Part shown: positions 1 to 64,000 of the stretch, in pieces
Position numbering within the stretch: the first letter of the stretch is position 1
Layout of the letters: each line of letters begins with the position of its first letter
Assembly (NCBI GenBank): GCA_043821645.1
Contig: JBDRCO010000037.1
Span: 192,001-256,000, forward strand
From: Pseudomonadota bacterium
GTDB lineage: Bacteria; Myxococcota; JACRCW01; JAFGSX01
Direction: 5' to 3'
Length of the DNA stretch: 64,000 nt
Made by a program: the position numbers and the translations under genes
Notes under the pieces: model-generated
Database searches by the model: none
Told to the model about the DNA's origin: nothing
What the model saw: only the letters and a program-made list of their open reading frames with translations

Positions 1-1
1 C

Positions 2-3000
2 GCCGAGGACTTCGCGGTCTATGCCGAGGGCAAGGGTGCTCATCTGGCCCGATCACCCGAGCTCCGCGTGGCCAATACTCCACCCTCCGTCCCGACCGTG
101 AGCCACGAACCCGCCCAACCAGGCACGCGAGACGACATCAAGCTCGTCGTGACCACCCCGGCCCAGGATGCGGATGGCGACAAGGTCCGCTACCGCGTGC
201 GCTGGTTGCGTAACCGCGAGCTGGTCAAGGAACTCAACGACGCGTTCACGCTCCCGGCTACCCAGACCAAGAAAGGCCAGAGCTGGGAGGCCGTGGTGAT
301 CGCCCACGACGGTGCCGACGAGGGAACGCCAGCCCGGCACCAGGTCCAGATCGCCAACAGTCCTCCCTCGGCACCGGGCATCGTGCTCGCGCCCGCCACG
401 GCCCGGGCCGACGATCGCGTCACCGCGCGTGTCGCCAAGGCGTCGATCGATGCGGATGGCGACCCCATTCGTTACCGCTACCGCTGGAGCGTCGACGGGA
501 AGCGCCGTCCAGTGGACGAATCGGTTGATACCGTACCGGCGCGGAGTGCGGGCAAGGGGCATCTGCTGGGGGTCGACGTCCTGGCCTTCGATGGCCAGGT
601 GGAGGGCCCTGCGACCCATGTCGAGCTCAAGGTTGCCAACACTGCGCCGCCGGCGCCGGCGCTGTCTCTCGTGCCAGCCAAGCCGCGCGCCGGTGACGAT
701 CTGATCGTCCGCATTGCGCCCCCTCGAGCAGACGCCGACGGTGACACCATCCGCTACGAACTCGCGTGGCGGCGCAACGGTGAAGCCGTGGCAGGCCTGC
801 GCGAGGCACGGGTGCCCGCAGCCCAGACCCGCAAGGGAGAGCGCTGGAGTGCCGAGGTCACGGCCCAGGACGGCGAGGCAGCCGGTCCGGTGGCCAAGGC
901 CGAGGTGACCGTCGGCAACACCCCCCCCGCGGCGCCACGGGTTTCCATCTCGCCGGCTCAGCCCCGCGCCGGTGACGCGCTCAAGGCTCAGGTTGTGGAG
1001 CCCTCGACCGACCTCGACGGTGACAGCGCGCGCTACTCCTGGAGCTGGCTGCGGGATGGCACCGAGGTTGCGGGCCTGAATACCGACAGCGTCCCACCGG
1101 GACGGCTCAAGAAGAACGAAGTCTGGCGCGTTCGTTCCACACCCTCGGACGGCACGGACAGCGGCACTCCTGGCCAGGCTGATCTGCGGGTCGAGGACAC
1201 GCCACCCGGCGCCCCGGTCGTCCGGATCGAGCCCGCCAAGCCCGCCACGGCTGACGCTCTGCGCGCCGTCATCGCAACCCCTGCGGTGGACGTGGATGGC
1301 GATGCCATCAGCTACCGCTACACCTGGTTTCTCGACGGCGTGGCGCAGGATCTTCCCGCCGATCGGGCCGAGGTGGAACCCGCCCGCACCCGCAAGGGGC
1401 AACGCTGGTCCGTTGAGGCCACGGCCGTGGCCGACGGGCAGATCGGGGAGGCCTCTCGTGCCGAGGTCGAGATCGGCGACACCCCACCTGCGACGCCACG
1501 CGTGGTGATCGCGCCGTCGAACCCGCACACTGGTGACGCCCTGCACGCCAGCGTGCCGGAGTTTCCCCAGGACGTGGACGGCGATCCCCTCAGCATGGCG
1601 ATCCGCTGGCTCAAGGACGGCCAGCCCGCAGGGATAGACGGCGCGAGTGTCCCTGCGGAGCGCACCCGTCGGGGCGAGCGCTGGACTGCCGAGGCCACCG
1701 CGAACGACGGCATGCGTCGCTCGGCTCCAGGTAAAGCCGAGGTCCGCATCGCCAACACGCCACCACGGCCACCGATTCTCAAGATGACCAAGCGCGCCTG
1801 GAAGACCGATGAGACCGTGATCGTGCAGGTGGTCACGCCTGCCCGCGACGACGACGGGGACCCGGTCACCCTGCGCTACGTGTGGGAGCGCGATGGCAAG
1901 GCCGTGGAGCTTCCGGCCACCACCACACAGTTGACGCCCGAGAGAACTGCCAAGGGCCAGGCCTGGGTGGTGCGCGCCATCCCCCGGGACGACAGCGAGG
2001 ATGGCCCCGAGGTCCGTGTCGCCTTCACCGTCCTCAACACCCCTCCCGGACCACCAACCATCACGCTGTCGCCCGCGAAACCGTCGACCCGGGAGCCCTT
2101 GCTGGTCAAGATCGATGCCCCGGCACCGGACACCGATCGCGACGCCCAGAAGTACCGCTATCGCTGGTACAAGGACGGCGTGCGGCAGCGGCTGGACGAG
2201 ACCAGTGGACGCGTGGACGCCAAGCTCACGCACCGCGATGAGCACTGGAGGGTCGAGGTTCGGGCCCACGATGGCGAGGTCGAGGGTCCCGCTGCGAGCG
2301 CCGAGCTTCGCATTCACAACACGGCTCCCGAAGCGCCGGAGCTGCGCATCGAACCGGACACGCCCGGCGGTGGCCAGGACCTGCGTTGCGTCGTCACCCG
2401 AGAGGCACAAGAGGCCGACGGCGACCCGCTGGTGTACCGCTTTTTGTGGGAACGAGACGGCGCTGCTGTGCCCGAGGGAGTCGACGGCGTGGTCCCGGGC
2501 GCCCTCGTCCGCAAGGGGCAGCGCTGGCGATGTTCGGCCGAAGCCAGCGACGGGAGTCTCACCGGGCCCCGGGTCCAGTCCAGCGAAGTGCGCGTGACCA
2601 ATAGCCCGCCGGCACCGCCACGCATCCAGGTCCTCCCGGAGCAAGCCACGGCGGACCACCCCATCACCTGCGCGGTGCTGGACGAGGCCCTCGACCCCGA
2701 CATGGACCCCGTTCGCTACCGCTTCGCCTGGCTCAAGGGAAAGGCCAAGAAGAGGCTGTTCGAGGACCAGTCCGTGCTCCCCCCGGGGACCGCTCGCAAG
2801 GGCGAGCAGTGGACGTGCCTGGTTCGGGCGAGGGATGCCGAGGCCGACAGCCAGGAGGTCCAGGTGTCGGTGAGCGTGATCAACTCGCCGCCCGCGAGCC
2901 CACGCATTCACCTGGAGCCGGAATACCCGGTGGCCGGGGTCGACGGGTTGCGCTGCATCATCGACGATCAAGCCATGGATCCGGATGGCGACAAGGTGCG

Positions 3001-3190
3001 GTACCGCGTGCAGTGGTTCAAGGATGGCGTGCTGCAGGGCTTCGCCGCCACCAGCCTCGATGTCCCCTCACGCCTTGTCGTCGACAAGAGCCTGTGGCAG
3101 TGCGCTGTCGAGGCCTCTGACGGCAAGCTGAACGCCGAGCTGGTTCGCAGCAACACCGTGGTGGTGGGCCGACGCCAGGGAGATCGCTGA
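2..3190 (+). CDS. Large tandem Ig-like/cadherin-like repeat protein (5'-partial)
   Basis: The frame is open from position 2, so the gene starts upstream of the window. It has 11 tandem ~94-aa units, each N/D-T/S-P/A-P..P.V.I.P..P...D.L....D.DGD...Y.Y.W..DG...KG..W...V...DG. The last three units carry Cys pairs. Confidence 0.85.
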   Translation, partial: AEDFAVYAEGKGAHLARSPELRVANTPPSVPTVSHEPAQPGTRDDIKLVVTTPAQDADGDKVRYRVRWLRNRELVKELNDAFTLPATQTKKGQSWEAVVIAHDGADEGTPARHQVQIANSPPSAPGIVLAPATARADDRVTARVAKASIDADGDPIRYRYRWSVDGKRRPVDESVDTVPARSAGKGHLLGVDVLAFDGQVEGPATHVELKVANTAPPAPALSLVPAKPRAGDDLIVRIAPPRADADGDTIRYELAWRRNGEAVAGLREARVPAAQTRKGERWSAEVTAQDGEAAGPVAKAEVTVGNTPPAAPRVSISPAQPRAGDALKAQVVEPSTDLDGDSARYSWSWLRDGTEVAGLNTDSVPPGRLKKNEVWRVRSTPSDGTDSGTPGQADLRVEDTPPGAPVVRIEPAKPATADALRAVIATPAVDVDGDAISYRYTWFLDGVAQDLPADRAEVEPARTRKGQRWSVEATAVADGQIGEASRAEVEIGDTPPATPRVVIAPSNPHTGDALHASVPEFPQDVDGDPLSMAIRWLKDGQPAGIDGASVPAERTRRGERWTAEATANDGMRRSAPGKAEVRIANTPPRPPILKMTKRAWKTDETVIVQVVTPARDDDGDPVTLRYVWERDGKAVELPATTTQLTPERTAKGQAWVVRAIPRDDSEDGPEVRVAFTVLNTPPGPPTITLSPAKPSTREPLLVKIDAPAPDTDRDAQKYRYRWYKDGVRQRLDETSGRVDAKLTHRDEHWRVEVRAHDGEVEGPAASAELRIHNTAPEAPELRIEPDTPGGGQDLRCVVTREAQEADGDPLVYRFLWERDGAAVPEGVDGVVPGALVRKGQRWRCSAEASDGSLTGPRVQSSEVRVTNSPPAPPRIQVLPEQATADHPITCAVLDEALDPDMDPVRYRFAWLKGKAKKRLFEDQSVLPPGTARKGEQWTCLVRARDAEADSQEVQVSVSVINSPPASPRIHLEPEYPVAGVDGLRCIIDDQAMDPDGDKVRYRVQWFKDGVLQGFAATSLDVPSRLVVDKSLWQCAVEASDGKLNAELVRSNTVVVGRRQGDR

Positions 3191-3204
3191 AAACGGTTCG
3201 TTCT

Positions 3205-4179
3205 TCAGCGTCCACGCATCTGGCATTCCGGGCAGTCCACCACCCTCAAGCTCTCGGGGTTCCGCGTGCTGTTGTAGGCCTGCAGTGCCTGCTGCAGAGA
3301 CGGAGTGCAACCCTCGCAGCCCCGAGGAGCCATGCGCGGGTCCAGGCCCTCATCGCTGGTGCCCACCGTGACCTCGCCCAGGGGGTGGACCTGGCGCAGG
3401 ACCTCGATCACGCTCCACAGGCTCGGGGGCTGGTAATGGCCCGCACGCCAGGCCTTCTCGATGGCCGTGCCCGGCGCCACGAACACGGGTTGCAGGGCCA
3501 CATGTGCAGGCACGCGAAGCCTGGTCGCCAGCTCGAACACGTAGCGGCTCGAGGCCACGGCGTCCGCGATGGCCTGGTCCTCGTCGAGACCCAGGGGCTT
3601 GATCAGCAGATACACCAGCAGGCGGGCACCGTGCTGCGCCAGGACGGTGGCGGCGCGCTCGAAGTCCTCGCGACCAAAGCCCTTGTTGACCAGGACCTCC
3701 CGGACGTGGTCGTCCGCACTTTCCAGGCCAATACCCACCTCGAGGCGCTGTCCAGGGACCCGGTCACAGGCGGCCTGGATGCGCTCGGCGTGCACGAACT
3801 CGGGCCGGGATTCCACCAGCACGCGCCGCACGGAGCTCGACCCGAGCGCAGCGAGAACATGGTCGCGCACCGTCGCGGGCATCTCGGCCTCGGCGAAAAA
3901 AGAACCCGAGTTGAACAGATCCACCTCGACGAGATCCGTGAAGGCGCCTGGTGTCGAGAACACGCTGTCGAACTGGGTGATCAGATCCTGGGCCGCCACG
4001 GACACGCCACCGGTGGACAGCGGATGGAAGCCGCAGTTGCTGCACCCGCCATCCGGGCGCCGCGCGTAGGTGCAGCCTGCGGCGCGAAAGATGAACATCA
4101 AGCGTGACCCCGCCGTCCCGTCGACGACGGTGCGGCTGCGCTCGACCAGGGCAGGCCGCCGCAGGTCCTCGGTCGTCAT
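3205..4179 (-). CDS. Radical SAM protein, RaSEA-like (archaeosine-synthesis radical SAM/TIGR01210-type family)
   Basis: Motifs GCTYARRPDGGCSNCGF (Cx9Cx2C), FNSGSFF, VESRPEFV, EVGIGLES, NKGF, YLLIKP, YQPPSLWS and a C-terminal CxxC..CxxC. Start ATG at 4179 overlaps the upstream stop (ATGA). Confidence 0.8.
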   Translation of the reverse strand: MTTEDLRRPALVERSRTVVDGTAGSRLMFIFRAAGCTYARRPDGGCSNCGFHPLSTGGVSVAAQDLITQFDSVFSTPGAFTDLVEVDLFNSGSFFAEAEMPATVRDHVLAALGSSSVRRVLVESRPEFVHAERIQAACDRVPGQRLEVGIGLESADDHVREVLVNKGFGREDFERAATVLAQHGARLLVYLLIKPLGLDEDQAIADAVASSRYVFELATRLRVPAHVALQPVFVAPGTAIEKAWRAGHYQPPSLWSVIEVLRQVHPLGEVTVGTSDEGLDPRMAPRGCEGCTPSLQQALQAYNSTRNPESLRVVDCPECQMRGR

Positions 4180-5909
4180 CCGCGGTGCACCAGGAAGGGG
4201 CCGATGGCCAGCGCGTCGATGCGCGAGCGAGAGAAGGTGGCGATGGCGTGCTGCGGGGTACACACGATGGGTTCGCTGATGTTGAACGAGGTGTTGAGCA
4301 CCATGCCCACGCCCGACAGGGCGCGCAGCTCCCTGAGCAGTCTCGCGTACAGCGGGTTGACGGCTTCGCGCACCACGTGCACCCGCGAGGTGGCCTGGCC
4401 CGTGCTCCCGTTCTCCTGCACCACCGCAGGGATCAGCTGCATGGCCTTGCGATCCCGCACGGTGAGGGCCATCAACATGTACTCGGTGGCGTCGAGATCG
4501 GGTGGCGCGTGCAGGAACATGCCGACGTCCTCGTGCAGCACCGAGGGCGCGAAGGGACGGTAGGACTCGCGTTCCTTGATCTTGCTGTTGAGGCGTGTCC
4601 GGGTGTCGAAGCGGCTGGGGTCAGCCAGGATGCTTCGGTTGCCCAGCGCCCGCGGCCCGAACTCCAGGCGACCCTGGAACCAGGCCACCAGCTCGCCGTC
4701 GTGGATCAGGTGCGCGGCATCGCGCGCAATATCGTCGGGCCGGTGGACTGCGAGCCCGGCCTGGCGCAGGGCCGCCTCGATCTCGTCGTCAGCGTAGCCA
4801 GGTCCCAGGTAGCTGTGGTCGAGAAGGGGCCGTTGCGCGTTGCCGAGGACGTGGTTCCAGATCAGACAGGCCGCGCCCAGGGCCGTGCCGGCGTCGTTGG
4901 CCGCGGGCTGCACGTGGAGGAAGCGGAACGGCGTCTGCTCGAGGATGCGCGCATTGGCCACGCAGTTGAGCGCCACGCCGCCCGCCAGGCACAGGGCCTC
5001 CGCGCCGGTGCGCTGGTGGAGGATGCGGGCCAGGTGGACGATCACCTCCTCGGTGACGACCTGCAAACCCGCCGCGATGCTCGCCTCCTCGTACCGATCC
5101 ACCACGCTGGTGCGGCGCGGTCCGAACAGCGGGGCCAGGCCGTCGAAGTCCCGCGTCCGGAAGCGCATGATCGTGTTGTCGACCGCGAAGCCGGCCGTCT
5201 CGAGCTGCACCACGCGGCGCATGCGCCGGGCATAGTCCACGTCGCTGCGCTCACCCATGGGGTCCGTGGTGCAGGCGTAGCCCATCATCTTGCCTGGACC
5301 GGAGTAAACGTCGAAGCCCAGGTGCTCGCTCAGCTTTTCCCATACAAACCCCAGCGAATGGGGATACACCAGGGTGTCCAGGGTCTCGATGCGCGCCCCC
5401 TCGCCCAGGCCCAGGAAGGTCGTGGCATGCTCGCCGATGCCGTCGATGGCGAGCACGGCAGCGCGCCCGTGGGGTGACGGAAAGTAGGCGCTGGCCGCGT
5501 GACACAGATGGTGCGGCAGCACGTGCACCTCGGCGTGCACGAAGCGCTCGCGCAGCGACGCCAGGGCGCGCTGGTTGCTTGCGAAAAAGGCATCCTCCCC
5601 CTCGGGTGTCCCGAAATCGCCTGCGGGAATTCCCGCCACATCGAGCCCACGCTGGCTTTCGCGACGGAGCTGTGGATCGAAGGCGTAGCCCACATGGTCG
5701 ACCTGGTCTGCGGTCAGGCCCGCGTGGGCAAGCACCCACGCCAGGGCGGCCTCGGGGAGTTGATCGGCGTTGTCGACCCGCGAGTGCTTGCCGTGCTTGA
5801 CCCGGCTGAAGCGCTCCTCCTCGACCGCCGAGAGGATCTCGCCGTCTCGAAGCAGGCATACGGACGACTCATGGTAGGCGCAGTTGACGCCAAGGATGAC
5901 AGTGCTCAC
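4176..5909 (-). CDS. O-carbamoyltransferase, NodU/CmcH family
   Basis: Motifs ILGVNCAYHESS, EEERFSRVKH, HHLCHAASAY, DGIGE, AGGVALNCVAN, GRLEFGPRALGNRSIL, RPFAPS and LNTSFN. GTG start at 5909 follows an AGGAGG Shine-Dalgarno. Confidence 0.93.
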   Translation of the reverse strand: MSTVILGVNCAYHESSVCLLRDGEILSAVEEERFSRVKHGKHSRVDNADQLPEAALAWVLAHAGLTADQVDHVGYAFDPQLRRESQRGLDVAGIPAGDFGTPEGEDAFFASNQRALASLRERFVHAEVHVLPHHLCHAASAYFPSPHGRAAVLAIDGIGEHATTFLGLGEGARIETLDTLVYPHSLGFVWEKLSEHLGFDVYSGPGKMMGYACTTDPMGERSDVDYARRMRRVVQLETAGFAVDNTIMRFRTRDFDGLAPLFGPRRTSVVDRYEEASIAAGLQVVTEEVIVHLARILHQRTGAEALCLAGGVALNCVANARILEQTPFRFLHVQPAANDAGTALGAACLIWNHVLGNAQRPLLDHSYLGPGYADDEIEAALRQAGLAVHRPDDIARDAAHLIHDGELVAWFQGRLEFGPRALGNRSILADPSRFDTRTRLNSKIKERESYRPFAPSVLHEDVGMFLHAPPDLDATEYMLMALTVRDRKAMQLIPAVVQENGSTGQATSRVHVVREAVNPLYARLLRELRALSGVGMVLNTSFNISEPIVCTPQHAIATFSRSRIDALAIGPFLVHRG

Positions 5910-6038
5910 GCGGCCTCCTGCCCCGCCATCGTGCGCCGGAGCCCAAGTGCCCGCATCATACACAGCACAAGGCCACGTGGGAGCCGCACGCGGCGACCTG
6001 GCGACGGGCCCGGTGGCTGATTTTTTTCGCTGTTCCGC

Positions 6039-6067
6039 TTGCTTGCCCGGGATGGCGGTGCTAACAA
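6039..6067 (+). promoter_or_regulatory. Candidate sigma70 promoter for yajC-secDF
   Basis: TTGCTT-N17-TAACAA with TG at the extended -10 position. Confidence 0.35.
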
Positions 6068-6223
6068 GCCGCTCTCGTCACGGCGTGAAGCGCCGGGCAT
6101 GGCCCTCGACGTGGGGGCAAGACTGCTGCCAGGGAAACACTGGCTTCACGGCGCCATCTGCCCTCGCGACGCCCGCTGTGGCTTCGATCTGGCCGGTGGA
6201 GCCCAGCACAACGGAGCGCAACC

Positions 6224-6583
6224 GTGCCGCTATCCGTTCTCATCGACGTGACACGCGCCGGTCTGGCGCAGAGCCCGGGTCCCCAGGGCGGCGCCCTCAG
6301 TATGGTACTCATGCTGGGAGTGATGTTCGCGATCATCTACTTCCTGATGATCCGACCCCAGCAGAAGCAGCAGAAGAAGCACCGCGACTTCCTGTCCAAG
6401 CTCAAGAAGGGCGACGAGGTGGTGACCCAGTCCGGGTTCCTTGGCCGCGTCTTTGCCGTCGAGGAGAGCGTGGTGACCCTGGAGCTGGCGGACAAGGTCA
6501 AGGTTCGCGTGCTCAAGCACGCCGTGGCCAACATGGCACCGGGCACCGAGCCCGCAGCCGCCGACGACAGCAGCAAGAAGTGA
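6224..6583 (+). CDS. yajC: Preprotein translocase subunit YajC
   Basis: IIYFLMIRPQQKQQKKHRDFLSKLKKGDEVVTQSG signature; lies immediately upstream of secD. Confidence 0.95.
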   Translation: MPLSVLIDVTRAGLAQSPGPQGGALSMVLMLGVMFAIIYFLMIRPQQKQQKKHRDFLSKLKKGDEVVTQSGFLGRVFAVEESVVTLELADKVKVRVLKHAVANMAPGTEPAAADDSSKK

Positions 6584-6623
6584 GCACTGGCCGTCCGGTG
6601 CGCGACGACCCCGCACGAGGTTG

Positions 6624-8405
<1,782 letters not shown>

Positions 8406-8415
8406 GGGGCGTGCC

Positions 8416-9735
8416 ATGCAACTCATCAAGCCGGGCACCGACTACAACTTCACTGGCCGCGTCCCGCTGTTTGGCGGGATCTCCATCGGGCTGGTCCTGC
8501 TGTCACTGGTCGGCATCGCCACCCGTGGATTCAACTGGGGCATCGACTTCGCCGGTGGCACCGAGCTGCAGGTGCGCTTCGACAGCGCCGTGGCCACCAC
8601 CGACATCCGTCGCGTGCTGGGGGAGCAGGGCTTCGACAAGAACGAGGTCCAGCCCTACGGCGCAGTCGAGAGCCACGAATTTCTGGTGCGCATCGAGCGC
8701 GTGACCTCGCTGGGCGAGGATCGCGTCGCCCGTCTTCGCGAGGAGGCGCTCAAGCACTTTGGTGCCGAGACCCTGCATGCCTTCGTGTTCGAGCCAAGCG
8801 AAGGTGATCGCGTGGCGCTGGATTTCGCGCTTCCTCCGATCACCGCACCGGCTGTCGAAGATGCCGGGGTGAGCGCGGACGCGGCGGTCCAGGGCGAGCA
8901 GCTGGCCAGGGCCCGCGCCCAGCGTGACGAGAAGTCCGTAGCCGAGCTGACCGTCAAGGTGCAAGACTTCTTCAAGGCCCAGGGCATCGAGCTGCGCGCG
9001 CACGACTTCATCCAGTTTGGCCAGGTCCGCGGTGACAAGGTCGAGGCCCTGATCTACTTCAAGGGCGTGGCCGATCGCATCGTGCAGAGCATGACCAAGG
9101 CCTTCGGCCCGGCCTGCACCGCGGAGAACGCCGCGGACGTGTGCAAGGCGAGCAATCGCTGCGACAGCGGCAAGTGCGCCATCGACAACCGGCGTACCGA
9201 CTACGTCGACAGCAACGTCAGCAAGGAGCTGCGGACCACCGGTCTGCTGGCCATCATCTACGCGCTACTCGGCATCCTGCTCTACATTGCCGTGCGGTTT
9301 GACTTTTACTTCTCCCCCGGGGCGGTGGTGGCGGTGATCCACGACGTCACCATCACCATGGGGATCTTCGCCTGGCTCGGTTTGGAGTTCAACCTGACCA
9401 CCATCGCGGCCCTGTTGACCATTGTAGGTTACTCACTCAACGACACCATCGTGGTCTACGACCGTATTCGTGAGACCCTGCCCACCGACGACAAGCTCAA
9501 GGAGGACAGGGCCAGCTACGTCAACCGCGCCATCAACGACACCCTGAGCCGCACCATCTTGACCTCGGGCACGACCATGCTGGTGGTCGTCGCGCTGCTC
9601 ATCTTTGCCACCGGCGTCATCCAGATGTTCGCCGTCGCCATGGCCATAGGCATCACGGTCGGAACCTACTCCTCGATCTACGTGGCCAGCCCCGTCTATC
9701 TGATCCTCAAGAAGATGGTACCCGCACCGCGCTAG
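8416..9735 (+). CDS. secF: Protein translocase subunit SecF (enlarged periplasmic domain)
   Basis: Motifs GIDFAGG, HDV, AALLTIVGYSLNDTIVVYDRIRE, TLSRTILTSGTT and GTYSSIYVASP. Confidence 0.96.
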   Translation: MQLIKPGTDYNFTGRVPLFGGISIGLVLLSLVGIATRGFNWGIDFAGGTELQVRFDSAVATTDIRRVLGEQGFDKNEVQPYGAVESHEFLVRIERVTSLGEDRVARLREEALKHFGAETLHAFVFEPSEGDRVALDFALPPITAPAVEDAGVSADAAVQGEQLARARAQRDEKSVAELTVKVQDFFKAQGIELRAHDFIQFGQVRGDKVEALIYFKGVADRIVQSMTKAFGPACTAENAADVCKASNRCDSGKCAIDNRRTDYVDSNVSKELRTTGLLAIIYALLGILLYIAVRFDFYFSPGAVVAVIHDVTITMGIFAWLGLEFNLTTIAALLTIVGYSLNDTIVVYDRIRETLPTDDKLKEDRASYVNRAINDTLSRTILTSGTTMLVVVALLIFATGVIQMFAVAMAIGITVGTYSSIYVASPVYLILKKMVPAPR

Positions 9736-9927
9736 CCCGATCTCAGGCAGCATGCAATCCGCGGTGTAGGGCCCCCCGCGACGGGGCACGTCGGGTTGTT
9801 CTCCACCGACGGGGACTTTTTGGGGCCGTCGCGCGCTGCACATCGTGTCATCGACAAGGGGGGCCCAGCCCCTGCGCCCCACACCCTTCGATCGATGCCA
9901 CCTGTCATCGGTCGAGCGGATTTTTCA

Positions 9928-10404
9928 TCAGGGGCCGGTCGGCCCAGCCTCGGCAATGCCCACGAAGCGCACCGCGGTGCCAGCGGCCACGCCGTGGCGG
10001 CGGGAGAAGCCAGCGTTGACCTCGAGCACGTAGCGCGAGGGTTGCCCTACCTGGCGAGACACCGTGGTCAGAGGTTCGGCATTCTCGACCACGCCCACCA
10101 CACGCCTGTCGCTGCCGATGAAGATCATGTCCAGGGGGATGTAGGTGTTCTTCATCCAGAACGAGTGATTTCCATCCTCGCTGTACAGGAACAGCATGCC
10201 GTCATCGGCGTCGAGCTGACGGCGATACATGAGTCCGCGTGCCATTTCCTGGGGCGTGCGGGCCAGTTCCACCTTCACGGTGACCTCCCCGGCGCTCGCC
10301 AGCAGCACGACCTGGGACTGCGCGAACTGGGCACTGGCAGACTCGGCATCCATGGCACAGCACAGCAGGGCGGGGAGTGCAAGGCTCAAGGATAGACGTG
10401 GCAT
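9928..10404 (-). CDS. DUF192 domain protein (exported)
   Basis: Motifs VELARTPQEMARGLMYR, GMLF, FWMKNTYIPLDMIFI and YVLEVNAG. Signal peptide from ATG 10404; the longer ORF in the track overlaps the upstream gene. Confidence 0.9.
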   Translation of the reverse strand: MPRLSLSLALPALLCCAMDAESASAQFAQSQVVLLASAGEVTVKVELARTPQEMARGLMYRRQLDADDGMLFLYSEDGNHSFWMKNTYIPLDMIFIGSDRRVVGVVENAEPLTTVSRQVGQPSRYVLEVNAGFSRRHGVAAGTAVRFVGIAEAGPTGP

Positions 10405-10487
10405 GTGGGAATGATGCGCTGCCTGCAAGTCTTCTGGCAAGCCTGTGGATTCACAGGGGCGAGTGGTGCTCGGGAGAGGGCTTGAAT

Positions 10488-11747
10488 TCACGACCGCTCG
10501 GCTGTCACATCCTCGAGCTGCTCGACGGAAGCTTCGGCACGCTGTTCGGCGGCACCACCCGAGCTCGTCTCGGACTCTGATTTCGCGACCACCTCGACAG
10601 GCTCGGGGATGGTCTGCTTGACCGTGGCCGGGGGCAGGGCCTGGCTCTCGCGCAGGGCCTGGCCAATGATGTCGACGTCGCTGGTGAGGTCCTCGAGCTC
10701 GCGGGCCACGTCGCGCAGTTCGTCGGCCAGGCGCTCGCTGTCCGTGGCGTGATAGTTCATCAGCGAGAATCGCACCTTCTCGAGCAGGGCCAGCTGCGAC
10801 ACGATGCGTGCCACGGTGCGCTCGCGGCCGCGGCCTATGGACTGCAGGTAGGTGAGCTGCGCCATCAGGCTGTTCGCTGCGCGCTCGTACTGCTCCCGGG
10901 CGATGGGATCCTTGGCCTGGGTCGCCGAGCGCTGCAGATCGTCGACACGCGAGCGGATCTCGGCCTCGTTCTTGCCCGCGGTCTCGCCCTGTATGGCCTG
11001 CCAGCGCAGCGCGGTCTCGAACAGCGACAGGCACAGCTCCTTGGCCCTGTCCCTGAGGTCGTGCTCGAGTGCCTTCTCGATCTTGCGGCGCTTGAGGTCG
11101 TCGAGGATCTGATCGTACACGCGCTTGGCCTGGGTCGCATGGCGCAGCAGCTCGCCGCGCAACTTGTCCTCGGCTTTTCTGAAGGCGCGCGCAACGGGAT
11201 CCGTGAGCACGGTCACCCGGCGAACCCCGGTCAGGGCCGTGGCGATGAAGCCGCCCACCGCACCTGCGACCGCCGCCACCACGGGCACTGGAGCCAGACC
11301 CTCGGCGAGGCCAAACAGTCCGAAGCGCAGCCCGGCGAAGCCCGCGACCATCAGCGCCGGCACGCCCAGGAGCGCACCCAGGCCGCGGCGAATCCCGTTA
11401 CCTTCAAACAGCGTGATGGCCAGGCCAAGACCAAGACCCGACAGCACCCAGGAGAAAGTCGGGTAAGAGAAGCGCAGGTAGAGCAGCACCATGGCTGGCA
11501 CCAGGGCCGCCAGGCCAATCAGCACGGCACGCGTCAGCCGCTGCCCCAGGCGCTCGCCCACGAAGCCCAGGCCCGCGCCCATGGCCACCAGCACCACCGG
11601 GGCCCAGCGTTGCAGCTCGTAGGTCGGGTTGTTGCTCAGGGCTGCCAGCAGGCCAACCGCCGCGCCGCCGGCCGCCGCACCCACCGTGCCGCGCAGGACC
11701 TCGTGGTGAAAGCGATCATGGTCGTCAAAGGTGAGCTGGGTGGCCAT
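10488..11747 (-). CDS. Hypothetical polytopic membrane protein with C-terminal coiled coil
   Basis: About 6-7 hydrophobic segments in the N-terminal half, then a charged helical region. GAGG upstream of the ATG; 35 bp downstream of the VWA gene. Confidence 0.75.
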   Translation of the reverse strand: MATQLTFDDHDRFHHEVLRGTVGAAAGGAAVGLLAALSNNPTYELQRWAPVVLVAMGAGLGFVGERLGQRLTRAVLIGLAALVPAMVLLYLRFSYPTFSWVLSGLGLGLAITLFEGNGIRRGLGALLGVPALMVAGFAGLRFGLFGLAEGLAPVPVVAAVAGAVGGFIATALTGVRRVTVLTDPVARAFRKAEDKLRGELLRHATQAKRVYDQILDDLKRRKIEKALEHDLRDRAKELCLSLFETALRWQAIQGETAGKNEAEIRSRVDDLQRSATQAKDPIAREQYERAANSLMAQLTYLQSIGRGRERTVARIVSQLALLEKVRFSLMNYHATDSERLADELRDVARELEDLTSDVDIIGQALRESQALPPATVKQTIPEPVEVVAKSESETSSGGAAEQRAEASVEQLEDVTAERS

Positions 11748-11782
11748 GGTGGCGTCCTCGGGTTCTGGAGTGACGACGGAGA

Positions 11783-13210
11783 TCAGCGGCGCTGGCTGCT
11801 GAAGGCCTCGGCGCGGTTGCTCTTGACGAAGTCCTGACCTGCCGCACTGCCCAGGTCGGCGGCGCCAGCCTTGGTATCCATGTCGTCGAAGTAGACCGCC
11901 TGCTGCCTGAGCGCCGGAGCGGCGGCGGCGGGCGCGTTGGCGGCGGCCTTCTTCATGCGGGCCTTGGCATCCCGCAGCACCTGCACGGCCTGGGTCTTGT
12001 CATTGCGCGACATGGCTTCCATCGAGGCGCTCACCGCTGCTGCGGCCTCGACCTTGTAGCCAGCCACCATGACGTCGGCGTTCTGCGAGCGACCGGCCAG
12101 AGCCTGGTCGTGCACGGCTGCCACACTGAGCAGACCCTGGGCGCTCTCGCCGCCGCCCGAGGCGGGCATCTGGTAGGTCAGGCCCAGGCTGGCAAAGGGA
12201 TGCACGTTCTGGCCCGAGGGCCGCGCCGTGGCACGGGCCACCAGGCGCCGCGATTCCCCGGAGGACAGGTCGCCGAGGTCGACCACCATGCTGTTGCCGT
12301 CGCGGGTGGCGTTGTAACCGAACACCTCCTGGATCTGCATGTTGGCGCCCGGGTCAATGCGCAGGCGCACGCGGCTGGCGACCAGGCTCTCCACGGCCTG
12401 GAACTCCTTGGCCAGGATGGACGCCAGCGCGCTGGTCTTGCGCAGGTGGTAGAAGCCGCCACCGCCGCGGATGGCGATGCGCTCCATCACGTTCTCGTCG
12501 TAGTCCAGACCCACGCCCATGCTCGAGAAGGTCAGCCCCTGCTCACGACCGTCGCCGGCGATGGCAGCCAGGCGGACCGGATTGCGCTCACCTTCGGTGG
12601 GTCGACCGTCGCTGATCAGGAGGACCCGCCGCGGCATCGAGGTCGTGGCCAGCTCACGGATCGCGGCGCGCAGGCCACCGCCGATGTTGGTACCACCGCC
12701 GGCGTCGATGGACATGACCCGGCGCTGCGCCAGGTCGCGGACATCGCGCACCGGGCTCAGGCGCAGGTCGGTGGTGACGTCGGATCCATAGCTGACAACG
12801 GCAATCATGTCGTCGTCGCGCAGCTTGCGCATAAAGGCCAGGGCTGCGTCCCGGGCGTCATCGATCTTGACCCCGGCCATGGAGCCAGAGCGGTCGATGA
12901 CCAGCACCGCGGCAAAGGGCGAGCGCGCGCCGGGCTGATTGGCCGCCTGCAGGTCCACATTCAAGAACAGGTCCGTGGCGCTGTCCGCCAGCACGTGCGA
13001 CTGGCTCAGGGTGGCCGTGGCGCGCACCGCGTTGCCAAAACTCACGGTGGCCTGGGGCTGACCCACGTTGACCGGCGGCGGGGGAGGCGGGGGTGGATAA
13101 TTGGTGGGCGTTGTAGGTGGCGCAACCACCTGTCCGCGCACCACCAGAAACAGAGCGGCCGCGCTCAGCAAGGCTGCGCCGCCAAAGATGCCCAGGGTCT
13201 TGGGGTTCAT
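11783..13210 (-). CDS. von Willebrand factor A (VWA) domain protein, membrane-anchored/exported
   Basis: MIDAS motif VIDRSGSM, GGTNIGGGL, LLISDG and GVGLDYDE. N-terminal hydrophobic segment plus a poly-Pro linker. GGAGGA Shine-Dalgarno. Confidence 0.9.
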   Translation of the reverse strand: MNPKTLGIFGGAALLSAAALFLVVRGQVVAPPTTPTNYPPPPPPPPVNVGQPQATVSFGNAVRATATLSQSHVLADSATDLFLNVDLQAANQPGARSPFAAVLVIDRSGSMAGVKIDDARDAALAFMRKLRDDDMIAVVSYGSDVTTDLRLSPVRDVRDLAQRRVMSIDAGGGTNIGGGLRAAIRELATTSMPRRVLLISDGRPTEGERNPVRLAAIAGDGREQGLTFSSMGVGLDYDENVMERIAIRGGGGFYHLRKTSALASILAKEFQAVESLVASRVRLRIDPGANMQIQEVFGYNATRDGNSMVVDLGDLSSGESRRLVARATARPSGQNVHPFASLGLTYQMPASGGGESAQGLLSVAAVHDQALAGRSQNADVMVAGYKVEAAAAVSASMEAMSRNDKTQAVQVLRDAKARMKKAAANAPAAAAPALRQQAVYFDDMDTKAGAADLGSAAGQDFVKSNRAEAFSSQRR

Positions 13211-13372
13211 GGATTCCTCCCGCTCGGTCGTGTTGCCAGCGTCGCTACCTCAAACGGACACGCGAAGCCGACGATCTGTTCCTGGGACCTGCTTTTTCAT
13301 CATATGCCGAAACCGCGCACCAGGGCACTCGAAGGGGGGAGGCAGCGCGGGACACCGCCGCCGCGAGATTCT

Positions 13373-14419
13373 TCACCGTGGGACAACGAGCAGATTCGGT
13401 GTGGTGCGCAGGCCCTCGCCCCAGTGCCGCTTGTAGGGCACCTGCTGCCCGAGGTCGTAGTGTTGTACCCCGTCCTCGCACAACCAGGTTACGAGCTCCA
13501 GGTGCAGGAGATTGCCGATGGACAGCTCCGCACGAGCGTCGTCGTAGCTGAACTGGAAGCTACGGAAGTGATCGCCGCACTGGCCGCCGTGCATGTAGCC
13601 GACATGGTCACCCTCCAGGTGGGCCAGCAGCAGCCGGGCTCGGCCCTCGACGCGGAGACGGTGCAGCAGGTGATGGTAGAAGCCACGCATGGGTTCGCGA
13701 TCCGCGCCCATGTGCTCCAGGGCTTTCCAGGACCGGCTTTCGACCTCGAGGACCCGCCCGTAGAGCGCATCCACATCGGCCCTGTCGTCGAGGACAAGGC
13801 GCTCGATGTGCAGGCCGCGATCGCGCGCCCGGCGGCCGGCGCGGCGCAGGTTGCGCCGCAGCTCGCGCGAACGTCGCGAGAGGTAGCCGTCGAGTCCCCC
13901 CTGCAGCGAGGCCACCACGCGTCCCGTCGATGGTAGGCGATAGATCTCGTGGTTCCCTTGCAGGTGCATGAGCAGGTGCATCAGACGCGGGCCGGGATCC
14001 AGCCCGGAGATGAGCACGGAGCCGTGTGACAGATCAGACCCGTCGCGCTCCCCGTCCAGCGAGCCTCCTGAAGTCCCCAGGCTGTGGCCGGGTCGCAGGG
14101 TGCGGCCCTCGCCGGCGAGGAGGTCCAGCAAGAGGTGCTCGCTGCCAGGCCCCGCGATGGGGCTCGCGAAGCGCCAGCCATGCTCCAGAGCGTGCCACAA
14201 AGGTCCCAGCTCATCGTGATCGGTGCGCGACAGCGCAAGGTGACTGTCACCTCGGCGCGCCACGAAGACGTCGAGGTCAGGGGCGTGGCTGCGCGCAAAG
14301 GAGATCATCCAGTCGCTGCGGGAGCAGAAGGGATCGATGTCGGGCGAAGCTGCGACCGCGGCGTCGTAGGTCGAACGCCAGGCCTCGAGCGCGTCGAGCC
14401 CCTGGCCTGTTTCGATCAC
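13373..14419 (-). CDS. GNAT-family N-acetyltransferase (CelD/BcsL-like)
   Basis: Motifs YLSRRSRELRRNLRRAGRR, SWK, SYDDARAELSIGNLLH and YDLG..PYKRHW, typical of the Acetyltransf_6 type. GTG start 7 bp after the cglC stop. Confidence 0.78.
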   Translation of the reverse strand: MIETGQGLDALEAWRSTYDAAVAASPDIDPFCSRSDWMISFARSHAPDLDVFVARRGDSHLALSRTDHDELGPLWHALEHGWRFASPIAGPGSEHLLLDLLAGEGRTLRPGHSLGTSGGSLDGERDGSDLSHGSVLISGLDPGPRLMHLLMHLQGNHEIYRLPSTGRVVASLQGGLDGYLSRRSRELRRNLRRAGRRARDRGLHIERLVLDDRADVDALYGRVLEVESRSWKALEHMGADREPMRGFYHHLLHRLRVEGRARLLLAHLEGDHVGYMHGGQCGDHFRSFQFSYDDARAELSIGNLLHLELVTWLCEDGVQHYDLGQQVPYKRHWGEGLRTTPNLLVVPR

Positions 14420-14426
14420 GTGAGGA

Positions 14427-14900
14427 TCAACCGCCGATGGGTTCGGCCTTGGGGTCGTGGGCCACCTCGCCGTCCTTGGCCGCACAGTACTTGGCCGGCT
14501 CCTTGACTGCGCCGGTCGTTTCCTCGCGATCGCAGCACAGCTCGTCCTCGAGGGCACCACTGGGGCAGAACGCGTGGTCTGGGGCGCGACAGGCCAGGGC
14601 TCCGAACTCGGTCACGACCTTGCACTCCATGGCAATGCCGTTTCCGTTGAGGCACTCGGTGTCGCTGGCACAGCGCTTGGTGCAGTAGGGCAGGCTGCCG
14701 TTGGTCGACAGGCAGATGAAGGTGTCGCAATTGAGAAAGGCCGTGGGGTCCTGCGACACGAAGTTGTCGCCGTCCTTGGGCTTCATCACCCCGTAAACGT
14801 CGTCTTCTTTCTCGGCGCACTTGCCTCCCAGAGGATCCGGCGTGCAGGCGGTCGCGGCGATGAGACCTAGCGTGAGGACGGCGAGTGTGAACTGGCGCAT
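14427..14900 (-). CDS. cglC: Cys-rich lipoprotein, CglC/GltK-like gliding motility lipoprotein
   Basis: Lipobox ATAC, then ..GGKC, NCDTFICL and YCTKRC..D.EC. Sits next to the GltA/B-GltC genes, as gltK does in myxobacteria. Confidence 0.6.
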   Translation of the reverse strand: MRQFTLAVLTLGLIAATACTPDPLGGKCAEKEDDVYGVMKPKDGDNFVSQDPTAFLNCDTFICLSTNGSLPYCTKRCASDTECLNGNGIAMECKVVTEFGALACRAPDHAFCPSGALEDELCCDREETTGAVKEPAKYCAAKDGEVAHDPKAEPIGG

Positions 14901-15111
14901 GAGATGGCTCCGGCCCAGGGGCTATTGTCATGGATTACCACGCGCTGTGGATCCCCTCAAGACAAGCTGCAGGACAGCGAAGGTCCCCGGTCTGGAAGCG
15001 GTCCGCGAAGGGTGGCGACAAGCCCCTGGCCACAGGGAACGTGGACACCGGCCTGGGTCTCCTCGATCTCGAGGTCCTCGTTGTGACCGAGCGCACAACC
15101 GGGAGACTCTG

Positions 15112-15120
15112 TGGTAGGAT
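15112..15120 (+). promoter_or_regulatory. Candidate extended -10 promoter for the glt operon
   Basis: TGgTAGGAT about 350 nt upstream of the first glt ORF; no good -35 element. Confidence 0.3.
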
Positions 15121-15125
15121 TTACC

Positions 15126-15358
15126 CCACTGGCCCATTAGTAATGAGGTGGTTGCGGGTGGCACGGGGCTGCGATAGTTATGGGTGGTTCGCGAGACCCC
15201 GAGGGGAGGCAATCCCGTTCCCGTGGGAGGTCCGGATGCTAAGCCAGTCCACCGTGCCCGCAAAAAGCTGCAGGGGTGCCGGGAGCTTGAGACGGCTGGT
15301 ACGCGGACTCGCCACGGCCACACCGGTGGTGAGATGGGCTCCGCTCCCCGGTCTGCAG
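15126..15358 (+). ncRNA. Candidate structured leader or small RNA upstream of the glt operon
   Basis: Three consecutive stem domains found by eye (15126-15151, 15152-15263, 15268-15358), with GCGA and GCAA GNRA-type loops. No known Rfam family recognised. Confidence 0.3.
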
Positions 15359-15473
15359 AACGATCGACCCCGTGCTACTCGACGACGAGGCTGCACCGGC
15401 CGCCGCGGGGCGGACCGGCCCGGAATGTAAAGACCCCGCGAACGCTATCGCGCATGTTGCGACGGAGAACACC

Positions 15474-16250
15474 GTGACGCTCAAGCCAGCCGCAGTTTTT
15501 GCTCTCGCCTTGCTCCCCGTCTCCGCCCTGGCGCAGGAGGCCACGAAGACCGATTCGGACACCGCGGCCGCCGCCGAGGAGTCGCAGGAGCAGGTCGAGG
15601 CCACGGACAGCGTGGGCAAGCCCCTGAGAGACCGCATCAAGGCGGTCAGTCGCAAGTCGTTCTTGAAGAAGAACCGCTTCGAGGCCACCCCGGCCTTTGG
15701 GCTCAGCGTCAACGATGCGTTCTTCCGTAACTACATCGTCCAGCTCGACGCCACCTACCACATCGTCGAGAGCTTCAGCCTCGAGCTGCGTCTGGGGCTG
15801 CCGGTGTTCGGTGAGCCGCTGGACCCGGTGGAGTTCCTGCGCAGCGAGTACAAGACCCTGACCAACATCGTGCGGCCGGCCTACCTGGTGCAGCTCTCTG
15901 GCAACTTCACGCCGCTGTACGGCAAGGTGGCCATGTTCAGCGAGTGGATCTGGCAGTACGACCTGTACCTGGCTGGCGGCGTCGGCGTCACCGGTATCGG
16001 TATCCTCACCGGTGCGCGCCTGGACATGTCGGCCATCGCCCACATGCCCTCGATGAACGTGGGCGTGGGCATGCGCTCCTTCATCACCCGCTGGATGGTC
16101 GTTCACCTGGACGCGCGCGACTACATCTACCCGTCGGTGACCGACGGCCTGAGCAACATCCAGAACCTGCTCGTCGTGAGCGTCGGCGTGGGCTTCTTCT
16201 TCCCCTTCGACTTCGAGTACGAGTACGAAGGCTACAAGGTGGTGCAGTGA
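15474..16250 (+). CDS. Outer-membrane beta-barrel protein, GltA/GltB (NfsA/B) family
   Basis: Motifs DRIKAVSRKSFLKKNRFEATP, SVNDAFF, FTPLYGK, GVGMRSF and a C-terminal GFFFP. GTG start after GGAG, then a signal peptide. GltA and GltB cannot be distinguished by eye. Confidence 0.82.
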   Translation: MTLKPAAVFALALLPVSALAQEATKTDSDTAAAAEESQEQVEATDSVGKPLRDRIKAVSRKSFLKKNRFEATPAFGLSVNDAFFRNYIVQLDATYHIVESFSLELRLGLPVFGEPLDPVEFLRSEYKTLTNIVRPAYLVQLSGNFTPLYGKVAMFSEWIWQYDLYLAGGVGVTGIGILTGARLDMSAIAHMPSMNVGVGMRSFITRWMVVHLDARDYIYPSVTDGLSNIQNLLVVSVGVGFFFPFDFEYEYEGYKVVQ

Positions 16251-18226
16251 TGAAGCGACGACGGGGCCTCGTGCTCCTGCCGGCGCTGCTGCTGGCAGCA
16301 CCGTCCCTGGCCCAGGACGACGACATGACCTTTGGCGCCCTCGAGGTGGAGGTCAAGAGCGTCGAGCGCGAGAAGTACGAAGAGGCGGTCAAGAAGACCA
16401 AGAGCAACCAGTGCGACGGAGCTATCTTTGACTTCTTCGACCTCATGCAGAACGAGAAGGCGAAGGAGTTCCACGAGGGCAGCGAGTACTACGTGGCCAA
16501 GTGCCTGTACCGGCTCGGCCTGTACCACGCGTCGCTGCACCGCTTCGCCAAGATTCTCGAGAAGGGCGAGAAAGGGCCGTACTTCCAGACCAGCCGCGAG
16601 TGGCTGTTCTTCATCTCGCGCAAGGTGCAGGACCAGGAGGCCGTGCTCGACGTCATCGCCAAGTACGCGGACAAGGGCGGGGTGCCCGAGAACTACGCTG
16701 ACGAGTTTCATTTCCTGCTTGGCAAGTACTACTACCTGATGGGCCTGGGCGACCTGGTGCCCGATCCCGAAGCCGGACGCGCCAGCGAGGCCGAGCAGAA
16801 GGCCAAGGAGGACAAGGCCAAGGAGGATGACGAGAAGGGCTTTGACTTCGGCGCCGACGAGGCCGGGGGTGGCGGTGGCGATGTGGCTGCGGCACCGGGC
16901 TCGGGTGGTGATTTCGATTTCGACCTGGGCGACCTGGATGGGAAGCCCAAGAAGAAGAAGACCAGCAAACCCAAGCCCAAGCCCAAAGCCAAGCCGGACG
17001 ACGACGGCAGCGATACCGCCAAGCCTGCGGGCGACGAGGGCATGGGATTCACCATCGGCGACGACAGCGGCGAGGGTGGGGGAGAGGGCGGTCCGGCCAA
17101 GGACGTCCAGGCCTACAAGCGAGCCGGGCAGCTGCCTGCGGGCGAGGCCATGGAACGCGCCGTGCAGCATCTGGAGCAGGTCCCCGAGGGGACCAAGTAC
17201 TACGCCCGGGCGCGCTACCTCGAGGGTCTGGTGTACTACCAGCGCGAGAATTACGATCGAGCGGTCGAGGCCTTCCGGCACGTGGTGCGTCTGACCCACC
17301 CCAAGACCGGGGCCTACAAGAGCCCCAAGCTGCGCGAGATGGCCTTCTTCTCGCTCGCACGGGTTCACTACGGATTCAAGCAGTTCCGCTACGCGATCTT
17401 CTACTACGACAAGATCAGCCGCAATTCCGAGGCCTGGCTCGACGCCATCTTCGAGAGTTCGTGGGCCTATTTCCGTCTGGGTAACTACGAAAAGAGCCTG
17501 GGCAACCTGATCACGCTGCACTCGCCCTTCTTCATCGACGAGTACTACCCCGAGTCACTCATCCTCAAGGCGGTCACCTACTACGAAAACTGCCGCTACC
17601 CCGAGGCGCGCGACATCCTCGAGGAGTTCGAGACCCACTACGGCGGCGTCCGCGACGAGCTGGTCAAGCTCACCGCGGAGTCGAAGACACCCGAGGACTA
17701 CTACAAGCTGCTCGACGACTTCGCCACCAAGGAGCCCAGCGAGACCAACCGCCTGACGCTGCGCATGTTGCGCCTGGCGCTCTCGGACCAGGGCGTCAAG
17801 ACCCTCGACCAGGCGGTGAACGAGATCGAGGCCGAGGCCGAACGCATGGGCCAGGTCGTGCCGGGCCTGATCTCCAGCCCCCTGGGCGACGAGATCAAGC
17901 AGTCGCTCGAAGCACGTCGGCAGAAGATCGTCGAGCGCGCTGGCACCATCCTGCGCGACAAGCTGTCGGCCGAACGCGACGACCTCAAGAGCCTGTCGTC
18001 GCAGCTGTTCCGCATCAAGTTCGAGATCGCGAAGATGGAAAAGGAACAGATCGAGGCCGAGATGCGCGGCGAGAGTCTGGTGGTGCCGCTCAGCGAGTAC
18101 CTGTTCTCGGCCGCAGTCGACGACGAGCACGAGTTCTATCCCTTCGTCGGTGAATACTGGCGCGACGAGCTGGGGACCTACGAGTACACCCTGACCCAGG
18201 GCTGCCGACCGGAGTCCAGCGAATGA
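16250..18226 (+). CDS. gltC: Adventurous gliding motility protein GltC (TPR)
   Basis: Motifs YYVAKCLYRLGLYHASL, WLDAIFESSWAYF, LGNLITLHSPFF, YYPES and C-terminal PFVGEYWRDELGTY. ATG overlaps the upstream TGA. Confidence 0.88.
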   Translation: MKRRRGLVLLPALLLAAPSLAQDDDMTFGALEVEVKSVEREKYEEAVKKTKSNQCDGAIFDFFDLMQNEKAKEFHEGSEYYVAKCLYRLGLYHASLHRFAKILEKGEKGPYFQTSREWLFFISRKVQDQEAVLDVIAKYADKGGVPENYADEFHFLLGKYYYLMGLGDLVPDPEAGRASEAEQKAKEDKAKEDDEKGFDFGADEAGGGGGDVAAAPGSGGDFDFDLGDLDGKPKKKKTSKPKPKPKAKPDDDGSDTAKPAGDEGMGFTIGDDSGEGGGEGGPAKDVQAYKRAGQLPAGEAMERAVQHLEQVPEGTKYYARARYLEGLVYYQRENYDRAVEAFRHVVRLTHPKTGAYKSPKLREMAFFSLARVHYGFKQFRYAIFYYDKISRNSEAWLDAIFESSWAYFRLGNYEKSLGNLITLHSPFFIDEYYPESLILKAVTYYENCRYPEARDILEEFETHYGGVRDELVKLTAESKTPEDYYKLLDDFATKEPSETNRLTLRMLRLALSDQGVKTLDQAVNEIEAEAERMGQVVPGLISSPLGDEIKQSLEARRQKIVERAGTILRDKLSAERDDLKSLSSQLFRIKFEIAKMEKEQIEAEMRGESLVVPLSEYLFSAAVDDEHEFYPFVGEYWRDELGTYEYTLTQGCRPESSE

Positions 18227-21200
18227 TGCACCCATCCATCCTGTCCGTGCTCGGGCGCGCGCGCGCGTTGATCGCTTGTGCGGCTCTGGGTCTGGCCGCC
18301 CCCGCGCTGGTGGCCGCGGTGCTGGTCCCCTCCAGCGCCGAGGCCAAGAAGAAGAAGAAGAAGAAGGAGAAGGACAAACCCAGCGGGGACCGCAAGGCGC
18401 CGGGCAAGGACGAGAGCGACCTCGGGGAGAAGGGTTCGTACGGGACTCCCGAGGTGGTCAAGGAGAAGGAGCGCACCAAGGTTCAGCTCGAGGCGCGTCC
18501 GACCCTGACCCTGGACGATTTCCGCAGCCGCAAGGAGGCGGAGAAGAAAGAGAAGATCGACGAGCAGCTCAAGTACATCGAGAAGATCATCTCGATGGAG
18601 CCGGCCAAGACCGAGATGCCCGGGCTGCTGTTCCAGAAGGCCGAGCTCTACCTCGAGCAGAGCGAGTTCTTCTTCTTTGCGGGCATGGGTCTCGACGACA
18701 AGATCCTGGAAGCCCGGGACAAGAAGAACAAGAAGGACCAGAAGAAGCTCGAGGCCGAGAAGAAGAAGTGGCTCGAGGAAAGCAAGCGCTGGAAGAAGGA
18801 TGGCGTCGAGATCTTTGCCGAGATCGTCGACAAGTACCCGACCTTTGACCGTCTCGCCGACGTTGTGTACTCCCTGGCGCAGGCCTACTGGGACGGTGGT
18901 GATAAGGACAAGGCCATCCCTTATTACCGGCAGCTCATCACCAAGTACCCGCAGAGTCAGTTCGTGCCCGATGCCTGGCTGGCCTTCGGCGAGTACTACT
19001 TTGGCAAGGCCGATATCCAGCGCGCCCTCGAGGCCTACCAGCGCACGGCCTCGTACGAGGACAGCAAGGTCTTCGCCTATGCCGTCTACAAGCAGGGCTG
19101 GTGCTACTACAACAAGGGCCAGTTCGAGGAGGCGGGCGACAAGTTCAAGGAGGTCATCCTTTACAGCGAGCTCAACCCCAAGCTGCTTGGCGACAAGAAG
19201 ATCACGCTGGGGCGGGAGGCTCGCAAGGACTTCGTGGTCACCTTCAGTCACTACGGCGATCCCCGGCGCGCCGTCGCCGAGTTCAAGGAGCTCACCCAGG
19301 ACGATGCCGAGCAGCGCAAGATGCTCGAGCGCCTGAGCGACATCTACTTCGGCGAGGGCAAGGACCGTGAGGCCATCGTCATGTACCGCACGCTCATGGC
19401 CATGACCCCCGACGACACCCGCAATCCCTTCTTCCAGGCGCGTATCGTCACCTGTGCCAAGCGTCTCAACGACAAGCGCTTCGTGGTCAAGATGGCCCGC
19501 GAGCTGGTCGACCACTTCCAGCGGGTTCGCACCTTCGCTGCGGCTCACAAGGACGACCCCAAGCTCAACCAGGAGAAGGTGGCCACCGACCTCGCCGACG
19601 CCGAGGACCTGTCCGACAACACCCTCCGCGTGCTGGCCACCACCTGGCACAACGAGGCGCGCAAGACCAAGGACGACGAGACCTTCGAGCTGGCCTACGA
19701 GCTCTACGGCGACTACCTCGACCTGTTCCCGGACAAGAAGCCCGCCTACGAGATCCGTTTCTTTTACGCCGAGCTGCTGTACCACCTCGAGCGCTTCGAG
19801 AAGGCCGGCGACGAGTACACCAAGGTCCTGCTCATCGATCCGGCCAAGGGTAAGTGGAGCCCGGCCAGCGCCGAGGAGGCCGTGCGTGCGTATGACGAGG
19901 CGGTGAGCGACTTCGATCGCAAGAACAAGCGCCCGCCGCTCAAGGGCGAGGCGGCGCTCAAGCCCTTGCCGGTGCCGAACATCAAGAAGAAGCTGTTGAT
20001 GGCATCGGACAACTACATCAAGCACTTCCCCAAGGGCAGCATCGTCGTCGAGTGCAAGTACAAGATCGCCAAGACGCTCTACGACTACAACAACTTCGAT
20101 CAGGCCGCCGAGCGTTTCCTGGAGATCACGACCGACTATCCGGACAACAGCCGCGCCGAGCAGGCGGCCAACCTCACCCTCGACATCTACAATCTCCGGC
20201 AGGAGTGGAAGAAGCTCAACGGCGCCGCGCGCAGCTTCTCCCAGAGCCGCCCGCTGATGAAGAACGAGGCCTTTGCGAAGACCCTGAGCGAGATTCTCGA
20301 GAACTCGTCCTTCAAGCTCATCGCCGACGAGTACGAGGTCCCGGGTGACAACCTGGGCGCTGCCAAGCAGTACCTCAAGTTCGTCGACGAGTTCCCCAAG
20401 AGCGAGCTCGCCGACAAGGCGATGATCAACGCCGCCAGCAACTTCCTCAAGGCGGGCAAGGACAAGGAGTCGATCCAGGTGCGCTTGCGCCTGGTGAAGG
20501 CCTATCCCAAGAGCCCGCTGGTCCCTGACGCCATGTATGCCATCGCCGAGAGCTACGAGCAGGTGGTGGACTACAAGGACGCGGCGGAGTGGCTCGAGAA
20601 GTTCGTCAAGCTCTACCCCAAGGACCCGCGCTCCAAGGACGCGCTGTTCAACGCCAGCATCTACCGGGAGGGGCTGGGCCAGTTCAAGCAGGCACTGAGC
20701 ACGCGGGAAGAATATCTGAAGACCTATCCCAAGGCCGACGATGTGGCCACCATCTACCTGTCCCTCGCCGGCCTGCACAAGCAGATGAGCGACGAGAAGA
20801 AGGCGTCCGAGGTCTACCAGGCCTGGGGCAAGAAGTACGGCAAGGGCAAGGACGAGGAGTGGGATGCCAAGTTCAAGGCCGTCGACGTGATGGCCCGGGA
20901 CAAGAAGTCCAAGAAGCAGGCCGAGCAGCTCGAGCAGGGTCTGGTCCGGGAATACGTCCGCCTGGGCAAGAAGGGGTGGAGTCAGTTCAAGAACGAGACC
21001 GATGCCCAGGCCCGCATTCGCTTCACCCTCGCCGACGAGGAGTACGAGAAGTACAAGAAGGTCAAGATCGAGTACCCGCGCGACCTCAACAAGAAGACCA
21101 TCAAGAAGTTCCAGGACACGCTCAAGGCCAAGGTCGCGGGCAAGGACAAGATCAAGGGCGTGTACACCGAGGTGGTCAAGCTGGGGCGTCCCGAGTGGGC

Positions 21201-21669
21201 CATCGCCAGCCTGTACCGGATCGGCGATGTGCACCTGCACCTGGTCGACGCCATCGTCAAGACCCCGGCACCCAAGGGGCTCAACGAGGAGCAGGCGGAC
21301 CTGTTCAAGGAAAAGCTGCGGGAGCAGACCTTCCCCATCGAGGAGCAGGGCGCCGAGGCCTTCAAGCTGTGCGTGGACAAGTCCAAGGAGCTCAACCTGT
21401 TCAATCAATGGACCCAGAAGTGCATCAACTTCCTCGAGGAGAACCGGCCGGATCAGCACCCGCAGATCATCGAGGAGCTGGCGGAGGTGAAGGCCGAGGT
21501 CCCCTTGCCGCCACCGCATGGCCTGGTGACCACGCTCAAGGCAGTGGCGCCGGCGAAGTCGGGCACGGCGGAATCTGCCAGTCCCGACGACAAGAAAGAT
21601 ACCGAAGGCGCCAAGACCGATGCACCCGCGGCCGAGGCTGCCGATGAGCCCGAGGAGGATGCATCATGA
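18223..21669 (+). CDS. gltD: Gliding motility TPR protein GltD (AgmU)
   Basis: Signal peptide, many TPRs, PDAWLAFGEYYF, YAVYKQGWCYYN, RFFYAELLY and C-terminal WAIASLYRIG..P.GL..E..YNQW-type region. Lies between gltC and gltE. Confidence 0.85.
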   Translation: MMHPSILSVLGRARALIACAALGLAAPALVAAVLVPSSAEAKKKKKKKEKDKPSGDRKAPGKDESDLGEKGSYGTPEVVKEKERTKVQLEARPTLTLDDFRSRKEAEKKEKIDEQLKYIEKIISMEPAKTEMPGLLFQKAELYLEQSEFFFFAGMGLDDKILEARDKKNKKDQKKLEAEKKKWLEESKRWKKDGVEIFAEIVDKYPTFDRLADVVYSLAQAYWDGGDKDKAIPYYRQLITKYPQSQFVPDAWLAFGEYYFGKADIQRALEAYQRTASYEDSKVFAYAVYKQGWCYYNKGQFEEAGDKFKEVILYSELNPKLLGDKKITLGREARKDFVVTFSHYGDPRRAVAEFKELTQDDAEQRKMLERLSDIYFGEGKDREAIVMYRTLMAMTPDDTRNPFFQARIVTCAKRLNDKRFVVKMARELVDHFQRVRTFAAAHKDDPKLNQEKVATDLADAEDLSDNTLRVLATTWHNEARKTKDDETFELAYELYGDYLDLFPDKKPAYEIRFFYAELLYHLERFEKAGDEYTKVLLIDPAKGKWSPASAEEAVRAYDEAVSDFDRKNKRPPLKGEAALKPLPVPNIKKKLLMASDNYIKHFPKGSIVVECKYKIAKTLYDYNNFDQAAERFLEITTDYPDNSRAEQAANLTLDIYNLRQEWKKLNGAARSFSQSRPLMKNEAFAKTLSEILENSSFKLIADEYEVPGDNLGAAKQYLKFVDEFPKSELADKAMINAASNFLKAGKDKESIQVRLRLVKAYPKSPLVPDAMYAIAESYEQVVDYKDAAEWLEKFVKLYPKDPRSKDALFNASIYREGLGQFKQALSTREEYLKTYPKADDVATIYLSLAGLHKQMSDEKKASEVYQAWGKKYGKGKDEEWDAKFKAVDVMARDKKSKKQAEQLEQGLVREYVRLGKKGWSQFKNETDAQARIRFTLADEEYEKYKKVKIEYPRDLNKKTIKKFQDTLKAKVAGKDKIKGVYTEVVKLGRPEWAIASLYRIGDVHLHLVDAIVKTPAPKGLNEEQADLFKEKLREQTFPIEEQGAEAFKLCVDKSKELNLFNQWTQKCINFLEENRPDQHPQIIEELAEVKAEVPLPPPHGLVTTLKAVAPAKSGTAESASPDDKKDTEGAKTDAPAAEAADEPEEDAS

Positions 21670-23108
21670 AGAGGCTGCTCCTCCCCTTGTTCATGGGCAT
21701 CGTGCTCGTACTTGGCGCCTGCCCCAAGCGTCCCGATGTGGTGCAGCCCGACACCCGGCCCGGGGATGGAACCGGGCGGCCGCCAGGTGATAGCGGCACC
21801 CAGGCTCAGACCAGCACCAATGCCGAGGCTGCGCGCGCCTTCGATGACGGGCTCAAGATCCAGGCCTCGGATCCCGAGCGAGCCATCGCACGCTTTGAGG
21901 CCGCAGCCGCGGCAGACAAGAGCTTCGGCGTGGCCCTGTACAATGCTGGCGCCCTCGAGGAGAAGCGCGGCAACGACGCGCGAGCCGCCGAGCTGTACGA
22001 GAAGGCCATCAAGGCCGATGCGACCCTGGACGAACCCGCAGACAACCTGGCGCTCATGCTGCTCAGACAGGACAAGAAGGCCAAGGCCAAGCGTGTGCTC
22101 GAGGCCGCCATTGCCCAGAACCCCAAGGCCGTGGGGCCACGCCTGCGCCTGTCGCGCATTGCCCTGAACGACAACCAGCTGCAGGAGTCCTACGGCCTGG
22201 CCCGCGAGGCCCTGGCGCTCGAGGCCAAGAGCCTCGAGGGCTATCGGATCATGGCGGACATCGCTCTGAGGCAGAAGCAGCCAGCCATGGCCAAGCTGCT
22301 CATCCTCAAGGGATACAAGCTGGCGGCCGAGGATCCCTACCTGCATTTCCTGATGGCCGAGACCCTCTTCGCCGAGAAGGAGAACTCGGCCGCGGTGCTC
22401 GAGTACCGCAGGGTGCTGGCCGCGGATCCCAACTTCCTCCCGGCGCGGGTGCGTCTGGCCTACATGGCGATGGGGCAGCGCGACTTCGGCACTGCCGAGC
22501 AGCATTTTGACGCCCTGGCCAAGGCGAATCCCAAGGATGGAGGTGCCCTGGTCAACCTGGGTCTGGCCTACAAGGGGCAGGCGCGGTTTGACGAGGCCAA
22601 AGCCACTTACGAGAAGGCCCTCGCCGTCGACAAACGCAATACCGAGGCTCTGTTTGCCCTCGGTGTGCTCGAGCTCAGGCACCTCAACGACCCCAAGACT
22701 GCCAAGAAGCACCTCAAGGCCTACGTGAGCGACAACCCGAGAGTTTCGGGCAAGCATCCGGTGTTCAAGCTGCTCGAGGAGGCCGACATCCTCATCTCGG
22801 CGCAGGCCGAGGAAACGCGTCAGATGGCGCTGATGAAGAAGCAGCAAGAGGAGATGGAGCGCAAGGCCGCCGAGGACGCCAAGCGCGCCGCAGAAGAGGC
22901 CAAGAACAAGCCGCCCGAGGCTCAGCCACCGGCGGAGGGGCAGCCTCCTGCCGATGCGCCACCGGCCGAGGACACTCCGCCTCCTGCGGACAATTCGGTG
23001 CCGGCCGAGGGCACGAGTTCGGCAGCCGCGCCGGCAGCAGAGGCTCCCGCGCCGGCCCCGCCAGCCAGGGAGGACGAGCCTGGGGAGCCCGAGGAGCCTG
23101 GTCCATGA
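21666..23108 (+). CDS. gltE: Gliding motility TPR lipoprotein GltE (AglT)
   Basis: Lipobox LGAC, TPR array and a Pro/Ala/Glu-rich C-terminal tail. ATGA-coupled to gltD. Confidence 0.8.
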   Translation: MKRLLLPLFMGIVLVLGACPKRPDVVQPDTRPGDGTGRPPGDSGTQAQTSTNAEAARAFDDGLKIQASDPERAIARFEAAAAADKSFGVALYNAGALEEKRGNDARAAELYEKAIKADATLDEPADNLALMLLRQDKKAKAKRVLEAAIAQNPKAVGPRLRLSRIALNDNQLQESYGLAREALALEAKSLEGYRIMADIALRQKQPAMAKLLILKGYKLAAEDPYLHFLMAETLFAEKENSAAVLEYRRVLAADPNFLPARVRLAYMAMGQRDFGTAEQHFDALAKANPKDGGALVNLGLAYKGQARFDEAKATYEKALAVDKRNTEALFALGVLELRHLNDPKTAKKHLKAYVSDNPRVSGKHPVFKLLEEADILISAQAEETRQMALMKKQQEEMERKAAEDAKRAAEEAKNKPPEAQPPAEGQPPADAPPAEDTPPPADNSVPAEGTSSAAAPAAEAPAPAPPAREDEPGEPEEPGP

Positions 23109-23184
23109 GGCGGATTGGCGGCCGCGGCCTGCTGCGTGATACTGTGGTACCCGGGCCCGGTCTCCGGGGTCTGCTGGAGGCAGC

Positions 23185-23439
23185 ATGAAAAGATTCGCGA
23201 TCTCCCTGTTTTGTGCCCTGGTCCTCGCGCTGGCCGGGGCGACAGCCATGGCCCAGGATGAGGGTGCCATCTACAAGAAAAAGACCGTCATCAACTTCGA
23301 GGACGACACCATCGAGGGCGATCTCAAGACCCCGGATGCCGAATACCTCGAAGCCAGAAAGCGTATGCGCCACGCCAGCTTGATCAAGATCCGGGACAAT
23401 TTCAGGCGCACCGTGCTGCAGTCGGTGACGAATCTGTAG
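23185..23439 (+). CDS. cglF: Gliding motility protein GltF (CglF)
   Basis: Signal peptide, then KKKTVINFEDDTIEGDLKTPD..Y..RK...SLIKIRDNF...VLQSV. GGAGG Shine-Dalgarno. Confidence 0.88.
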   Translation: MKRFAISLFCALVLALAGATAMAQDEGAIYKKKTVINFEDDTIEGDLKTPDAEYLEARKRMRHASLIKIRDNFRRTVLQSVTNL

Positions 23440-23539
23440 GACACGCAGAATGACCTGGAACCCCAGCCGGGGCGCGGTTGTCGGTGTTGTGAGAGGGATG
23501 CTGAGGAGTTGTGCACCCGCATCGACGAGGTAGAGGGCG

Positions 23540-25672
23540 ATGACAAACCGAGTCTCCCTGAAGATCAGCCGCGCTGGCGAGGATGTTGGTGTCGAGACCT
23601 TCGATCGCGACATCATCAAGATCGGTCGCCTGGCCTCGGCGCATCTCAAGCTCGACGATCCCAAGGTCTCCCGCATCCACGCTGTCATCGAGGTGACCGC
23701 GAGCGGCGAGGACATCTCCATCATCGACATGGGATCGGCCGAGGGGACCTTCGTCAACGGTGACAAGGTCACCAAGGTGAAGCTCAAGGACGGCGACGAG
23801 ATCCGGCTGGGGGACACCCGGCTGGTGTTGCAGCTCGGTGAGGTTGCGGACACCGTGGCGGAGGCGGCCGCGGCCGCTGTGGTCGTCGCCGAGGATCCCG
23901 CTGCCACCGAACTGGTGCGCCCCTCACCCAGCCAGCACGAGATGGCGACCCTGGCCGAGCTGCCCCTGGGGGACGATACCGGCGGCGTGTTCGACGGACT
24001 CTCGACGGAGGACGCCCACGCCGTGGCCGCCGCGGTGGTAACTCCCGTCCTGGCCTCGCAGCCACCGGCGGCTGCCCCGCAGCCTGCGCCCGTGGTTTCG
24101 TCCATGCCCCCGACCGTCACCGAGGTTGCCGCGTCCGGTGCTGTGAGCATGAGCGAGGACGGACTGGCGGAGTGGTCGGATCCTCCTCCCGTGGCGGCGG
24201 ACTTGCTGTCGCCGGGCGTGGCGGGAAATGCGCTGGTGGCACCGATGCCCACCGCGCCGTCGATGGAGTGGTACGACCCCTTTGGCGAGCTTCACAATGT
24301 CCTCATCGAGCCCGAGGAAAAGGTCAGCAAGGCCAACCGTGTGCTCGAGGTCGCCGTGATGTGGGACGGGCGACTGCTCGATGTCCGCCACTACAACGAG
24401 CCCAAGCTCGTGACCATGGGCGAGAGCAAGAAGGCGGACATCTTCGTGGTCAGCGAGGGCTTGCCGTCCAACGAGTTCCCGCTGATCCGGTTCAGCGATG
24501 GCGAGTACGTGCTGACCTACTTTGACGGCCTCGACGGCGCGATTCTCCGCGACGGTACCAGCGTGCCCCTGGGCGCGCTCAAGGGGCAGCCAGACGATAC
24601 CTTCTCGAAGAGCTACCAGTTCCCCTTGCCCCTGGAATCCTTGACCACCATCGACTACGGCGGATTGACCCTGCAGCTTCGCTTCGTGCAGAAGCCGGGC
24701 ATCATTCCCGGTGGCCCGTTTCAGGAGATCAACTACAACTGGCTCAACGTGTTTCTGGTGTCGCTGTTCCTGCATGTGGGCTTCTTCGCCACCACGGCGC
24801 TCTATCCTTACGACACGACCTCACTCGAGGAGGATCTGTTCTCGTCGCCCAATCGTTTTGCCCAGTTCATCCTCAACCCGCCGGAGAAGGAGAAGAACTC
24901 CCTTCTCAGCAAGCTGATGAAGCAGAAGGAGGGGGAGAGTTCGGCCAAGCACGCGGGTGCCGACGGCAAGGCGGGCAAGCAGGACGCCAAGGACACCGGC
25001 AAGCGCATGGCCAGCAAGGCCGAGAAGCCCACCAACGAGATGGTCGTCCAGAACAAGCTGAACCAGCTCTTTGGCAAGGGCGGTGGCAGCGAGGGCGTGT
25101 CGTCGGTGTTCGGAGGTGGTCTGGGCGGTGAGCTGGTGGGCGCCCTCGGTGGTGTCACTGGCGCGCAGATCGGTGATTCCTACGGCTTTGGTGGTCTGGG
25201 GCTGCGTGGCCACGGACCGGGTGGTGGAGGATCGTCGACGACGACCTTCGGCGTCGGTTCCATCGGCACCCGCGGTCGCGGTGGTGGCTCCTCGGGTTAC
25301 GGCTCGGGCTCCGGCGGCCTGGGTGGCAAGTCGGACCGCAACGTGGCCATCTCCCAGGGTACTCCTGTCATCATGGGCTCCCTCGACAAGGAGATCATTC
25401 GCCGCGTCATCAAGGAAAACATCGCGCAGATTCGGTACTGCTACGAGCGAGAGCTGGCGCGCAGTCCCGGTCTGTACGGCAAGATCATGGTCAAGTTCAT
25501 CATCGCCGGTACCGGGCAGGTTTCCAACGCCCAGGTCATCGAGAGCACGATGAAGAACCCCGAGGTCGAGAGCTGCATCTCCAACAAGGTGCGCGGCTGG
25601 AGATTCCCCAAGCCCAAGGGCGGTGGCATCGTGATCGTCAGTTATCCCTTCATCTTCAAGCAGAGTGGCTGA
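23540..25672 (+). CDS. gltG: Gliding motility protein GltG (FHA + TM + Gly-rich + TonB-C-like)
   Basis: FHA domain (IKIGRL..VSRIHA..DMGSAEGTFVNG), TM segment SLFLH, Gly-rich linker and C-terminal GSLDKEIIRRVI..IRYCYE..FPKPKGGGIVIVSYPF. Confidence 0.92.
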   Translation: MTNRVSLKISRAGEDVGVETFDRDIIKIGRLASAHLKLDDPKVSRIHAVIEVTASGEDISIIDMGSAEGTFVNGDKVTKVKLKDGDEIRLGDTRLVLQLGEVADTVAEAAAAAVVVAEDPAATELVRPSPSQHEMATLAELPLGDDTGGVFDGLSTEDAHAVAAAVVTPVLASQPPAAAPQPAPVVSSMPPTVTEVAASGAVSMSEDGLAEWSDPPPVAADLLSPGVAGNALVAPMPTAPSMEWYDPFGELHNVLIEPEEKVSKANRVLEVAVMWDGRLLDVRHYNEPKLVTMGESKKADIFVVSEGLPSNEFPLIRFSDGEYVLTYFDGLDGAILRDGTSVPLGALKGQPDDTFSKSYQFPLPLESLTTIDYGGLTLQLRFVQKPGIIPGGPFQEINYNWLNVFLVSLFLHVGFFATTALYPYDTTSLEEDLFSSPNRFAQFILNPPEKEKNSLLSKLMKQKEGESSAKHAGADGKAGKQDAKDTGKRMASKAEKPTNEMVVQNKLNQLFGKGGGSEGVSSVFGGGLGGELVGALGGVTGAQIGDSYGFGGLGLRGHGPGGGGSSTTTFGVGSIGTRGRGGGSSGYGSGSGGLGGKSDRNVAISQGTPVIMGSLDKEIIRRVIKENIAQIRYCYERELARSPGLYGKIMVKFIIAGTGQVSNAQVIESTMKNPEVESCISNKVRGWRFPKPKGGGIVIVSYPFIFKQSG

Positions 25673-25703
25673 GGTCTGATCCAGGACAGGGATCCGGTCA
25701 TCT

Positions 25704-25726
25704 CGAGGGCGGCGTCGCCGCCCTCG
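25704..25726 (+). other. Perfect 10-bp stem-loop after gltG
   Basis: CGAGGGCGGC-GTC-GCCGCCCTCG with no U tract; may act as an mRNA stabiliser or terminator. Confidence 0.45.
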
Positions 25727-25811
25727 GCCGTCGAGAGCACGCCCGTTCGATGGTTCCAGCAAGGAGCCAGGCGGGCGCAGCGAATCGCGGACAGGTCGAC
25801 GAGGAAAAAAG

Positions 25812-26453
25812 ATGCGCGTGCGAATGCGGCTGCTGATCGTGATGCTGGGGACTCTGCTGGTGGCTCCGTCGCTGTGGGCCCAGGGCGAGGTGCGCGGCAC
25901 CGAGGTGGGCGAGGGCGAGGGCGAGGAGACGGTAGGCGAGAGCAAGATCGCCAAGATTCGCGCTGTCGAGCGCGGACTGTGGTTCAACGTCGACTACGGT
26001 CCGTACTACCAGATCCCCCTCGGCCTGCCGCAGGAGATGTGCTTCCCGTGCATCGGCAGCCAGATCGGCGTGCGCGTCGGCTACGACATCCTCAATAACC
26101 TCACCGCCGATGCCTTCGTGCGCGGGTCCTTTGCCAACTTCAAGACCGAGTATGCTCGCCTTTACTCTGGCGACATCGCCTCCTACTACACGGGCGGCTC
26201 GGTGCGCTTCTCCTACATCACCACCGAGCGTTTTCATGCCACCGCGCGGCTCGGCGGCGGCGTCGCCTTCCTGTTCCCTGCCGAGTCTGCGGGAGGGTCC
26301 TTCCTCGCGCCAGCTGCGGATCTGGGACTGGGCATCGAGTACTTCACGCGACTGCGCCACTTCTCGGTGGGGTGCGAGATCGAGACCCTGGCTTTCCTGT
26401 GGCCTTTCAGCGTGGGTTTCTCGGTTCTGCCCACTTTCAAGTACACCTTCTAG
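25812..26453 (+). CDS. cglE: Outer-membrane beta-barrel GltH (CglE)
   Basis: Motifs RAVERGLW, VGYDI, GIEYFTRLRHFSVG and terminal KYTF. Follows gltG. Confidence 0.82.
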   Translation: MRVRMRLLIVMLGTLLVAPSLWAQGEVRGTEVGEGEGEETVGESKIAKIRAVERGLWFNVDYGPYYQIPLGLPQEMCFPCIGSQIGVRVGYDILNNLTADAFVRGSFANFKTEYARLYSGDIASYYTGGSVRFSYITTERFHATARLGGGVAFLFPAESAGGSFLAPAADLGLGIEYFTRLRHFSVGCEIETLAFLWPFSVGFSVLPTFKYTF

Positions 26454-26481
26454 ATTCCGTCAAAGAAGGCGCGCACGGCGG

Positions 26482-26511
26482 TTGAGGGGAACTCGGTCCC
26501 TCTGCTATAAA
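26482..26511 (+). promoter_or_regulatory. Candidate sigma70 promoter for gltI/agmK
   Basis: TTGAGG-N18-TATAAA with a TG extended -10. Confidence 0.45.
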
Positions 26512-26606
26512 TCTGCGATTTCTCTGCGCGATTGCGAGGCCGGGGTGGCCGCGCCTGGCCTCGCTTCGAGCCGTGGTGCACGCTGCGCCGGCGACGGTGG
26601 TTTTTC

Positions 26607-29600
26607 ATGGAAGAACAAATTCGCGAGCAACTGAAGATCTTGCAGGACCAGCCCGCCGACGCGGACGCCATGGCCTCGATTGAGGCCATGTACACGCAAC
26701 GCGGTGAGTGGGAGGCCCTGGCACGCCTGCTCGAGGACAACGCGCAGCGTTTGGGTGACAGCGAGCGCACGGTCGGTCTGCTGCTCAAGGCAGCGGACCT
26801 GTACCGCGACAAGCTCCAGCGTGTGGACAAGTCGGAGCGCGCTCTGCGCCGCGCCCTCGACGTGGTCCCCCGGCACCGCGGCGCCCTGGAACGCCTGCGG
26901 CAGCTGCTCGCAGACGCCGGGCGGCACGCCGACGTGGCGAGCATCATCGAGCGCCAGGTAGACGCGGCTCTCGACGACAAGGAGAAGGCACGCCACCTCA
27001 AGGAGCTGGGCAAGATCTACGACGAGAACCTGGATCTGCCAGAGCAAGCATTGCGCGCGTTGCAGGCAGCCTTCGAGGCGGATCGCACGGCCAAGAGTGC
27101 ACTCCTGCGTGGGGCCTCCATCTACCGTCGCCTGGGTCGACATGAGATGGCCAAGGGCCTTCTCGACCTGCTGCTCGAGGTGACCGAGGAAGAAAGCGAT
27201 GCCCAGATGCTGGCCGACCGCTATGCCGATGTGGCGGGCGAGCTGGAACACAGTCCCACACTCCACGATGTCGCGAGAGACGCGGTGACCCGAGCCCTGG
27301 CACTGGTGCCCGGTCACGCCCGAGCCACGGAGCTTGAGCAACACCTCGCGAGCTACGCAGAAAGCTGGCAGGACCAGGTGCGCACACTTCGCGCCCAGGC
27401 CATGGAGGCGCGCGACAAGAAGACGGCGGCCTCGCGCTACCTGGCGATCGCCGAGCACCACTGGGTCTATGGCAAGGACGCGAAAGCTGCCGAGGAGGCC
27501 CTGGAGAAGGGCTTCCTGCTGGTTCCGGGGCACTGGTCCTCGGTGCGCTTCCTGGAGCGGATGGGGCGCGAGGCCGGACATATCGAACGGGTTCTGGAAC
27601 GGCTGACACGGATGGCCTCGGAGGTCACAGACGTTCGCATCGCCGTGGACCTCTATCTGCTGGTGGCGGTGCTCGAGCAGGAGGCCGGTGGCAACGGTGA
27701 GCGTCTGGTGGACGTGTACGGCAAGGTGCTGAAGATCGATCCCGCGAATCGCAATGCCGCCGCGGCGCTGACGGACATTCATCTCAGTGCCGGGCAACAT
27801 GCTGAGGCTGCACAGGTCCAGGCGCACTACGCCGGCGAGGTCCGCGATCGCAGCGAACGACTGGCCGCGCACCTGCTGGCGGCGCGCCTGTTCGTGGGTG
27901 ACGCCGGTGACCCCGCCGAGGCAGTGCGGCACTTTGAAGCCGTGTGCGAGATCGACGCGGACCATGGCGAGGCGATCGCCGCTCTGGATGCACTATACCA
28001 GGGCGCGGGTCGTCACGCGGACCGGGCCAGGCTGCTGGAGCGGCGGGTCGAACTCGGTGGCGAGGCGGCAGCTCAAGCCGAGCTCCACGACGGCCTGGCC
28101 GCTCTGTACGCCGACCACCTCGATGATCCCCTGCTGTCATACCAGGCACTGCGCCGGGCCTACGCTCTGGACCCGCGGCAGGAGCGGGAGGATGCGCTGG
28201 AGCGGCTGGCAGACACCCTGGCGCGCCCCTCCGAGCTGGCCGAGACCTACCTGCAGGCCGCCGAGCGCCTGGACGATGCTGCTGCACGTCAACGACTGTG
28301 GCTGCGGGCAGCGGACCTGGCCCAGCGCGCGGGTGCGCCCAACGTCGCACGCGAGGCGCTGGGACGTGTCCTCAACGAGGACCCCAACAGCGATGCCGCG
28401 TTGAACGCGCTCGAGTCCCTGGTGGTCAAGGGCGAGGATGCCAGGGCGCTGGCGGAGGCCCTGGAGGCGCGGCTCGCGGTGGCCCGAGCGACCAAGGAGC
28501 GTCACACCTTGCTGCTGCGCCTGGCGCGGCTGTATGCCCAGGAACTCCGGGATGCAGCGCGTGCCATCGACCGCTACCGCGCCCTGCTCGATCTTGACCC
28601 AGCGGATGGTGAAGCGCTCGAGGCGCTGGATGGCCTGCTGAGGCGCGAGGAGCGCTGGCGCGAGCTGGCTGTCGTCGTCGAGAAGCGCATCGCCCTGTCC
28701 GATGAGCCCGCAGCCTCGGAACTCAGGCTGCGTCTCGCCAAGCTGCTGGAGGACCGTCTCAACAAACCCATCGACGCCCTGGAGCTATACGAGACCATGC
28801 ACAGCGCTGCCCCGGAGCGGCTCGATGTGGTGGCCGCGCTCGAGCGCCTGCTGCTGCGTGGCGTCGAGACGGTGCGCATTGCCGGTGTGCTGCAGCCGCA
28901 CTACGCCGCCGTCGGGGCGCACCGCCGCCATGTCGAGATGATCGAGATCCGGCGCCAGGCCACCGAGGACCCCGCACGTCGCGCCACGCTGGCACGCGAG
29001 GCTGGTCGCGTCCTCGAGGAGGAGCTGCGCAACCCACGGGAGGCTTTCACGGCGCTGTCCATGGCCCTGGTCGATCAGCCCGAAGATTCCGAGTTGCCCC
29101 GGGCGCTGGATCGCCTGGCGGAGTCTGCGGGCTGTCACGACGAGCTGGCCCGGGTCCTCGAGAAGGCTGCTGCGGCACTGCCCGAAAGTCCGGCCAAGGT
29201 CGCACTGGAGGCGCGCCGGGCAGACATCCTGGAGCAGCGACTCGGGAATGCCGATGCTGCCATCGAGGCGCATCGCAACCTGCTGCGCCAGAACCCCGGG
29301 AACCTGGGCTCGCTCGATGCTCTCATCGGTCTGCTCGAGGCCACGGGCCGCCACGAGGAACTGGTGGAATGGCTGGAGGTTCGGCGCGACTTCACGGATC
29401 TGGCCGAGCGAGCGGCACTCGATGAGCGCATCGGCCTGGTGCTGAGCGAACAACTGCAGCACACCGACGAGGCGATCCAGGCCTTCGAGCGGGCCCGCGA
29501 GGGCAAGGACGACAGGATTCGCGAGCGGGCCTTGTTGCAGCTGGACACGCTGTACCTCGCCCGGGGTGATGGCACCGCACTGCGAAGCGTGCTCGAGGAG

Positions 29601-32600
29601 CGAGCAGTGATCGCCGTGGGCACCGAGCGCAGCGAGCTGTTCGCGCGCATCGGCGAGCTTTGCCTCGACGCCCGCGATGCCTCGGCGGCCCTGCCTGCCC
29701 TCGCGGAGGCCCTGCGCGGGGACGGCCAGAATGCCCGCGCCATCGCTGCCCTGGCGCGGCTCTGCGACGATGACACGGCGGACCAGCCCCAGCGGGTCGA
29801 GGCAGCACGGATCCTGGAGCCCGTGCGACGTGACGAGGACAACGCCGCCGGCCTGGTGAAAGTGCTCTCGTTGCGAATGGCGGCCAGCACAGACACTGCA
29901 CAGCGACGAGCGCTGGTGGTGGAGCTGGCGACCCTGCTGACCGAGGACCTGGATCGCTCTGGTGAGGCCGTCGACCTCCTGCTGCAGCATGTGCAGGCCG
30001 ATCCGGAAGATACCGAGGGCCGCGGTCTGGCAGAGCGCCTGGCCCTGGCAAGCGGCGAGCACGAGCGCCTGTTCGCGACCCTGCACGAGATGGTGGTGGC
30101 TGGCGGTGCGCACGCCGAGCCCATGGCGCGGCGCCTGGTGGAGCTTGCGCGGGAGCGAGGCAATCCAGGTGTGGCCCGGGCGGCCCTCACCACCCTGCTC
30201 GAAGCCAACCCGGAGCATTCCTGGGCTCTATCCCAGTTGGTCGACCTGTCCCGGAGCGACGACAGCCCGGCCACCCTCGGGGAGGCTCTTCTGGCCCAGG
30301 CGCAGGTTCTGGAAACCAGCCGCGCCATCCCGGTGCTGCTCGAGGCAGCCGAGGCCTTCGTGCTCGCGCAGAACATCGAGCGAGCCGTCCTGGCGCTGCG
30401 CATGAGGATAGACCTGGGTGGCTTCGATCTGGCGGTGGCGGACCGCCTGGCTGCCATGCTCACTTCACTGGAGCGGCACGAAGAGGTGGCAGGGTTGTGG
30501 CACGACGCCAAGAGCCTGGCTGAGGCGTCCCTGTACCCCGAGATCTCGCTGCGCCTGGCCATGGCGCATCTGGGACCGCTCGAGAACCCGGAGGCAGCGG
30601 TCAAGCACTTTGGTGAATGCCTCGACGCGAACGTCGAAGGCGAAGCAGCGCGGCGCGCGGTCTCGATGCTCGACGCGCTGGCCCGGGGTGAGCACCAGGC
30701 TCGCCACGGTGCCCGCACTGTGCTCGCGGCGCATTTCAGGCACAGCAATCAGCCTCGACCCCTGATCGAGATGCTGGAACTCACGGCGGACGAGTGCACC
30801 CAGGCCGAGGAGCGCGCGGCGATGTTCGACGAGATCACGGCCCTGCGCGACGGGACCTTGCAGGAGGCCACCCTGGCCTTTGCCGCAGCGACCCGATCCT
30901 ACAGGGCGTCGCCCTCGGATCAGCGCTTGCTCCAGTTGCGTGATCTGGCGGCGCGTTCCGAGTCGGACGAGACCTACGTCGCGCTGCTGGAGGAGATCGC
31001 GGATGGCTGTGAGGCGGACGAGCGGAGCCGTGCCGCGGATCTGCTCAAGGAAGCCGCGCGCGCCAGTGGTGAGCAGCTGGGGGACCGCGCCTCCCGCGTT
31101 CGCCTGCTGCAGAAGGTGCTCGAGCTGGTACCTGGTGATGGTGAGGCCCTGGCCGCTCTGGAGAGCTCACACCGCGAGGCTGCCGAGACAGAACAGCTGG
31201 TGCAGGTATTGCTGCAGAAGGCCGAGGCCACCGAGGGCGAAGAGCGCTTCGACAGCCTGATCCAGGCTGCACGGCTCCAGGTCGAGGCCCCGGCCCAGCG
31301 GGACGAGGGCATCACCCTGCTGCGGCGCCTGGCCGAGGAGAATCCCCAGCGTGGGCCTGTGCTCGAGCTGCTCGAGACCGCGCTGTCGAGGCGCGGGGAT
31401 CGCCTGGCGGCGTCGCAGGTGCTGCGCCAGCGCATCGAGCTCGAGGAGGATGCCGGCCTGCGGGGCGCGATGCTGACCCGCCTGGGACGGATGTTGCTCG
31501 GCCTCGAACGCCACTCCGAGGCTCTCGAATCCCTGGCCGCCGCCGCTGCGGAAGCGGCGCGGGATCCCAGCCTGGCCGCTGCCATCGGCGAGCTGCTCGA
31601 GCACGCCAGGACCACCGGCACACCCTCACCGGTGGCCGTGGCAGAGCTGATGGAGACCGTGCTGCGGGCCATTGGTTCCACCGAGGATCTGCCGCCTGTC
31701 CTCGAAATCCGGCTGCAGGCTAGCAACGAACCTGCGCTGCGCCAGGAGCTTCTGCTCGAGATCGCACATATCCAGGAGACCATGCTGGGCCAGCCAGCCC
31801 TGGCCTTCATGACCGCATGCCGCGCGCTGCGCGAGGTGGCTGGAGATGTCTCAGCCCTGGAACGCGCGGACCGGCTCGCACGTCACAGCAACTGGGAAGA
31901 GGAACTCGTCGATGTCATCGAGGAGATCGTCGAGGACCTGGACGACGCTGCCGCATCAGCACAACTTCACGCTCGGGCCGCGGAGCTGTGCTCCGGGGAC
32001 AACGCACGAGCGCTCCAGCACATCGATGCGGCCTACACCGCCGCCCCGGATGATCTCGGCGTGGCGGAGACCTTGGTCCGGCTGGGTCGCGATGCACCCT
32101 CGAGCCCCGCGATCGCGGGCGCCCTCGCCAGGGTCGCCGACGCCAGCGTTCGTGCGGGCGATCCGGCTCGCGCCAAGGAACTCTGGCGCGAGGCGGCGGA
32201 GCGACATGAGGATCTCGAGGCCTACGACGACGCAGTCCGAGACCTCGAAGCCATCCTGGATCTGGACGGTCAGGACAGTGCGGCACTGCACCTGCTCGAT
32301 CGGCTCTATCTCAAGCTGGAGCGTTCGTCCGATCTCGAGAACATCCTGGTTCGACAGCTCGATCTCGCAGCGAGCACACCGGTCCGTGGAGAGTTGCTGC
32401 TACGCCTGGCAGAGCTTCGACGCAGTGCTCTGGGCGACCTGGTGGGAGCCGCCGAGGCCCTGGAGCGCGTCGCGCTGGAGGTCCCGGGCGCTGTGGGGCT
32501 GGTGTCCGCGCTGGAGGCGCTCTCTGGCGATCTGGCCAGCGCCACGGCCGCGGATGCGATGGATGCCCGGGCGCGCATCGCGTCCTTGCTGGCACCGCGC

Positions 32601-35600
32601 TACGAGGCCAGCGGTGACGTGGCCAAGCTGGTCGAGATCCTTGAATCCCGGCTCGATAGCGTGACTGACGTCGACGAGCGGCGAGGCTTGATGCTTCGCG
32701 TGGCCAAATTGCGCAGCGAGAACATGGGACAGCCCGAGAAGGGCTTTGCGCTGCTATCGCGGGCACTCAAGGAGTGGCCCGCGGACGATACCTTGATGGG
32801 TTCCGTCGAACACCTGGCCCGCGAAACGGGAGACGTCGAACTCCTGATCGGTCTGTACGAGGACATCGCTGACGTCGAGTCGGATCGGGCGCTGGCCCTG
32901 CAATACCGACGTCGGATCGCGGTGCTGTGTCGGGGTCCGCTCAACGATCCCCAGCGCGCCCTTGGCCACTACGAGCACGTGCTGGACTTGCTAGGTGTGC
33001 CCAGTGAGGACGACGCGGAACAGCGTCAGGTCCGGGTGCAGGTCGTCGCGGCGATGGAAGACATCGCGCGATCTCTTCAGGCCTGGAGTGCTCTGGCCAC
33101 CGCGCTCAAACGCCGAGCTCAGCTCGACACCGATGCTGCCCACCGCCGCCAGGCGGCACTCGAGCTGTGCCGCCTGCAACTCGGCCCCCTGGGCGACACC
33201 GGCGGGGCGCTGGGCCTGGCGCGCGGTCTGCTCGAGGTGAATAGCGCCGATATCGAGGCTCTGGACATCGCCTGCGATGCGTCCGAACGCCAGAACCAGT
33301 TCGAGCTCATGGTGGAGTTCCTGCGCCGCCGGATCGACCATGCACCGGCAGGTCCCGCCCGGCTCGACCTCCGTTTCCGGCTCGGCAAGGCGCTCGATGA
33401 ATGGCTCGACCGCCCTGATGATGCCATGATCGAATTCTCGGCGGTCCTCGACGAGGATCCTCACCACGAGGTGGTCCGAACTTATCTCGAGCAGCGCTTG
33501 CAGCAGCAGGGGAGACCCCTGTCGGTCAACGCGCTCGAGTCCGCCTATGCCAAGACGGGTGACTGGAAGAAGTCCATCGAGGTGCTCGAGGGTCAGGTCC
33601 AGGAGGCCGAGAAGCGCAATGACCTGGCAGCCATGCGCTCGACCCTGCTGCGCATCGGTGACATTTACACGCGGCAGATGGAGAGTCCCGAGCTGGCCTT
33701 CGTGGCCCTGACCCGTGGCCTGCGCGCCGAGCCCGGCGAGGACGCGCTGCGCGAGCGCCTGCTGGTCCTGTCCCGCGAGCTCGATACCCTCGACAACCTG
33801 GCGGAACTCTACGAATCGACCGCCGAGAGCGCCGTGGGCCTTGGACGCGGCGAGGTGGCCTCCGAATTGCTCGAAGCTGCCGCGGCGATCTATGCCTTCG
33901 AGCTCGACGACACAGATCGTGGCCTCGCGCTGTTCGAGGAGGTGCTGGCCAAGCACCCCGGCCGGATCGCGACCCTGGCAGGGCTGGATCGTCTCTACGA
34001 ACAGCTCGAGCAGCACGACAAGCTCGAGGTGACGCTGCGAAAGCGCCTGGCTCTCACCGAGGAAGCCTCGGAGCGCGTCGAGATCCTCTACCGCCTGGGT
34101 CTGGTGTTGGCGGACCACCTGGATCGCTTGGCCGACGCGGTGCCGGTGCTCGAGCGGGTGCTGGAGAGCGATCCTGGCCATGCTGGATCCCGTCACACCC
34201 TCGCCGAGCTGTACGTCGCTGTGGGCGAGAACGACAAGCTGCAGCGGATTCTCGAATCGTTGCTCGAGGACGCACACCGTGCCGAGGATCAGGGTGAGGA
34301 GATCCGGCTACGAACCTTGCTGGCGCGGGTCCTTGACCAGGTCAGCGACATCGATGGCGCCATCACGCAGTGGGAGGCGCTGGGAGAACTGGACCCGAGC
34401 AATTTCGAGGTCCTCAACGCGCTGGAGGAGCTGTATCCCCGGGCAGGTCGCTACGAGGCCTTGCGTGTCCTGCTCGAGCGTCAGATGGAGTTGACGACGG
34501 ACAACGCGCGGCAGGCCGAGCTGTCGTCCAAGCTGGGTCTGCTCCTCGCCGAACAGCTGGGTGATCGCGAGACGGCGGTCGCGCGCTTCGAGAAGATCCT
34601 GGAGCAGGATCCGCGCAATCGCAGCGCCCTCGATGCCCTGCGGCGCATCTACCGCAGCATGGAGCACTGGGACGACCTCATCGGGGTTCTGCGTCGTCTG
34701 TTGCGGCTTCAGACGGATGCCACCGGGGTCAAGCAGGTGCGCTTCGAGCTGGCAGAAGTGCTGGGGACCCACCTGGACCGCCGCGCCGACGCCATCGAGG
34801 CCGGTCGCCGGGTGCTCGACGTCGAGCCGCACACGGAAGATGAGCTGACGCGCCTCGAGGCGGTATTCCGGGTCTGTGAGGCGTGGGAGGAGTGCGCCGA
34901 GACCCTGGACCGGCGTGTAGATCTGGCCACGGATCCTGCGGCGCAGATCCCGGTGCTGTACGAGGTGGCAGCCCTGTGGGAAGGCCCCATCGGCCGACCC
35001 GAGTCGGGAGCGCGTGCCTACGAGCGCATCCTGGCGATGCAGCCCGGCGACGATCGGGCCTACCTCGCACTGACTTCGATCTACACGCATGCCAACGAGT
35101 GGCGCAAGCTGGTGGCACTCAAGGAGGCACGGCTCACCGCCGTCGAGGAACGCCTCGAGCGCATCGCGATGCTCAAGGAGATCGGAGAGATCTACGAGGG
35201 GCGTCTGGCCCAGAAGGATCTCGCCTTCCTGGCCGCGTGTCGCGCCTTCCGTGAGGACGTTCTCGATCGCGGTTGCGGCGACTGGATGGAGCGCCTGGCC
35301 GTCGACACCGACAGCATCGAGGAGCTCCTCGACGTTTACGACGACGAGGTTCAACGTGTTGGCGACGAGCAGCGCGCCATCGAGATCCACCTGCGCATGG
35401 CGGATCTCGCGGCCAACCGGCTGTCGGACGTCGACGCGGCGGAGTCGCACCTCAATCGTGTGTTCGAGTATGACGCGGGCAACCGCGATGCTCTGGAGCA
35501 GCTCTTTGCCCTCTACGAGAAGCAGGATCGCTGGGAGGAGGCCATCGCCGTCCTCGAGCGCAAGGCGGAGCTGGCTGAGGACCTGGATACCAAGAAAGCC

Positions 35601-38600
35601 CTGCTGTTCAAGATCAGCCAGGTCCATGAGGAGCGCCTGGATCATCCCCAGGAAGCCATCGAGGTCTACAAACGCGTCCTCGAACTCGATGGCGCGGACC
35701 AGCGCGCAGTTAACAGCCTGGCCCGGCTGTACGAGGAGATGGGCAAGGACCAGGCACTGATTGGCGTGCTGCAGCGTGCCATCGAACTGGAGCCGGATCC
35801 GCAGGAGCAGCTCGCCACCCGGTTCCGGATCGCGACGATCTGGGAGAACGAGCTTGACAATGCCGAGCAGGCCATTGCCACGCACCGCACCATCCTCGAG
35901 CTGGATCCCGCCCATGGTCTGTCGCTCAAGGCGCTGGAGCGCATCTACACGCAGCTCGATCGCATGTCCGAGCTGCTGGGCGTCTACGAGAAGCAGGTCG
36001 CCCTGGCCGAGTCCATCGAGGAGCAGGTCAAGCTGCTGGCCAAGATCGCCGGCATCTGGGAAGACCGCTTTGACAATGTCGAGCAGGCCGTGGCGGCGAC
36101 CGAACGCATCCTGCTCATCCAGCCGAGCAACGAGGCTGCGCTCAAATCCCTGGAGAGGCTGTTCCGGCAAACCGCGAACTGGCCGCGCCTCATCGATGTC
36201 ATGCGGCAGCACATCGCCCTGACCCGGGACCCGGAGGAGATCGTCGCGCTCTATCTCGAGGTCGGCGAGATCTACTACCGAGATCTCAACCGAGCGGACA
36301 AGGCCGAGGAGATGTTCAACGCCGCGATGGATTTCGATCCGAAGTCACGGCGCGCCATCCATGCCCTGGGTCAGCTCTACGAGCGTTCTGGGAACTGGTT
36401 CAACGCCCTGGAGAAGCTGGCACAGGAAGTGGACCTGCGTGGTGCCGACGAGTCGGCAGTCGAGATCCACTACCGCATGGGCAAGATCAACGAGGACATG
36501 CTGCTGGATACGCAGAGCGCACGCGCCAGCTACGAGCGCGCACTGGACCTCGAACCGACCTTTTTGCCTGCCATCAAGGCCCTCAAGGAGATTCACTACG
36601 CGGCGCGAGACTACGAGACCTACCTCAAGTATCTCAACCTCGAGGCCGAGCACATCGACGACGAGCAGGAGAAGACCGAGCTTCATACCCAGGCTGCGAA
36701 GTTCTTGCAGGATCGCAGTGGGGACCTCGACCGGGCCTACGAACACTACGAGCTGGCCCTCAGCCATACCCCGGACCATCTGCCCGCAGCCATTCCGGCA
36801 GCGGACATTGCCTTCCGCAAGGAAAACTTCGAGCGAACGCGCGAGCTGCTGGAGATCGTCGTCGAGAAGCTCGACCCGGGGACCGAGACCGAGGAGCTGG
36901 TCCGGCACCAATACCGCCTGGGCTATGTCAGTCAGAAGCTGGGGCATGACGGTGAGGCGCTCAAGGCCTACCAGCGGGCCTTCGAACTCGACTCGACCTA
37001 TCTGCCGGCGCTCGAGGGCTACGGCCAGGCTCTGGTCAGCGCGCAGCGCTTCGAGGAAGCACAGAAGGTCTATCAGACCCTCCTCATCCACCACCGCGAC
37101 TCGCTCACCGACGCCGAGGTCGTCGACTACTACTGGCAACTCGGCGACCTCAGTCGAAAGCTCGAGCAGAACGAGCGCGCGCTGCGCAACCTCGAAAAGG
37201 CGCTGGAGCTGGATCCGTCCCATGCTCCGAGCCTGCGCCTGCAGGCCGAGGTCTTCGAGGTCGAGGACCAGCTGGAGGAAGCCTATGACTCCCTGAGCCA
37301 GCTCGCCGCGGTCCTTGGTGGCGATGACAAGGTCGAGATCCTGCTGCACATCGGCCGGCTGTCGCAGAAGAAGCTCACCGATCCGTATCGCGCCATCGAC
37401 GCCTACGAGGACGCTCACCGGCTGCGGGGTGACGACAAGAGTGTGCTCGAGGCGCTGTACGAGCTGTACCAGGAGACACGCCAGGGACCCCGCGCCGCTG
37501 AGGTCCTCGAGGAGCTGGTCGCCGTCGAGCCCGATGAGCAGACCCGGGTCCGGCTCAACCATCAGCTGGGCGAGATCTTCCGCGACGAAATCAAGAACGA
37601 CCACAGAGCGGCACAGTACTTCAACGCCGCTCTGGATCTGGATCCGACCTACGTGCGCTCCTTCGAGGCCATCGAGAAGTTGCTCACGGCGCGCAAGCAG
37701 TGGGCGCTGCTCGAAGAGAACTACCGGATGATGATCCAGCGCACACCCAAGGAGAACATCAAGGTCCGCACGGTCCTGTGGAAGAATCTGGCGGAGCTGT
37801 ACCGTCGGGTGCTCAAGAACGGCGAGGCGGCGATCCAGGCATACAACGTCCTGTGTGCCATGGATCCCAACAACCCGGAGTACCTCGAGACCCTGGCCGA
37901 GTTGATGAGCCGCTCACCCGAAAAGATCGATGGCGCCATAGGTACCTACCAGCAGCTTGTGCCCCTGAGTGCGGAGCCTGCGCGCGCCTGCCATGCGCTC
38001 CGTCGGCTCTATCTGTCCAGGCAGATGCACGATCGTGCCTACTGCGCGGTGTCGGCCCTGCGCATCCTGCGTGACGTCGATGAAGAGGAGGAGAAGCTCT
38101 ACGCCTACTTCCAGAAGTACGCACCTCAGAAGGCACAGCGGGCGCTCACCGATCGGCTATGGGAAGCACTGCTGGTGCACGAGAATGCCCAGGGTCACCT
38201 GGCCACCGTGTCCACCTTGCTGTACAAGCACGCCGGTCGCGAGTTGCTCGAGGATCCCAAGGAACTGGGCCTGGGCAAGAAGAGAGAGTGGGATCGCGTC
38301 GCCAGCTCGGCCTACTTCGCAACCCAGCTTCATTACGTCCATCAGGTGCTCAACACGCCGCAGTACGAGATCTACGCCAAGCACAAGAGCGACAGCGTGC
38401 TCACCGTGCTCCCCACGCCGTCACCGACCCTGGGTATCGGCGAGACCAATGACCTGTTCAAGGACGTGCCGCCGCGGCACATCTGGTTCGTGTGCGCGCG
38501 CATTCTGACCTACAGTCGACCTGGATTCCTGCTCCCCTTCGTGCTCGGACCCGCGGACTTCGCCGCTGCCGTCGAGGCGGCCTTCCTCTTCGCTGAGCCT

Positions 38601-38957
38601 CGTTTCCAGGGGCGTTCGGACCCCGAAGACGTGGCTCGCCTGGGGCGCCGCATGGCCCGGGTCAAGGAACCGCTGGGAGATGCCATGCGCGCGGTGCTCA
38701 AGAAGATCCTGGGTGAGCGCAAGCGTCCCGACGTCAATGTCTACTTCGAGGGCATGGAACTGACGGCGATCCGCGCCGCCCACCTGATGTGTGGTGACGT
38801 CGACGTGAGCACACAGATGCTACGGGCACGCGACCCCGGCCACATGCAGCTGCAGTACAAGGCCAAGATGAAGGAGATCCTGCAGTTCACGGTGAGCGAG
38901 CCTTACTTCGAGCTGCGGCAGAGGCTGGGGCTGGCGATCAAGGGCCAGGGGTCCTGA
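26607..38957 (+). CDS. agmK: Giant TPR gliding motility protein GltI (AgmK), about 4116 aa
   Basis: Continuous TPR-like repeats (..ALELDP...AL.ALE.LY...W..L) and C-terminal region RAAHLMCGD..ILQFTVSEPYFELRQRLG. No signal peptide. Lies downstream of gltH. Confidence 0.82.
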   Translation: MEEQIREQLKILQDQPADADAMASIEAMYTQRGEWEALARLLEDNAQRLGDSERTVGLLLKAADLYRDKLQRVDKSERALRRALDVVPRHRGALERLRQLLADAGRHADVASIIERQVDAALDDKEKARHLKELGKIYDENLDLPEQALRALQAAFEADRTAKSALLRGASIYRRLGRHEMAKGLLDLLLEVTEEESDAQMLADRYADVAGELEHSPTLHDVARDAVTRALALVPGHARATELEQHLASYAESWQDQVRTLRAQAMEARDKKTAASRYLAIAEHHWVYGKDAKAAEEALEKGFLLVPGHWSSVRFLERMGREAGHIERVLERLTRMASEVTDVRIAVDLYLLVAVLEQEAGGNGERLVDVYGKVLKIDPANRNAAAALTDIHLSAGQHAEAAQVQAHYAGEVRDRSERLAAHLLAARLFVGDAGDPAEAVRHFEAVCEIDADHGEAIAALDALYQGAGRHADRARLLERRVELGGEAAAQAELHDGLAALYADHLDDPLLSYQALRRAYALDPRQEREDALERLADTLARPSELAETYLQAAERLDDAAARQRLWLRAADLAQRAGAPNVAREALGRVLNEDPNSDAALNALESLVVKGEDARALAEALEARLAVARATKERHTLLLRLARLYAQELRDAARAIDRYRALLDLDPADGEALEALDGLLRREERWRELAVVVEKRIALSDEPAASELRLRLAKLLEDRLNKPIDALELYETMHSAAPERLDVVAALERLLLRGVETVRIAGVLQPHYAAVGAHRRHVEMIEIRRQATEDPARRATLAREAGRVLEEELRNPREAFTALSMALVDQPEDSELPRALDRLAESAGCHDELARVLEKAAAALPESPAKVALEARRADILEQRLGNADAAIEAHRNLLRQNPGNLGSLDALIGLLEATGRHEELVEWLEVRRDFTDLAERAALDERIGLVLSEQLQHTDEAIQAFERAREGKDDRIRERALLQLDTLYLARGDGTALRSVLEERAVIAVGTERSELFARIGELCLDARDASAALPALAEALRGDGQNARAIAALARLCDDDTADQPQRVEAARILEPVRRDEDNAAGLVKVLSLRMAASTDTAQRRALVVELATLLTEDLDRSGEAVDLLLQHVQADPEDTEGRGLAERLALASGEHERLFATLHEMVVAGGAHAEPMARRLVELARERGNPGVARAALTTLLEANPEHSWALSQLVDLSRSDDSPATLGEALLAQAQVLETSRAIPVLLEAAEAFVLAQNIERAVLALRMRIDLGGFDLAVADRLAAMLTSLERHEEVAGLWHDAKSLAEASLYPEISLRLAMAHLGPLENPEAAVKHFGECLDANVEGEAARRAVSMLDALARGEHQARHGARTVLAAHFRHSNQPRPLIEMLELTADECTQAEERAAMFDEITALRDGTLQEATLAFAAATRSYRASPSDQRLLQLRDLAARSESDETYVALLEEIADGCEADERSRAADLLKEAARASGEQLGDRASRVRLLQKVLELVPGDGEALAALESSHREAAETEQLVQVLLQKAEATEGEERFDSLIQAARLQVEAPAQRDEGITLLRRLAEENPQRGPVLELLETALSRRGDRLAASQVLRQRIELEEDAGLRGAMLTRLGRMLLGLERHSEALESLAAAAAEAARDPSLAAAIGELLEHARTTGTPSPVAVAELMETVLRAIGSTEDLPPVLEIRLQASNEPALRQELLLEIAHIQETMLGQPALAFMTACRALREVAGDVSALERADRLARHSNWEEELVDVIEEIVEDLDDAAASAQLHARAAELCSGDNARALQHIDAAYTAAPDDLGVAETLVRLGRDAPSSPAIAGALARVADASVRAGDPARAKELWREAAERHEDLEAYDDAVRDLEAILDLDGQDSAALHLLDRLYLKLERSSDLENILVRQLDLAASTPVRGELLLRLAELRRSALGDLVGAAEALERVALEVPGAVGLVSALEALSGDLASATAADAMDARARIASLLAPRYEASGDVAKLVEILESRLDSVTDVDERRGLMLRVAKLRSENMGQPEKGFALLSRALKEWPADDTLMGSVEHLARETGDVELLIGLYEDIADVESDRALALQYRRRIAVLCRGPLNDPQRALGHYEHVLDLLGVPSEDDAEQRQVRVQVVAAMEDIARSLQAWSALATALKRRAQLDTDAAHRRQAALELCRLQLGPLGDTGGALGLARGLLEVNSADIEALDIACDASERQNQFELMVEFLRRRIDHAPAGPARLDLRFRLGKALDEWLDRPDDAMIEFSAVLDEDPHHEVVRTYLEQRLQQQGRPLSVNALESAYAKTGDWKKSIEVLEGQVQEAEKRNDLAAMRSTLLRIGDIYTRQMESPELAFVALTRGLRAEPGEDALRERLLVLSRELDTLDNLAELYESTAESAVGLGRGEVASELLEAAAAIYAFELDDTDRGLALFEEVLAKHPGRIATLAGLDRLYEQLEQHDKLEVTLRKRLALTEEASERVEILYRLGLVLADHLDRLADAVPVLERVLESDPGHAGSRHTLAELYVAVGENDKLQRILESLLEDAHRAEDQGEEIRLRTLLARVLDQVSDIDGAITQWEALGELDPSNFEVLNALEELYPRAGRYEALRVLLERQMELTTDNARQAELSSKLGLLLAEQLGDRETAVARFEKILEQDPRNRSALDALRRIYRSMEHWDDLIGVLRRLLRLQTDATGVKQVRFELAEVLGTHLDRRADAIEAGRRVLDVEPHTEDELTRLEAVFRVCEAWEECAETLDRRVDLATDPAAQIPVLYEVAALWEGPIGRPESGARAYERILAMQPGDDRAYLALTSIYTHANEWRKLVALKEARLTAVEERLERIAMLKEIGEIYEGRLAQKDLAFLAACRAFREDVLDRGCGDWMERLAVDTDSIEELLDVYDDEVQRVGDEQRAIEIHLRMADLAANRLSDVDAAESHLNRVFEYDAGNRDALEQLFALYEKQDRWEEAIAVLERKAELAEDLDTKKALLFKISQVHEERLDHPQEAIEVYKRVLELDGADQRAVNSLARLYEEMGKDQALIGVLQRAIELEPDPQEQLATRFRIATIWENELDNAEQAIATHRTILELDPAHGLSLKALERIYTQLDRMSELLGVYEKQVALAESIEEQVKLLAKIAGIWEDRFDNVEQAVAATERILLIQPSNEAALKSLERLFRQTANWPRLIDVMRQHIALTRDPEEIVALYLEVGEIYYRDLNRADKAEEMFNAAMDFDPKSRRAIHALGQLYERSGNWFNALEKLAQEVDLRGADESAVEIHYRMGKINEDMLLDTQSARASYERALDLEPTFLPAIKALKEIHYAARDYETYLKYLNLEAEHIDDEQEKTELHTQAAKFLQDRSGDLDRAYEHYELALSHTPDHLPAAIPAADIAFRKENFERTRELLEIVVEKLDPGTETEELVRHQYRLGYVSQKLGHDGEALKAYQRAFELDSTYLPALEGYGQALVSAQRFEEAQKVYQTLLIHHRDSLTDAEVVDYYWQLGDLSRKLEQNERALRNLEKALELDPSHAPSLRLQAEVFEVEDQLEEAYDSLSQLAAVLGGDDKVEILLHIGRLSQKKLTDPYRAIDAYEDAHRLRGDDKSVLEALYELYQETRQGPRAAEVLEELVAVEPDEQTRVRLNHQLGEIFRDEIKNDHRAAQYFNAALDLDPTYVRSFEAIEKLLTARKQWALLEENYRMMIQRTPKENIKVRTVLWKNLAELYRRVLKNGEAAIQAYNVLCAMDPNNPEYLETLAELMSRSPEKIDGAIGTYQQLVPLSAEPARACHALRRLYLSRQMHDRAYCAVSALRILRDVDEEEEKLYAYFQKYAPQKAQRALTDRLWEALLVHENAQGHLATVSTLLYKHAGRELLEDPKELGLGKKREWDRVASSAYFATQLHYVHQVLNTPQYEIYAKHKSDSVLTVLPTPSPTLGIGETNDLFKDVPPRHIWFVCARILTYSRPGFLLPFVLGPADFAAAVEAAFLFAEPRFQGRSDPEDVARLGRRMARVKEPLGDAMRAVLKKILGERKRPDVNVYFEGMELTAIRAAHLMCGDVDVSTQMLRARDPGHMQLQYKAKMKEILQFTVSEPYFELRQRLGLAIKGQGS

Positions 38958-39181
38958 GCGAGCGCGGCCGCGCAGGGATCGTCGACGCGAGGTCTGACCC
39001 GGCCATCCGCAGCGCCGGGGGGCTGTCGCCGTCCCGCAAAGCGTCCGGAAATCAGCAGGGTCCAGCGTTCTCCCAGCAAGGACCGGGCGGTCGGTGAGGG
39101 CGTGGCCCCGGGCCTGCTTCTTTCACGCCGCCATGGGTCGTATAGTGGGGGTCCCTGATGCGACTCGAGATGAGGGGTGAC

Positions 39182-42100
39182 ATGAGATCGTTCACGACAT
39201 TGATGATCTGCATCGCCGCAACCGCCAGCGTGGCCTGTCAACCCGTGCTTCACCCCGAAGTCAAGGAACCCAAACCGGCCAACAGCGCGGACATCTGCAT
39301 CGCACCCGGGGCGCCGTCGAACCTTCGAATCGAGGTTCAGGTCGATGGCATTCTGGTGTCCTGGGACAGCGGAAACGGCACGGCGAGTGGCTACGTGGTC
39401 GAGCGTCGCCTGTTCCTCGATCCGACCTGGGGTGAACTCGTGCGCGTGGCCGCGGGTGAGACGAGCGTGCTCGATCAGAACAACATCCTGCTCGACGCCC
39501 AGTATGGCTACCGGGTGCTGTCCTATCGCACCGTCGAAAGCACGGGGAACTCCTGCCTTTCGGATCCCACCGACGAGGCTGTGGCCACCACCTTGCCGCG
39601 CGTCCCTGAAGATGCGGCGGCGCACGCCTTTGCAGACCGCATCGAGCTGAGCTGGCGCGACGTGAATGACTTCGAGACCGGGTACCTCATCGAGCGCCGG
39701 CGCCGTCACACCGACCGCAGCTTTCTCGAGGTGATGCAGCTCGGGCGCAACGACGAGCGGTGGACGGATACGGACCTGGTCGCGGGCGACACCTATGACT
39801 ACCACATCTTCGCGCTCAACCGCACCGGGCGCTCCAATGCCGTGCTGGTATCGGCACCCGCCACGACGTCAACCCGGGTTCCACGCCCACCGCAGCTCTC
39901 CTGGTCCGCGGCTCCCTATCTCGACACGCAGTGCGTGCTGCAGCTCGAGGCGCAGGCGGTATTTGACACCGACCTCGGGGCGGCCTACGACGCCGACCGT
40001 TCCAGTTTCAGTGCCCCCCCCCTGACCTCGCCCGCGGTGACCAGCGTGGCCGAGGGCAGCGATCGCTACGCACTGTCCGCAGCCAACACCAGCCTGGCGC
40101 AGGGGCAGGTGCTCGCGTCCTGGGAGGTCTGGGACACCCTGGAGGGCGGCGCCACCCTGCAGCGCAACCTGCTCTTACAGCGCAACTCGGTGCAACGTGC
40201 CCGCGAGCGCCTGCCGCGACCCCAGATCGGCGATGACGACGGAGCAGGGCGTCAAGCCCTCATCCCGGGCTGCGCATCCTGTCAGGGGCGTCGCGGCTCA
40301 CTCGCCCTGGGCTGGGATCACGTGTGCAGCCTCACCGACCAGGGCCAGGCCCAGTGCTGGGGTCTCAACCACGTCGGACAGCTGGGCAATGGCGTGGCCG
40401 CCTGGACCAGCAACTCGGCGGTGGTGTGCTCTGGCGACGTGGGTCAGCCCTGTGCCAGAACGCTGCAGAACGTGACCGCGCTCGATCTTGGCGAGGGCTC
40501 GACCTGCGCCGTGACCGAGGACGGCGAGGCACGCTGCTGGGGTGACAATGGCGACGGGCAGCTCGGCGACGGCTTCTGGGGCGAGGAGAGCGCCTCGGTC
40601 CCGCAGACCGTGTGCCAGGGTGGGCAGCGTCGGAATGGCACCTGCGTGTCGCTGGACAATGTGGTCTCACTGAGTGCGTCCTCGGGCTACGCCTGTGCCG
40701 TCACCGCCGACGGCGGCGTGCGCTGCTGGGGTGACCAGGGCGACCATCTTGGTCAGGGGTACATGGACGACGCCTACAACCCCACCCCGGTGTGCTCCGG
40801 GGACGTCATCTCGCCCTGCGGGGCTGTCCTCGACCAGGTCGCAGAGGTGTCGGTGGGCTACGGCTACAGCTGCGCCCTCAAGCAGGATGGTTCGGTCTGG
40901 TGCTGGGGCTACAACTCCTCCGGGCAGACGGGCAATGGATCCGACGACCAGCTGTCGATCCCGCAGCCTGTGTGCGTCCAGGGCGTGGCTGCCGAAGGGA
41001 CCTGCGTGCCGCTCACGGGCGTACTGGCCCTGGAGTCAGGCAACAACCACAGCTGCGCACTGGTGGCGGGTGGCATGCTTCTGTGCTGGGGCTCGAACAG
41101 CAGCGGGCAGCTCGGGGATGGGGGAGACGACAATCGCTTCAACCCGGCTCCGGTCTGCCTCACAGGCACCTTCGACGACGAGACCTGTGTGCCCCTCACC
41201 GGTGTCGAGAGCTTCTCTCTTGGATATGGCTACACCTGCGCCGTGCGCACCGGTGGCGAGCTCCTGTGCTGGGGCTCCAACTCCGGCGACCTGCTGGGGA
41301 CCGGGCTCAACACCGGCTCCAAGAATCCCGCGGGCGCGTGCATGGGCGGCGCCTGGGACGGGACGACCTGCACTGACGAGTTTGGCCTGGTCTATGACCG
41401 CTTTGACAGCGTCGAATCGGTCTTCGCCGGCGATGACCACACCTGCGCGATTCGCACCGACGGCTCGCTGTGGTGCTGGGGCGACAACTACTGGGGGCAG
41501 CTCGGCGATGGTACCGGCGTCAACCGCGAAAGTCCGGTCGAGGTCTGCCTGACGGGAAGCCAGGACAGCTCGGATTGCGTGCCCCTGGCTGGCGTGGCGG
41601 AGGTGGTGAGCGACGACTACGCCACCTGCGCGCGCCTCGACGACACCAGCGTTTGGTGCTGGGGCTCTGCGTCCTATGGTCGCCTGGGTATTGGCACCAT
41701 GTCGTCGTGGTACCCCAACCCCGAGCCGGTGTGTGAGAGTGGCACGGGTGGCTCCTGCGTCCCCCTGACCGGCGCCGTCCGCCTGGGCGCGGGCTGGGCG
41801 CGGGCCTGTGCCCGCCTCGACGACGGGCGACTGGTGTGCTGGGGGGATTCCACCGACGGACGCCTCGGTGCGGGCAACACCACGGACGTCAGCAATCCCA
41901 TCGACGTCTGCCTGACCGGCGAGACGGGCGTCGACTGCGTGCCCCAGACCGATGTGGTCGGGCTCGACATGAGCACCACCCACTCGTGCCTGATCAATGC
42001 CGACCACGAGCTCCTGTGCTGGGGCACATACTCCACGGGCAACCTGGGCACCTTCATCGCCAACACCGTGCCCCTGGCCCTTCCCGTGTGCGCCCAGGGT

Positions 42101-44341
42101 GCCAGCGTGACCTGCGAGCCCATGACCGGCGCTCTCGAGGTGTTTGCAGGGAGCGAGCATGCCTGTGCCATCGTCGACGTGCTCGGCGCCCGCCAGGCCT
42201 GGTGCTGGGGCGACGGCTACTACGGCGAGCTTGGCTACGGCGACAGCTACGACAGCGCCTGGCCGCAGCCGGTCTGCCTGAGCGGACTGTGGGACGGGAC
42301 GGTTTGCAGCGGCAGTGTCCTCGAGGGCGTCGAGCAGATCGCCCTGGGCGATGATCACTCCTGTGCCCGGCTCACCAGTGGCGACGTGATGTGCTGGGGC
42401 TACGGCTCCTTGCTGGGTGACCAGTGGGGCTCCAACAGCGACAACCCGGTGGCCGTGTGCCTGGGCGACTCGAGTGAAGTCAGCACCTGCGAGCCCCTGA
42501 CCGGTACCCTGGACCTGGTCGCCGGCTCCGACCACAGCTGCGCCCTGCTGGCAGATCGCACCGTGCGCTGCTGGGGCAGCAATTACCCATACACCACGGG
42601 CGACGGGCTCGCGGATACCTCCACGCGCGATGGTGCGGTGCCTGTCTGCACGCGCGGCGCCCGACAGAACGACGCCTGCTCGCTCGAAGCCCTGTCCAGT
42701 GTGCTCCAGCTCAGCGCTGGCAATAGGCATACCTGCGCCCTGCGCGATGACGGCACGGTGTGGTGCTGGGGCTCCAACAACCGGGGCCAGCTCGGCGACG
42801 GAAGCACCGAGGACAGGCGCAACGCGACACAGGTCTGCGGGAGTGGCACCCGGCTCGGTGGCGATTGCGTACCGTTGAGCAATGTGGTCGAGGTTCACGC
42901 AGGCTTCTCCCACACCTGCGCCGTGCGCCGGGTCGACGTGACCACCACCGAGGTCATCTGTTGGGGCGAAGGCCGCAACGGTGAGCTGGGCGCGGGGCCC
43001 GGTGCCCTGGCGGTCTATCCGACCGAGGTCTGCGCCAGCGGCAGCGGCAATGCCTGCGCGCCCCTGTCCGGCATCGTGAGCATCACAGCCGGTGCTGTGC
43101 ACAGCTGCGCGCTCCTCGACACTGGCGAGGTCTGGTGCTGGGGCTCGGGCCTCCTCGGCCAGCTCGGCAACGGCGATCTCGACGAGAACCGCAGCGCCAG
43201 TCCCGTGCCCGTGTGCGCGCGCGGCCGGCAATCCGACGGTACCTGCGAGCACCTGCAGGGTGTCGTGGCCCTGGCCTCCGCAGGCTGGAACACCTGCGCT
43301 CTTCTGGTCTCGGGCAGCATGGTGTGCTGGGGCGACAACCAGTTTGGCCAGGTGGGCTCGGGCCTGGTGCCTGTGGACTACCGGGGGATTGCCTATCCGC
43401 TGCTCAACCCGACCCCCGTGTGCATCTCGGGCCGGGGTATCTCCTGTGAACCACTGAGCAACGTGGTTTCCATGGATATCGGCCCGTCGCACGCCTGCGC
43501 CCTGACCTCCGCCGGCGAGCTGTGGTGCTGGGGTCGCAACGACCGCGGGCAGCTCGGGGACGGCACCTGGGCCGAGGCCGGATGCAACGACTACATCTAC
43601 AGCTCGGGCGTCACCTTGATTCCCTCGGCCTGCCGATTCCTGCCTGTGCGGGTGTGCGGCGAGGGAGCGGGACCGGGCTGCACGCCGCTGCAGGGTGTGC
43701 GCAGCGTGCGCACCGGAGATACCCACACCTGTGCCATCTTGCAGGATGGTGAGCTGCGCTGCTGGGGCGACAACCGATCCGCGCAGCTTGGCGACGGCAC
43801 CAGCGTCAGCTCGTACCTTCCGCAGCGCGTCTGGAACCAGGACAGCAGCGGCTCGCTGTCCGCGCTGACCGGAGTGGTGGGCCTGTCCCTCGCCACCTCG
43901 TCGACGTGCGCGCTGAGGCAGGATGGCACCGTCTGGTGCTGGGGCCTGTCCTGGTACGGTGAGCTTGGCAGTGGGACCTGGTACGGTGACGAGGGGTGCA
44001 CGGACTTCGAGGACTACGAGGCCCAGTGCCAGTTCCATCCGCAGCCTGTCTGCACGTCGACCAGCAGCGGCCGCTGCGACGGCCAGTGCACGGCCACCCT
44101 GGGCCAGGTGGTGGCCATCGAGGGCGGTGATCACCAGCACTGTGCCCTGCTCGAAGATGGGCAGGTGCGTTGCTGGGGTGACGGTCAGGATGGTGAGCTG
44201 GGTTCGGGCAACTCGGGCTGGGGTGCCTGGACCTGCGTGGCCGGATCGCCTTGCAGCTATCGCGACGCCACGGGCTGCGTGCCCGTCGAGGATCGCGCAA
44301 CGGCCACCTGCCAGGTACTGCAGGTCACGGCGCTCGACTGA
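39182..44341 (+). CDS. Large lipoprotein with two FN3 domains and 21 Cys-rich RCC1 repeats
   Basis: Lipobox SVAC; FN3-like segments (APSNL..VSW..GYVVER; IELSW.D..ETGYLIER..TYDYHIFA.N); 21 HxCA..G...CWG.N..GQLG.G units counted. Confidence 0.88.
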   Translation: MRSFTTLMICIAATASVACQPVLHPEVKEPKPANSADICIAPGAPSNLRIEVQVDGILVSWDSGNGTASGYVVERRLFLDPTWGELVRVAAGETSVLDQNNILLDAQYGYRVLSYRTVESTGNSCLSDPTDEAVATTLPRVPEDAAAHAFADRIELSWRDVNDFETGYLIERRRRHTDRSFLEVMQLGRNDERWTDTDLVAGDTYDYHIFALNRTGRSNAVLVSAPATTSTRVPRPPQLSWSAAPYLDTQCVLQLEAQAVFDTDLGAAYDADRSSFSAPPLTSPAVTSVAEGSDRYALSAANTSLAQGQVLASWEVWDTLEGGATLQRNLLLQRNSVQRARERLPRPQIGDDDGAGRQALIPGCASCQGRRGSLALGWDHVCSLTDQGQAQCWGLNHVGQLGNGVAAWTSNSAVVCSGDVGQPCARTLQNVTALDLGEGSTCAVTEDGEARCWGDNGDGQLGDGFWGEESASVPQTVCQGGQRRNGTCVSLDNVVSLSASSGYACAVTADGGVRCWGDQGDHLGQGYMDDAYNPTPVCSGDVISPCGAVLDQVAEVSVGYGYSCALKQDGSVWCWGYNSSGQTGNGSDDQLSIPQPVCVQGVAAEGTCVPLTGVLALESGNNHSCALVAGGMLLCWGSNSSGQLGDGGDDNRFNPAPVCLTGTFDDETCVPLTGVESFSLGYGYTCAVRTGGELLCWGSNSGDLLGTGLNTGSKNPAGACMGGAWDGTTCTDEFGLVYDRFDSVESVFAGDDHTCAIRTDGSLWCWGDNYWGQLGDGTGVNRESPVEVCLTGSQDSSDCVPLAGVAEVVSDDYATCARLDDTSVWCWGSASYGRLGIGTMSSWYPNPEPVCESGTGGSCVPLTGAVRLGAGWARACARLDDGRLVCWGDSTDGRLGAGNTTDVSNPIDVCLTGETGVDCVPQTDVVGLDMSTTHSCLINADHELLCWGTYSTGNLGTFIANTVPLALPVCAQGASVTCEPMTGALEVFAGSEHACAIVDVLGARQAWCWGDGYYGELGYGDSYDSAWPQPVCLSGLWDGTVCSGSVLEGVEQIALGDDHSCARLTSGDVMCWGYGSLLGDQWGSNSDNPVAVCLGDSSEVSTCEPLTGTLDLVAGSDHSCALLADRTVRCWGSNYPYTTGDGLADTSTRDGAVPVCTRGARQNDACSLEALSSVLQLSAGNRHTCALRDDGTVWCWGSNNRGQLGDGSTEDRRNATQVCGSGTRLGGDCVPLSNVVEVHAGFSHTCAVRRVDVTTTEVICWGEGRNGELGAGPGALAVYPTEVCASGSGNACAPLSGIVSITAGAVHSCALLDTGEVWCWGSGLLGQLGNGDLDENRSASPVPVCARGRQSDGTCEHLQGVVALASAGWNTCALLVSGSMVCWGDNQFGQVGSGLVPVDYRGIAYPLLNPTPVCISGRGISCEPLSNVVSMDIGPSHACALTSAGELWCWGRNDRGQLGDGTWAEAGCNDYIYSSGVTLIPSACRFLPVRVCGEGAGPGCTPLQGVRSVRTGDTHTCAILQDGELRCWGDNRSAQLGDGTSVSSYLPQRVWNQDSSGSLSALTGVVGLSLATSSTCALRQDGTVWCWGLSWYGELGSGTWYGDEGCTDFEDYEAQCQFHPQPVCTSTSSGRCDGQCTATLGQVVAIEGGDHQHCALLEDGQVRCWGDGQDGELGSGNSGWGAWTCVAGSPCSYRDATGCVPVEDRATATCQVLQVTALD

Positions 44342-44361
44342 CGGAGGGGAGGGTGGACACC

Positions 44362-45717
44362 ATGAGAACTCGAACAGGCTTTGTGCTCTGGGTGGCGATG
44401 GTCGCCCTGATCTCCTCCTCGGTCCGGGCTGCGGATCCCACGCCCATCGACAAGGAAGGTGTGGTCACACGTTCGACCAAGGTCAAGGACGATAAGGACA
44501 AGAAGTTCAATCTCAAGAAGGGGCAGCGGGTCGAAGTCCAGTACGAGCGCGACAACTGGTACTGGGTGCGCACCGCCAAGGGTAAGCAGGCCTGGGTCAA
44601 AAAGAAGTACGTGCGCCTCGAGAAGGCGACGGCAAGCGACGCGACGCCGGTCGTGAGTCCCAAGCTATCGCCGACCACGCCAGGGCAGCCCGCTGACGAC
44701 GGAAGCGTGCGTACGGTGAGCGCCCGCTCCGACGAGGCGGCACTTCCCGTATCCCGCCACGGCAAGACCAAGATCGCGGTACTGGACCTCAAGGGTACCG
44801 AGAACATGTCGCCCAAGCTGGTGGCTTTCCTCACTGGCGCCATCACCGAGACCCTCGATGCGCTGGGACCGTTCCAGTCCCTGTCGTCGACGGATATCTC
44901 GCGCGTGCTCGAGTACCAGGCGCGCAACCAGCTTCTGGGCTGCGAGGATGCGAGCTGCTTCGCCGAGATCAGTGCGGCCCTGGGCGCCGAGCACCTGATC
45001 AGTGGCGAGATCAGCCAGGTCAACGCGATGTACGTGGTGCAGCTGCGCCTGCACGACCCCAAGACTGGCCAGGTCGCCAAGCGTATCTCGCGCGAGTACC
45101 AGGGGGAGCCCGAGGCGCTGTTCCGGGAGGTGCGTGCGGCCGCCAAGATGCTGGTTCGCGACCTGCTGATGCAAAAGGCGGGCACCCTCAAGCTGGCGGC
45201 GAGCGAGGAGGGTGCGACCATTCGCGTCGACGATGTGGTGTTTGGCGTGACCCCGAGTGACCCCATCCCCGTCGCTGGCGGGCTGCACGCCCTGGCGATC
45301 GAGAAGGAAGGGTTCGTCGTCGCCAAGCAGGATGTCGAGGTACAGGAGGGCAAGACCGTCGAGGTCTACCTCAAGCTGGTGCCGAGCGAGGAGTACCGGC
45401 GCGATCACCGGCGTGGGGCCGAGCTGGTGCGGGGCGTGGCCCTGGCCACGGCCGGGGCCGGCGTGCTGTCGCTGGCTGCCAGCGGCTTCTTCTTCTACAC
45501 GGGTTTCGACAAGGCCTCGGCCCTGCAGCGCGATACCGAGATCTACAACGCGTCCGAGGTTCGCCAGGATTCAGTGCGCCTGGACCTGCGGGACAGACGG
45601 CAGGAGCTGGGTGTCCTCGACGTGGTGGCTCTGGGAACGGCCGGTGGTGGCCTCGGTGCCATGCTGATCGGCGGCGTGATCTTCCTGCTCGGGGACGATC
45701 CGGGCAAGTACGACTGA
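44362..45717 (+). CDS. Exported SH3 + alpha/beta (TolB-N/CsgG-like) + PEGA domain protein
   Basis: Signal peptide, SH3b-like WYWVRT..GKQAWV, KIAVLDL..LGCEDASCFAEI..ALGA, PEGA GATIRVD..GVTP..GLH.L.IEKEGF, and two C-terminal hydrophobic segments. Confidence 0.75.
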   Translation: MRTRTGFVLWVAMVALISSSVRAADPTPIDKEGVVTRSTKVKDDKDKKFNLKKGQRVEVQYERDNWYWVRTAKGKQAWVKKKYVRLEKATASDATPVVSPKLSPTTPGQPADDGSVRTVSARSDEAALPVSRHGKTKIAVLDLKGTENMSPKLVAFLTGAITETLDALGPFQSLSSTDISRVLEYQARNQLLGCEDASCFAEISAALGAEHLISGEISQVNAMYVVQLRLHDPKTGQVAKRISREYQGEPEALFREVRAAAKMLVRDLLMQKAGTLKLAASEEGATIRVDDVVFGVTPSDPIPVAGGLHALAIEKEGFVVAKQDVEVQEGKTVEVYLKLVPSEEYRRDHRRGAELVRGVALATAGAGVLSLAASGFFFYTGFDKASALQRDTEIYNASEVRQDSVRLDLRDRRQELGVLDVVALGTAGGGLGAMLIGGVIFLLGDDPGKYD

Positions 45718-45829
45718 GCCCGGTTTCTCGGCGTCCGTCATCCGGTCGAGCCAGCGTTGACTTCGCGGTGTGCGCTCACGACAATTCCGGCGCAGCGCCA
45801 GGGATGACGTCGCGTCGGAGCAGAAAACC

Positions 45830-47533
45830 ATGAAACTCGTCGAGTGTGTGCCCAATTTTTCCGAGGGCCGCGATCGCGCGGTCATCGACGCCATCGCCGC
45901 GGCCATCACCTCGGTCGACGGCGCGGCACTGCTGGATGTGGATCCGGGTGCGGCCGCGCATCGCACCGTGGTGACCTTCGTGGCGCCGCCCGAGGCCGCG
46001 GTCGAGGCAGCCTTTCGCGCCATGCGCGTGGCCAGCGAGCGCATCGACATGAGCCACCACCACGGCGAGCACCCGCGTATGGGCGCCACCGACGTGTGCC
46101 CCTTTGTGCCGGTCGCCGGTGTCACCATGGACGAGTGTGTTGCCCTGGCCCGGCAACTGGGGCAACGTGTGGGTCGCGAACTCGGCATCCCGGTGTACCT
46201 GTACGAGGCGGCGGCCACGCGCCTCGAGCGCGCGAACCTTGCCGACATCCGGCGCGGCGAATACGAGGCCCTGGCCGACAAGCTGCGCGATCCCGCCTGG
46301 CTCCCCGACTTCGGGCCTGCCGAGCTCAACGCGCGCAGCGGCGCCTCCGTCATCGGTGCCCGCGAGTTCCTCATCGCCTTCAACGTCAACCTCAACACCC
46401 GCGACAAGAAGCTGGCTCACGACATCGCCCTGGACCTGCGCGAACAGGGCCGATCGGCCCGAGGTGACGACGGAAAATTCCTGCGGGATGCCCAGGGCAA
46501 CAAGGTGGCCGTGCCCGGTCTGTTCAAGGCGGTCAAGGCTGTGGGTTGGATCATCGACGAGTACGGCTGTGCCCAGATCTCGATGAACTTGACCGACTAC
46601 AAGGTCTCGCCGCCGCACCTGGTGTTCGACAGGGCCTGCGAGCTGGCCTGGCAGCGTGGCCTGCGGGTCACCGGCAGCGAACTGGTCGGCCTCATCCCCA
46701 AGACCGCCCTGCTCGAGGCCGGGCGGTACTACTTGCGCAAGCAGGGCAAGAGCGCTGGCGTCGGTGACGACGAGCTGGTGCGCGTGGCCGTGCAGTCCAT
46801 GGGTCTCGATGACGTGGCGACCTTTGACCCGGATCAGAAGATCATCGAGCACCGCACCGGAGCCAGGGACGGCCGCCTGGTGTCCATGACAGGCCGGCAC
46901 TTCGCGGAGACCCTGGCCTCGGACGCGCCCGCACCGGGAGGTGGGTCTGTTGCGGCTCTGGCGGGATGCCACGCGGCGTCCCTGGTGGCCATGGTGGCCT
47001 CATTGACCCACGGCAAGAAGGGCTACGAGGCCGTGGCGTCGGAGATGGAGACCATTGCGGTCGAGGGCCATGCGCTCAAGGAGAGCCTGCTGGCTGCTGT
47101 CGACGCCGACACCGCGGCCTTTGATGCGGTCATGGCCGCGATGAAGCTGCCCAAGAGCAGTGACGGCGAGAAGAAGGCTCGCGACCTCGCCCTCGAGCAG
47201 GCCAACAAGTGGGCGACGCTGGTGCCGCTGTCGACCCTGCGCCAGTGCCTGCGGCCTGCCGAGCTGGCTCGCGCGGTGGCCGACAAGGGCAACCCCAACA
47301 GCCTGTCCGACGCGGGTGTCGCCGCCCTGATGGCTGCGGCCGGCGCCCGGGGCGCCCTGTACAACGTGCTGATCAACCTGCCCGGCGTGAAGGATCCGAG
47401 CTTTCGCTCGACCACGGCCAGCGAAGCTCGCGCGCTGTACCAGCAGGTGCAGCGAACCTGTGACGAGGTCGCCATTGTGGTCGAGGAGAGGCTGGCCAAG
47501 AGCCTGATGACGAGCGGCGAAGGCGACCGCTGA
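45830..47533 (+). CDS. ftcD: Bifunctional glutamate formimidoyltransferase / formiminotetrahydrofolate cyclodeaminase
   Basis: Motifs LVECVPNFSEGRD, HRTVVTF, HPRMGATDVCPFVP, GAREFLIAFNVNL and QISMNL, followed by a cyclodeaminase domain with APGGGSVAAL, GNPNSLSDAGV and NVLINL. Confidence 0.95.
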   Translation: MKLVECVPNFSEGRDRAVIDAIAAAITSVDGAALLDVDPGAAAHRTVVTFVAPPEAAVEAAFRAMRVASERIDMSHHHGEHPRMGATDVCPFVPVAGVTMDECVALARQLGQRVGRELGIPVYLYEAAATRLERANLADIRRGEYEALADKLRDPAWLPDFGPAELNARSGASVIGAREFLIAFNVNLNTRDKKLAHDIALDLREQGRSARGDDGKFLRDAQGNKVAVPGLFKAVKAVGWIIDEYGCAQISMNLTDYKVSPPHLVFDRACELAWQRGLRVTGSELVGLIPKTALLEAGRYYLRKQGKSAGVGDDELVRVAVQSMGLDDVATFDPDQKIIEHRTGARDGRLVSMTGRHFAETLASDAPAPGGGSVAALAGCHAASLVAMVASLTHGKKGYEAVASEMETIAVEGHALKESLLAAVDADTAAFDAVMAAMKLPKSSDGEKKARDLALEQANKWATLVPLSTLRQCLRPAELARAVADKGNPNSLSDAGVAALMAAAGARGALYNVLINLPGVKDPSFRSTTASEARALYQQVQRTCDEVAIVVEERLAKSLMTSGEGDR

Positions 47534-47546
47534 GGGGCGAACGAGG

Positions 47547-47569
47547 GGCCCGGGAGCCCGCTCCGGGTC
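47547..47569. terminator. Possible bidirectional hairpin between convergent ftcD and hutI
   Basis: GGCCCG(G)GAG-CCCG-CTCCGGGTC stem with no U tract. Confidence 0.3.
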
Positions 47570-47573
47570 AGAC

Positions 47574-48797
47574 TCAGGCCTCTCGCTGGTACACCAGCCG
47601 GCCCGCCTTGACCACGCGCTCGACGTGGTCTGCCCCCATGTCGGTGATCACATGGCGGGGCTCCGTGGTGTCGAGGATGACCAGATCACACTGCGTGCCC
47701 ACGTGCAGGCGGCCGATGTCGTCGCGACCCAGCGCGCAGGCAGCCTGGCGCGTGATGCCCAGCAGCGCCTCCTCGACGCTGAGACCACAGCGGGTGACGG
47801 CCAGGGTGGCGGCCAGCAGGAGGTTCTCGCAGTTGGCGGATCCCGGGTTGAAGTCGCTGGCCACGGCCACGCGCAGGCCCGCGTCGACGAGGGTGCGACC
47901 CGGTGCCGGCTTGCCCTTGCCCAGGTAGATCTCGCAGGTCGGCAGGATCACGGCGACCACGTCTGCCCGCCGCAGCTCCCGGATCTCCCTCTGGCGCGCC
48001 ACCTCGAGGTGGTCCGCGCTCACAGCCTGCAACTCGGCGGCCAGGCTGCAACCACCGAGACGATGAAACTGGTCGGTGTGCAGGCGGGCCTCGAGGTTGA
48101 GCTGCTGGCCGCGCATCAAGATGCGACGCGCCTGATCGACCGAGAAGGCTCCTTGCTCGACGTAGACGTCGCAGAATCGAGCCAGACCAGCTGCGGCTAC
48201 CGCGGGCAGCATCTCCTCGATCACGAGGTCCGTGTAGGCCTCCGTGCGGTCCCGGTACTCCGGCGGCACGGTGTGCGCGCCAAGGAAGGTCGGTGTGATC
48301 TCCACGGGCTGCAGGGCCGCCAGCACGCGCAGCACGCGCAACATCTTCAGCTCGTCGTCGAGCGACAGGCCATAACCGCTCTTGATCTCGATGGTGGTGA
48401 CACCCCGCTGCAGGGCGCGGTGCAGGCGCGGTATCGCCGCATCGACCAATTCCTCCTCGCTGGCAGCCCGGACCGCCTTGACCGTTTTCACGATCCCGCC
48501 ACCCGCAGCCGCGATGTCCAGATACGTAACGCCGCGCGCTCGTGCCGCGAACTCCTGACTGCGATCCCCGACGTGGAGCAGGTGGGTGTGGCAGTCCACC
48601 AGTCCTGGCAAAACGGCATGCCCCCGGGCATCGAGGATGGGGGTTCCGAGGGGCACGGGTGGGAGCTGGGCTTGGGGGCCGTACCAGGACACCAGGTCGT
48701 CGGCTGCGACCAGGGCTGCGTTGCGGATCACGCCCAGGCTGCTGCCGGCTCCAGGCTCGCAGGTGACCAGGTTCCCGATGTTGTGCACCACCAGCAT
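47574..48797 (-). CDS. hutI: Imidazolonepropionase
   Basis: Motifs PGLVDCHTH, AGGGI..TV, EIKSGYGL, TFLGAH, SADHL and ASDFNPGS. Confidence 0.95.
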   Translation of the reverse strand: MLVVHNIGNLVTCEPGAGSSLGVIRNAALVAADDLVSWYGPQAQLPPVPLGTPILDARGHAVLPGLVDCHTHLLHVGDRSQEFAARARGVTYLDIAAAGGGIVKTVKAVRAASEEELVDAAIPRLHRALQRGVTTIEIKSGYGLSLDDELKMLRVLRVLAALQPVEITPTFLGAHTVPPEYRDRTEAYTDLVIEEMLPAVAAAGLARFCDVYVEQGAFSVDQARRILMRGQQLNLEARLHTDQFHRLGGCSLAAELQAVSADHLEVARQREIRELRRADVVAVILPTCEIYLGKGKPAPGRTLVDAGLRVAVASDFNPGSANCENLLLAATLAVTRCGLSVEEALLGITRQAACALGRDDIGRLHVGTQCDLVILDTTEPRHVITDMGADHVERVVKAGRLVYQREA

Positions 48798-48869
48798 GCT
48801 TCTGCTCCCGCCTCTCTGCGGCGCTCCCCGCCACCTGATGTTCTGGCGCGTGATCCGCTGGCGCTGGAC

Positions 48870-49538
48870 TCAGGGCTTTCCACGTGCAGGCAAGGTCTTG
48901 CCACCAGGCAGCTCCAGGAGCCGTGCCAGGGCTCGGGCTGCGGTACGAGCCGTGGCTGCGACCAGTTCGCCATTGTCGGCAAAACCATCACACTCGAACC
49001 AGCAACCGCGCGCCGACAGTCTCAGCCGGGCACCGCGATGATCGAGGGCATAGCGCACCAGGCGTCGCGCCTCCTCGTCGTCCAGGATAGGGGCGAGCGA
49101 TGGCATCGGGTCGTCGTGAGCGAGGGCGGTGGCGCGCTCCTCCAGATCAGGCCAGGGTAGGGGCCACACGGTCCTCGCCGCGGTCACGAGGTGACTGGCC
49201 CCGGAACCGCCCGCCAGGATGAGATCGGGGCCGTGATACAGGGCGGTCTCGGCCTCGACAACACACAAAGCCTGCTCCTCGCCAGGTTGGGCGCGATGCT
49301 CACGGTACAGCCTGAAGCGCTGGCCGCTTTCGTCAAACAGGACCGCGCCGCGTCCGGGATCGCGCCGGCTGCGTTGCACCTGCCCGCCCAGGGCCGCCGC
49401 GGCTTGATCCAGGCTGCCTGCCGCCGCGAGCAGTCGCGAACGACGGCGCTGGAACAGCCACAGGCCCAGGCCAGCACCCGCGAACAGGATGACCAGAAGT
49501 AGCGTTCCGCCCACGACCCACTCCGTCGACGTTGACAC
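48870..49538 (-). CDS. Hypothetical single-pass membrane protein
   Basis: N-terminal TM segment (VVGGTLLLVILFAGAGLGLWLF) followed by RRR; fills the gap upstream of hutI. Start uncertain. Confidence 0.55.
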   Translation of the reverse strand: MSTSTEWVVGGTLLLVILFAGAGLGLWLFQRRRSRLLAAAGSLDQAAAALGGQVQRSRRDPGRGAVLFDESGQRFRLYREHRAQPGEEQALCVVEAETALYHGPDLILAGGSGASHLVTAARTVWPLPWPDLEERATALAHDDPMPSLAPILDDEEARRLVRYALDHRGARLRLSARGCWFECDGFADNGELVAATARTAARALARLLELPGGKTLPARGKP

Positions 49539-49630
49539 CGTGGCAGGGCCACCTGCGATGCGTCTATGATGCCACGACCGGGCGTGAGGTTCCACGGTCC
49601 CCTCACGGTGCTGGGTCAGCGAGAGGGTGC

Positions 49631-51826
49631 ATGCGTGTCGTCATAGCCAGCGTGCCCTTTGCCACTCCCTTTGCTCCGGCCCTCGGTGGTCCCCTGGTGG
49701 CCGCCGAGTTCGAGGCGCAAGGCGTTGAGGCCAGGGTTGTCGACGGGTCCCTGCTGTGTCTGGAGAGCCTGTGGTCGCCGGACTGCCTGCGCAGGGGTAT
49801 CGAACACCTGCGCGATCAACTGGGTCACCTCGAGCGGCACGACACGCTGTCGCGCGCCGCCTTCGCCGGCTACCAGGAAGCCACCCGCGCCGTGCTCGGT
49901 GCACAGCAGGTCCTTGCCCAGGTCGGGGGCGCACTGGCGACACTTCGAGGCCACGGAACGGGCGAGATCCCCGAGCCGGCCACCTATGATCGCGCGCTCG
50001 GGATCGTGCAGGCAGCCCTCGGCCTGGCCTCGGCGCCTTTCTGGCCCGAGCAGGTCTCCCTGCACCGGTACCGTCCCCCGGCTCCGCTGCGCAGCGTCGA
50101 CGATCTGCTGCGCCATGCGCGCAGACCTGTGGCCGAAAGCTTGTTTGGCGAGGCCCTGAACTCCATCGTCACCGCGGCGGTGCTTGAGGACGGTGGGCCC
50201 GGGCCGGATCTGGTGGGCCTCTCGATCACTTTCCCCGAGCAGCTCGGACCCGCGGCCATGCTCGGGCGCTGTCTGCGCGAGCGTGGCTTTCGCGGTCACA
50301 TTGCCTGGGGCGGCGCTCTCATGGCACACCTGGCTGACGATCTGCTGCGTGCGACGCCGCTGCTGCAGGCGGGTCTCGTCGACGTCATTGTGCCCCATCC
50401 CGGAATTCAACCCCTGCTGCGATGGCTCGAGGCGGGATCGTCCACGATACCCGTGGCTGGAGCCCTGGTGCCAGGGCAGCCCTGGGTGCCCGGGACCCTC
50501 GACGTCCACGAACACGCGCGCTGGGTCGAGGCCATGCCCACGCCTCGCTTCGACGATCTGCCGCTGGATCGCTACCTCAGCCCACGCCCCGTGCTGCCCC
50601 TGCTGACGACGCTGGGCTGCTACCACCAGCGCTGCACCTTCTGCGATCACTTTCACTCCGTCTGTCGTTACCGGCCGCGATCCGTGAACCATGTTCTGCG
50701 CGACCTGCGTGTCCTTCACGAACGCTTCGCGTGCCGCGACATCTACCTCGTCGACGACTGCACACCACCCCGGATGCTGCGCCAGCTCGCCCAGGGGCTC
50801 CTGCAGTGGCGTGACGACGGGGGTCCCGAGCTTGGATGGATCACCGAGTGCCGCGCCGAGCGCGCGCTCCTGGCAGAGGGTCTGCTCACAGATCTCGGGC
50901 GAGCCGGCTGCCGCATGCTGCTGTTCGGTCTGGAGTCCGCCGACGACGGGGTCCTCGAGGCCATGGGCAAGGGCACGGACAGCGCGACCCTGAGTGCGGT
51001 GCTGCGGGCGGTTCACGCCGCTGGCATCGGCACGTGGTGCTTTTACATGGTTGGCTACCCCGCCGAGGACCCTGTGGCGGCCCAGGTCACCCAGGATTTT
51101 CTGGCCGCCCACGCCGAGGTGGTGGACGTGCTGGCAGGCGGACCCTTCGTGGTCACGCGACACGCCCCGGTGGCCCTGGATCCGGGGCGGCATGGCGTCC
51201 GGCTCGTCGGCGAGCGCGCCTCGGGATCCCGCAAGGCTCCGCCTCCTCGTCTCGACCTGCTGCTGCCGCACCAGGGCGGCCGGATGAGCGAGGCCCAGCA
51301 GGGGCGTGTGCTGCGCGCGCTGCTCGAGGACCCGCACCTGCAGCACTACCGGCACCCGCTGGTGGTCGAGGCGCATACCCTGTTCCTGGACCGTCGCTAC
51401 TACCACCAGCACGACCTGCGGCCTCCTTCCGCAGCTTCATCCCCACCCTCGGCGTCCACGGACGTCTGGCGTGCCTGTCTCGTCGAGCCGGTACCAGACC
51501 TCAGCGTGCAATACTTTCGCTTCCCCACCCAGGCCAGCCGCGTGCCATCGGCAGGCAAGATCACACAGGCTCCGACCGCGGTGCTTTTCGACCTGGCCCG
51601 GGGGCGTTCACTCGAGGTCACGGTGCCGGTGGCCGCCCTGGTCGAACGCTGCCTGGCGGCGCCGCGAACCGTCGACGAGCACATCCATCACACCGTGGAG
51701 CTGGGGCAAGGGGACGACGCCGAGGTGGAGCAGGCGATCACGCAGCTGGTCGAGGCCGGTTTCCTCGTGGTCCAGCGCGAGCGGTCGGACTTGACACCGG
51801 GTACCAGTCCAGGGGAGACCCCATGA
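49631..51826 (+). CDS. B12-binding-type radical SAM protein with C-terminal PqqD/RRE-like domain
   Basis: Motifs DLVGLSITFPEQL, GHIAWGGA, PRFDDLPLDRYLSP, GCYHQRCTFC, YRPRS, LVDD, FGLES, MGKG and MVGYP.E. The C-terminus LFDLARG..VAALVERC..RTVDE..AITQLVEAGFL resembles a winged-helix RRE. Confidence 0.88.
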   Translation: MRVVIASVPFATPFAPALGGPLVAAEFEAQGVEARVVDGSLLCLESLWSPDCLRRGIEHLRDQLGHLERHDTLSRAAFAGYQEATRAVLGAQQVLAQVGGALATLRGHGTGEIPEPATYDRALGIVQAALGLASAPFWPEQVSLHRYRPPAPLRSVDDLLRHARRPVAESLFGEALNSIVTAAVLEDGGPGPDLVGLSITFPEQLGPAAMLGRCLRERGFRGHIAWGGALMAHLADDLLRATPLLQAGLVDVIVPHPGIQPLLRWLEAGSSTIPVAGALVPGQPWVPGTLDVHEHARWVEAMPTPRFDDLPLDRYLSPRPVLPLLTTLGCYHQRCTFCDHFHSVCRYRPRSVNHVLRDLRVLHERFACRDIYLVDDCTPPRMLRQLAQGLLQWRDDGGPELGWITECRAERALLAEGLLTDLGRAGCRMLLFGLESADDGVLEAMGKGTDSATLSAVLRAVHAAGIGTWCFYMVGYPAEDPVAAQVTQDFLAAHAEVVDVLAGGPFVVTRHAPVALDPGRHGVRLVGERASGSRKAPPPRLDLLLPHQGGRMSEAQQGRVLRALLEDPHLQHYRHPLVVEAHTLFLDRRYYHQHDLRPPSAASSPPSASTDVWRACLVEPVPDLSVQYFRFPTQASRVPSAGKITQAPTAVLFDLARGRSLEVTVPVAALVERCLAAPRTVDEHIHHTVELGQGDDAEVEQAITQLVEAGFLVVQRERSDLTPGTSPGETP

Positions 51827-51879
51827 AGGAGCCACAGAGACAGCAGGTGCGGTCTCTGGCCACAGCAGAGGAGGATCGC

Positions 51880-52104
51880 ATGCCCGAGGCCATCATCATC
51901 TACGGCAAGGACAGCTGACCCTACACCTCGGACGCCCGTGAGGCGTTCGCCAGCCAGGGCCGCCAGGTCGAATACCACGATGTCACGCGCGACCGTGGGC
52001 AGCTGCAGGCCATGCTCAAGGCCTCTGGCGGCCGTCGCCAGGTGCCCGTCCTCGTCGACGCGGGCAAGGTGACCATAGGCTACGGCGGCTCCTGAGGCGT
52101 GTGA
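51880..52104 (+). CDS. Glutaredoxin-like selenoprotein with two selenocysteines (UxxT site and C-terminal U-x-x-stop; UXX-star type)
   Basis: Reading through TGA 51916-18 and TGA 52093-95 gives MPEAIIIYGKDSUPYTSDAREAFASQGRQVEYHDVTRDRGQLQAMLKASGGRRQVPVLVDAGKVTIGYGGSUGV*. Glutaredoxin signatures: IYGK..(C/U)PY, cis-Pro VPV, GG. GAGGAGG Shine-Dalgarno; hairpins after both UGAs. An alternative in-frame ATG lies at 51823. Confidence 0.88.
51919..51959 (+). promoter_or_regulatory. Bacterial SECIS-like hairpin for the first UGA
   Basis: Stem GGACGCC/GGCGTTC (51930-51948) starts after an 11-nt spacer from the UGA; loop CGTGA contains G; lower pairing CCCT/AGGG. Confidence 0.65.
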
Positions 52105-52110
52105 GCACAA

Positions 52111-52128
52111 GATCCGCGGTCGCGGATC
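52111..52128 (+). promoter_or_regulatory. Bacterial SECIS-like hairpin for the second UGA (in the 3' UTR)
   Basis: GATCCGC-GGTC-GCGGATC, 15 nt after UGA 52093-95. The GGUC loop resembles the E. coli fdhF SECIS loop. Confidence 0.65.
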
Positions 52129-53128
52129 AGGTCGTCCCGGGGACGGGGTTGGCAAACAGCTCGACACCGCCACCGGTGTGCCAGAACACCACGGTCTCGT
52201 CGGCGGCGATGCGCTCCTGCTCGAGGTAGTCCAGCAGCGCAGCCGCTGCCTTGCCGGTGTACACGCGATCGAGAAAGATCCCCTCGAGGCGCGCGAACAC
52301 CTCGATCGCATCCAGGGTCTCCGCCGTGGGCACGCCGTAGCCCTCTCCAACGTAGCCGTCGTCGACGCGGACGTCGCGGGCGCTGACCCGGGTACCGGTG
52401 AGCCGCGCAGCCTTCTGGGCCAGCATGAAGACATCGTTGGCCAGACCGAGCTGATCGCTGGCCACCGAGATGCCCGTCACCCGTCCTGACCATCCGGCCA
52501 GGGCGCGCCCGACCACCAGTCCCGCCTGGGTGCCGCCGGTGCTCGAGGCCAGGACGATGTGATCACAGGTGTCGCGCAGGCGCTTGAAGTCGCGCATCAG
52601 CTCGCCGAATCCTGCCACGTAGCCCAGCACGCCCACCGCCGAGGACCCGCCGAGGGGCATGACGTACACGTGTCGGCCGCGCGCTCGCAGCACCTCCGCC
52701 AGATCCACCGCAGCCTGCTCCCAGTCGTCCCAGTCCTCGGAATCGCAGAACTTGAGCTGGGCGCCCAGGATCTCGTCGAGGATCAGGTTGCCCGAGGGTC
52801 GGGCCGGAGGGGTGCCGCCGAGCACCAGGTAGCAGTCCATCTCGGCGCGCGCGGCAGCGGCGGCGGCCATGCGGCAGAAGTTGGACTGCACGGCGCCGAC
52901 GGCGATCAGGGTGTCGGCGCCGGCGCGCTGGGCATGTGCCATCAGGAACTCGAGCTTGCGCGCCTTGTTGCCACCGAAGGCAAAGCCCGTGAGATCGTCC
53001 CGCTTGCAGAACAGCCGGCAGCCGTAGAGGCGGCTCAGGCGGCTCAGGGGGGTCAGGGGGGTGGGCAGTTGAGCCAGGGACACCCTGGGATGCTGGGCCA
53101 GAAGCTGCTCGAACTGGGCCGGTTCCAT
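52127..53128 (-). CDS. D-cysteine desulfhydrase family PLP enzyme
   Basis: Motifs KRDDLTG..GGNKARKLEFL, GAVQSNFCR, STGGTQAGL, LDRVYTGKA and WHTGG. It has T/T rather than the E/L residues that mark ACC deaminase. Confidence 0.9.
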   Translation of the reverse strand: MEPAQFEQLLAQHPRVSLAQLPTPLTPLSRLSRLYGCRLFCKRDDLTGFAFGGNKARKLEFLMAHAQRAGADTLIAVGAVQSNFCRMAAAAAARAEMDCYLVLGGTPPARPSGNLILDEILGAQLKFCDSEDWDDWEQAAVDLAEVLRARGRHVYVMPLGGSSAVGVLGYVAGFGELMRDFKRLRDTCDHIVLASSTGGTQAGLVVGRALAGWSGRVTGISVASDQLGLANDVFMLAQKAARLTGTRVSARDVRVDDGYVGEGYGVPTAETLDAIEVFARLEGIFLDRVYTGKAAAALLDYLEQERIAADETVVFWHTGGGVELFANPVPGTT

Positions 53129-53290
53129 GTGTGCCTCGGATTCGGGTCGCATCTTAGGCAGCGGACGACGTTGTCACCAGGGGAGAGCGGTCGGTGATCT
53201 CCGAGCAGTGGGTTGGCTTTTTTTATAGAATCCTATTTTTCGAGGGTGTCATATATCTGTATGATATAACAAGAGAATAAACCGCTCATG

Positions 53291-53319
53291 TTGACATTCG
53301 GACCCCCACTTGCTACGTC
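53291..53319 (+). promoter_or_regulatory. Sigma70-type promoter upstream of the Fic gene
   Basis: TTGACA-N17-TACGTC with a TG extension, preceded by an AT-rich tract. Confidence 0.5.
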
Positions 53320-53330
53320 GCGGCCCATGT

Positions 53331-53429
53331 TTTTGGCTGTGATCGCCAGATAAGAACACGCTTTTGAGTGTGATCGCCCCTGTGGCGAGTGGCGGTCGGG
53401 GTGGACGCGTTGGCAGCGGGGGTGATCGC
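53331..53429 (+). repeat. Phased direct repeats (GTGATCGC x3)
   Basis: TTTTGgcTGTGATCGCC (53331) and TTTTGagTGTGATCGCC (53362), plus GTGATCGC at 53422. Spacings are 31 and 52 bp. Confidence 0.5.
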
Positions 53430-53577
53430 GACAGCGACCCAGGTTCGGAACGGCCAGAATCGTTGAGGCTGCTTGTGCAACTGCGCCGCGCCCTCTGCGG
53501 GGGGGCGGGCCCACAACACGAGCGCGGGATCCGGGTGTACCGAGGAGGTCCCGACGCTTGCAGTGAGTGAGCGCACG

Positions 53578-54363
53578 ATGATGGAAGAGCTCGATTTCCG
53601 TTCACGCTACATGGAGCTGGATGACAAGACCGACGAACTGAAGGAGTGGATTGACGAGTACGGTCCGCGCTGTTGCGAGTTCAGCGAGCACTTCGAGATC
53701 TCGTGGATCTACCACGAGAATGCCCTCGAGGGCGTGGTGCTGACCTACCACGAGATCAAGGCGGCCATCGACCAGAAGATCATCAGCGACGTCAATCTGA
53801 TCTCGACCTACCAGGAGATCAAGAACCAGAAAGAAGCTGTCGAGTTCGTGCGCCGCGCCGCCGGCAACAAGCGCACACGCATCAATCTCGAGTTCATCAA
53901 GAAGCTGCACGGCATCCTGTGCAATGACGTCGAGGGCAGCGAGGTGGGTCGATATCGCCGCGACATTCCGCTGCACCGCACGTACTTCCACGAGATCACC
54001 CAGCCGGCCAAGATCGCGCCGCGCCTCGCACAGCTCCTGCAGGGCGCCAACAGCAATGACTTCCGGCGCTGGCACCCGATCAAGCAGGCCGCGGCCTTTC
54101 ATCACGAGTTCATGCAGATCTTCCCCTTCTCGGAGCACTCGGGAATGGTCGGCCGCATGCTCATGAACTACTACCTGATGCGCGCTGGCTACATGCCGGC
54201 GGTGATCCACTCTGTCGACCGGCAGCGGTACTACGAGAGCCTGCGCGGTGTGCCGCGCGCCCTGCGGGAGCTCATCGTGGATTCGATGGACAATTCCCTC
54301 GAGAGCGGGATTCGCTACCTGCACGAGCTGGTGCAGGGACCCCAGAGCATGAGCGCCCAGTAA
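53578..54363 (+). CDS. Fic/Fido family protein with degenerate catalytic motif
   Basis: WIYHENALEG, IKKLH, GRYR, AAAFHHEFMQIFPFSEHSGMVGRMLMN (canonical HPFxDGNGRxxR) and DRQRYYESL. Confidence 0.88.
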   Translation: MMEELDFRSRYMELDDKTDELKEWIDEYGPRCCEFSEHFEISWIYHENALEGVVLTYHEIKAAIDQKIISDVNLISTYQEIKNQKEAVEFVRRAAGNKRTRINLEFIKKLHGILCNDVEGSEVGRYRRDIPLHRTYFHEITQPAKIAPRLAQLLQGANSNDFRRWHPIKQAAAFHHEFMQIFPFSEHSGMVGRMLMNYYLMRAGYMPAVIHSVDRQRYYESLRGVPRALRELIVDSMDNSLESGIRYLHELVQGPQSMSAQ

Positions 54364-54385
54364 AGCGCGCCCGACGCCCCCTGGA

Positions 54386-55558
54386 TCAAAAAGCAAATCG
54401 ATAGCCGATCGCTGCCCGCGGCCCGAGCACGCGCGTGCGCATGGCGCGCCGCGGATCGGCATCGGAACGCGCCTCGGCATCGGGCGCATACAGGAAGCCC
54501 AGCTCCGCGGTGAGGGCGCCGAACGAGGTGTCCAGACCGCTGGTCAGCGCGCCACCTGCACACCACCCGAGCCCGGCCAGCCCGGTCTCGATGCGCCGCG
54601 CGTCCCCGCCGCGTAGCAGCACTTCCTCGACGAGACTGCCGAAGTAGGGGACGACGCCTCCGTCGACCCGCGCCCCCAGGAACCAGCGACCCGCGCCGGT
54701 GTCGACGCGGAGAGCCTCACCCTCGACAAACAGGACCACGGGGATCAGGTGCAAGGTCAGGAGGACCTGGGTGGGTGCCACCACGGGATTCATCACTGCA
54801 CTGGCCAGGTTCAGGCCGTAGCCGACGCGCAGGCCGGCAGAGAGCCTCTCGTCGAGAAACGGAGGAAAGTAGCGAAGCGACAGCTCGACCCCCGGAACGC
54901 CCAGGCCGAAGGCGACGCCGAGCTCGACACCGACATATCTCGTGGGCTGGTAGGGTGCCGACGCCGAGACCGTGGCGCTGCCCCCTGGGGTGGTCGCGGG
55001 CGAGGGTGTCGTGCTCCTGGTCGGGGAGGGTGCCGCGCTCTCTGCCGGCGGCGGGCTCAGGGACACCAGATCCGGTACCATGGCGTCGTCGTTGACGTCG
55101 GGGCCCGGGGCGTCGGAGGCCGAAACCTCCACCGCCGTGACGGCCAGCACCACCTGATCCACGTCCTCGGTCGGCGACTTGACCTCGATGGTGAAGCGCC
55201 GCGTTCCCGGCGGAATATCCGCCACGGCGACCAGCGGGCGGGTCAGCTTGCCTCCCCGCGCTCGCCTGTCCTCGGACAGCACCTGGCTCTGGTCGAGCAG
55301 GACCTGGCGGTCCGCCTTGACCCGCAGCTGCAGTTGCGCGCGGTTGCGGTCTTTCTTAAGCCGGGCGCGCACAGCGATCTCCACTGTGGCCGGAGGCTCG
55401 ACGTCGAAGATCAGCGCCTTGCCCGAATAGACAACATAGGGTCGCCTATCCCCGGAATGATCGATGACAGCGGGTGTCAGGCTCGCCCGCGGGGTCACCG
55501 TGCCTGGTGCTGCACTGGCGGTCGTGGCGAGGGCCAGAAGCATGGGGATCAAGATCAT
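54386..55558 (-). CDS. Hypothetical exported protein with probable C-terminal beta-barrel
   Basis: Signal peptide, Pro/Ser/Thr linker, amphipathic strands ending in GYRFAF. Confidence 0.65.
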   Translation of the reverse strand: MILIPMLLALATTASAAPGTVTPRASLTPAVIDHSGDRRPYVVYSGKALIFDVEPPATVEIAVRARLKKDRNRAQLQLRVKADRQVLLDQSQVLSEDRRARGGKLTRPLVAVADIPPGTRRFTIEVKSPTEDVDQVVLAVTAVEVSASDAPGPDVNDDAMVPDLVSLSPPPAESAAPSPTRSTTPSPATTPGGSATVSASAPYQPTRYVGVELGVAFGLGVPGVELSLRYFPPFLDERLSAGLRVGYGLNLASAVMNPVVAPTQVLLTLHLIPVVLFVEGEALRVDTGAGRWFLGARVDGGVVPYFGSLVEEVLLRGGDARRIETGLAGLGWCAGGALTSGLDTSFGALTAELGFLYAPDAEARSDADPRRAMRTRVLGPRAAIGYRFAF

Positions 55559-55640
55559 GGCTCATCCTATCGCGAGCGCGCTCCGTGGCCAACGCACAGA
55601 GGTTCTGGCACGGCCGTCCGCGCGGTCTCGACGGCGCACC

Positions 55641-55670
55641 TTGACACGCCCGAAAGGGCCACGGTATTCA
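55641..55670 (+). promoter_or_regulatory. Candidate sigma70 promoter for the TPR gene
   Basis: TTGACA-N18-TATTCA. Confidence 0.45.
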
Positions 55671-55886
55671 CACACATCTCGAGCCTGCGGGGCGGGGCGG
55701 CTGCGCCGGGATCCAGGAGGTGTTCGGGCCTCAAGTTCCTGGAGTATGCTCGGCACATCGCGGCACAGCGGGAGCCGGGCAGGGGGACCTGTGGTGGGTC
55801 GTCCTTGACGAGCAAGGGCGACGGGACCAGCCACGGGATGCACGTGGGCCGGCAAGCCGGTACACGCCAGCGCGGAGAGCGAATTC

Positions 55887-57494
55887 ATGGCAGAACAAAC
55901 CGGTAGCAGCACGGACCGCGATCGCTCGGATCAGGGCATCCTCGACGAGCCCTACAGTGCGGGCGACGAGCTACGCAAGAAGGGCCGCGAATCGCCGTTC
56001 CGGGCGGTGCTGCACGTGGCCATCGTGCTGGTGCTGTGCGTTGTCGGTGCCGCGATCTACTGGAGCTACGTCCAGGACAGCAAGAAGATCACGGAGCTGG
56101 TCAAGGAGGCGCGCGATCTGCAGAAGGCCGATGACTACGCCTCGCTGCTCAAGGCGCGGGCCAAGTTCATGGATGCCATCGCCATCCGCGAGGACGCCCG
56201 TGCGATCGGGGGTGTGGCCGCGGTGGACACCAGCCTGCTCGAGCTTCATGGCATCGAAAAAGCCGGTGACATTGACGTCAAGGCCGAGGCCCAGAAGTAC
56301 ACGGCCCTGGCCACGGAGCTCGACGTTCCAACGGGAGACCGCTTTGCCGCCGAGGCCTACCTGATGATCTACCAGGGCAAGCCCGACGAGGCCGAGAAGT
56401 ACCTGCGCGGCGTGCTCGAGCGCGGCGCGGCCGATCCCAGATTGCTCGATGCCGTGGGCCTGGCGCTGATGGTGCAGGGCAAGACCCGGGATGCGCGCGA
56501 GGCCTTTCGCAAGGCCATTGACCTGTCCGCCGGCGCCCCGCGCTACGCCGCTGCCATGGGCGACGCTTACTTCCGGGACGGGGAGTATGCCAACGCCTGG
56601 ACCTTCTACAATCGCGCTGCCGTGGCCAACGCCGAGCACGCCAAGGGCCGCATCGGCAAGCTGCTCGCCAAGGCCAAGCAGGGCGGCAAGCTCAAGGTCT
56701 TTGCGGAGCAGCTGCAGCAGGTCCTCGACGAGCCCGCCGAGCGACTCTCGCCCAAGGATCGCAACTTTGCCGAATACGCTGCGGCCGAGGTGGCACTAGG
56801 CCGAGGGCGCCGCGATGAAGCCCAGAAGTTCGTCGACACGGCGCTGGCCCGCGACAAGAACGACGCTCGCCTGCACTACCTCAAGGGCCGCATCCTCGCC
56901 GAGGAGAGCAAGGTCGACGAGGCGCTGCGAGACTTTGACGAGGCCATCAAGCTCGACCCCTACACGGCGGCCTACTACTTCGACATCGCCGAGATCCTGC
57001 GCGATGCCGGCCGTCCCTCCGAGGCCGTGGATCGTATCCGGCTGTACGGCCAGAAGAACTACCAGTCCGACGAGTACAAGCTGAAGCTGGGCATGGCGCT
57101 CGTCGATAAGGGAGACCTCGCCGAGGCCGAGGATATCTTCAAGAAGATGGTCGAGGCCGACGAATATGACGCCGACGCGCTGTTTGGGCTCGGCTATGTC
57201 TTCGAGGCGCAAAAGAAGTGGGAGCCTGCGCGGGAGGCCTATGGGACCGCGGACCAGCGTCGGCAGGGTTGGGGCGATCCGTGGCTGCGCATGGGCCATG
57301 TGGCCCTGGGCGAGGGCGACGCGGGAACGGCGCGTGAGTATTTTGACGAGGCCATCAAGCGCTACGAGAAGACCGGAGCATCGCGCAAGGCACGGGCCAA
57401 GGCCTGGATCGGCGTTGCCATGACCTGGGAGAAGGAAGGCAAGGCCAAGCCTGCGGCCAAGGCTCGCGATACCGCCGAGAAGCTCCTGAAATAA
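55887..57494 (+). CDS. Membrane-anchored tetratricopeptide repeat protein
   Basis: One N-terminal TM segment, then many TPRs (EAIKLDP..YYF, ALFGLG.V.E). GGAG Shine-Dalgarno. Confidence 0.85.
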   Translation: MAEQTGSSTDRDRSDQGILDEPYSAGDELRKKGRESPFRAVLHVAIVLVLCVVGAAIYWSYVQDSKKITELVKEARDLQKADDYASLLKARAKFMDAIAIREDARAIGGVAAVDTSLLELHGIEKAGDIDVKAEAQKYTALATELDVPTGDRFAAEAYLMIYQGKPDEAEKYLRGVLERGAADPRLLDAVGLALMVQGKTRDAREAFRKAIDLSAGAPRYAAAMGDAYFRDGEYANAWTFYNRAAVANAEHAKGRIGKLLAKAKQGGKLKVFAEQLQQVLDEPAERLSPKDRNFAEYAAAEVALGRGRRDEAQKFVDTALARDKNDARLHYLKGRILAEESKVDEALRDFDEAIKLDPYTAAYYFDIAEILRDAGRPSEAVDRIRLYGQKNYQSDEYKLKLGMALVDKGDLAEAEDIFKKMVEADEYDADALFGLGYVFEAQKKWEPAREAYGTADQRRQGWGDPWLRMGHVALGEGDAGTAREYFDEAIKRYEKTGASRKARAKAWIGVAMTWEKEGKAKPAAKARDTAEKLLK

Positions 57495-57499
57495 AGCGG

Positions 57500-58000
57500 C
57501 TACTGCGCCAGGATCAACGTTCTGGGATCTACTGGCGTGCGCTTGGCCCCGACCACCTTCCAGTCTCCGTCGCGCTTTACAAGCTGCAGCTCCAGCTTCA
57601 TGGCCTCGGCCTGACCGGGCACCGCTTCGGTGAGTTGCTTGAGTTCGCCAACCCCGCGGGCGACCAGCGCCAGGACCTCGGTGCTCGCCCTGTCGCCCTG
57701 GACCTGGACCTCGATGGAGCGCAACACCACCCGCGGCGCCGCCCCTTGGCGCAGGAAGCGGAACAGCAGCATGCGCAGCTCTTTACGACCGAGGCCGCCA
57801 CCTCCGCTGTCGTCGACGTCGAAGCCGATCTGACCTCCGAAGTCCTCGGCCACGGGCGCGAGCACTCCCTCGAGATCTCGTTCGCTCGCCGCCCTGGCGG
57901 CATCGCGCACCAGGACGCGGATCTTCTCGGCATCGTCCACCCGCTTGCGGCACCCGGCGGTGGCCAGCAGCACGACTCCCAGCACGCACCACCAGCCCAC
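57500..58000 (-). CDS. NTF2-like/DUF4440 lipoprotein
   Basis: Lipobox TAGC, then IR.LV..AARAASERDLEGVL..VAEDF and LVKRDGDWKV. Start uncertain. Confidence 0.65.
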   Translation of the reverse strand: MGWWCVLGVVLLATAGCRKRVDDAEKIRVLVRDAARAASERDLEGVLAPVAEDFGGQIGFDVDDSGGGGLGRKELRMLLFRFLRQGAAPRVVLRSIEVQVQGDRASTEVLALVARGVGELKQLTEAVPGQAEAMKLELQLVKRDGDWKVVGAKRTPVDPRTLILAQ

Positions 58001-58062
58001 CGATCTGAGCGGTTGACGCTGCGGACAGCGCAGCAGAGAATCCGTGGCCTCGGAGACGGCGC

Positions 58063-58884
58063 ATGACGAAGAGCAGCAGGACATGGTTGGCTCTCCTGGG
58101 AGCGATGGCGATCGCTGCTCCGGGACAGGCTCGCAACACGGCAGCGTACTTCAGCCTCAACCCGGGCTATCAGTGGTACGACACGAGCGAGCTTATCATC
58201 GACAAGGATCCGGACACACCGGCGGCGGAGCTGGTGCCCACGCCAGGCTTCATGCCCGAGCTGCGCCTGGGCATCAATCTCAGTGGCTACGGCGGCGCCG
58301 AGGCCTTCATCGCTGGCCATTGGTGGGGCAGCGGCAACCAGTCCGGTGGCGGCGGGGTAGCCGGAGGCTTGTTGCGGCTGACACCCCTCGAATTCTTCCA
58401 GTATCTGTGGAAACCCATGGAGTCTCGCTTTGTCGATCTCGGCTTCAGCTTCGGAGCTGGCTACACCATCGTCGGCGAGGACTTCGGCTACCAGGGGTGG
58501 TTCCTGCAGTACGGCGTCGACCTGTCAGTGTTCATCCTGCCCTTTCTCTCCATCGGCTTCGAGCTGCCGATCCGGCAGATGCTGTACGCGCCGCTGCGCT
58601 ACACACATTTCAGCAGCAACCGTGGCCTGTGTACCCGCGGTGGCGCAGCCTACGATCGGGACGGTCGCGAGGTGCATCGCACGGCGGTACGCGAGCTCAA
58701 CCTGCCCGATGGCACCAACGTCGGTGCCCTCGAGGTGGACGCGGATGGCAAGGTCACCGGCAACTTCATCCTGACCGAGGTCGAGTCCAGTGAGGCCGGC
58801 GACATGTGCAAGGGCCCCGGCCCCGCGGCCTGGCAGTACACGCCCATGGTCAAGATCACGTTCCTGGTGGATTTCGGTATCTGA
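58063..58884 (+). CDS. Hypothetical outer-membrane beta-barrel protein
   Basis: Signal peptide, alternating aromatic strands, terminal ITFLVDFGI, and a Cys-bounded extracellular loop. Confidence 0.7.
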   Translation: MTKSSRTWLALLGAMAIAAPGQARNTAAYFSLNPGYQWYDTSELIIDKDPDTPAAELVPTPGFMPELRLGINLSGYGGAEAFIAGHWWGSGNQSGGGGVAGGLLRLTPLEFFQYLWKPMESRFVDLGFSFGAGYTIVGEDFGYQGWFLQYGVDLSVFILPFLSIGFELPIRQMLYAPLRYTHFSSNRGLCTRGGAAYDRDGREVHRTAVRELNLPDGTNVGALEVDADGKVTGNFILTEVESSEAGDMCKGPGPAAWQYTPMVKITFLVDFGI

Positions 58885-58943
58885 CGACGCGGGCCGCCCG
58901 CGGTCGGTCGAGCATCGACCCGCCGTGCGACGAGGAGGATGGC

Positions 58944-59747
58944 ATGCGACGACCGATGGCCCCGCTGTTGCTGACTCTGCTGGCGGCGAGTGCGGCGTGC
59001 ACCACCTTTGGCTTCCCGCAGTCCAATGCCCGGCCGCCCGACGAGCTCAGCGATAGAGGGCGCATGATCGCGATCCCCGCCGGGACCTTCAAGATGGGGG
59101 ACAACCTCGGAGAGCCGCACGAGTTTCCCGTGCATGACGTCGAGCTCGGGGGCTTTCGCATCGATGCCACCGAGGTCAGCAACGCACAGTATCAGCGCTG
59201 CACCGAGGCGGGGGTGTGCCGCGCCACCCGCGAGATGGAAGAACCTAGCTTCAACCCGCCCTCACATCCCGTGGTGGGGGTGACGTACAACGACGCCCGG
59301 ACCTACTGTGCGTGGCTCCGCAAGCGCCTCCCCACCGAGGCGGAGTGGGAACGTGCTGCGCGCGGTGGTGGGGATCGCCGCTATCCCTTCGACGGTGCGA
59401 TGGGACCCAACCACGGCAACGTGAGGGGCGCGGCCGATGGCTTCATCTACACCGCGCCGGTGCGTACGTTCCCCGCCGGGTGCACCTCCGAGGGTGTGTG
59501 TGATCTTGCGGGAAACGCTGCCGAGTGGGTCGCCGACTGGTTCTCACCGACCTACTACGCCGAGAGCCCGCCCGAGAATCCCAAGGGACCCGAGGCGTCA
59601 ACCCGCCTGCGCTCGGTGCGTGGTGGCTCGTGGACCGGCAACACCTACGAGGCGCGATCGACCGCCCGGGGCTCCATGGACCCTGCATTCAGCAAGAACT
59701 CGGTCGGTTTTCGCTGCGCCGCGAGTGCCGGAGACGCAGCTCCTTAA
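58944..59747 (+). CDS. Formylglycine-generating enzyme (SUMF1/FGE-sulfatase) family lipoprotein
   Basis: Motifs IPAGTFKMG, TEVSNAQY, HPVVGV, RLPTEAEWERAARG, DLAGNAAEWV, RGGSW and GFRCA. Lipobox SAAC; GAGGAGG upstream. Confidence 0.92.
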   Translation: MRRPMAPLLLTLLAASAACTTFGFPQSNARPPDELSDRGRMIAIPAGTFKMGDNLGEPHEFPVHDVELGGFRIDATEVSNAQYQRCTEAGVCRATREMEEPSFNPPSHPVVGVTYNDARTYCAWLRKRLPTEAEWERAARGGGDRRYPFDGAMGPNHGNVRGAADGFIYTAPVRTFPAGCTSEGVCDLAGNAAEWVADWFSPTYYAESPPENPKGPEASTRLRSVRGGSWTGNTYEARSTARGSMDPAFSKNSVGFRCAASAGDAAP

Positions 59748-59990
59748 TTGTCTGCAACCTGCACGAAAAAATAAACCAAGAATAAGATAATAGGGTAAAA
59801 ATGAAACAGGCGAGAGGAGAAGCTGTATATCAAGTCAAATTATCGCCAAAAATTACCAAATTTAGTCAGATAATGCCAGGATATATGAGATCGACCTGAG
59901 CGCTGCAGCGGGATGCCCATGAACAGAGACAAGGCATTGAAAAGACAAGATTCATGCATCATCCTGGCATTCATTCCGGTCGCGAATTTG
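59748..59990. promoter_or_regulatory. AT-rich intergenic regulatory region
   Basis: Sharp drop in GC (e.g. AAAAAATAAACCAAGAATAAGATAAT, CAAATTATCGCCAAAAATTACCAAATTTAG) upstream of the 60091 ORF. Confidence 0.5.
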
Positions 59991-60090
59991 ATCTTTGCAG
60001 GGGTGCGTGGCTTGTTGGGTCTGTGACCACGTGCAGCGACGATGACGACGGAGTGCGGGGTCCAGGACAGTGCGATCTCGGGAGAGCAGC

Positions 60091-60381
60091 ATGACGAAGA
60101 CCACCAAGAAGACATCCACCAAGACGGCCACCAAGCGCATGCCCAAGGGGGCGGCCAAGGTTCTCACCAGCCTCGAGGAGAATGTGGTGCGCATGCGCCA
60201 CGGCCTCAACGAACCCGGGGAGTCCGAGCTGGGCACCAAGGCTGTCACGCCCGAACTTGCAGAGATCCTTTTTGCCATCGAGGCCAGGGCCTACGAGATG
60301 ACCGGTCGGGCCGCCGCGAGCAGCAGCAAGAAGCCCTCGCCCAAGGCCAAGATCGTGTCTGCTCTCAAGACCCGCTCCTGA
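60091..60381 (+). CDS. Small basic protein with a sigma-70 region 4-like segment
   Basis: LTSLEENVVRMRHGL...IEARAY resembles sigma4 LTPRE.KVLRMRFGI...IEAKAL. GGAGAG Shine-Dalgarno. Confidence 0.7.
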   Translation: MTKTTKKTSTKTATKRMPKGAAKVLTSLEENVVRMRHGLNEPGESELGTKAVTPELAEILFAIEARAYEMTGRAAASSSKKPSPKAKIVSALKTRS

Positions 60382-60517
60382 GGTCTGGCACTTTTTCGCG
60401 CGGGTCTGCGCGCCCCGCGTGAACGCACCACGCGACTGCCATGACACAGCACCAGGACCCACGAGCCGTCCGACCTGACGCGACACCAGCCTCCCACCGT
60501 CCCGGCTGGAGCCAGAG

Positions 60518-60937
60518 GTGAACCTCGGCGGCTCCATCCTCGTGGCCGAGGACTCGCGCCTGCTCCTCGAGCTGCTGCGCGACGCCTTGCTGGCGCACGG
60601 GATAGGTCAGCACGTCGTGGCCTGCGGCACCGGCGAGGTCCTCCTGGAACGGGCCCAGGAAGCCCTGGCGGCCGGAGACACGCCGGCGCTGTACATCCTC
60701 GACATCGTCATGCCGGGTGCCAGTGGACTCGAGGTGGCGCGCTCCCTGCGCGCAGCCGAGCGCTCCCTCGGCGCCAGGACCACACCCATCCTCCTTTACT
60801 CCTCCCTGCAGCGAAGCCCCGAGATCGACGAGGTCATCGAGAGCTGCTGGCCCGTGCGCTTCTGTCACAAGCAGGATGGCGCGCGATCCGATCGCCTGGC
60901 ACTGGCCATCGTGGAGACTCTGCGCGAGCTCGCCTGA
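60518..60937 (+). CDS. Single-domain response regulator receiver
   Basis: Motifs ILVAEDS, ILDIVMPGASGLEV, PILLYSS and HK. GAG/GTG start. Confidence 0.85.
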   Translation: MNLGGSILVAEDSRLLLELLRDALLAHGIGQHVVACGTGEVLLERAQEALAAGDTPALYILDIVMPGASGLEVARSLRAAERSLGARTTPILLYSSLQRSPEIDEVIESCWPVRFCHKQDGARSDRLALAIVETLRELA

Positions 60938-61032
60938 GGGGCGTGCGGGATGCCTTTTTTGCAGGGACGCTGCTATGCTGACGGCGCGAGGCAGGGCGGG
61001 CTTCGTGCCCACCGCCATTCCAGGAGCGGGGC

Positions 61033-61605
61033 GTGACGTCGGATCATCCAGAGCAGCCCGGAGGGTCGTTGCCAGCCGAGGCCGAGAGCCCTCGTTCCAC
61101 CGAGCCTGCGCCCGCTGCTGCAGCCGCGGGTGGACCGACCCTGGGCGCGCCCCTGCCACCGGAGCCACGCACCGACCCCCACGGCTTCGAGCACCGGCCC
61201 CCGGTGACCATCGACATGCCGGCCCCGAGCTTCGAGGAGACCCGGGTCACCGAGGCGGTGGTTCACAAGCGCCGCATCAAGCGCCAGATCCAGCGCGCAC
61301 GTGCCCAGGCCTACGTGATCGTGCATCGGGCCGGGGTGGCACCAGCGCGGGTGCCCATGGAGCGCGACCACCTGGTCTTTGGTCGCGATCCCGCCGAGTG
61401 CGACATCGTCCTCGACGGCGGCGTGGTCTCGCGGAGCCATGCGCGCATCGATCGCAGCCAGGACGGCTACTACACGCTACAGGACTGCAAGTCCCGCAAC
61501 GGTACCTACGTCGAGGGCGTGCCCATCCGTCGCCGCAACCTTCTCGACGGCGATACCTTCGAGGTGGGTGAACACCTCATCGAGTTCCATCTCGGCGAGT
61601 CGTGA
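61033..61605 (+). CDS. FHA domain protein
   Basis: Motifs FGRDP..CDI, VSRSHARI, D..SRNGTYV.G and L.DGD.F.VG. AGGAG upstream of the GTG. Confidence 0.9.
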   Translation: MTSDHPEQPGGSLPAEAESPRSTEPAPAAAAAGGPTLGAPLPPEPRTDPHGFEHRPPVTIDMPAPSFEETRVTEAVVHKRRIKRQIQRARAQAYVIVHRAGVAPARVPMERDHLVFGRDPAECDIVLDGGVVSRSHARIDRSQDGYYTLQDCKSRNGTYVEGVPIRRRNLLDGDTFEVGEHLIEFHLGES

Positions 61606-61611
61606 CCCTGG

Positions 61612-62631
61612 TCACGGCGTGCGCTGGGATCGGGCACGCTCGAGCACCTGCATCACCTTGGGGCTGGTGTCCGCGGGGTCGAGTTGCAGATCTGGCCGCG
61701 CGCCGAGCGCCGCGCGCATGGCCTCCTCGGCGCGTTCTATCTCGTCCGACGCCACGTAGCACGACGCCAGCCACACTTGCGCGGCCACCCGGGGCCAGGT
61801 CGGGAGCCCGGGATCGAGCAGGGCGCGGCGAAAGTACGCCACGCAGGCCAGGAAGTCGCCACGGCGATGGAGGGCAACACCGTCGCGCAGCAGGGGGCTC
61901 TGCAGCGCCTGGGCGTACGCCTGCAGGGGATCCTGGAGCTGCGCAGGCACGACGCCTCCGTCGGTCGTGGAGCCTGTACCGGCGTCCGTGGCCTCTACCG
62001 CCGAGGACTCGGTCGCGGCGCTTCCCTCGTCGGGAGCCCCTGCCGGCGCGCGCAGAGCATTGAGACGCGTTCGCACCGCCTCCTCGTCAGACCAGGAGGC
62101 AAACACCGGCACCAGGATCTTCTCGCCTGCCTCGACGGCGTTGGTCTTGCGGTCGCCGTTGATCTTGCGCAACAAGAACCGTCCATCGGTGTTCCGGTAG
62201 TACGTCTTGGAGAGCGTCCGCAGGTTGTCGCTCTTCTGCGCCGTGTGCCAGATCAGCGCAGGCACCGTGAGCGCGGTGCCCGCCGCCACGGCCTTGTCGC
62301 CGGGGAGTCCATTGATCGCGGCCAGGAGTGGCCCGCGGGTCTTGCGCTTGAGATGGGTTCTCGCCAGCGTGCTCAATGGGCTGCTGCGGCGAACCGTCGT
62401 GCGAAAGCTCACCGGCACCCTCAGCACCGTCCCCGCGGCCACCGCCTTGCCTTCCTCGAGCCTGTTGGCCGTTGCCAGCACCGGGGCAGCGGACGCTCGC
62501 CCGTAAAGGTCACGCGCCAGCCGGCTCATGGTCGATTCCACCGGCACCGTGTAGCTCAGGGAGCGCGCCTCCGTGGGTCGCGCCAGCAGCACGATCGTCG
62601 CCGTCAGCAGGGTGGCTCGCCAGGCGCTCAT
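61612..62631 (-). CDS. Exported protein with three LysM-like repeats and a C-terminal TPR
   Basis: Signal peptide; repeats YTV..STMSRLA..LYG..LATAN, TTV..PLSTLA..LAAING and HTA..DNLRTLS..YY..ING; then a TPR and LDPADTSPKV. Confidence 0.75.
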   Translation of the reverse strand: MSAWRATLLTATIVLLARPTEARSLSYTVPVESTMSRLARDLYGRASAAPVLATANRLEEGKAVAAGTVLRVPVSFRTTVRRSSPLSTLARTHLKRKTRGPLLAAINGLPGDKAVAAGTALTVPALIWHTAQKSDNLRTLSKTYYRNTDGRFLLRKINGDRKTNAVEAGEKILVPVFASWSDEEAVRTRLNALRAPAGAPDEGSAATESSAVEATDAGTGSTTDGGVVPAQLQDPLQAYAQALQSPLLRDGVALHRRGDFLACVAYFRRALLDPGLPTWPRVAAQVWLASCYVASDEIERAEEAMRAALGARPDLQLDPADTSPKVMQVLERARSQRTP

Positions 62632-63944
62632 GGTCGCTGCTCCCGGCGCTCGGTGAGCTCGATGTTGAAGGTGATGGTGCGATCGGGCTCTATCTCCACC
62701 ACGCGACGCTCATCGCGAAAATGCTCGTTGCGCAGCTCCACCACGTGGCGGCCGGGCGCCAGGGGCAAGGCACGCATGAAGGGCGTCGTGTCGACGTAGG
62801 CGCCGTCGATGAAGACCCGTGCCCACGGCCACACGTTGACGCGCAGGTGGCCGTTGCCCGTCGCCGCCATGGCTCCGCGCCTGCCCACATCCTGGGGCCA
62901 CCACTCGATGACGCTGGCACCCAGGCTCGCCGACAGCAGACCCGCAGCACCGATCAGAGCCACGCGCCTCAGGCCAGGCCAGCGCGAGCGCGAGAAGGCC
63001 AGATCCATCTCGGTCAGGCTGGTCTCGGTGAGCACCGCGCGCGGCAGCACGGTCAATGCATCCTCCTCGGAGACCAGACCACGATGGTGCAGGAAGGCGA
63101 CGAGGCGGCTGCGCAGATTGATGCGTATCTGCCGCGACACGTAGCGCTCGAGGGCGACGCGCAGTGCCTCGGTGGAAGGGTAGCGCCGCTCGAGAGGCTT
63201 GCGCAGGCAGCGGCTCACGATGCGCTGCAGCACCAGCGGGATGTCGGGCTGGATGGTGCGGGGCGAGGGGTAGCTATCCTTGAGGATGGATTGCATGACC
63301 GTGCGCTGCTCGGTATCCCGGAACGGCTTGCGGCCGGTGAGCATCTGGTACAGCACGATGCCAAAGGAGAACATGTCCGAGCGCCAGTCCACGCGCTCAC
63401 CCATGATCTGCTCCGGAGACATGTACGAGGGCGTGCCCAGGGCGATGCCCGGCCGCGTCAGGTCTCCCAGGGCCTCGGCGCGGGCGATGCCGAAGTCCAT
63501 CAGCTTGACCTCGCCCAGCTTGCTCAGGACCACGTTGGAGGGCTTGATGTCGCGATGGACCATACCCCGGAAGTGCGCATACTCCAGGGCCCGGGCCAGC
63601 TGCAGAGCGATGGCGGCCGCCACCTCGGGTGGCAGGCGATCGACCCGCGCCAGCAGATCGTACAGGCTCACACCTTCGACGAATTCCATCACGATCGAAC
63701 GGGTGTCGCCCTCGCACACGTAGTCGTACACGTGCACGATATTCTCGTGCTGGAGCTTGGCCACGCTCAGGGCCTCGCGCTGGAAGCGCTCGATGATCTG
63801 CGCGTCGTGGGTGAACTCGGACTTGAGTTCCTTGATGGCGACCGGGCGGTCCAGCGCCTCCTGCGTGCCACGGTAAACCACGGCCATGCCGCCCTGGCCT
63901 ATCTCCTCGATGACCTGGTAGCTGCCGATGCGCCGCTCGCTCAT
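62628..63944 (-). CDS. Membrane Ser/Thr protein kinase (Hanks type) with C-terminal PEGA domain
   Basis: Motifs IGQGGMAVVY, VAIK, HRDIKPSN, DFG, GTPSYMSPE and SDMFSFG; a TM segment; PEGA PWARVFIDG..TTP..PGRHVVEL. Confidence 0.95.
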   Translation of the reverse strand: MSERRIGSYQVIEEIGQGGMAVVYRGTQEALDRPVAIKELKSEFTHDAQIIERFQREALSVAKLQHENIVHVYDYVCEGDTRSIVMEFVEGVSLYDLLARVDRLPPEVAAAIALQLARALEYAHFRGMVHRDIKPSNVVLSKLGEVKLMDFGIARAEALGDLTRPGIALGTPSYMSPEQIMGERVDWRSDMFSFGIVLYQMLTGRKPFRDTEQRTVMQSILKDSYPSPRTIQPDIPLVLQRIVSRCLRKPLERRYPSTEALRVALERYVSRQIRINLRSRLVAFLHHRGLVSEEDALTVLPRAVLTETSLTEMDLAFSRSRWPGLRRVALIGAAGLLSASLGASVIEWWPQDVGRRGAMAATGNGHLRVNVWPWARVFIDGAYVDTTPFMRALPLAPGRHVVELRNEHFRDERRVVEIEPDRTITFNIELTERREQRP

Positions 63945-64000
63945 GCTGTGCTCTTCCGGGATCGCACGCGGGTATCTTAGCTCAAGTGCGCGCCGCGCAA

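Follow-up and report, generated by a model that had tools for sequence, protein, structure and literature searches.

ApyD, from aminopyruvatide biosynthesis (NF050148), has a peptide-docking domain in addition to a B12 domain and a radical SAM core, and is described as an RRE-containing B12 radical SAM enzyme that methylates a peptide (PMC10635010). It works within a cluster of several enzymes, in which the precursor peptide is obvious. The RRE is defined as a winged helix-turn-helix with the element order beta-beta-beta, then alpha-alpha-alpha (PMC12710340). Two further class B families, TIGR03975 (RiPP C-methyltransferases) and TIGR04479 (PhpK, P-methyltransferases), have a B12 domain with an insert. 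UXX-star family 1 comprises selenoproteins that, according to a review, contain a UxxT motif and two Sec residues. In ArsL (RCCLKC), in the CUAEP/CCAEP-tail radical SAM (seleno)proteins (NF040546) and in HgcA/HgcB, radical SAM or corrinoid chemistry goes together with a flexible C-terminal tail that bears Cys or Sec and presents a metal(loid).

The window, by which we mean the whole 64-kb stretch of DNA that was analysed, encodes a radical SAM enzyme of 731 aa (P0001; 49631 to 51826, + strand) and, 3' of it, a glutaredoxin-like UXX-star family 1 selenoprotein of 74 aa (51880 to 52104, + strand). The genes form a two-gene, same-strand unit, with a gap of 53 bases when the selenoprotein is counted from ATG 51880 or an overlap of four bases when it is counted from ATG 51823. 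We tentatively infer that the enzyme is a peptide- or protein-directed B12 radical SAM maturase whose RRE-like domain would dock a client, the selenoprotein being the likeliest one because it is the only small protein in the unit. B12 radical SAM enzymes that carry an RRE are already known, ApyD being described as one (PMC10635010), and in this respect the novelty was overstated in the earlier note. No published case of such an enzyme paired with a UXX-star selenoprotein was found in a search of literature other than Haft and Tolstoy 2025 (mSystems), the principal article on the gene neighbourhoods of selenoproteins.

The enzyme ORF runs from ATG 49631 to the stop TGA 51824-51826, and the start is supported by its homologues, the N-termini of which read MR(I/V)VL. 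Residues 326-477 matched Pfam Radical_SAM (PF04055) with 36 bits (cut-off 29.5). The matches of P0001 to class B families in NCBIfam were weak, every one of them far under its cut-off. The B12-binding domain (PF02310) was present in 49 of 51 homologues; P0001 itself reached an E-value of 0.039 and 14.2 bits with this model (cut-off 32.1, residues 191-252). At the N-terminus, a domain of the cobalamin-binding type, containing a long helical insert, was assigned to approximately residues 1-290 (49631 to 50500, + strand, boundaries approximate) from this weak Pfam match, the homologues' PF02310 in the same region and the secondary structure of the model. The full-length model had a pLDDT of 87, and its best Foldseek matches were OxsB and TsrM (E-values of about 1e-11), TokK and CysS (about 1e-7), MgmA and AprD4, the last of which presumably works without cobalamin. 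The cluster-binding cysteine motif, C330-x4-C335-x2-C338 (GCYHQRCTFC; 50618 to 50644, + strand), was identified in alignments, and its three cysteines were invariant in 6/6 subfamily and 43/43 wider-family sequences. The spacing is CX4CX2C against the canonical CX3CX2C, and a non-canonical spacing is presumably shared by the TIGR03975 and TIGR04479 families. By its sequence and predicted fold, P0001 belongs to the class B (cobalamin-type) radical SAM enzymes, with predicted cobalamin use, because of the class B sequence matches, the B12-binding domain of the homologues and the cobalamin enzymes that top the fold search of the full model; the earlier note had called it a cobalamin-type enzyme, and these results agree. 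The subfamily has only about six known members. The C-terminal end of the protein, 13 residues (51785 to 51823, + strand), is non-conserved and of low confidence: homologous enzymes stop 2-9 residues past the last strand, the last 15 codons (51779-51823) have a CAI of 0.41 and a GC3 of 0.67, and the pLDDT of the full model falls below 50 at residues 721-723 and 727-731.

The domain that precedes this end (residues 611-718; 51461 to 51784, + strand) is a predicted RRE/PqqD-like winged helix. The model of the tail, a prediction from five sequences with a pLDDT of 83, has strands at 14-19, 39-44 and 49-54, then helices at 55-66, 71-80 and 86-98, with one additional short strand at each end, and the full-length model repeats these elements with a pLDDT mostly above 90. 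The predicted fold thus has the strand and helix order of an RRE. When the tail was searched against the PDB with Foldseek, 18 of the 44 rows shown were RiPP maturases or RRE proteins (TM 0.44-0.64, E-values of at least 0.024), all 18 of which we take to carry an RRE; they included TglHI, TigE, NisB, MibB, MadB, TruD, LynD, TbtB, CteB and ThcOx, and the standalone lasso B1 proteins TfuB1 and TbiB1 gave target-normalised TM values of 0.60-0.64. The top three rows were GdmN carbamoyltransferase, which is not an RRE protein, and 0 of the 500 counted matches lay at E <= 0.001 (best 0.024). A structure search of the ESM Atlas matched the tail to a 95-aa PqqD cluster (TM 0.64/0.71). No Pfam family, PqqD (PF05402) included, matched residues 593-731 or 554-731 at E <= 10, and a profile of the tail retrieved no RRE protein among the PDB sequences, the best match being a designed protein (E-value 0.022). 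At E <= 1e-10, a profile of the tail retrieved only P0001, P0004, P0005, P0006 and a fragment, P0174, from 1.84 billion representatives. By this sequence comparison the tail is specific to the P0001 subfamily, so the domain was probably added for a lineage-specific purpose. The PqqD/RRE-like segment that the earlier note had read at the end of the enzyme is therefore recognisable in the predicted fold (model, Foldseek and ESM Atlas), in which residues 611-718 structurally resemble solved and predicted PqqD/RRE domains, but not in sequence profiles; leader binding by it is a prediction.

Among the named class B families, TIGR03975 and TIGR04479 score best with P0001 and its relatives and have in common with P0001 the B12 domain, putative in P0001, with its insert. 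P0001 is under both cut-offs (54.1 vs 281.85 bits and 61.5 vs 600 bits, respectively), while relatives of 555-607 aa score higher (90-117 bits) but lack the C-terminal tail. Despite the similar predicted architecture, P0001 is not a member of the ApyD family (34 bits vs a cut-off of 750, over residues 300-493 only), and its locus, unlike that of ApyD, contains no obvious precursor peptide or other maturase. A cluster of approximately 710-aa proteins in the ESM Atlas, named 'PqqD family peptide modification chaperone', is of the same length class as P0001 and has the domain set predicted for it (Radical_SAM in 100%, B12-binding in 40% and PqqD in 32%). This cluster is commonest in Chloroflexota, and the match (query-normalised TM 0.72, residues 611-714), which comes with no alignment or E-value, makes it a structural look-alike only.

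The selenoprotein matched the UXX-star family 1 model NF041114 with 111.3 bits (cut-off 72) over profile positions 1-70 of 70, and Pfam Glutaredoxin with 41 bits. Its in-frame TGA codons at 51916-51918 (S-U-P-Y-T) and 52093-52095 (U-G-V-stop) correspond to Sec13 and Sec72, and its stop is TGA 52102-52104; one Sec thus lies in the N-terminal UxxT motif and the other at the third position from the end. The homologue P0067, whose source translation has W at TGA, carries W at both Sec positions. The protein is a full member of its family and does not differ from it; it is peculiar only in its upstream in-frame ATG and its radical SAM neighbour.

The reading that we tentatively favour would proceed as follows. 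A very rare class B radical SAM subfamily has acquired a predicted C-terminal PqqD/RRE-like winged helix, and P0001 would be a maturase of the B12 radical SAM type, most probably a methyl-transferring one. The RRE-like domain would dock the client, of which the selenoprotein is the most likely candidate, and the flexible Sec-bearing tail of the latter, GGSUGV, would enter the active site, to be modified there itself or to carry in the species that is modified. The class B matches, the RRE-like fold of the tail, its restriction to the subfamily, the short-form selenoprotein and the absence of another client nearby count for this reading, as does the precedent of ApyD, an RRE-containing B12 radical SAM enzyme methylating a peptide (PMC10635010). 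It is argued against by a pairing that was seen once, by the number of UXX-star relatives, by the co-location comparison described below, by the missing Pfam PqqD match, by the Foldseek E-values and by the GdmN rows at the top of that search. RREs normally bind an unstructured leader. The short-form selenoprotein has none, which also counts against this reading.

It is quite possible, although we do not prefer it, that the two genes are neighbours without a direct link. The enzyme would then modify a peptide encoded elsewhere, or its RRE-like fold would have another role, as such folds are also found in non-RiPP proteins, for example in the C-terminal domain of NGO1945; the selenoprotein would be a general redox or metal-handling module that shares the transcript. 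Consistent with this, the enzyme-selenoprotein pairing was observed once, at the locus in the window, and the UXX-star relatives (177 near-length matches and 7 short fragments) far outnumber the approximately six enzymes; therefore, most of them cannot depend on the enzyme. As a proxy for co-location, the sizes of the contigs of five enzyme homologues (52613, 10237, 41440, 7562 and 4937 bases) were compared with those of the 120 listed near-length UXX-star matches (57 more being unlisted) and the 7 short ones, and no size was shared; this is a weak test, because genes with two Sec codons are rarely called. A pattern scan of genome contigs returned 41 stretches, one of which (L001) encodes a relative of the enzyme (35% identity, residues 1-480). 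Its contig ends inside the enzyme gene, at residue 480, so that no 3' flank is visible. The ORF upstream in L001 resembles a sensor kinase and has no relation to the neighbours in the window. The plasmid collection held 13 distant radical SAM matches (24.5-30.2% identity), none of which covered 80% of the query, and no selenoprotein match.

The arrangement of the locus itself speaks against unlinked neighbours. Both genes are read in the same direction, 53 bases apart or overlapping by 4, and they are probably co-transcribed. No terminator-like site was found, although the promoter and terminator scan (48700-53300) returned 0 sites of either kind. Enzymes that bear an RRE usually have their client encoded nearby, as in RiPP clusters, and there is no further small gene beside the enzyme and the selenoprotein that could serve as one. 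The gene 3' of the selenoprotein is convergent. The ORF 5' of the enzyme is a real divergent membrane protein, which matches clusters of approximately 200-aa proteins (feature score 0.96, TM approximately 0.75). A plus-strand ORF of 103 aa (49191-49502), considered as a precursor peptide, was rejected as an artefact antisense to this membrane protein.

The selenoprotein could alternatively be a dedicated redox helper that provides the enzyme with reducing equivalents or regenerates them, for instance where turnover leaves a disulfide or selenenylsulfide to be resolved; the RRE-like domain would then bind a different substrate. The probable co-transcription of the genes would suit this role, as would the glutaredoxin fold with Sec at the active-site position and a second Sec on a flexible tail, an arrangement reminiscent of thioredoxin reductase with its Sec tail at the C-terminus. 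Glutaredoxin-type proteins, however, carry two electrons, whereas flavodoxin, ferredoxin or similar one-electron donors of very low potential are required by radical SAM clusters and cob(II)alamin, and we consider the helper role unlikely.

A more specific form of the maturase reading draws on the tailed proteins introduced above. In it, the RRE-like domain would dock the UXX-star protein, its C-terminal selenolate would enter the cobalamin/radical SAM site, and the Sec tail would either be modified (e.g., Se- or C-methylated) or present a metal(loid) for alkylation. In ArsL, NF040546 and HgcA/HgcB, the enzyme or a ferredoxin carries the tail, whereas at this locus a glutaredoxin-like protein would provide it in trans. 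The comparison is one of analogy and not of membership (P0001 reached 18.9 bits with NF040546, cut-off 500), and this version is quite improbable on present evidence. If it were true, the locus would be a trans-acting counterpart of the Cys/Sec tails in ArsL, HgcB and the CUAEP-tail radical SAM proteins. It would also be the first case in which a folded double selenoprotein serves as client of a radical SAM maturase or organometal(loid) system.

As the earlier note had described, GGGGAG (51812-51817) stands five bases 5' of ATG 51823-51825, which overlaps the enzyme stop TGA 51824-51826 as ATGA (junction, 51812 to 51826, + strand) and is in frame with the selenoprotein through 19 open codons (51823 to 51879, + strand), MKEPQRQQVRSLATAEEDR, and a second Shine-Dalgarno sequence with an ATG follows at 51880. 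A gene caller recorded a 31-aa ORF from ATG 51823 (P0180). The ATGA overlap is the usual operon junction of the genome, with further examples in the window at 18223/18226 and 21666/21669. An open in-frame ATGA would arise by accident in about 1% of cases; this is a post hoc estimate, for which the frequency of codons ending in A, as the junction requires (5.1% of 12202 codons in trusted genes), was combined with factors of 1/3 for the frame and 0.65 for 18 open codons. ATG 51880 is preceded at five bases by a perfect AGGAGG (51869-51874; start region 51869 to 51882, + strand), a motif found at -14 to -4 of 3 of the 1409 ATGs in the window, that at 51880 among them, while GGAG or GAGG occurs at this distance in 126 of 1409 (9%).

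The homologues also point to ATG 51880. The closest ones begin MPE... as at this codon, P0054 and P0067 start with MPE.../MPL... at the equivalent place, and NF041114 begins at residue 24 of the long form. No counterpart of the extension was found among the 120 listed of 177 near-length homologues (67-83 aa, or 70-80% of the 93-aa long form), nor was it shared by any of 15 aligned selenoprotein homologues. The extension has a CAI of 0.46 and a GC3 of 0.67, a CAI as low as this being found in 3.0% of 8267 in-frame coding windows, and the enzyme end that overlaps it is likewise non-conserved and of low CAI. The selenoprotein is thus likely made mainly from ATG 51880, and the 19 codons are more likely an untranslated spacer, or at most encode a minor coupled isoform, for which room is left because ATGA is the usual operon junction of the genome. 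A read-through fusion of enzyme and selenoprotein was rejected, since the enzyme TGA and the selenoprotein frame are offset by one base. Co-folding of the tail domain with residues 1-31 of the long form (51823-51915), run without controls, gave a score of 0.02 against a mark of 0.32 and speaks neither for nor against binding. Although the coupled junction, its low accidental frequency and the recorded ORF favour it, the proposal carried by the earlier note, that the RRE-like domain binds a 19-residue leader translated from ATG 51823 and the enzyme modifies the selenoprotein behind it, is very unlikely: the leader is probably not real, judging from its missing counterparts, the later start of the family model, the poor codon usage and the stronger ribosome-binding site at ATG 51880.

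A functional pairing would connect two poorly understood groups, the UXX-star selenoproteins, which have no assigned function, and an unannotated cobalamin radical SAM branch of great rarity, which has gained a peptide-docking domain with no visible precursor peptide. It would also offer a concrete, testable RRE client in the form of a folded selenoprotein, in place of a short peptide. If the pairing is not conserved, the locus would hold an ordinary new RRE-bearing member of the B12 radical SAM enzymes beside an already catalogued selenoprotein.

Rfam and tRNA scans of the window gave 0 matches each, and no tRNA-Sec or sel gene lies within its 64 kb. The fold of the sequence places a hairpin after each Sec codon, starting 13 and 18 bases past the U of the respective UGA. 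The first (51929-51949, 8 bp, loop CGUGA; with its codon, 51916 to 51949, + strand) has a folding z-score of -0.50, which is not significant in G+C-rich sequence. The second (52111-52128, 7 bp, loop GGUC; with its codon and the stop, 52093 to 52128, + strand) has a z-score of -0.76. It follows the stop codon, the position that a UXX-star gene demands, and extends to the convergent gene's stop at 52127.

The anatomy of the enzyme–selenoprotein unit is firmly established. The open reading frame of the radical SAM enzyme (P0001, 731 aa) runs on the forward strand from ATG 49631 to TGA 51824–51826. An upstream candidate start for the selenoprotein, ATG 51823, overlaps this stop as ATGA, follows GGGGAG after a spacer of five bases, and begins an open stretch of 19 codons (MKEPQRQQVRSLATAEEDR) that shares its frame with a second start, ATG 51880. 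A spacer of the same length separates AGGAGG from ATG 51880, and translation from there (forward strand) gives MPEAIIIYGKDS-U-PYT...GYGGS-U-GV-stop, with selenocysteine (Sec) TGA codons at 51916–51918 and 52093–52095 and the final stop at 52102–52104. All of the sequence features described in the earlier note were found at the positions given there. MR(I/V)VL or a near variant was the N-terminus in six of six subfamily sequences, which places the enzyme start at ATG 49631 and not at the upstream TTG 49532. As the upstream gene is divergent and the downstream gene convergent, the unit comprises the enzyme and selenoprotein genes only.

Pfam analysis detected the radical SAM core alone in P0001 (B12-binding domain, E 0.039 only), and NCBIfam returned weak, partial class B matches, all far under the cut-off (PhpK 61.5 bits, TIGR03975 54.1, HpnJ 45.4, ApyD 34). 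The Pfam B12-binding domain was present in 49 of the 51 matches to P0001, and the cluster cysteines, with a spacing of CX4CX2C, were invariant in the aligned relatives. The full-length model (43 sequences, pLDDT 87, pTM 0.88) best matched OxsB, TsrM, AprD4, MgmA, TokK and CysS in the PDB (E 7e-12 to 5e-7). The B12-type class proposed previously agrees with these homologues and predicted fold matches; the class B architecture is well supported, and we infer that P0001 uses cobalamin. Among 5.8 billion clustered proteins, five close relatives were identified (P0003–P0007, 41–45% identity), four of them full-length (700–739 aa). The wider family (555–607 aa, ~30% identity) covers only ~70% of P0001 and therefore lacks the C-terminal tail.

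A model of the tail (residues 611–731, five sequences, pLDDT 83) showed a run of three main strands followed by three helices and one closing strand, and these elements recurred in the full-length model with pLDDT mostly >90. No PDB match from Foldseek had an E-value of 0.001 or lower, and GdmN carbamoyltransferase filled the top three rows. RiPP proteins accounted for 18 of the 44 matches listed, and we take these to be RRE carriers (lasso B1 proteins, TglHI, TigE, NisB, MibB, MadB, TruD, LynD, TbtB, CteB and ThcOx). For the B1 proteins, which are standalone, the target-normalised TM was 0.60–0.64. In the ESM Atlas (own model), the tail lay near a 95-aa PqqD cluster (TM 0.64/0.71) and a ~710-aa radical SAM cluster in which 40% of members carry B12-binding and 32% PqqD. 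Pfam gave zero matches to the tail even at E ≤ 10, a tail profile found no RRE among PDB sequences, and at E ≤ 1e-10 the profile retrieved only P0001, P0004, P0005, P0006 and the fragment P0174 from 1.84 billion representatives. The PqqD/RRE-like character claimed for the tail thus held for the predicted fold and failed in sequence profiles. The tail is, as modelled, an RRE-like fold of highly diverged sequence, restricted to the small P0001 subfamily. B12 radical SAM enzymes that contain an RRE have been described before (ApyD; PMC10635010), and MpcC has been put forward as an RRE that may serve B12-rSAM enzymes (bioRxiv 10.1101/2024.01.23.576971).

The selenoprotein belongs to UXX-star family 1, for which a review gives a UxxT motif and two Sec residues, and by Pfam (41 bits) it bears the signature of a glutaredoxin fold. 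The homologue P0067, whose source read TGA as W, carries W at both Sec positions (KDTWHYT and GGSWGV), so the double-Sec form is also present outside the window; its C-terminus, GYGGS-W-GV, has an end identical to that of the window selenoprotein. RNA folding placed a hairpin at a suitable distance 3' of each UGA codon. That of the second UGA (52111–52128) has a GGUC loop, lies 3' of the selenoprotein stop, where UXX-star genes require it, and touches the stop of the convergent gene. The folding energies were no better than those of shuffles, and the DNA is G+C-rich. Scans of the 64-kb window turned up neither sel genes nor tRNA-Sec, and no Rfam family matched. The database record P0180 is a 31-aa ORF that opens at ATG 51823 and runs up to the first Sec codon (51823–51915, forward strand), 100% identical, on a 3584-base contig, unlike the enzyme record, which sits on a 314,020-base contig; the locus therefore seems to be present in a second assembly. 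Gene callers seem to truncate the window selenoprotein, as P0180 shows.

The functional reading we favour, tentatively, has the short-form selenoprotein, the sole small protein in the two-gene unit, docked by the RRE-like domain; the Sec-bearing tail of the selenoprotein would then be either the target of the enzyme or a carrier of the substrate. A lesser though substantial chance falls to simple co-transcription, the actual client of the enzyme being encoded elsewhere. Literature searches turned up no account of an RRE-bearing B12 radical SAM enzyme paired with a UXX-star selenoprotein. UXX-star relatives (177 + 7 matches) vastly exceed the enzyme subfamily (about six), which argues that the selenoprotein family as a whole is independent of P0001-type enzymes. 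A scan of genome contigs yielded one related locus, from a Deltaproteobacteria bin, on a contig ending at enzyme residue 480, and no UXX-star relatives were found in the plasmid collection. The contigs of the five enzyme homologues were matched in size by none of the 120 listed near-length or 7 short UXX-star matches, a weak proxy for co-location, since gene finders rarely annotate genes with two Sec codons. A redox-helper role for the selenoprotein is unlikely.

The leader model of the earlier note, with a 19-residue extension of a long form begun at ATG 51823, is improbable; family model, homologue lengths, alignment, codon usage and the AGGAGG at 51880 weigh against a conserved leader. The family model begins at long-form residue 24. 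All 120 homologues listed, of 177 matches, are 67–83 aa and cover 70–80% of the 93-aa long form, and the extension was present in none of 15 aligned homologues, 10 of which start zero to five residues ahead of the first strand; the closest start MPE... or MPL..., exactly matching ATG 51880. The 18 codons following ATG 51823 have a CAI of 0.46 and GC3 of 0.67, compared with 0.76 and 0.90 in the selenoprotein core; mean CAI was 0.69 for in-frame windows and 0.38 for open out-of-frame windows, and 3.0% of 8267 in-frame windows were as low as the extension. AGGAGG at −14 to −4 precedes only 3 of 1409 window ATGs, including 51880 and 21666, the start of a real gene. In favour of the long form, ATGA overlap is the usual coupled junction in this genome (18223, 21666), and an open in-frame ATGA would arise by accident with roughly 1% chance (codons ending in A, 5.1%); some re-initiation at 51823 may therefore yield a minor long isoform. 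Four-base start/stop overlaps between consecutive genes occur at 6621–6624 (TTGA), 18223–18226 (ATGA) and 21666–21669 (ATGA). The ~15 terminal enzyme codons that create the overlap (51779–51823, forward strand; ERSDLTPGTSPGETP) have a CAI of 0.41 and GC3 of 0.67 and no counterpart in homologues, which suggests that the enzyme frame was lately extended into former intergenic DNA and is not a designed junction.

The upstream divergent ORF (48870–49595, reverse strand) is a real ~200-aa membrane protein, matching hypothetical-protein clusters in the Atlas by feature score (0.96; one commonest in Myxococcota) and both 211-aa proteins and a DUF3137-like cluster by structure (TM about 0.75). Because residue 28 is the first in its Atlas record, GTG 49514 is its probable start; the divergent intergenic region ahead of the enzyme gene would then span 116 bases. 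An antisense 103-aa ORF was ruled out as a precursor peptide, as the opposite strand is this real membrane-protein gene. Just upstream lie two histidine utilisation genes, FtcD (fused glutamate formimidoyltransferase-cyclodeaminase, 45770–47533, forward) and HutI (imidazolonepropionase, 47574–48797, reverse, 418 bits).

Convergent to the selenoprotein gene, with stops 22 bases apart, is a PLP-dependent enzyme of the D-cysteine desulfhydrase/ACC deaminase family (52127–53152, reverse), under every cut-off (CuyA 318.7 bits vs 450; TIGR01275 258.4 vs 289.4); a candidate C-S or C-Se lyase family member thus adjoins the selenoprotein gene. A Fic/DOC domain gene (53473–54363, forward) has a composition unusual for the genome, with GC fractions of 0.60, 0.34 and 0.87 at the first, second and third codon positions vs about 0.78, 0.50 and 0.81 in the enzyme. 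A formylglycine-generating enzyme (FGE-sulfatase) domain protein (58806–59747, forward) scored 190 bits, and no sulfatase was found among the window ORFs scanned. Other window content, made up of giant TPR proteins, FHA, Ser/Thr kinase and PEGA domains and RCC1 repeats, is consistent with a Myxococcota-like chromosome, as is the Deltaproteobacteria origin of the one related locus. Of two large forward-strand ORFs, the first encodes 4141 aa full of TPR repeats (26532–38957) and the next a protein of 1727 aa with an fn3 domain and numerous RCC1 repeats (39158–44341).

Follow-up and report, generated by a model that had tools for sequence, protein, structure and literature searches.

The question raised by positions 51,880 to 52,128 of the window (by which we mean the whole 64,000-nucleotide stretch of DNA that was analysed) is whether a short reading frame interrupted by two in-frame TGA codons is a gene and, if it is, what the encoded protein might do. 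The list of open reading frames (ORFs) made with translation table 11 has no entry for such a gene and shows just a 360-aa frame that terminates at the first TGA. The initial annotation had proposed a hidden frame of 74 codons in which codons 13 and 72 are TGA, preceded by a GAGGAGG Shine-Dalgarno sequence, and a direct read of the DNA agreed with this proposal at every coordinate (Table 1). When both TGA codons are read through as selenocysteine (Sec, U), the translation is MPEAIIIYGKDS-U-PYTSDAREAFASQGRQVEYHDVTRDRGQLQAMLKASGGRRQVPVLVDAGKVTIGYGGS-U-GV, with U-PYT at the active site and the tail GYGGS-U-GV. Codons 13–16 (U-P-Y-T) form a UxxT site, the codons TGA-GGC-GTG-TGA at 52093–52104 form a U-x-x-stop ending, and the protein would contain two Sec residues. 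G+C content at the third codon position is 0.878 for the whole gene, 1.00 for codons 1–12 and 0.87 for codons 14–74, and the other genes of the window range from 0.78 to 0.91. As a whole, we consider that 51880–52104 on the plus strand is probably (at a probability of roughly 0.85) a functional gene whose 74-residue product belongs to UXX-star family 1 and would adopt a minimal glutaredoxin fold and carry two Sec residues, the UGAs being decoded through SelB.

Table 1. Predicted features of the gene and its hairpins, numbered from the first nucleotide of the window.
Feature	Position	Strand	Basis or measure
Shine-Dalgarno sequence GAGGAGG	51868-51874	+	5 nt upstream of ATG 51880; direct read
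Predicted CDS, 74-residue UXX-star family 1 selenoprotein, including stop	51880-52104	+	translation with TGA as U; NF041114; PF00462
First predicted Sec-UGA, codon 13, in U-P-Y-T, at the first Cys position of glutaredoxin CPYC	51916-51918	+	
Putative SECIS-1, 8-bp hairpin, loop CGUGA (51937-51941) starting 18 nt past the UGA	51929-51949	+	MFE -12.3 kcal/mol
Second predicted Sec-UGA, codon 72, followed by Gly-Val-stop (U-x-x-stop)	52093-52095	+	
Predicted true stop UGA	52102-52104	+	6 nt past the second Sec-UGA, 13 nt ahead of the SECIS-2 loop
Putative SECIS-2, 7-bp hairpin, loop GGUC (52118-52121) starting 22 nt past the second Sec-UGA	52111-52128	+	about -13.2 to -14.3 kcal/mol

For scoring against hidden Markov models (HMMs), U was passed on as C. 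The protein matched NF041114, the NCBIfam equivalog model of UXX-star selenoprotein family 1, with 112.3 bits against a curated cut-off of 72 (E = 9.3e-33), and the model of the parent subfamily, NF041212, with 87.1 bits against a cut-off of 66. The glutaredoxin-like U-x-x-stop family named in the initial annotation does exist, and the protein passes its cut-off. All 70 positions of the NF041114 profile were aligned, on residues 5–74, which confirms the conservation claimed beyond the first TGA. The site described there as UxxT, lacking a second active-site Cys, was likewise found, since the motif is UPYT with Thr in the place of the second Cys. Scores for the other families fell below their cut-offs: 53.4 bits for UXX-star family 3 (cut-off, 97), 48.8 for UXX-star family 2 (100), 38.8 for Grx3 (TIGR02181; 90) and 17.2 for NrdH (TIGR02194; 85.75). 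Membership in the classical Grx3 and NrdH families fails on these scores, on the UPYT motif, where those families have a CPYC or CVQC dithiol, and on the end of the chain four residues past G70, where they continue into a C-terminal helix; only the general Pfam Glutaredoxin model, PF00462, was passed (41.8 bits; cut-off, 22.9).

A 2026 review (PMC13188914) tabulates the family as UxxT with two Sec, under the name "Distant Grx-like protein 1". In the passages concerned, that review cites the 2008 GOS paper for UXX-star family 1, and Haft and Tolstoy 2025 (mSystems 10:e0141724) for the related UXX-star family 2 and the HUGP/GUXX-star fusion; the main text of the GOS paper has an entry "Grx-like, UxxC", and the words "distant Grx-like" were not found in that main text. 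In the literature searched, the term "UXX-star" was met in the review only, and a search on selenocysteine, Myxococc and selenoproteome returned no paper. UXX-star family 1 had thus been catalogued before, motif and two Sec included, and the gene adds one more member to it. The gene was rightly called hidden as far as the ORF list is concerned, but not in the sense of novelty. The protein shares with UXX-star family 1 the full-length HMM match, U-P-Y-T, the C-terminal U-x-x-stop and the two Sec, and differs from it in nothing of substance; its SECIS-2 spacer is among the longest of the family.

When one genome per species was scanned, at least 599 pattern matches were obtained, at least 555 of which encode a relative, and the best 80 of these at least 555 loci were compared with the window (together, the 81 genes). 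The top identity among the 80 is about 66%, which means that the window's own genome is not one of them. With an HMM made from database homologues, a single copy was detected in each of the 81, and the window protein is 49–67% identical over its full length to 74 of the relatives. The C-terminal codon is TGA in 81/81 genes, and its distance past the Gly-Gly turn is two residues in 77 of them and three in four. U-x-x-stop was observed in 80 genes, the exception being L048, and the stop itself is TGA in 38, TAG in 25, TAA in 17 and absent in one. Codon 13, on the other hand, is TGA in 50 of the 81 genes and Cys in 31. The glutaredoxin active-site context is conserved (I-Y-G-K-x-x-U-P-Y, with K10, P14 and Y15, and the V-P of cis-Pro56), and G67, G69 and G70 (Gly-x-Gly-Gly), ahead of Sec72, are invariant. 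A tree of 75 of the 81 proteins (L046, L048, L052, L059, L064 and L074 were left out before alignment) requires at least nine Sec/Cys changes at position 13; this tree is a quick one with weak support, and its starred branches alone force one change. The window protein clusters in it with the Myxococcota rows (SH-aLRT 92, not starred).

No Cys was present at position 72 in any of the 81 genes, nor in 30 homologues from protein collections. When 1.84 billion cluster representatives were searched with a profile, 1764 matched at E ≤0.001 (161 at ≤1e-10); in the best 150 of these 1764, position 72 holds Cys in 15, Trp in nine, Thr in two and Tyr in one, and has no residue in 123. Six of the 15 Cys72 forms pass the family 1 cut-off and 13 pass that of NF041212; P0038, a Cys72 form above the family 1 cut-off, has the tail T-C-G-V and shares 46% identity with the window protein. 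The occurrence of Sec and Cys counterparts at one position is the usual criterion for a true selenoprotein, and such counterparts are found at positions 13 and 72 alike. The expectation that homologues would have TGA or Cys at these two positions was thereby borne out, by 50 and 31 of the 81 genes at position 13, and at position 72 by TGA in every near relative and by Cys in 15 of the best 150 representatives. For annotation, the gene is a textbook case of a selenoprotein lost by standard gene callers. Among the 30 protein-collection homologues, 24 are cut exactly at the C-terminal TGA and six are called with Trp at both TGA positions; of the best 150 representatives, 47 end one residue past the Gly-Gly turn, and there are also cluster representatives, 42–56 aa long, that start after the first TGA, at profile position 18 or later.

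The decoding that we propose involves one hairpin for each UGA. SelB bound to the in-gene hairpin would read UGA 51916 as Sec, and the second hairpin, just behind the stop, would direct the same reading of UGA 52093. Both hairpins had been pointed out in the initial annotation, and both are the MFE folds of their stretches. Hairpin 1 has the core GGACGCC/CGTGA/GGCGTTC at 51930–51948, after an 11-nt spacer, and is extended to 8 bp by one extra C-G pair (CGGACGCC/CGUGA/GGCGUUCG). Hairpin 2 (GAUCCGC/GGUC/GCGGAUC) begins 15 nt past the second TGA and 6 nt past the stop, and extends by 2 nt into the stop codon of the convergent gene. The bacterial SECIS model of Zhang and Gladyshev, in the form outlined in PMC13188914, calls for a loop of 3–9 nt with G in the first two loop positions, a stem of 4–16 bp, a UGA-to-loop distance of 16–37 nt and an energy of ≤−7.5 kcal/mol, and both hairpins conform to every constraint. 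Being 13 nt from the loop of SECIS-2, below the 16–37 nt of the model, the stop UGA 52102 would be too close for recoding and would terminate translation. SECIS-2 differs from the bacterial consensus in lying wholly outside the coding region, whereas the same review describes these elements as typically within it; with a Sec so close to the C-terminus, the SECIS has to be in the 3′ UTR.

Taken singly, the two hairpins are unremarkable for DNA of 66.5% G+C. Their z-scores are −1.07 (40-nt stretch) and −1.05 (48-nt stretch), or −2.78 for a 31-nt stretch around hairpin 2, and 33/200 and 29/200 shuffled sequences folded at least as well. Rfam gave no match at its gathering thresholds and only chance-level matches at E up to 10. 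The case for the gene is made by the protein match to NF041114 and by the comparison with the best 80 of the at least 555 related loci.

Since the 42 nt from codon 13 on align without gaps, the genes with TGA13 and those with Cys13 provide a natural control for SECIS-1 (50 and 31 genes, respectively, from the best 80 of at least 555 loci and the window). In the 8-bp structure of the window, 67.9% of cells are paired in the TGA13 genes versus 45.8% in the Cys13 genes, and pairing as high was reached by 0/500 shuffles of the former versus 158/500 of the latter. The covariation score is 0.207 for TGA13 (shuffled mean, 0.136) and 0.113 for Cys13 (shuffled mean, 0.091). For TGA13, both measures were higher than in any of the 500 shuffles and in any slid register, whereas for Cys13 they were not; in slid registers at most 49.0% of cells were paired for TGA13, and 31.7–43.8% for Cys13. 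G followed by G or U at loop positions 2–3 was observed in 49/50 TGA13 versus 13/31 Cys13 genes (Fisher, 7e-9), and the Arg20 codon CGC in 0/50 versus 12/31. Codon 19 (Ala, GCC) pairs with the GAG of Glu21, and in the three TGA13 genes that have GAA for Glu21, codon 19 is GCU. Measures of a general kind gave no such separation downstream of codon 13: mean folding energies are −13.5 kcal/mol for TGA13 and −14.1 for Cys13 (p = 0.91), and generic SECIS criteria accept 35/50 and 18/31 genes, respectively (p = 0.27). Only the position-specific test separates the two groups, and by that test the predicted SECIS-1 hairpin, together with its covariation, is maintained in the TGA13 genes alone.

SECIS-2 was assessed by the published bacterial criteria with the loop starting 16–24 nt past the UGA. 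A hairpin of this kind follows 73 of the 81 genes (best 80 of at least 555 loci and the window), at a mean of −12.7 kcal/mol, versus 112/405 dinucleotide shuffles (mean, −4.5 kcal/mol) and 96/631 ends of other ORFs nearby at these loci (mean, −2.7 kcal/mol). In each of the 80 genes whose hairpin qualifies, the loop starts 16–22 nt past the UGA, five of these genes having the 22 nt of the window, and GGUC is the commonest loop (13 of the 81 genes). Covariance models trained without the window ranked 52093–52141 first in the 64 kb, on both strands, with 15.1 and 16.1 bits (rough E values, 0.0099 and 0.0089), the next-best matches in the window having E values of 0.3 and 0.35. RNAalifold on a MAFFT alignment gave no SECIS-2 consensus, and in fixed columns the register slid by +1 paired better (68.1% versus 57.5%; 66.3% versus 62.2%), because loops of 3, 4 and 5 nt occur in the family; after an alignment re-fit by covariance model, the register problem remained. 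The comparison of related genes shows selection on both of these SECIS-like hairpins, and we infer that SelB-dependent Sec insertion would take place at both UGAs.

The hairpin at 52111–52128 could also be read as a terminator or mRNA-stabilising stem of two convergent genes, the frame then ending at UGA 52093. Its position in the 22-nt gap between the two genes would suit such a role, as would its similar folding on either strand (−13.2 and −13.3 kcal/mol). However, no U-run lies behind it, the window has no terminator-like call at any site, and only 1/73 of the family hairpins is followed by a U-run. The fixed UGA-to-loop distance is kept whether the downstream neighbour lies on the minus strand (45) or on the plus strand (33), two codons and a stop are conserved after the C-terminal UGA in 80 of the 81 genes, and a comparable hairpin is found at few other gene ends, as counted above; we regard this explanation as improbable. 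The two in-frame stops within 74 codons, together with the fact that no Sec machinery is seen within the 64-kb window, might suggest a glutaredoxin pseudogene in decay, its two TGAs being nonsense mutations, or a relic left after the loss of Sec decoding. Such decay is very improbable: both TGAs fall exactly on the two recoding positions of the family, the loops CGUGA and GGUC are typical of it, no frameshift is present, third-position G+C remains at 0.87 past the first TGA, and the similarity to the 74 relatives extends over the full length. As for the opposite strand, the longest table-11 ORF that covers the spot is one of 248 aa (51688–52434, minus), and antisense ORFs over the selenoprotein gene are open in many related loci. 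These ORFs cluster because they mirror a conserved plus-strand gene, and the PLP-enzyme gene at 52127–53152, itself well supported, is overlapped at its 3′ end by the 248-aa ORF in a different frame, whereas the family HMM match lies on the plus frame; that this ORF is the real gene can be dismissed for practical purposes.

In the two-Sec protein, Sec13 would occupy the nucleophile position of glutaredoxin CPYC, with Thr replacing the second Cys. Because the chain ends four residues past the Gly-Gly turn, the usual C-terminal helix would be absent, and in its absence Sec72 would sit on a short glycine-rich tail beside the active site. There it might serve as recycling residue and, as the initial annotation proposed, form a Sec13–Sec72 diselenide (in the Cys13 relatives, a selenenylsulfide with Sec72), and a reductant would then reduce the 13–72 bond. 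Drawn from analogy with other glutaredoxins, this function is conceivable, at somewhat less than even odds. The passages of PMC3866529 on monothiol glutaredoxins describe, for yeast Grx5 and Chlamydomonas Grx3, a Cys just past Gly-Gly that forms the CysA-CysC disulfide and is able to serve as recycling cysteine; in glutathionylated poplar GrxS12, a comparable Cys lies 9.6 Å from the active-site adduct and makes no such bond. As far as those passages go, the window protein resembles yeast Grx5 and Chlamydomonas Grx3 in its Grx fold, its single nucleophile and a second redox residue behind Gly-Gly that could bond with the active site, but it has Sec rather than Cys, UPYT rather than CGFS, and the residue at GG+2 rather than GG+1. 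It also differs in ending there, with no C-terminal helix, and in scoring far below the Grx cut-offs, as with TIGR02181.

By sequence, the closest solved structures are the Grx3 chains 4tr1 and 3grx (E = 4e-7 to 1e-6), whose I-Y-x-K-x-x-C-P-Y context and V-P cis-proline line up with those of the window protein; unlike Grx3 and NrdH, that protein has no second active-site Cys, and the alignments stop at profile position 68 or earlier. A Sec at the end of a chain is also seen in mammalian thioredoxin reductase, whose C-terminal Gly-Cys-Sec-Gly tail carries redox equivalents into and out of a buried centre. That protein is a large flavoenzyme that depends on a eukaryotic SECIS and machinery and forms its selenenylsulfide between adjacent residues. 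The two have in common a Sec near the C-terminus, on a flexible glycine-flanked tail, whereas the window protein is of 8 kDa and its hairpin is a bacterial one, 6 nt behind the stop. A more specific and tentative proposal is that Sec72 would be a swinging selenol arm that closes a long-range Sec13–Sec72 diselenide on a truncated glutaredoxin fold, giving a very low-potential, oxidation-resistant couple or a small peroxidase. The key chemistry might then be carried by the Sec of the arm, an equally tentative point that would agree with the TGA kept there in 81/81 near relatives and with the switching of position 13 on at least nine occasions.

The two selenols could alternatively be ligands of soft metals or metalloids (e.g. 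Hg, As or Cu), in which case the protein would be a small chelator or carrier and not an oxidoreductase. A passage of PMC13188914 states that UXX-star Sec residues may bind metals or other substrates (citing Haft and Tolstoy 2025 and Haft & Gwadz 2023), and two selenolates, one on a flexible tail and one on a loop, would suit chelation. Nevertheless, among the 81 loci, genes for metal resistance or transport are not conserved from clade to clade as neighbours of the selenoprotein gene. A ZupT-like gene is present within 6 kb at 14 loci, of which 13 also have the AmgK/MurU-like neighbour of one syntenic clade, and it is absent at the window locus. The conserved K10, P14, Y15 and cis-Pro56 fit thiol-disulfide chemistry, and we consider a role as a metal ligand unlikely.

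The family poses testable questions with regard to the diselenide between two distant Sec residues on a minimal glutaredoxin scaffold, and to a 3′-UTR hairpin that directs Sec insertion three codons ahead of a UGA stop. The latter arrangement is a natural test case of how SelB might tell a Sec-UGA from a stop-UGA 6 nt downstream by nothing but the distance to the 3′-UTR hairpin, given that 38 of the 81 genes (best 80 of at least 555 loci and the window) end in TGA. None of these points is new in kind, and the interest lies in the function of a catalogued family.

The window is myxobacterial, and the gene would imply Sec decoding in the source myxobacterium, and with it the SelABCD set that the initial annotation expected. 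Within the 64-kb window, no tRNA was found, and no match to selA, selB or selD among the 33 ORFs scanned; tRNA-Sec was likewise absent from the 50 of the 80 related loci that were scanned. Five TGA-containing open stretches in the intergenic gaps yielded no further selenoprotein gene, by a filter that also missed the known gene and is therefore of low sensitivity. The selenoprotein gene is a solitary one. Upstream, a 764-aa radical SAM gene (49532–51826) ends 53 nt ahead of it, and as no terminator-like site lies between the two, they may be co-transcribed. The convergent neighbour on the minus strand, beyond the 22-nt gap, encodes a PLP enzyme of the D-cysteine desulfhydrase/CuyA kind. Neither neighbour is shared with any of the best 80 of the at least 555 related loci. 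A C-N hydrolase/NAD synthase neighbour, apparent in 26 loci of several phyla when ORFs within 6 kb were grouped across the 81 loci, was rejected, as it consisted mostly of antisense ORFs of the selenoprotein gene chained by single linkage. Real synteny (NadE, AmgK/MurU-like, RsmI and ZupT-like) is largely limited to one clade with a U-E-V tail, and the gene neighbourhood gives no functional clue. Among its other genes, the window encodes the gliding-machinery proteins GltC, GltE, GltG, CglE and CglF.

A syntenic clade was distinguished among the 81 selenoprotein genes compared, which comprise that of the window and those of 80 related loci (L-numbers; the best 80 of 555 relatives). This clade, drawn from Binatia and 'delta proteobacterium' MAGs, consists of L012, L020-L023, L027, L036, L039, L040, L042, L047, L051, L052, L054, L059, L062, L064, L068, L074 and L075, and in most of its members the protein ends in the tail U-E-V. 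The genes for RsmI, an AmgK/MurU-like protein, the split NAD synthase and a ZupT-like transporter have been kept around the locus. In those members that carry a Cys codon at position 13, a remnant of the stem of SECIS-1, the hairpin that follows this codon within the coding region, is still present.

Only one of the 81 genes, L048 (10001-10260), lacks a stop behind U-x-x. Its frame continues past the Sec residue as U-S-A-M-T..., and a SECIS-like hairpin with the loop GGUC is present. The run-on may represent a frameshift, an assembly error or a longer tail. At two other loci, L002 and L011, which belong to different phyla, a tRNA cluster of the same composition lies immediately upstream of the selenoprotein gene (see table).

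Among the cluster representatives matched by the UXX-star family profile (P-numbers), many are 42-56 aa long and have their first residue at profile position 18 or later (P0071, P0073, P0084, P0100 and others). Gene callers have evidently chosen a start downstream of the first TGA here and ended the frame at the second, so that public protein sets lack the true N- and C-terminal ends. Five long representatives (P0046, P0062, P0070, P0081 and P0157; 400-1034 aa) each contain three to four separate matches to the profile, and may be either tandem glutaredoxin-like domains or read-through translations.

Open antisense ORFs over the conserved selenoprotein gene were observed in many relatives, as in the window, and these group together on clustering. 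An apparent 'conserved neighbour' in 26 loci was therefore rejected as a product of the clustered antisense ORFs.

Elsewhere in the window, an adventurous gliding motility gene cluster spans positions 15944-44341, and these genes place the window in Myxococcota. The minus-strand region 3103-3657 matched the C-terminal portion of the RaSEA-like radical SAM family TIGR01210 with 69.1 bits, which is below the cut-off; because of this match, the plus-strand ORF at 3569-4069 is probably not the gene at this place.

Features of the window and of two related loci
Locus	Feature	Position	Strand	Remark
Window	GltC	15944-18226		gliding cluster
Window	1148-aa TPR protein			gliding cluster; listed between GltC and GltE
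Window	GltE	21666-23108		gliding cluster
Window	CglF-like	about 23200-23436		gliding cluster
Window	GltG	23540-25672		gliding cluster
Window	CglE	25812-26453		gliding cluster
Window	4141-aa TPR-repeat ORF	26532-38957		after the GltC...CglE genes
Window	1727-aa ORF			gliding cluster, after the GltC...CglE genes; without family match
Window	FtcD and HutI (histidine utilisation)	45770-48797		upstream
Window	248-aa antisense ORF	51688-52434	-	covers selenoprotein gene
Window	Fic/DOC-domain protein	53473-54363		downstream of PLP enzyme
L002	tRNA cluster (Pro, Arg, Arg, His, Lys)	7923-8535		
L011	tRNA cluster (Pro, Arg, Arg, His, Lys)	2504-3696
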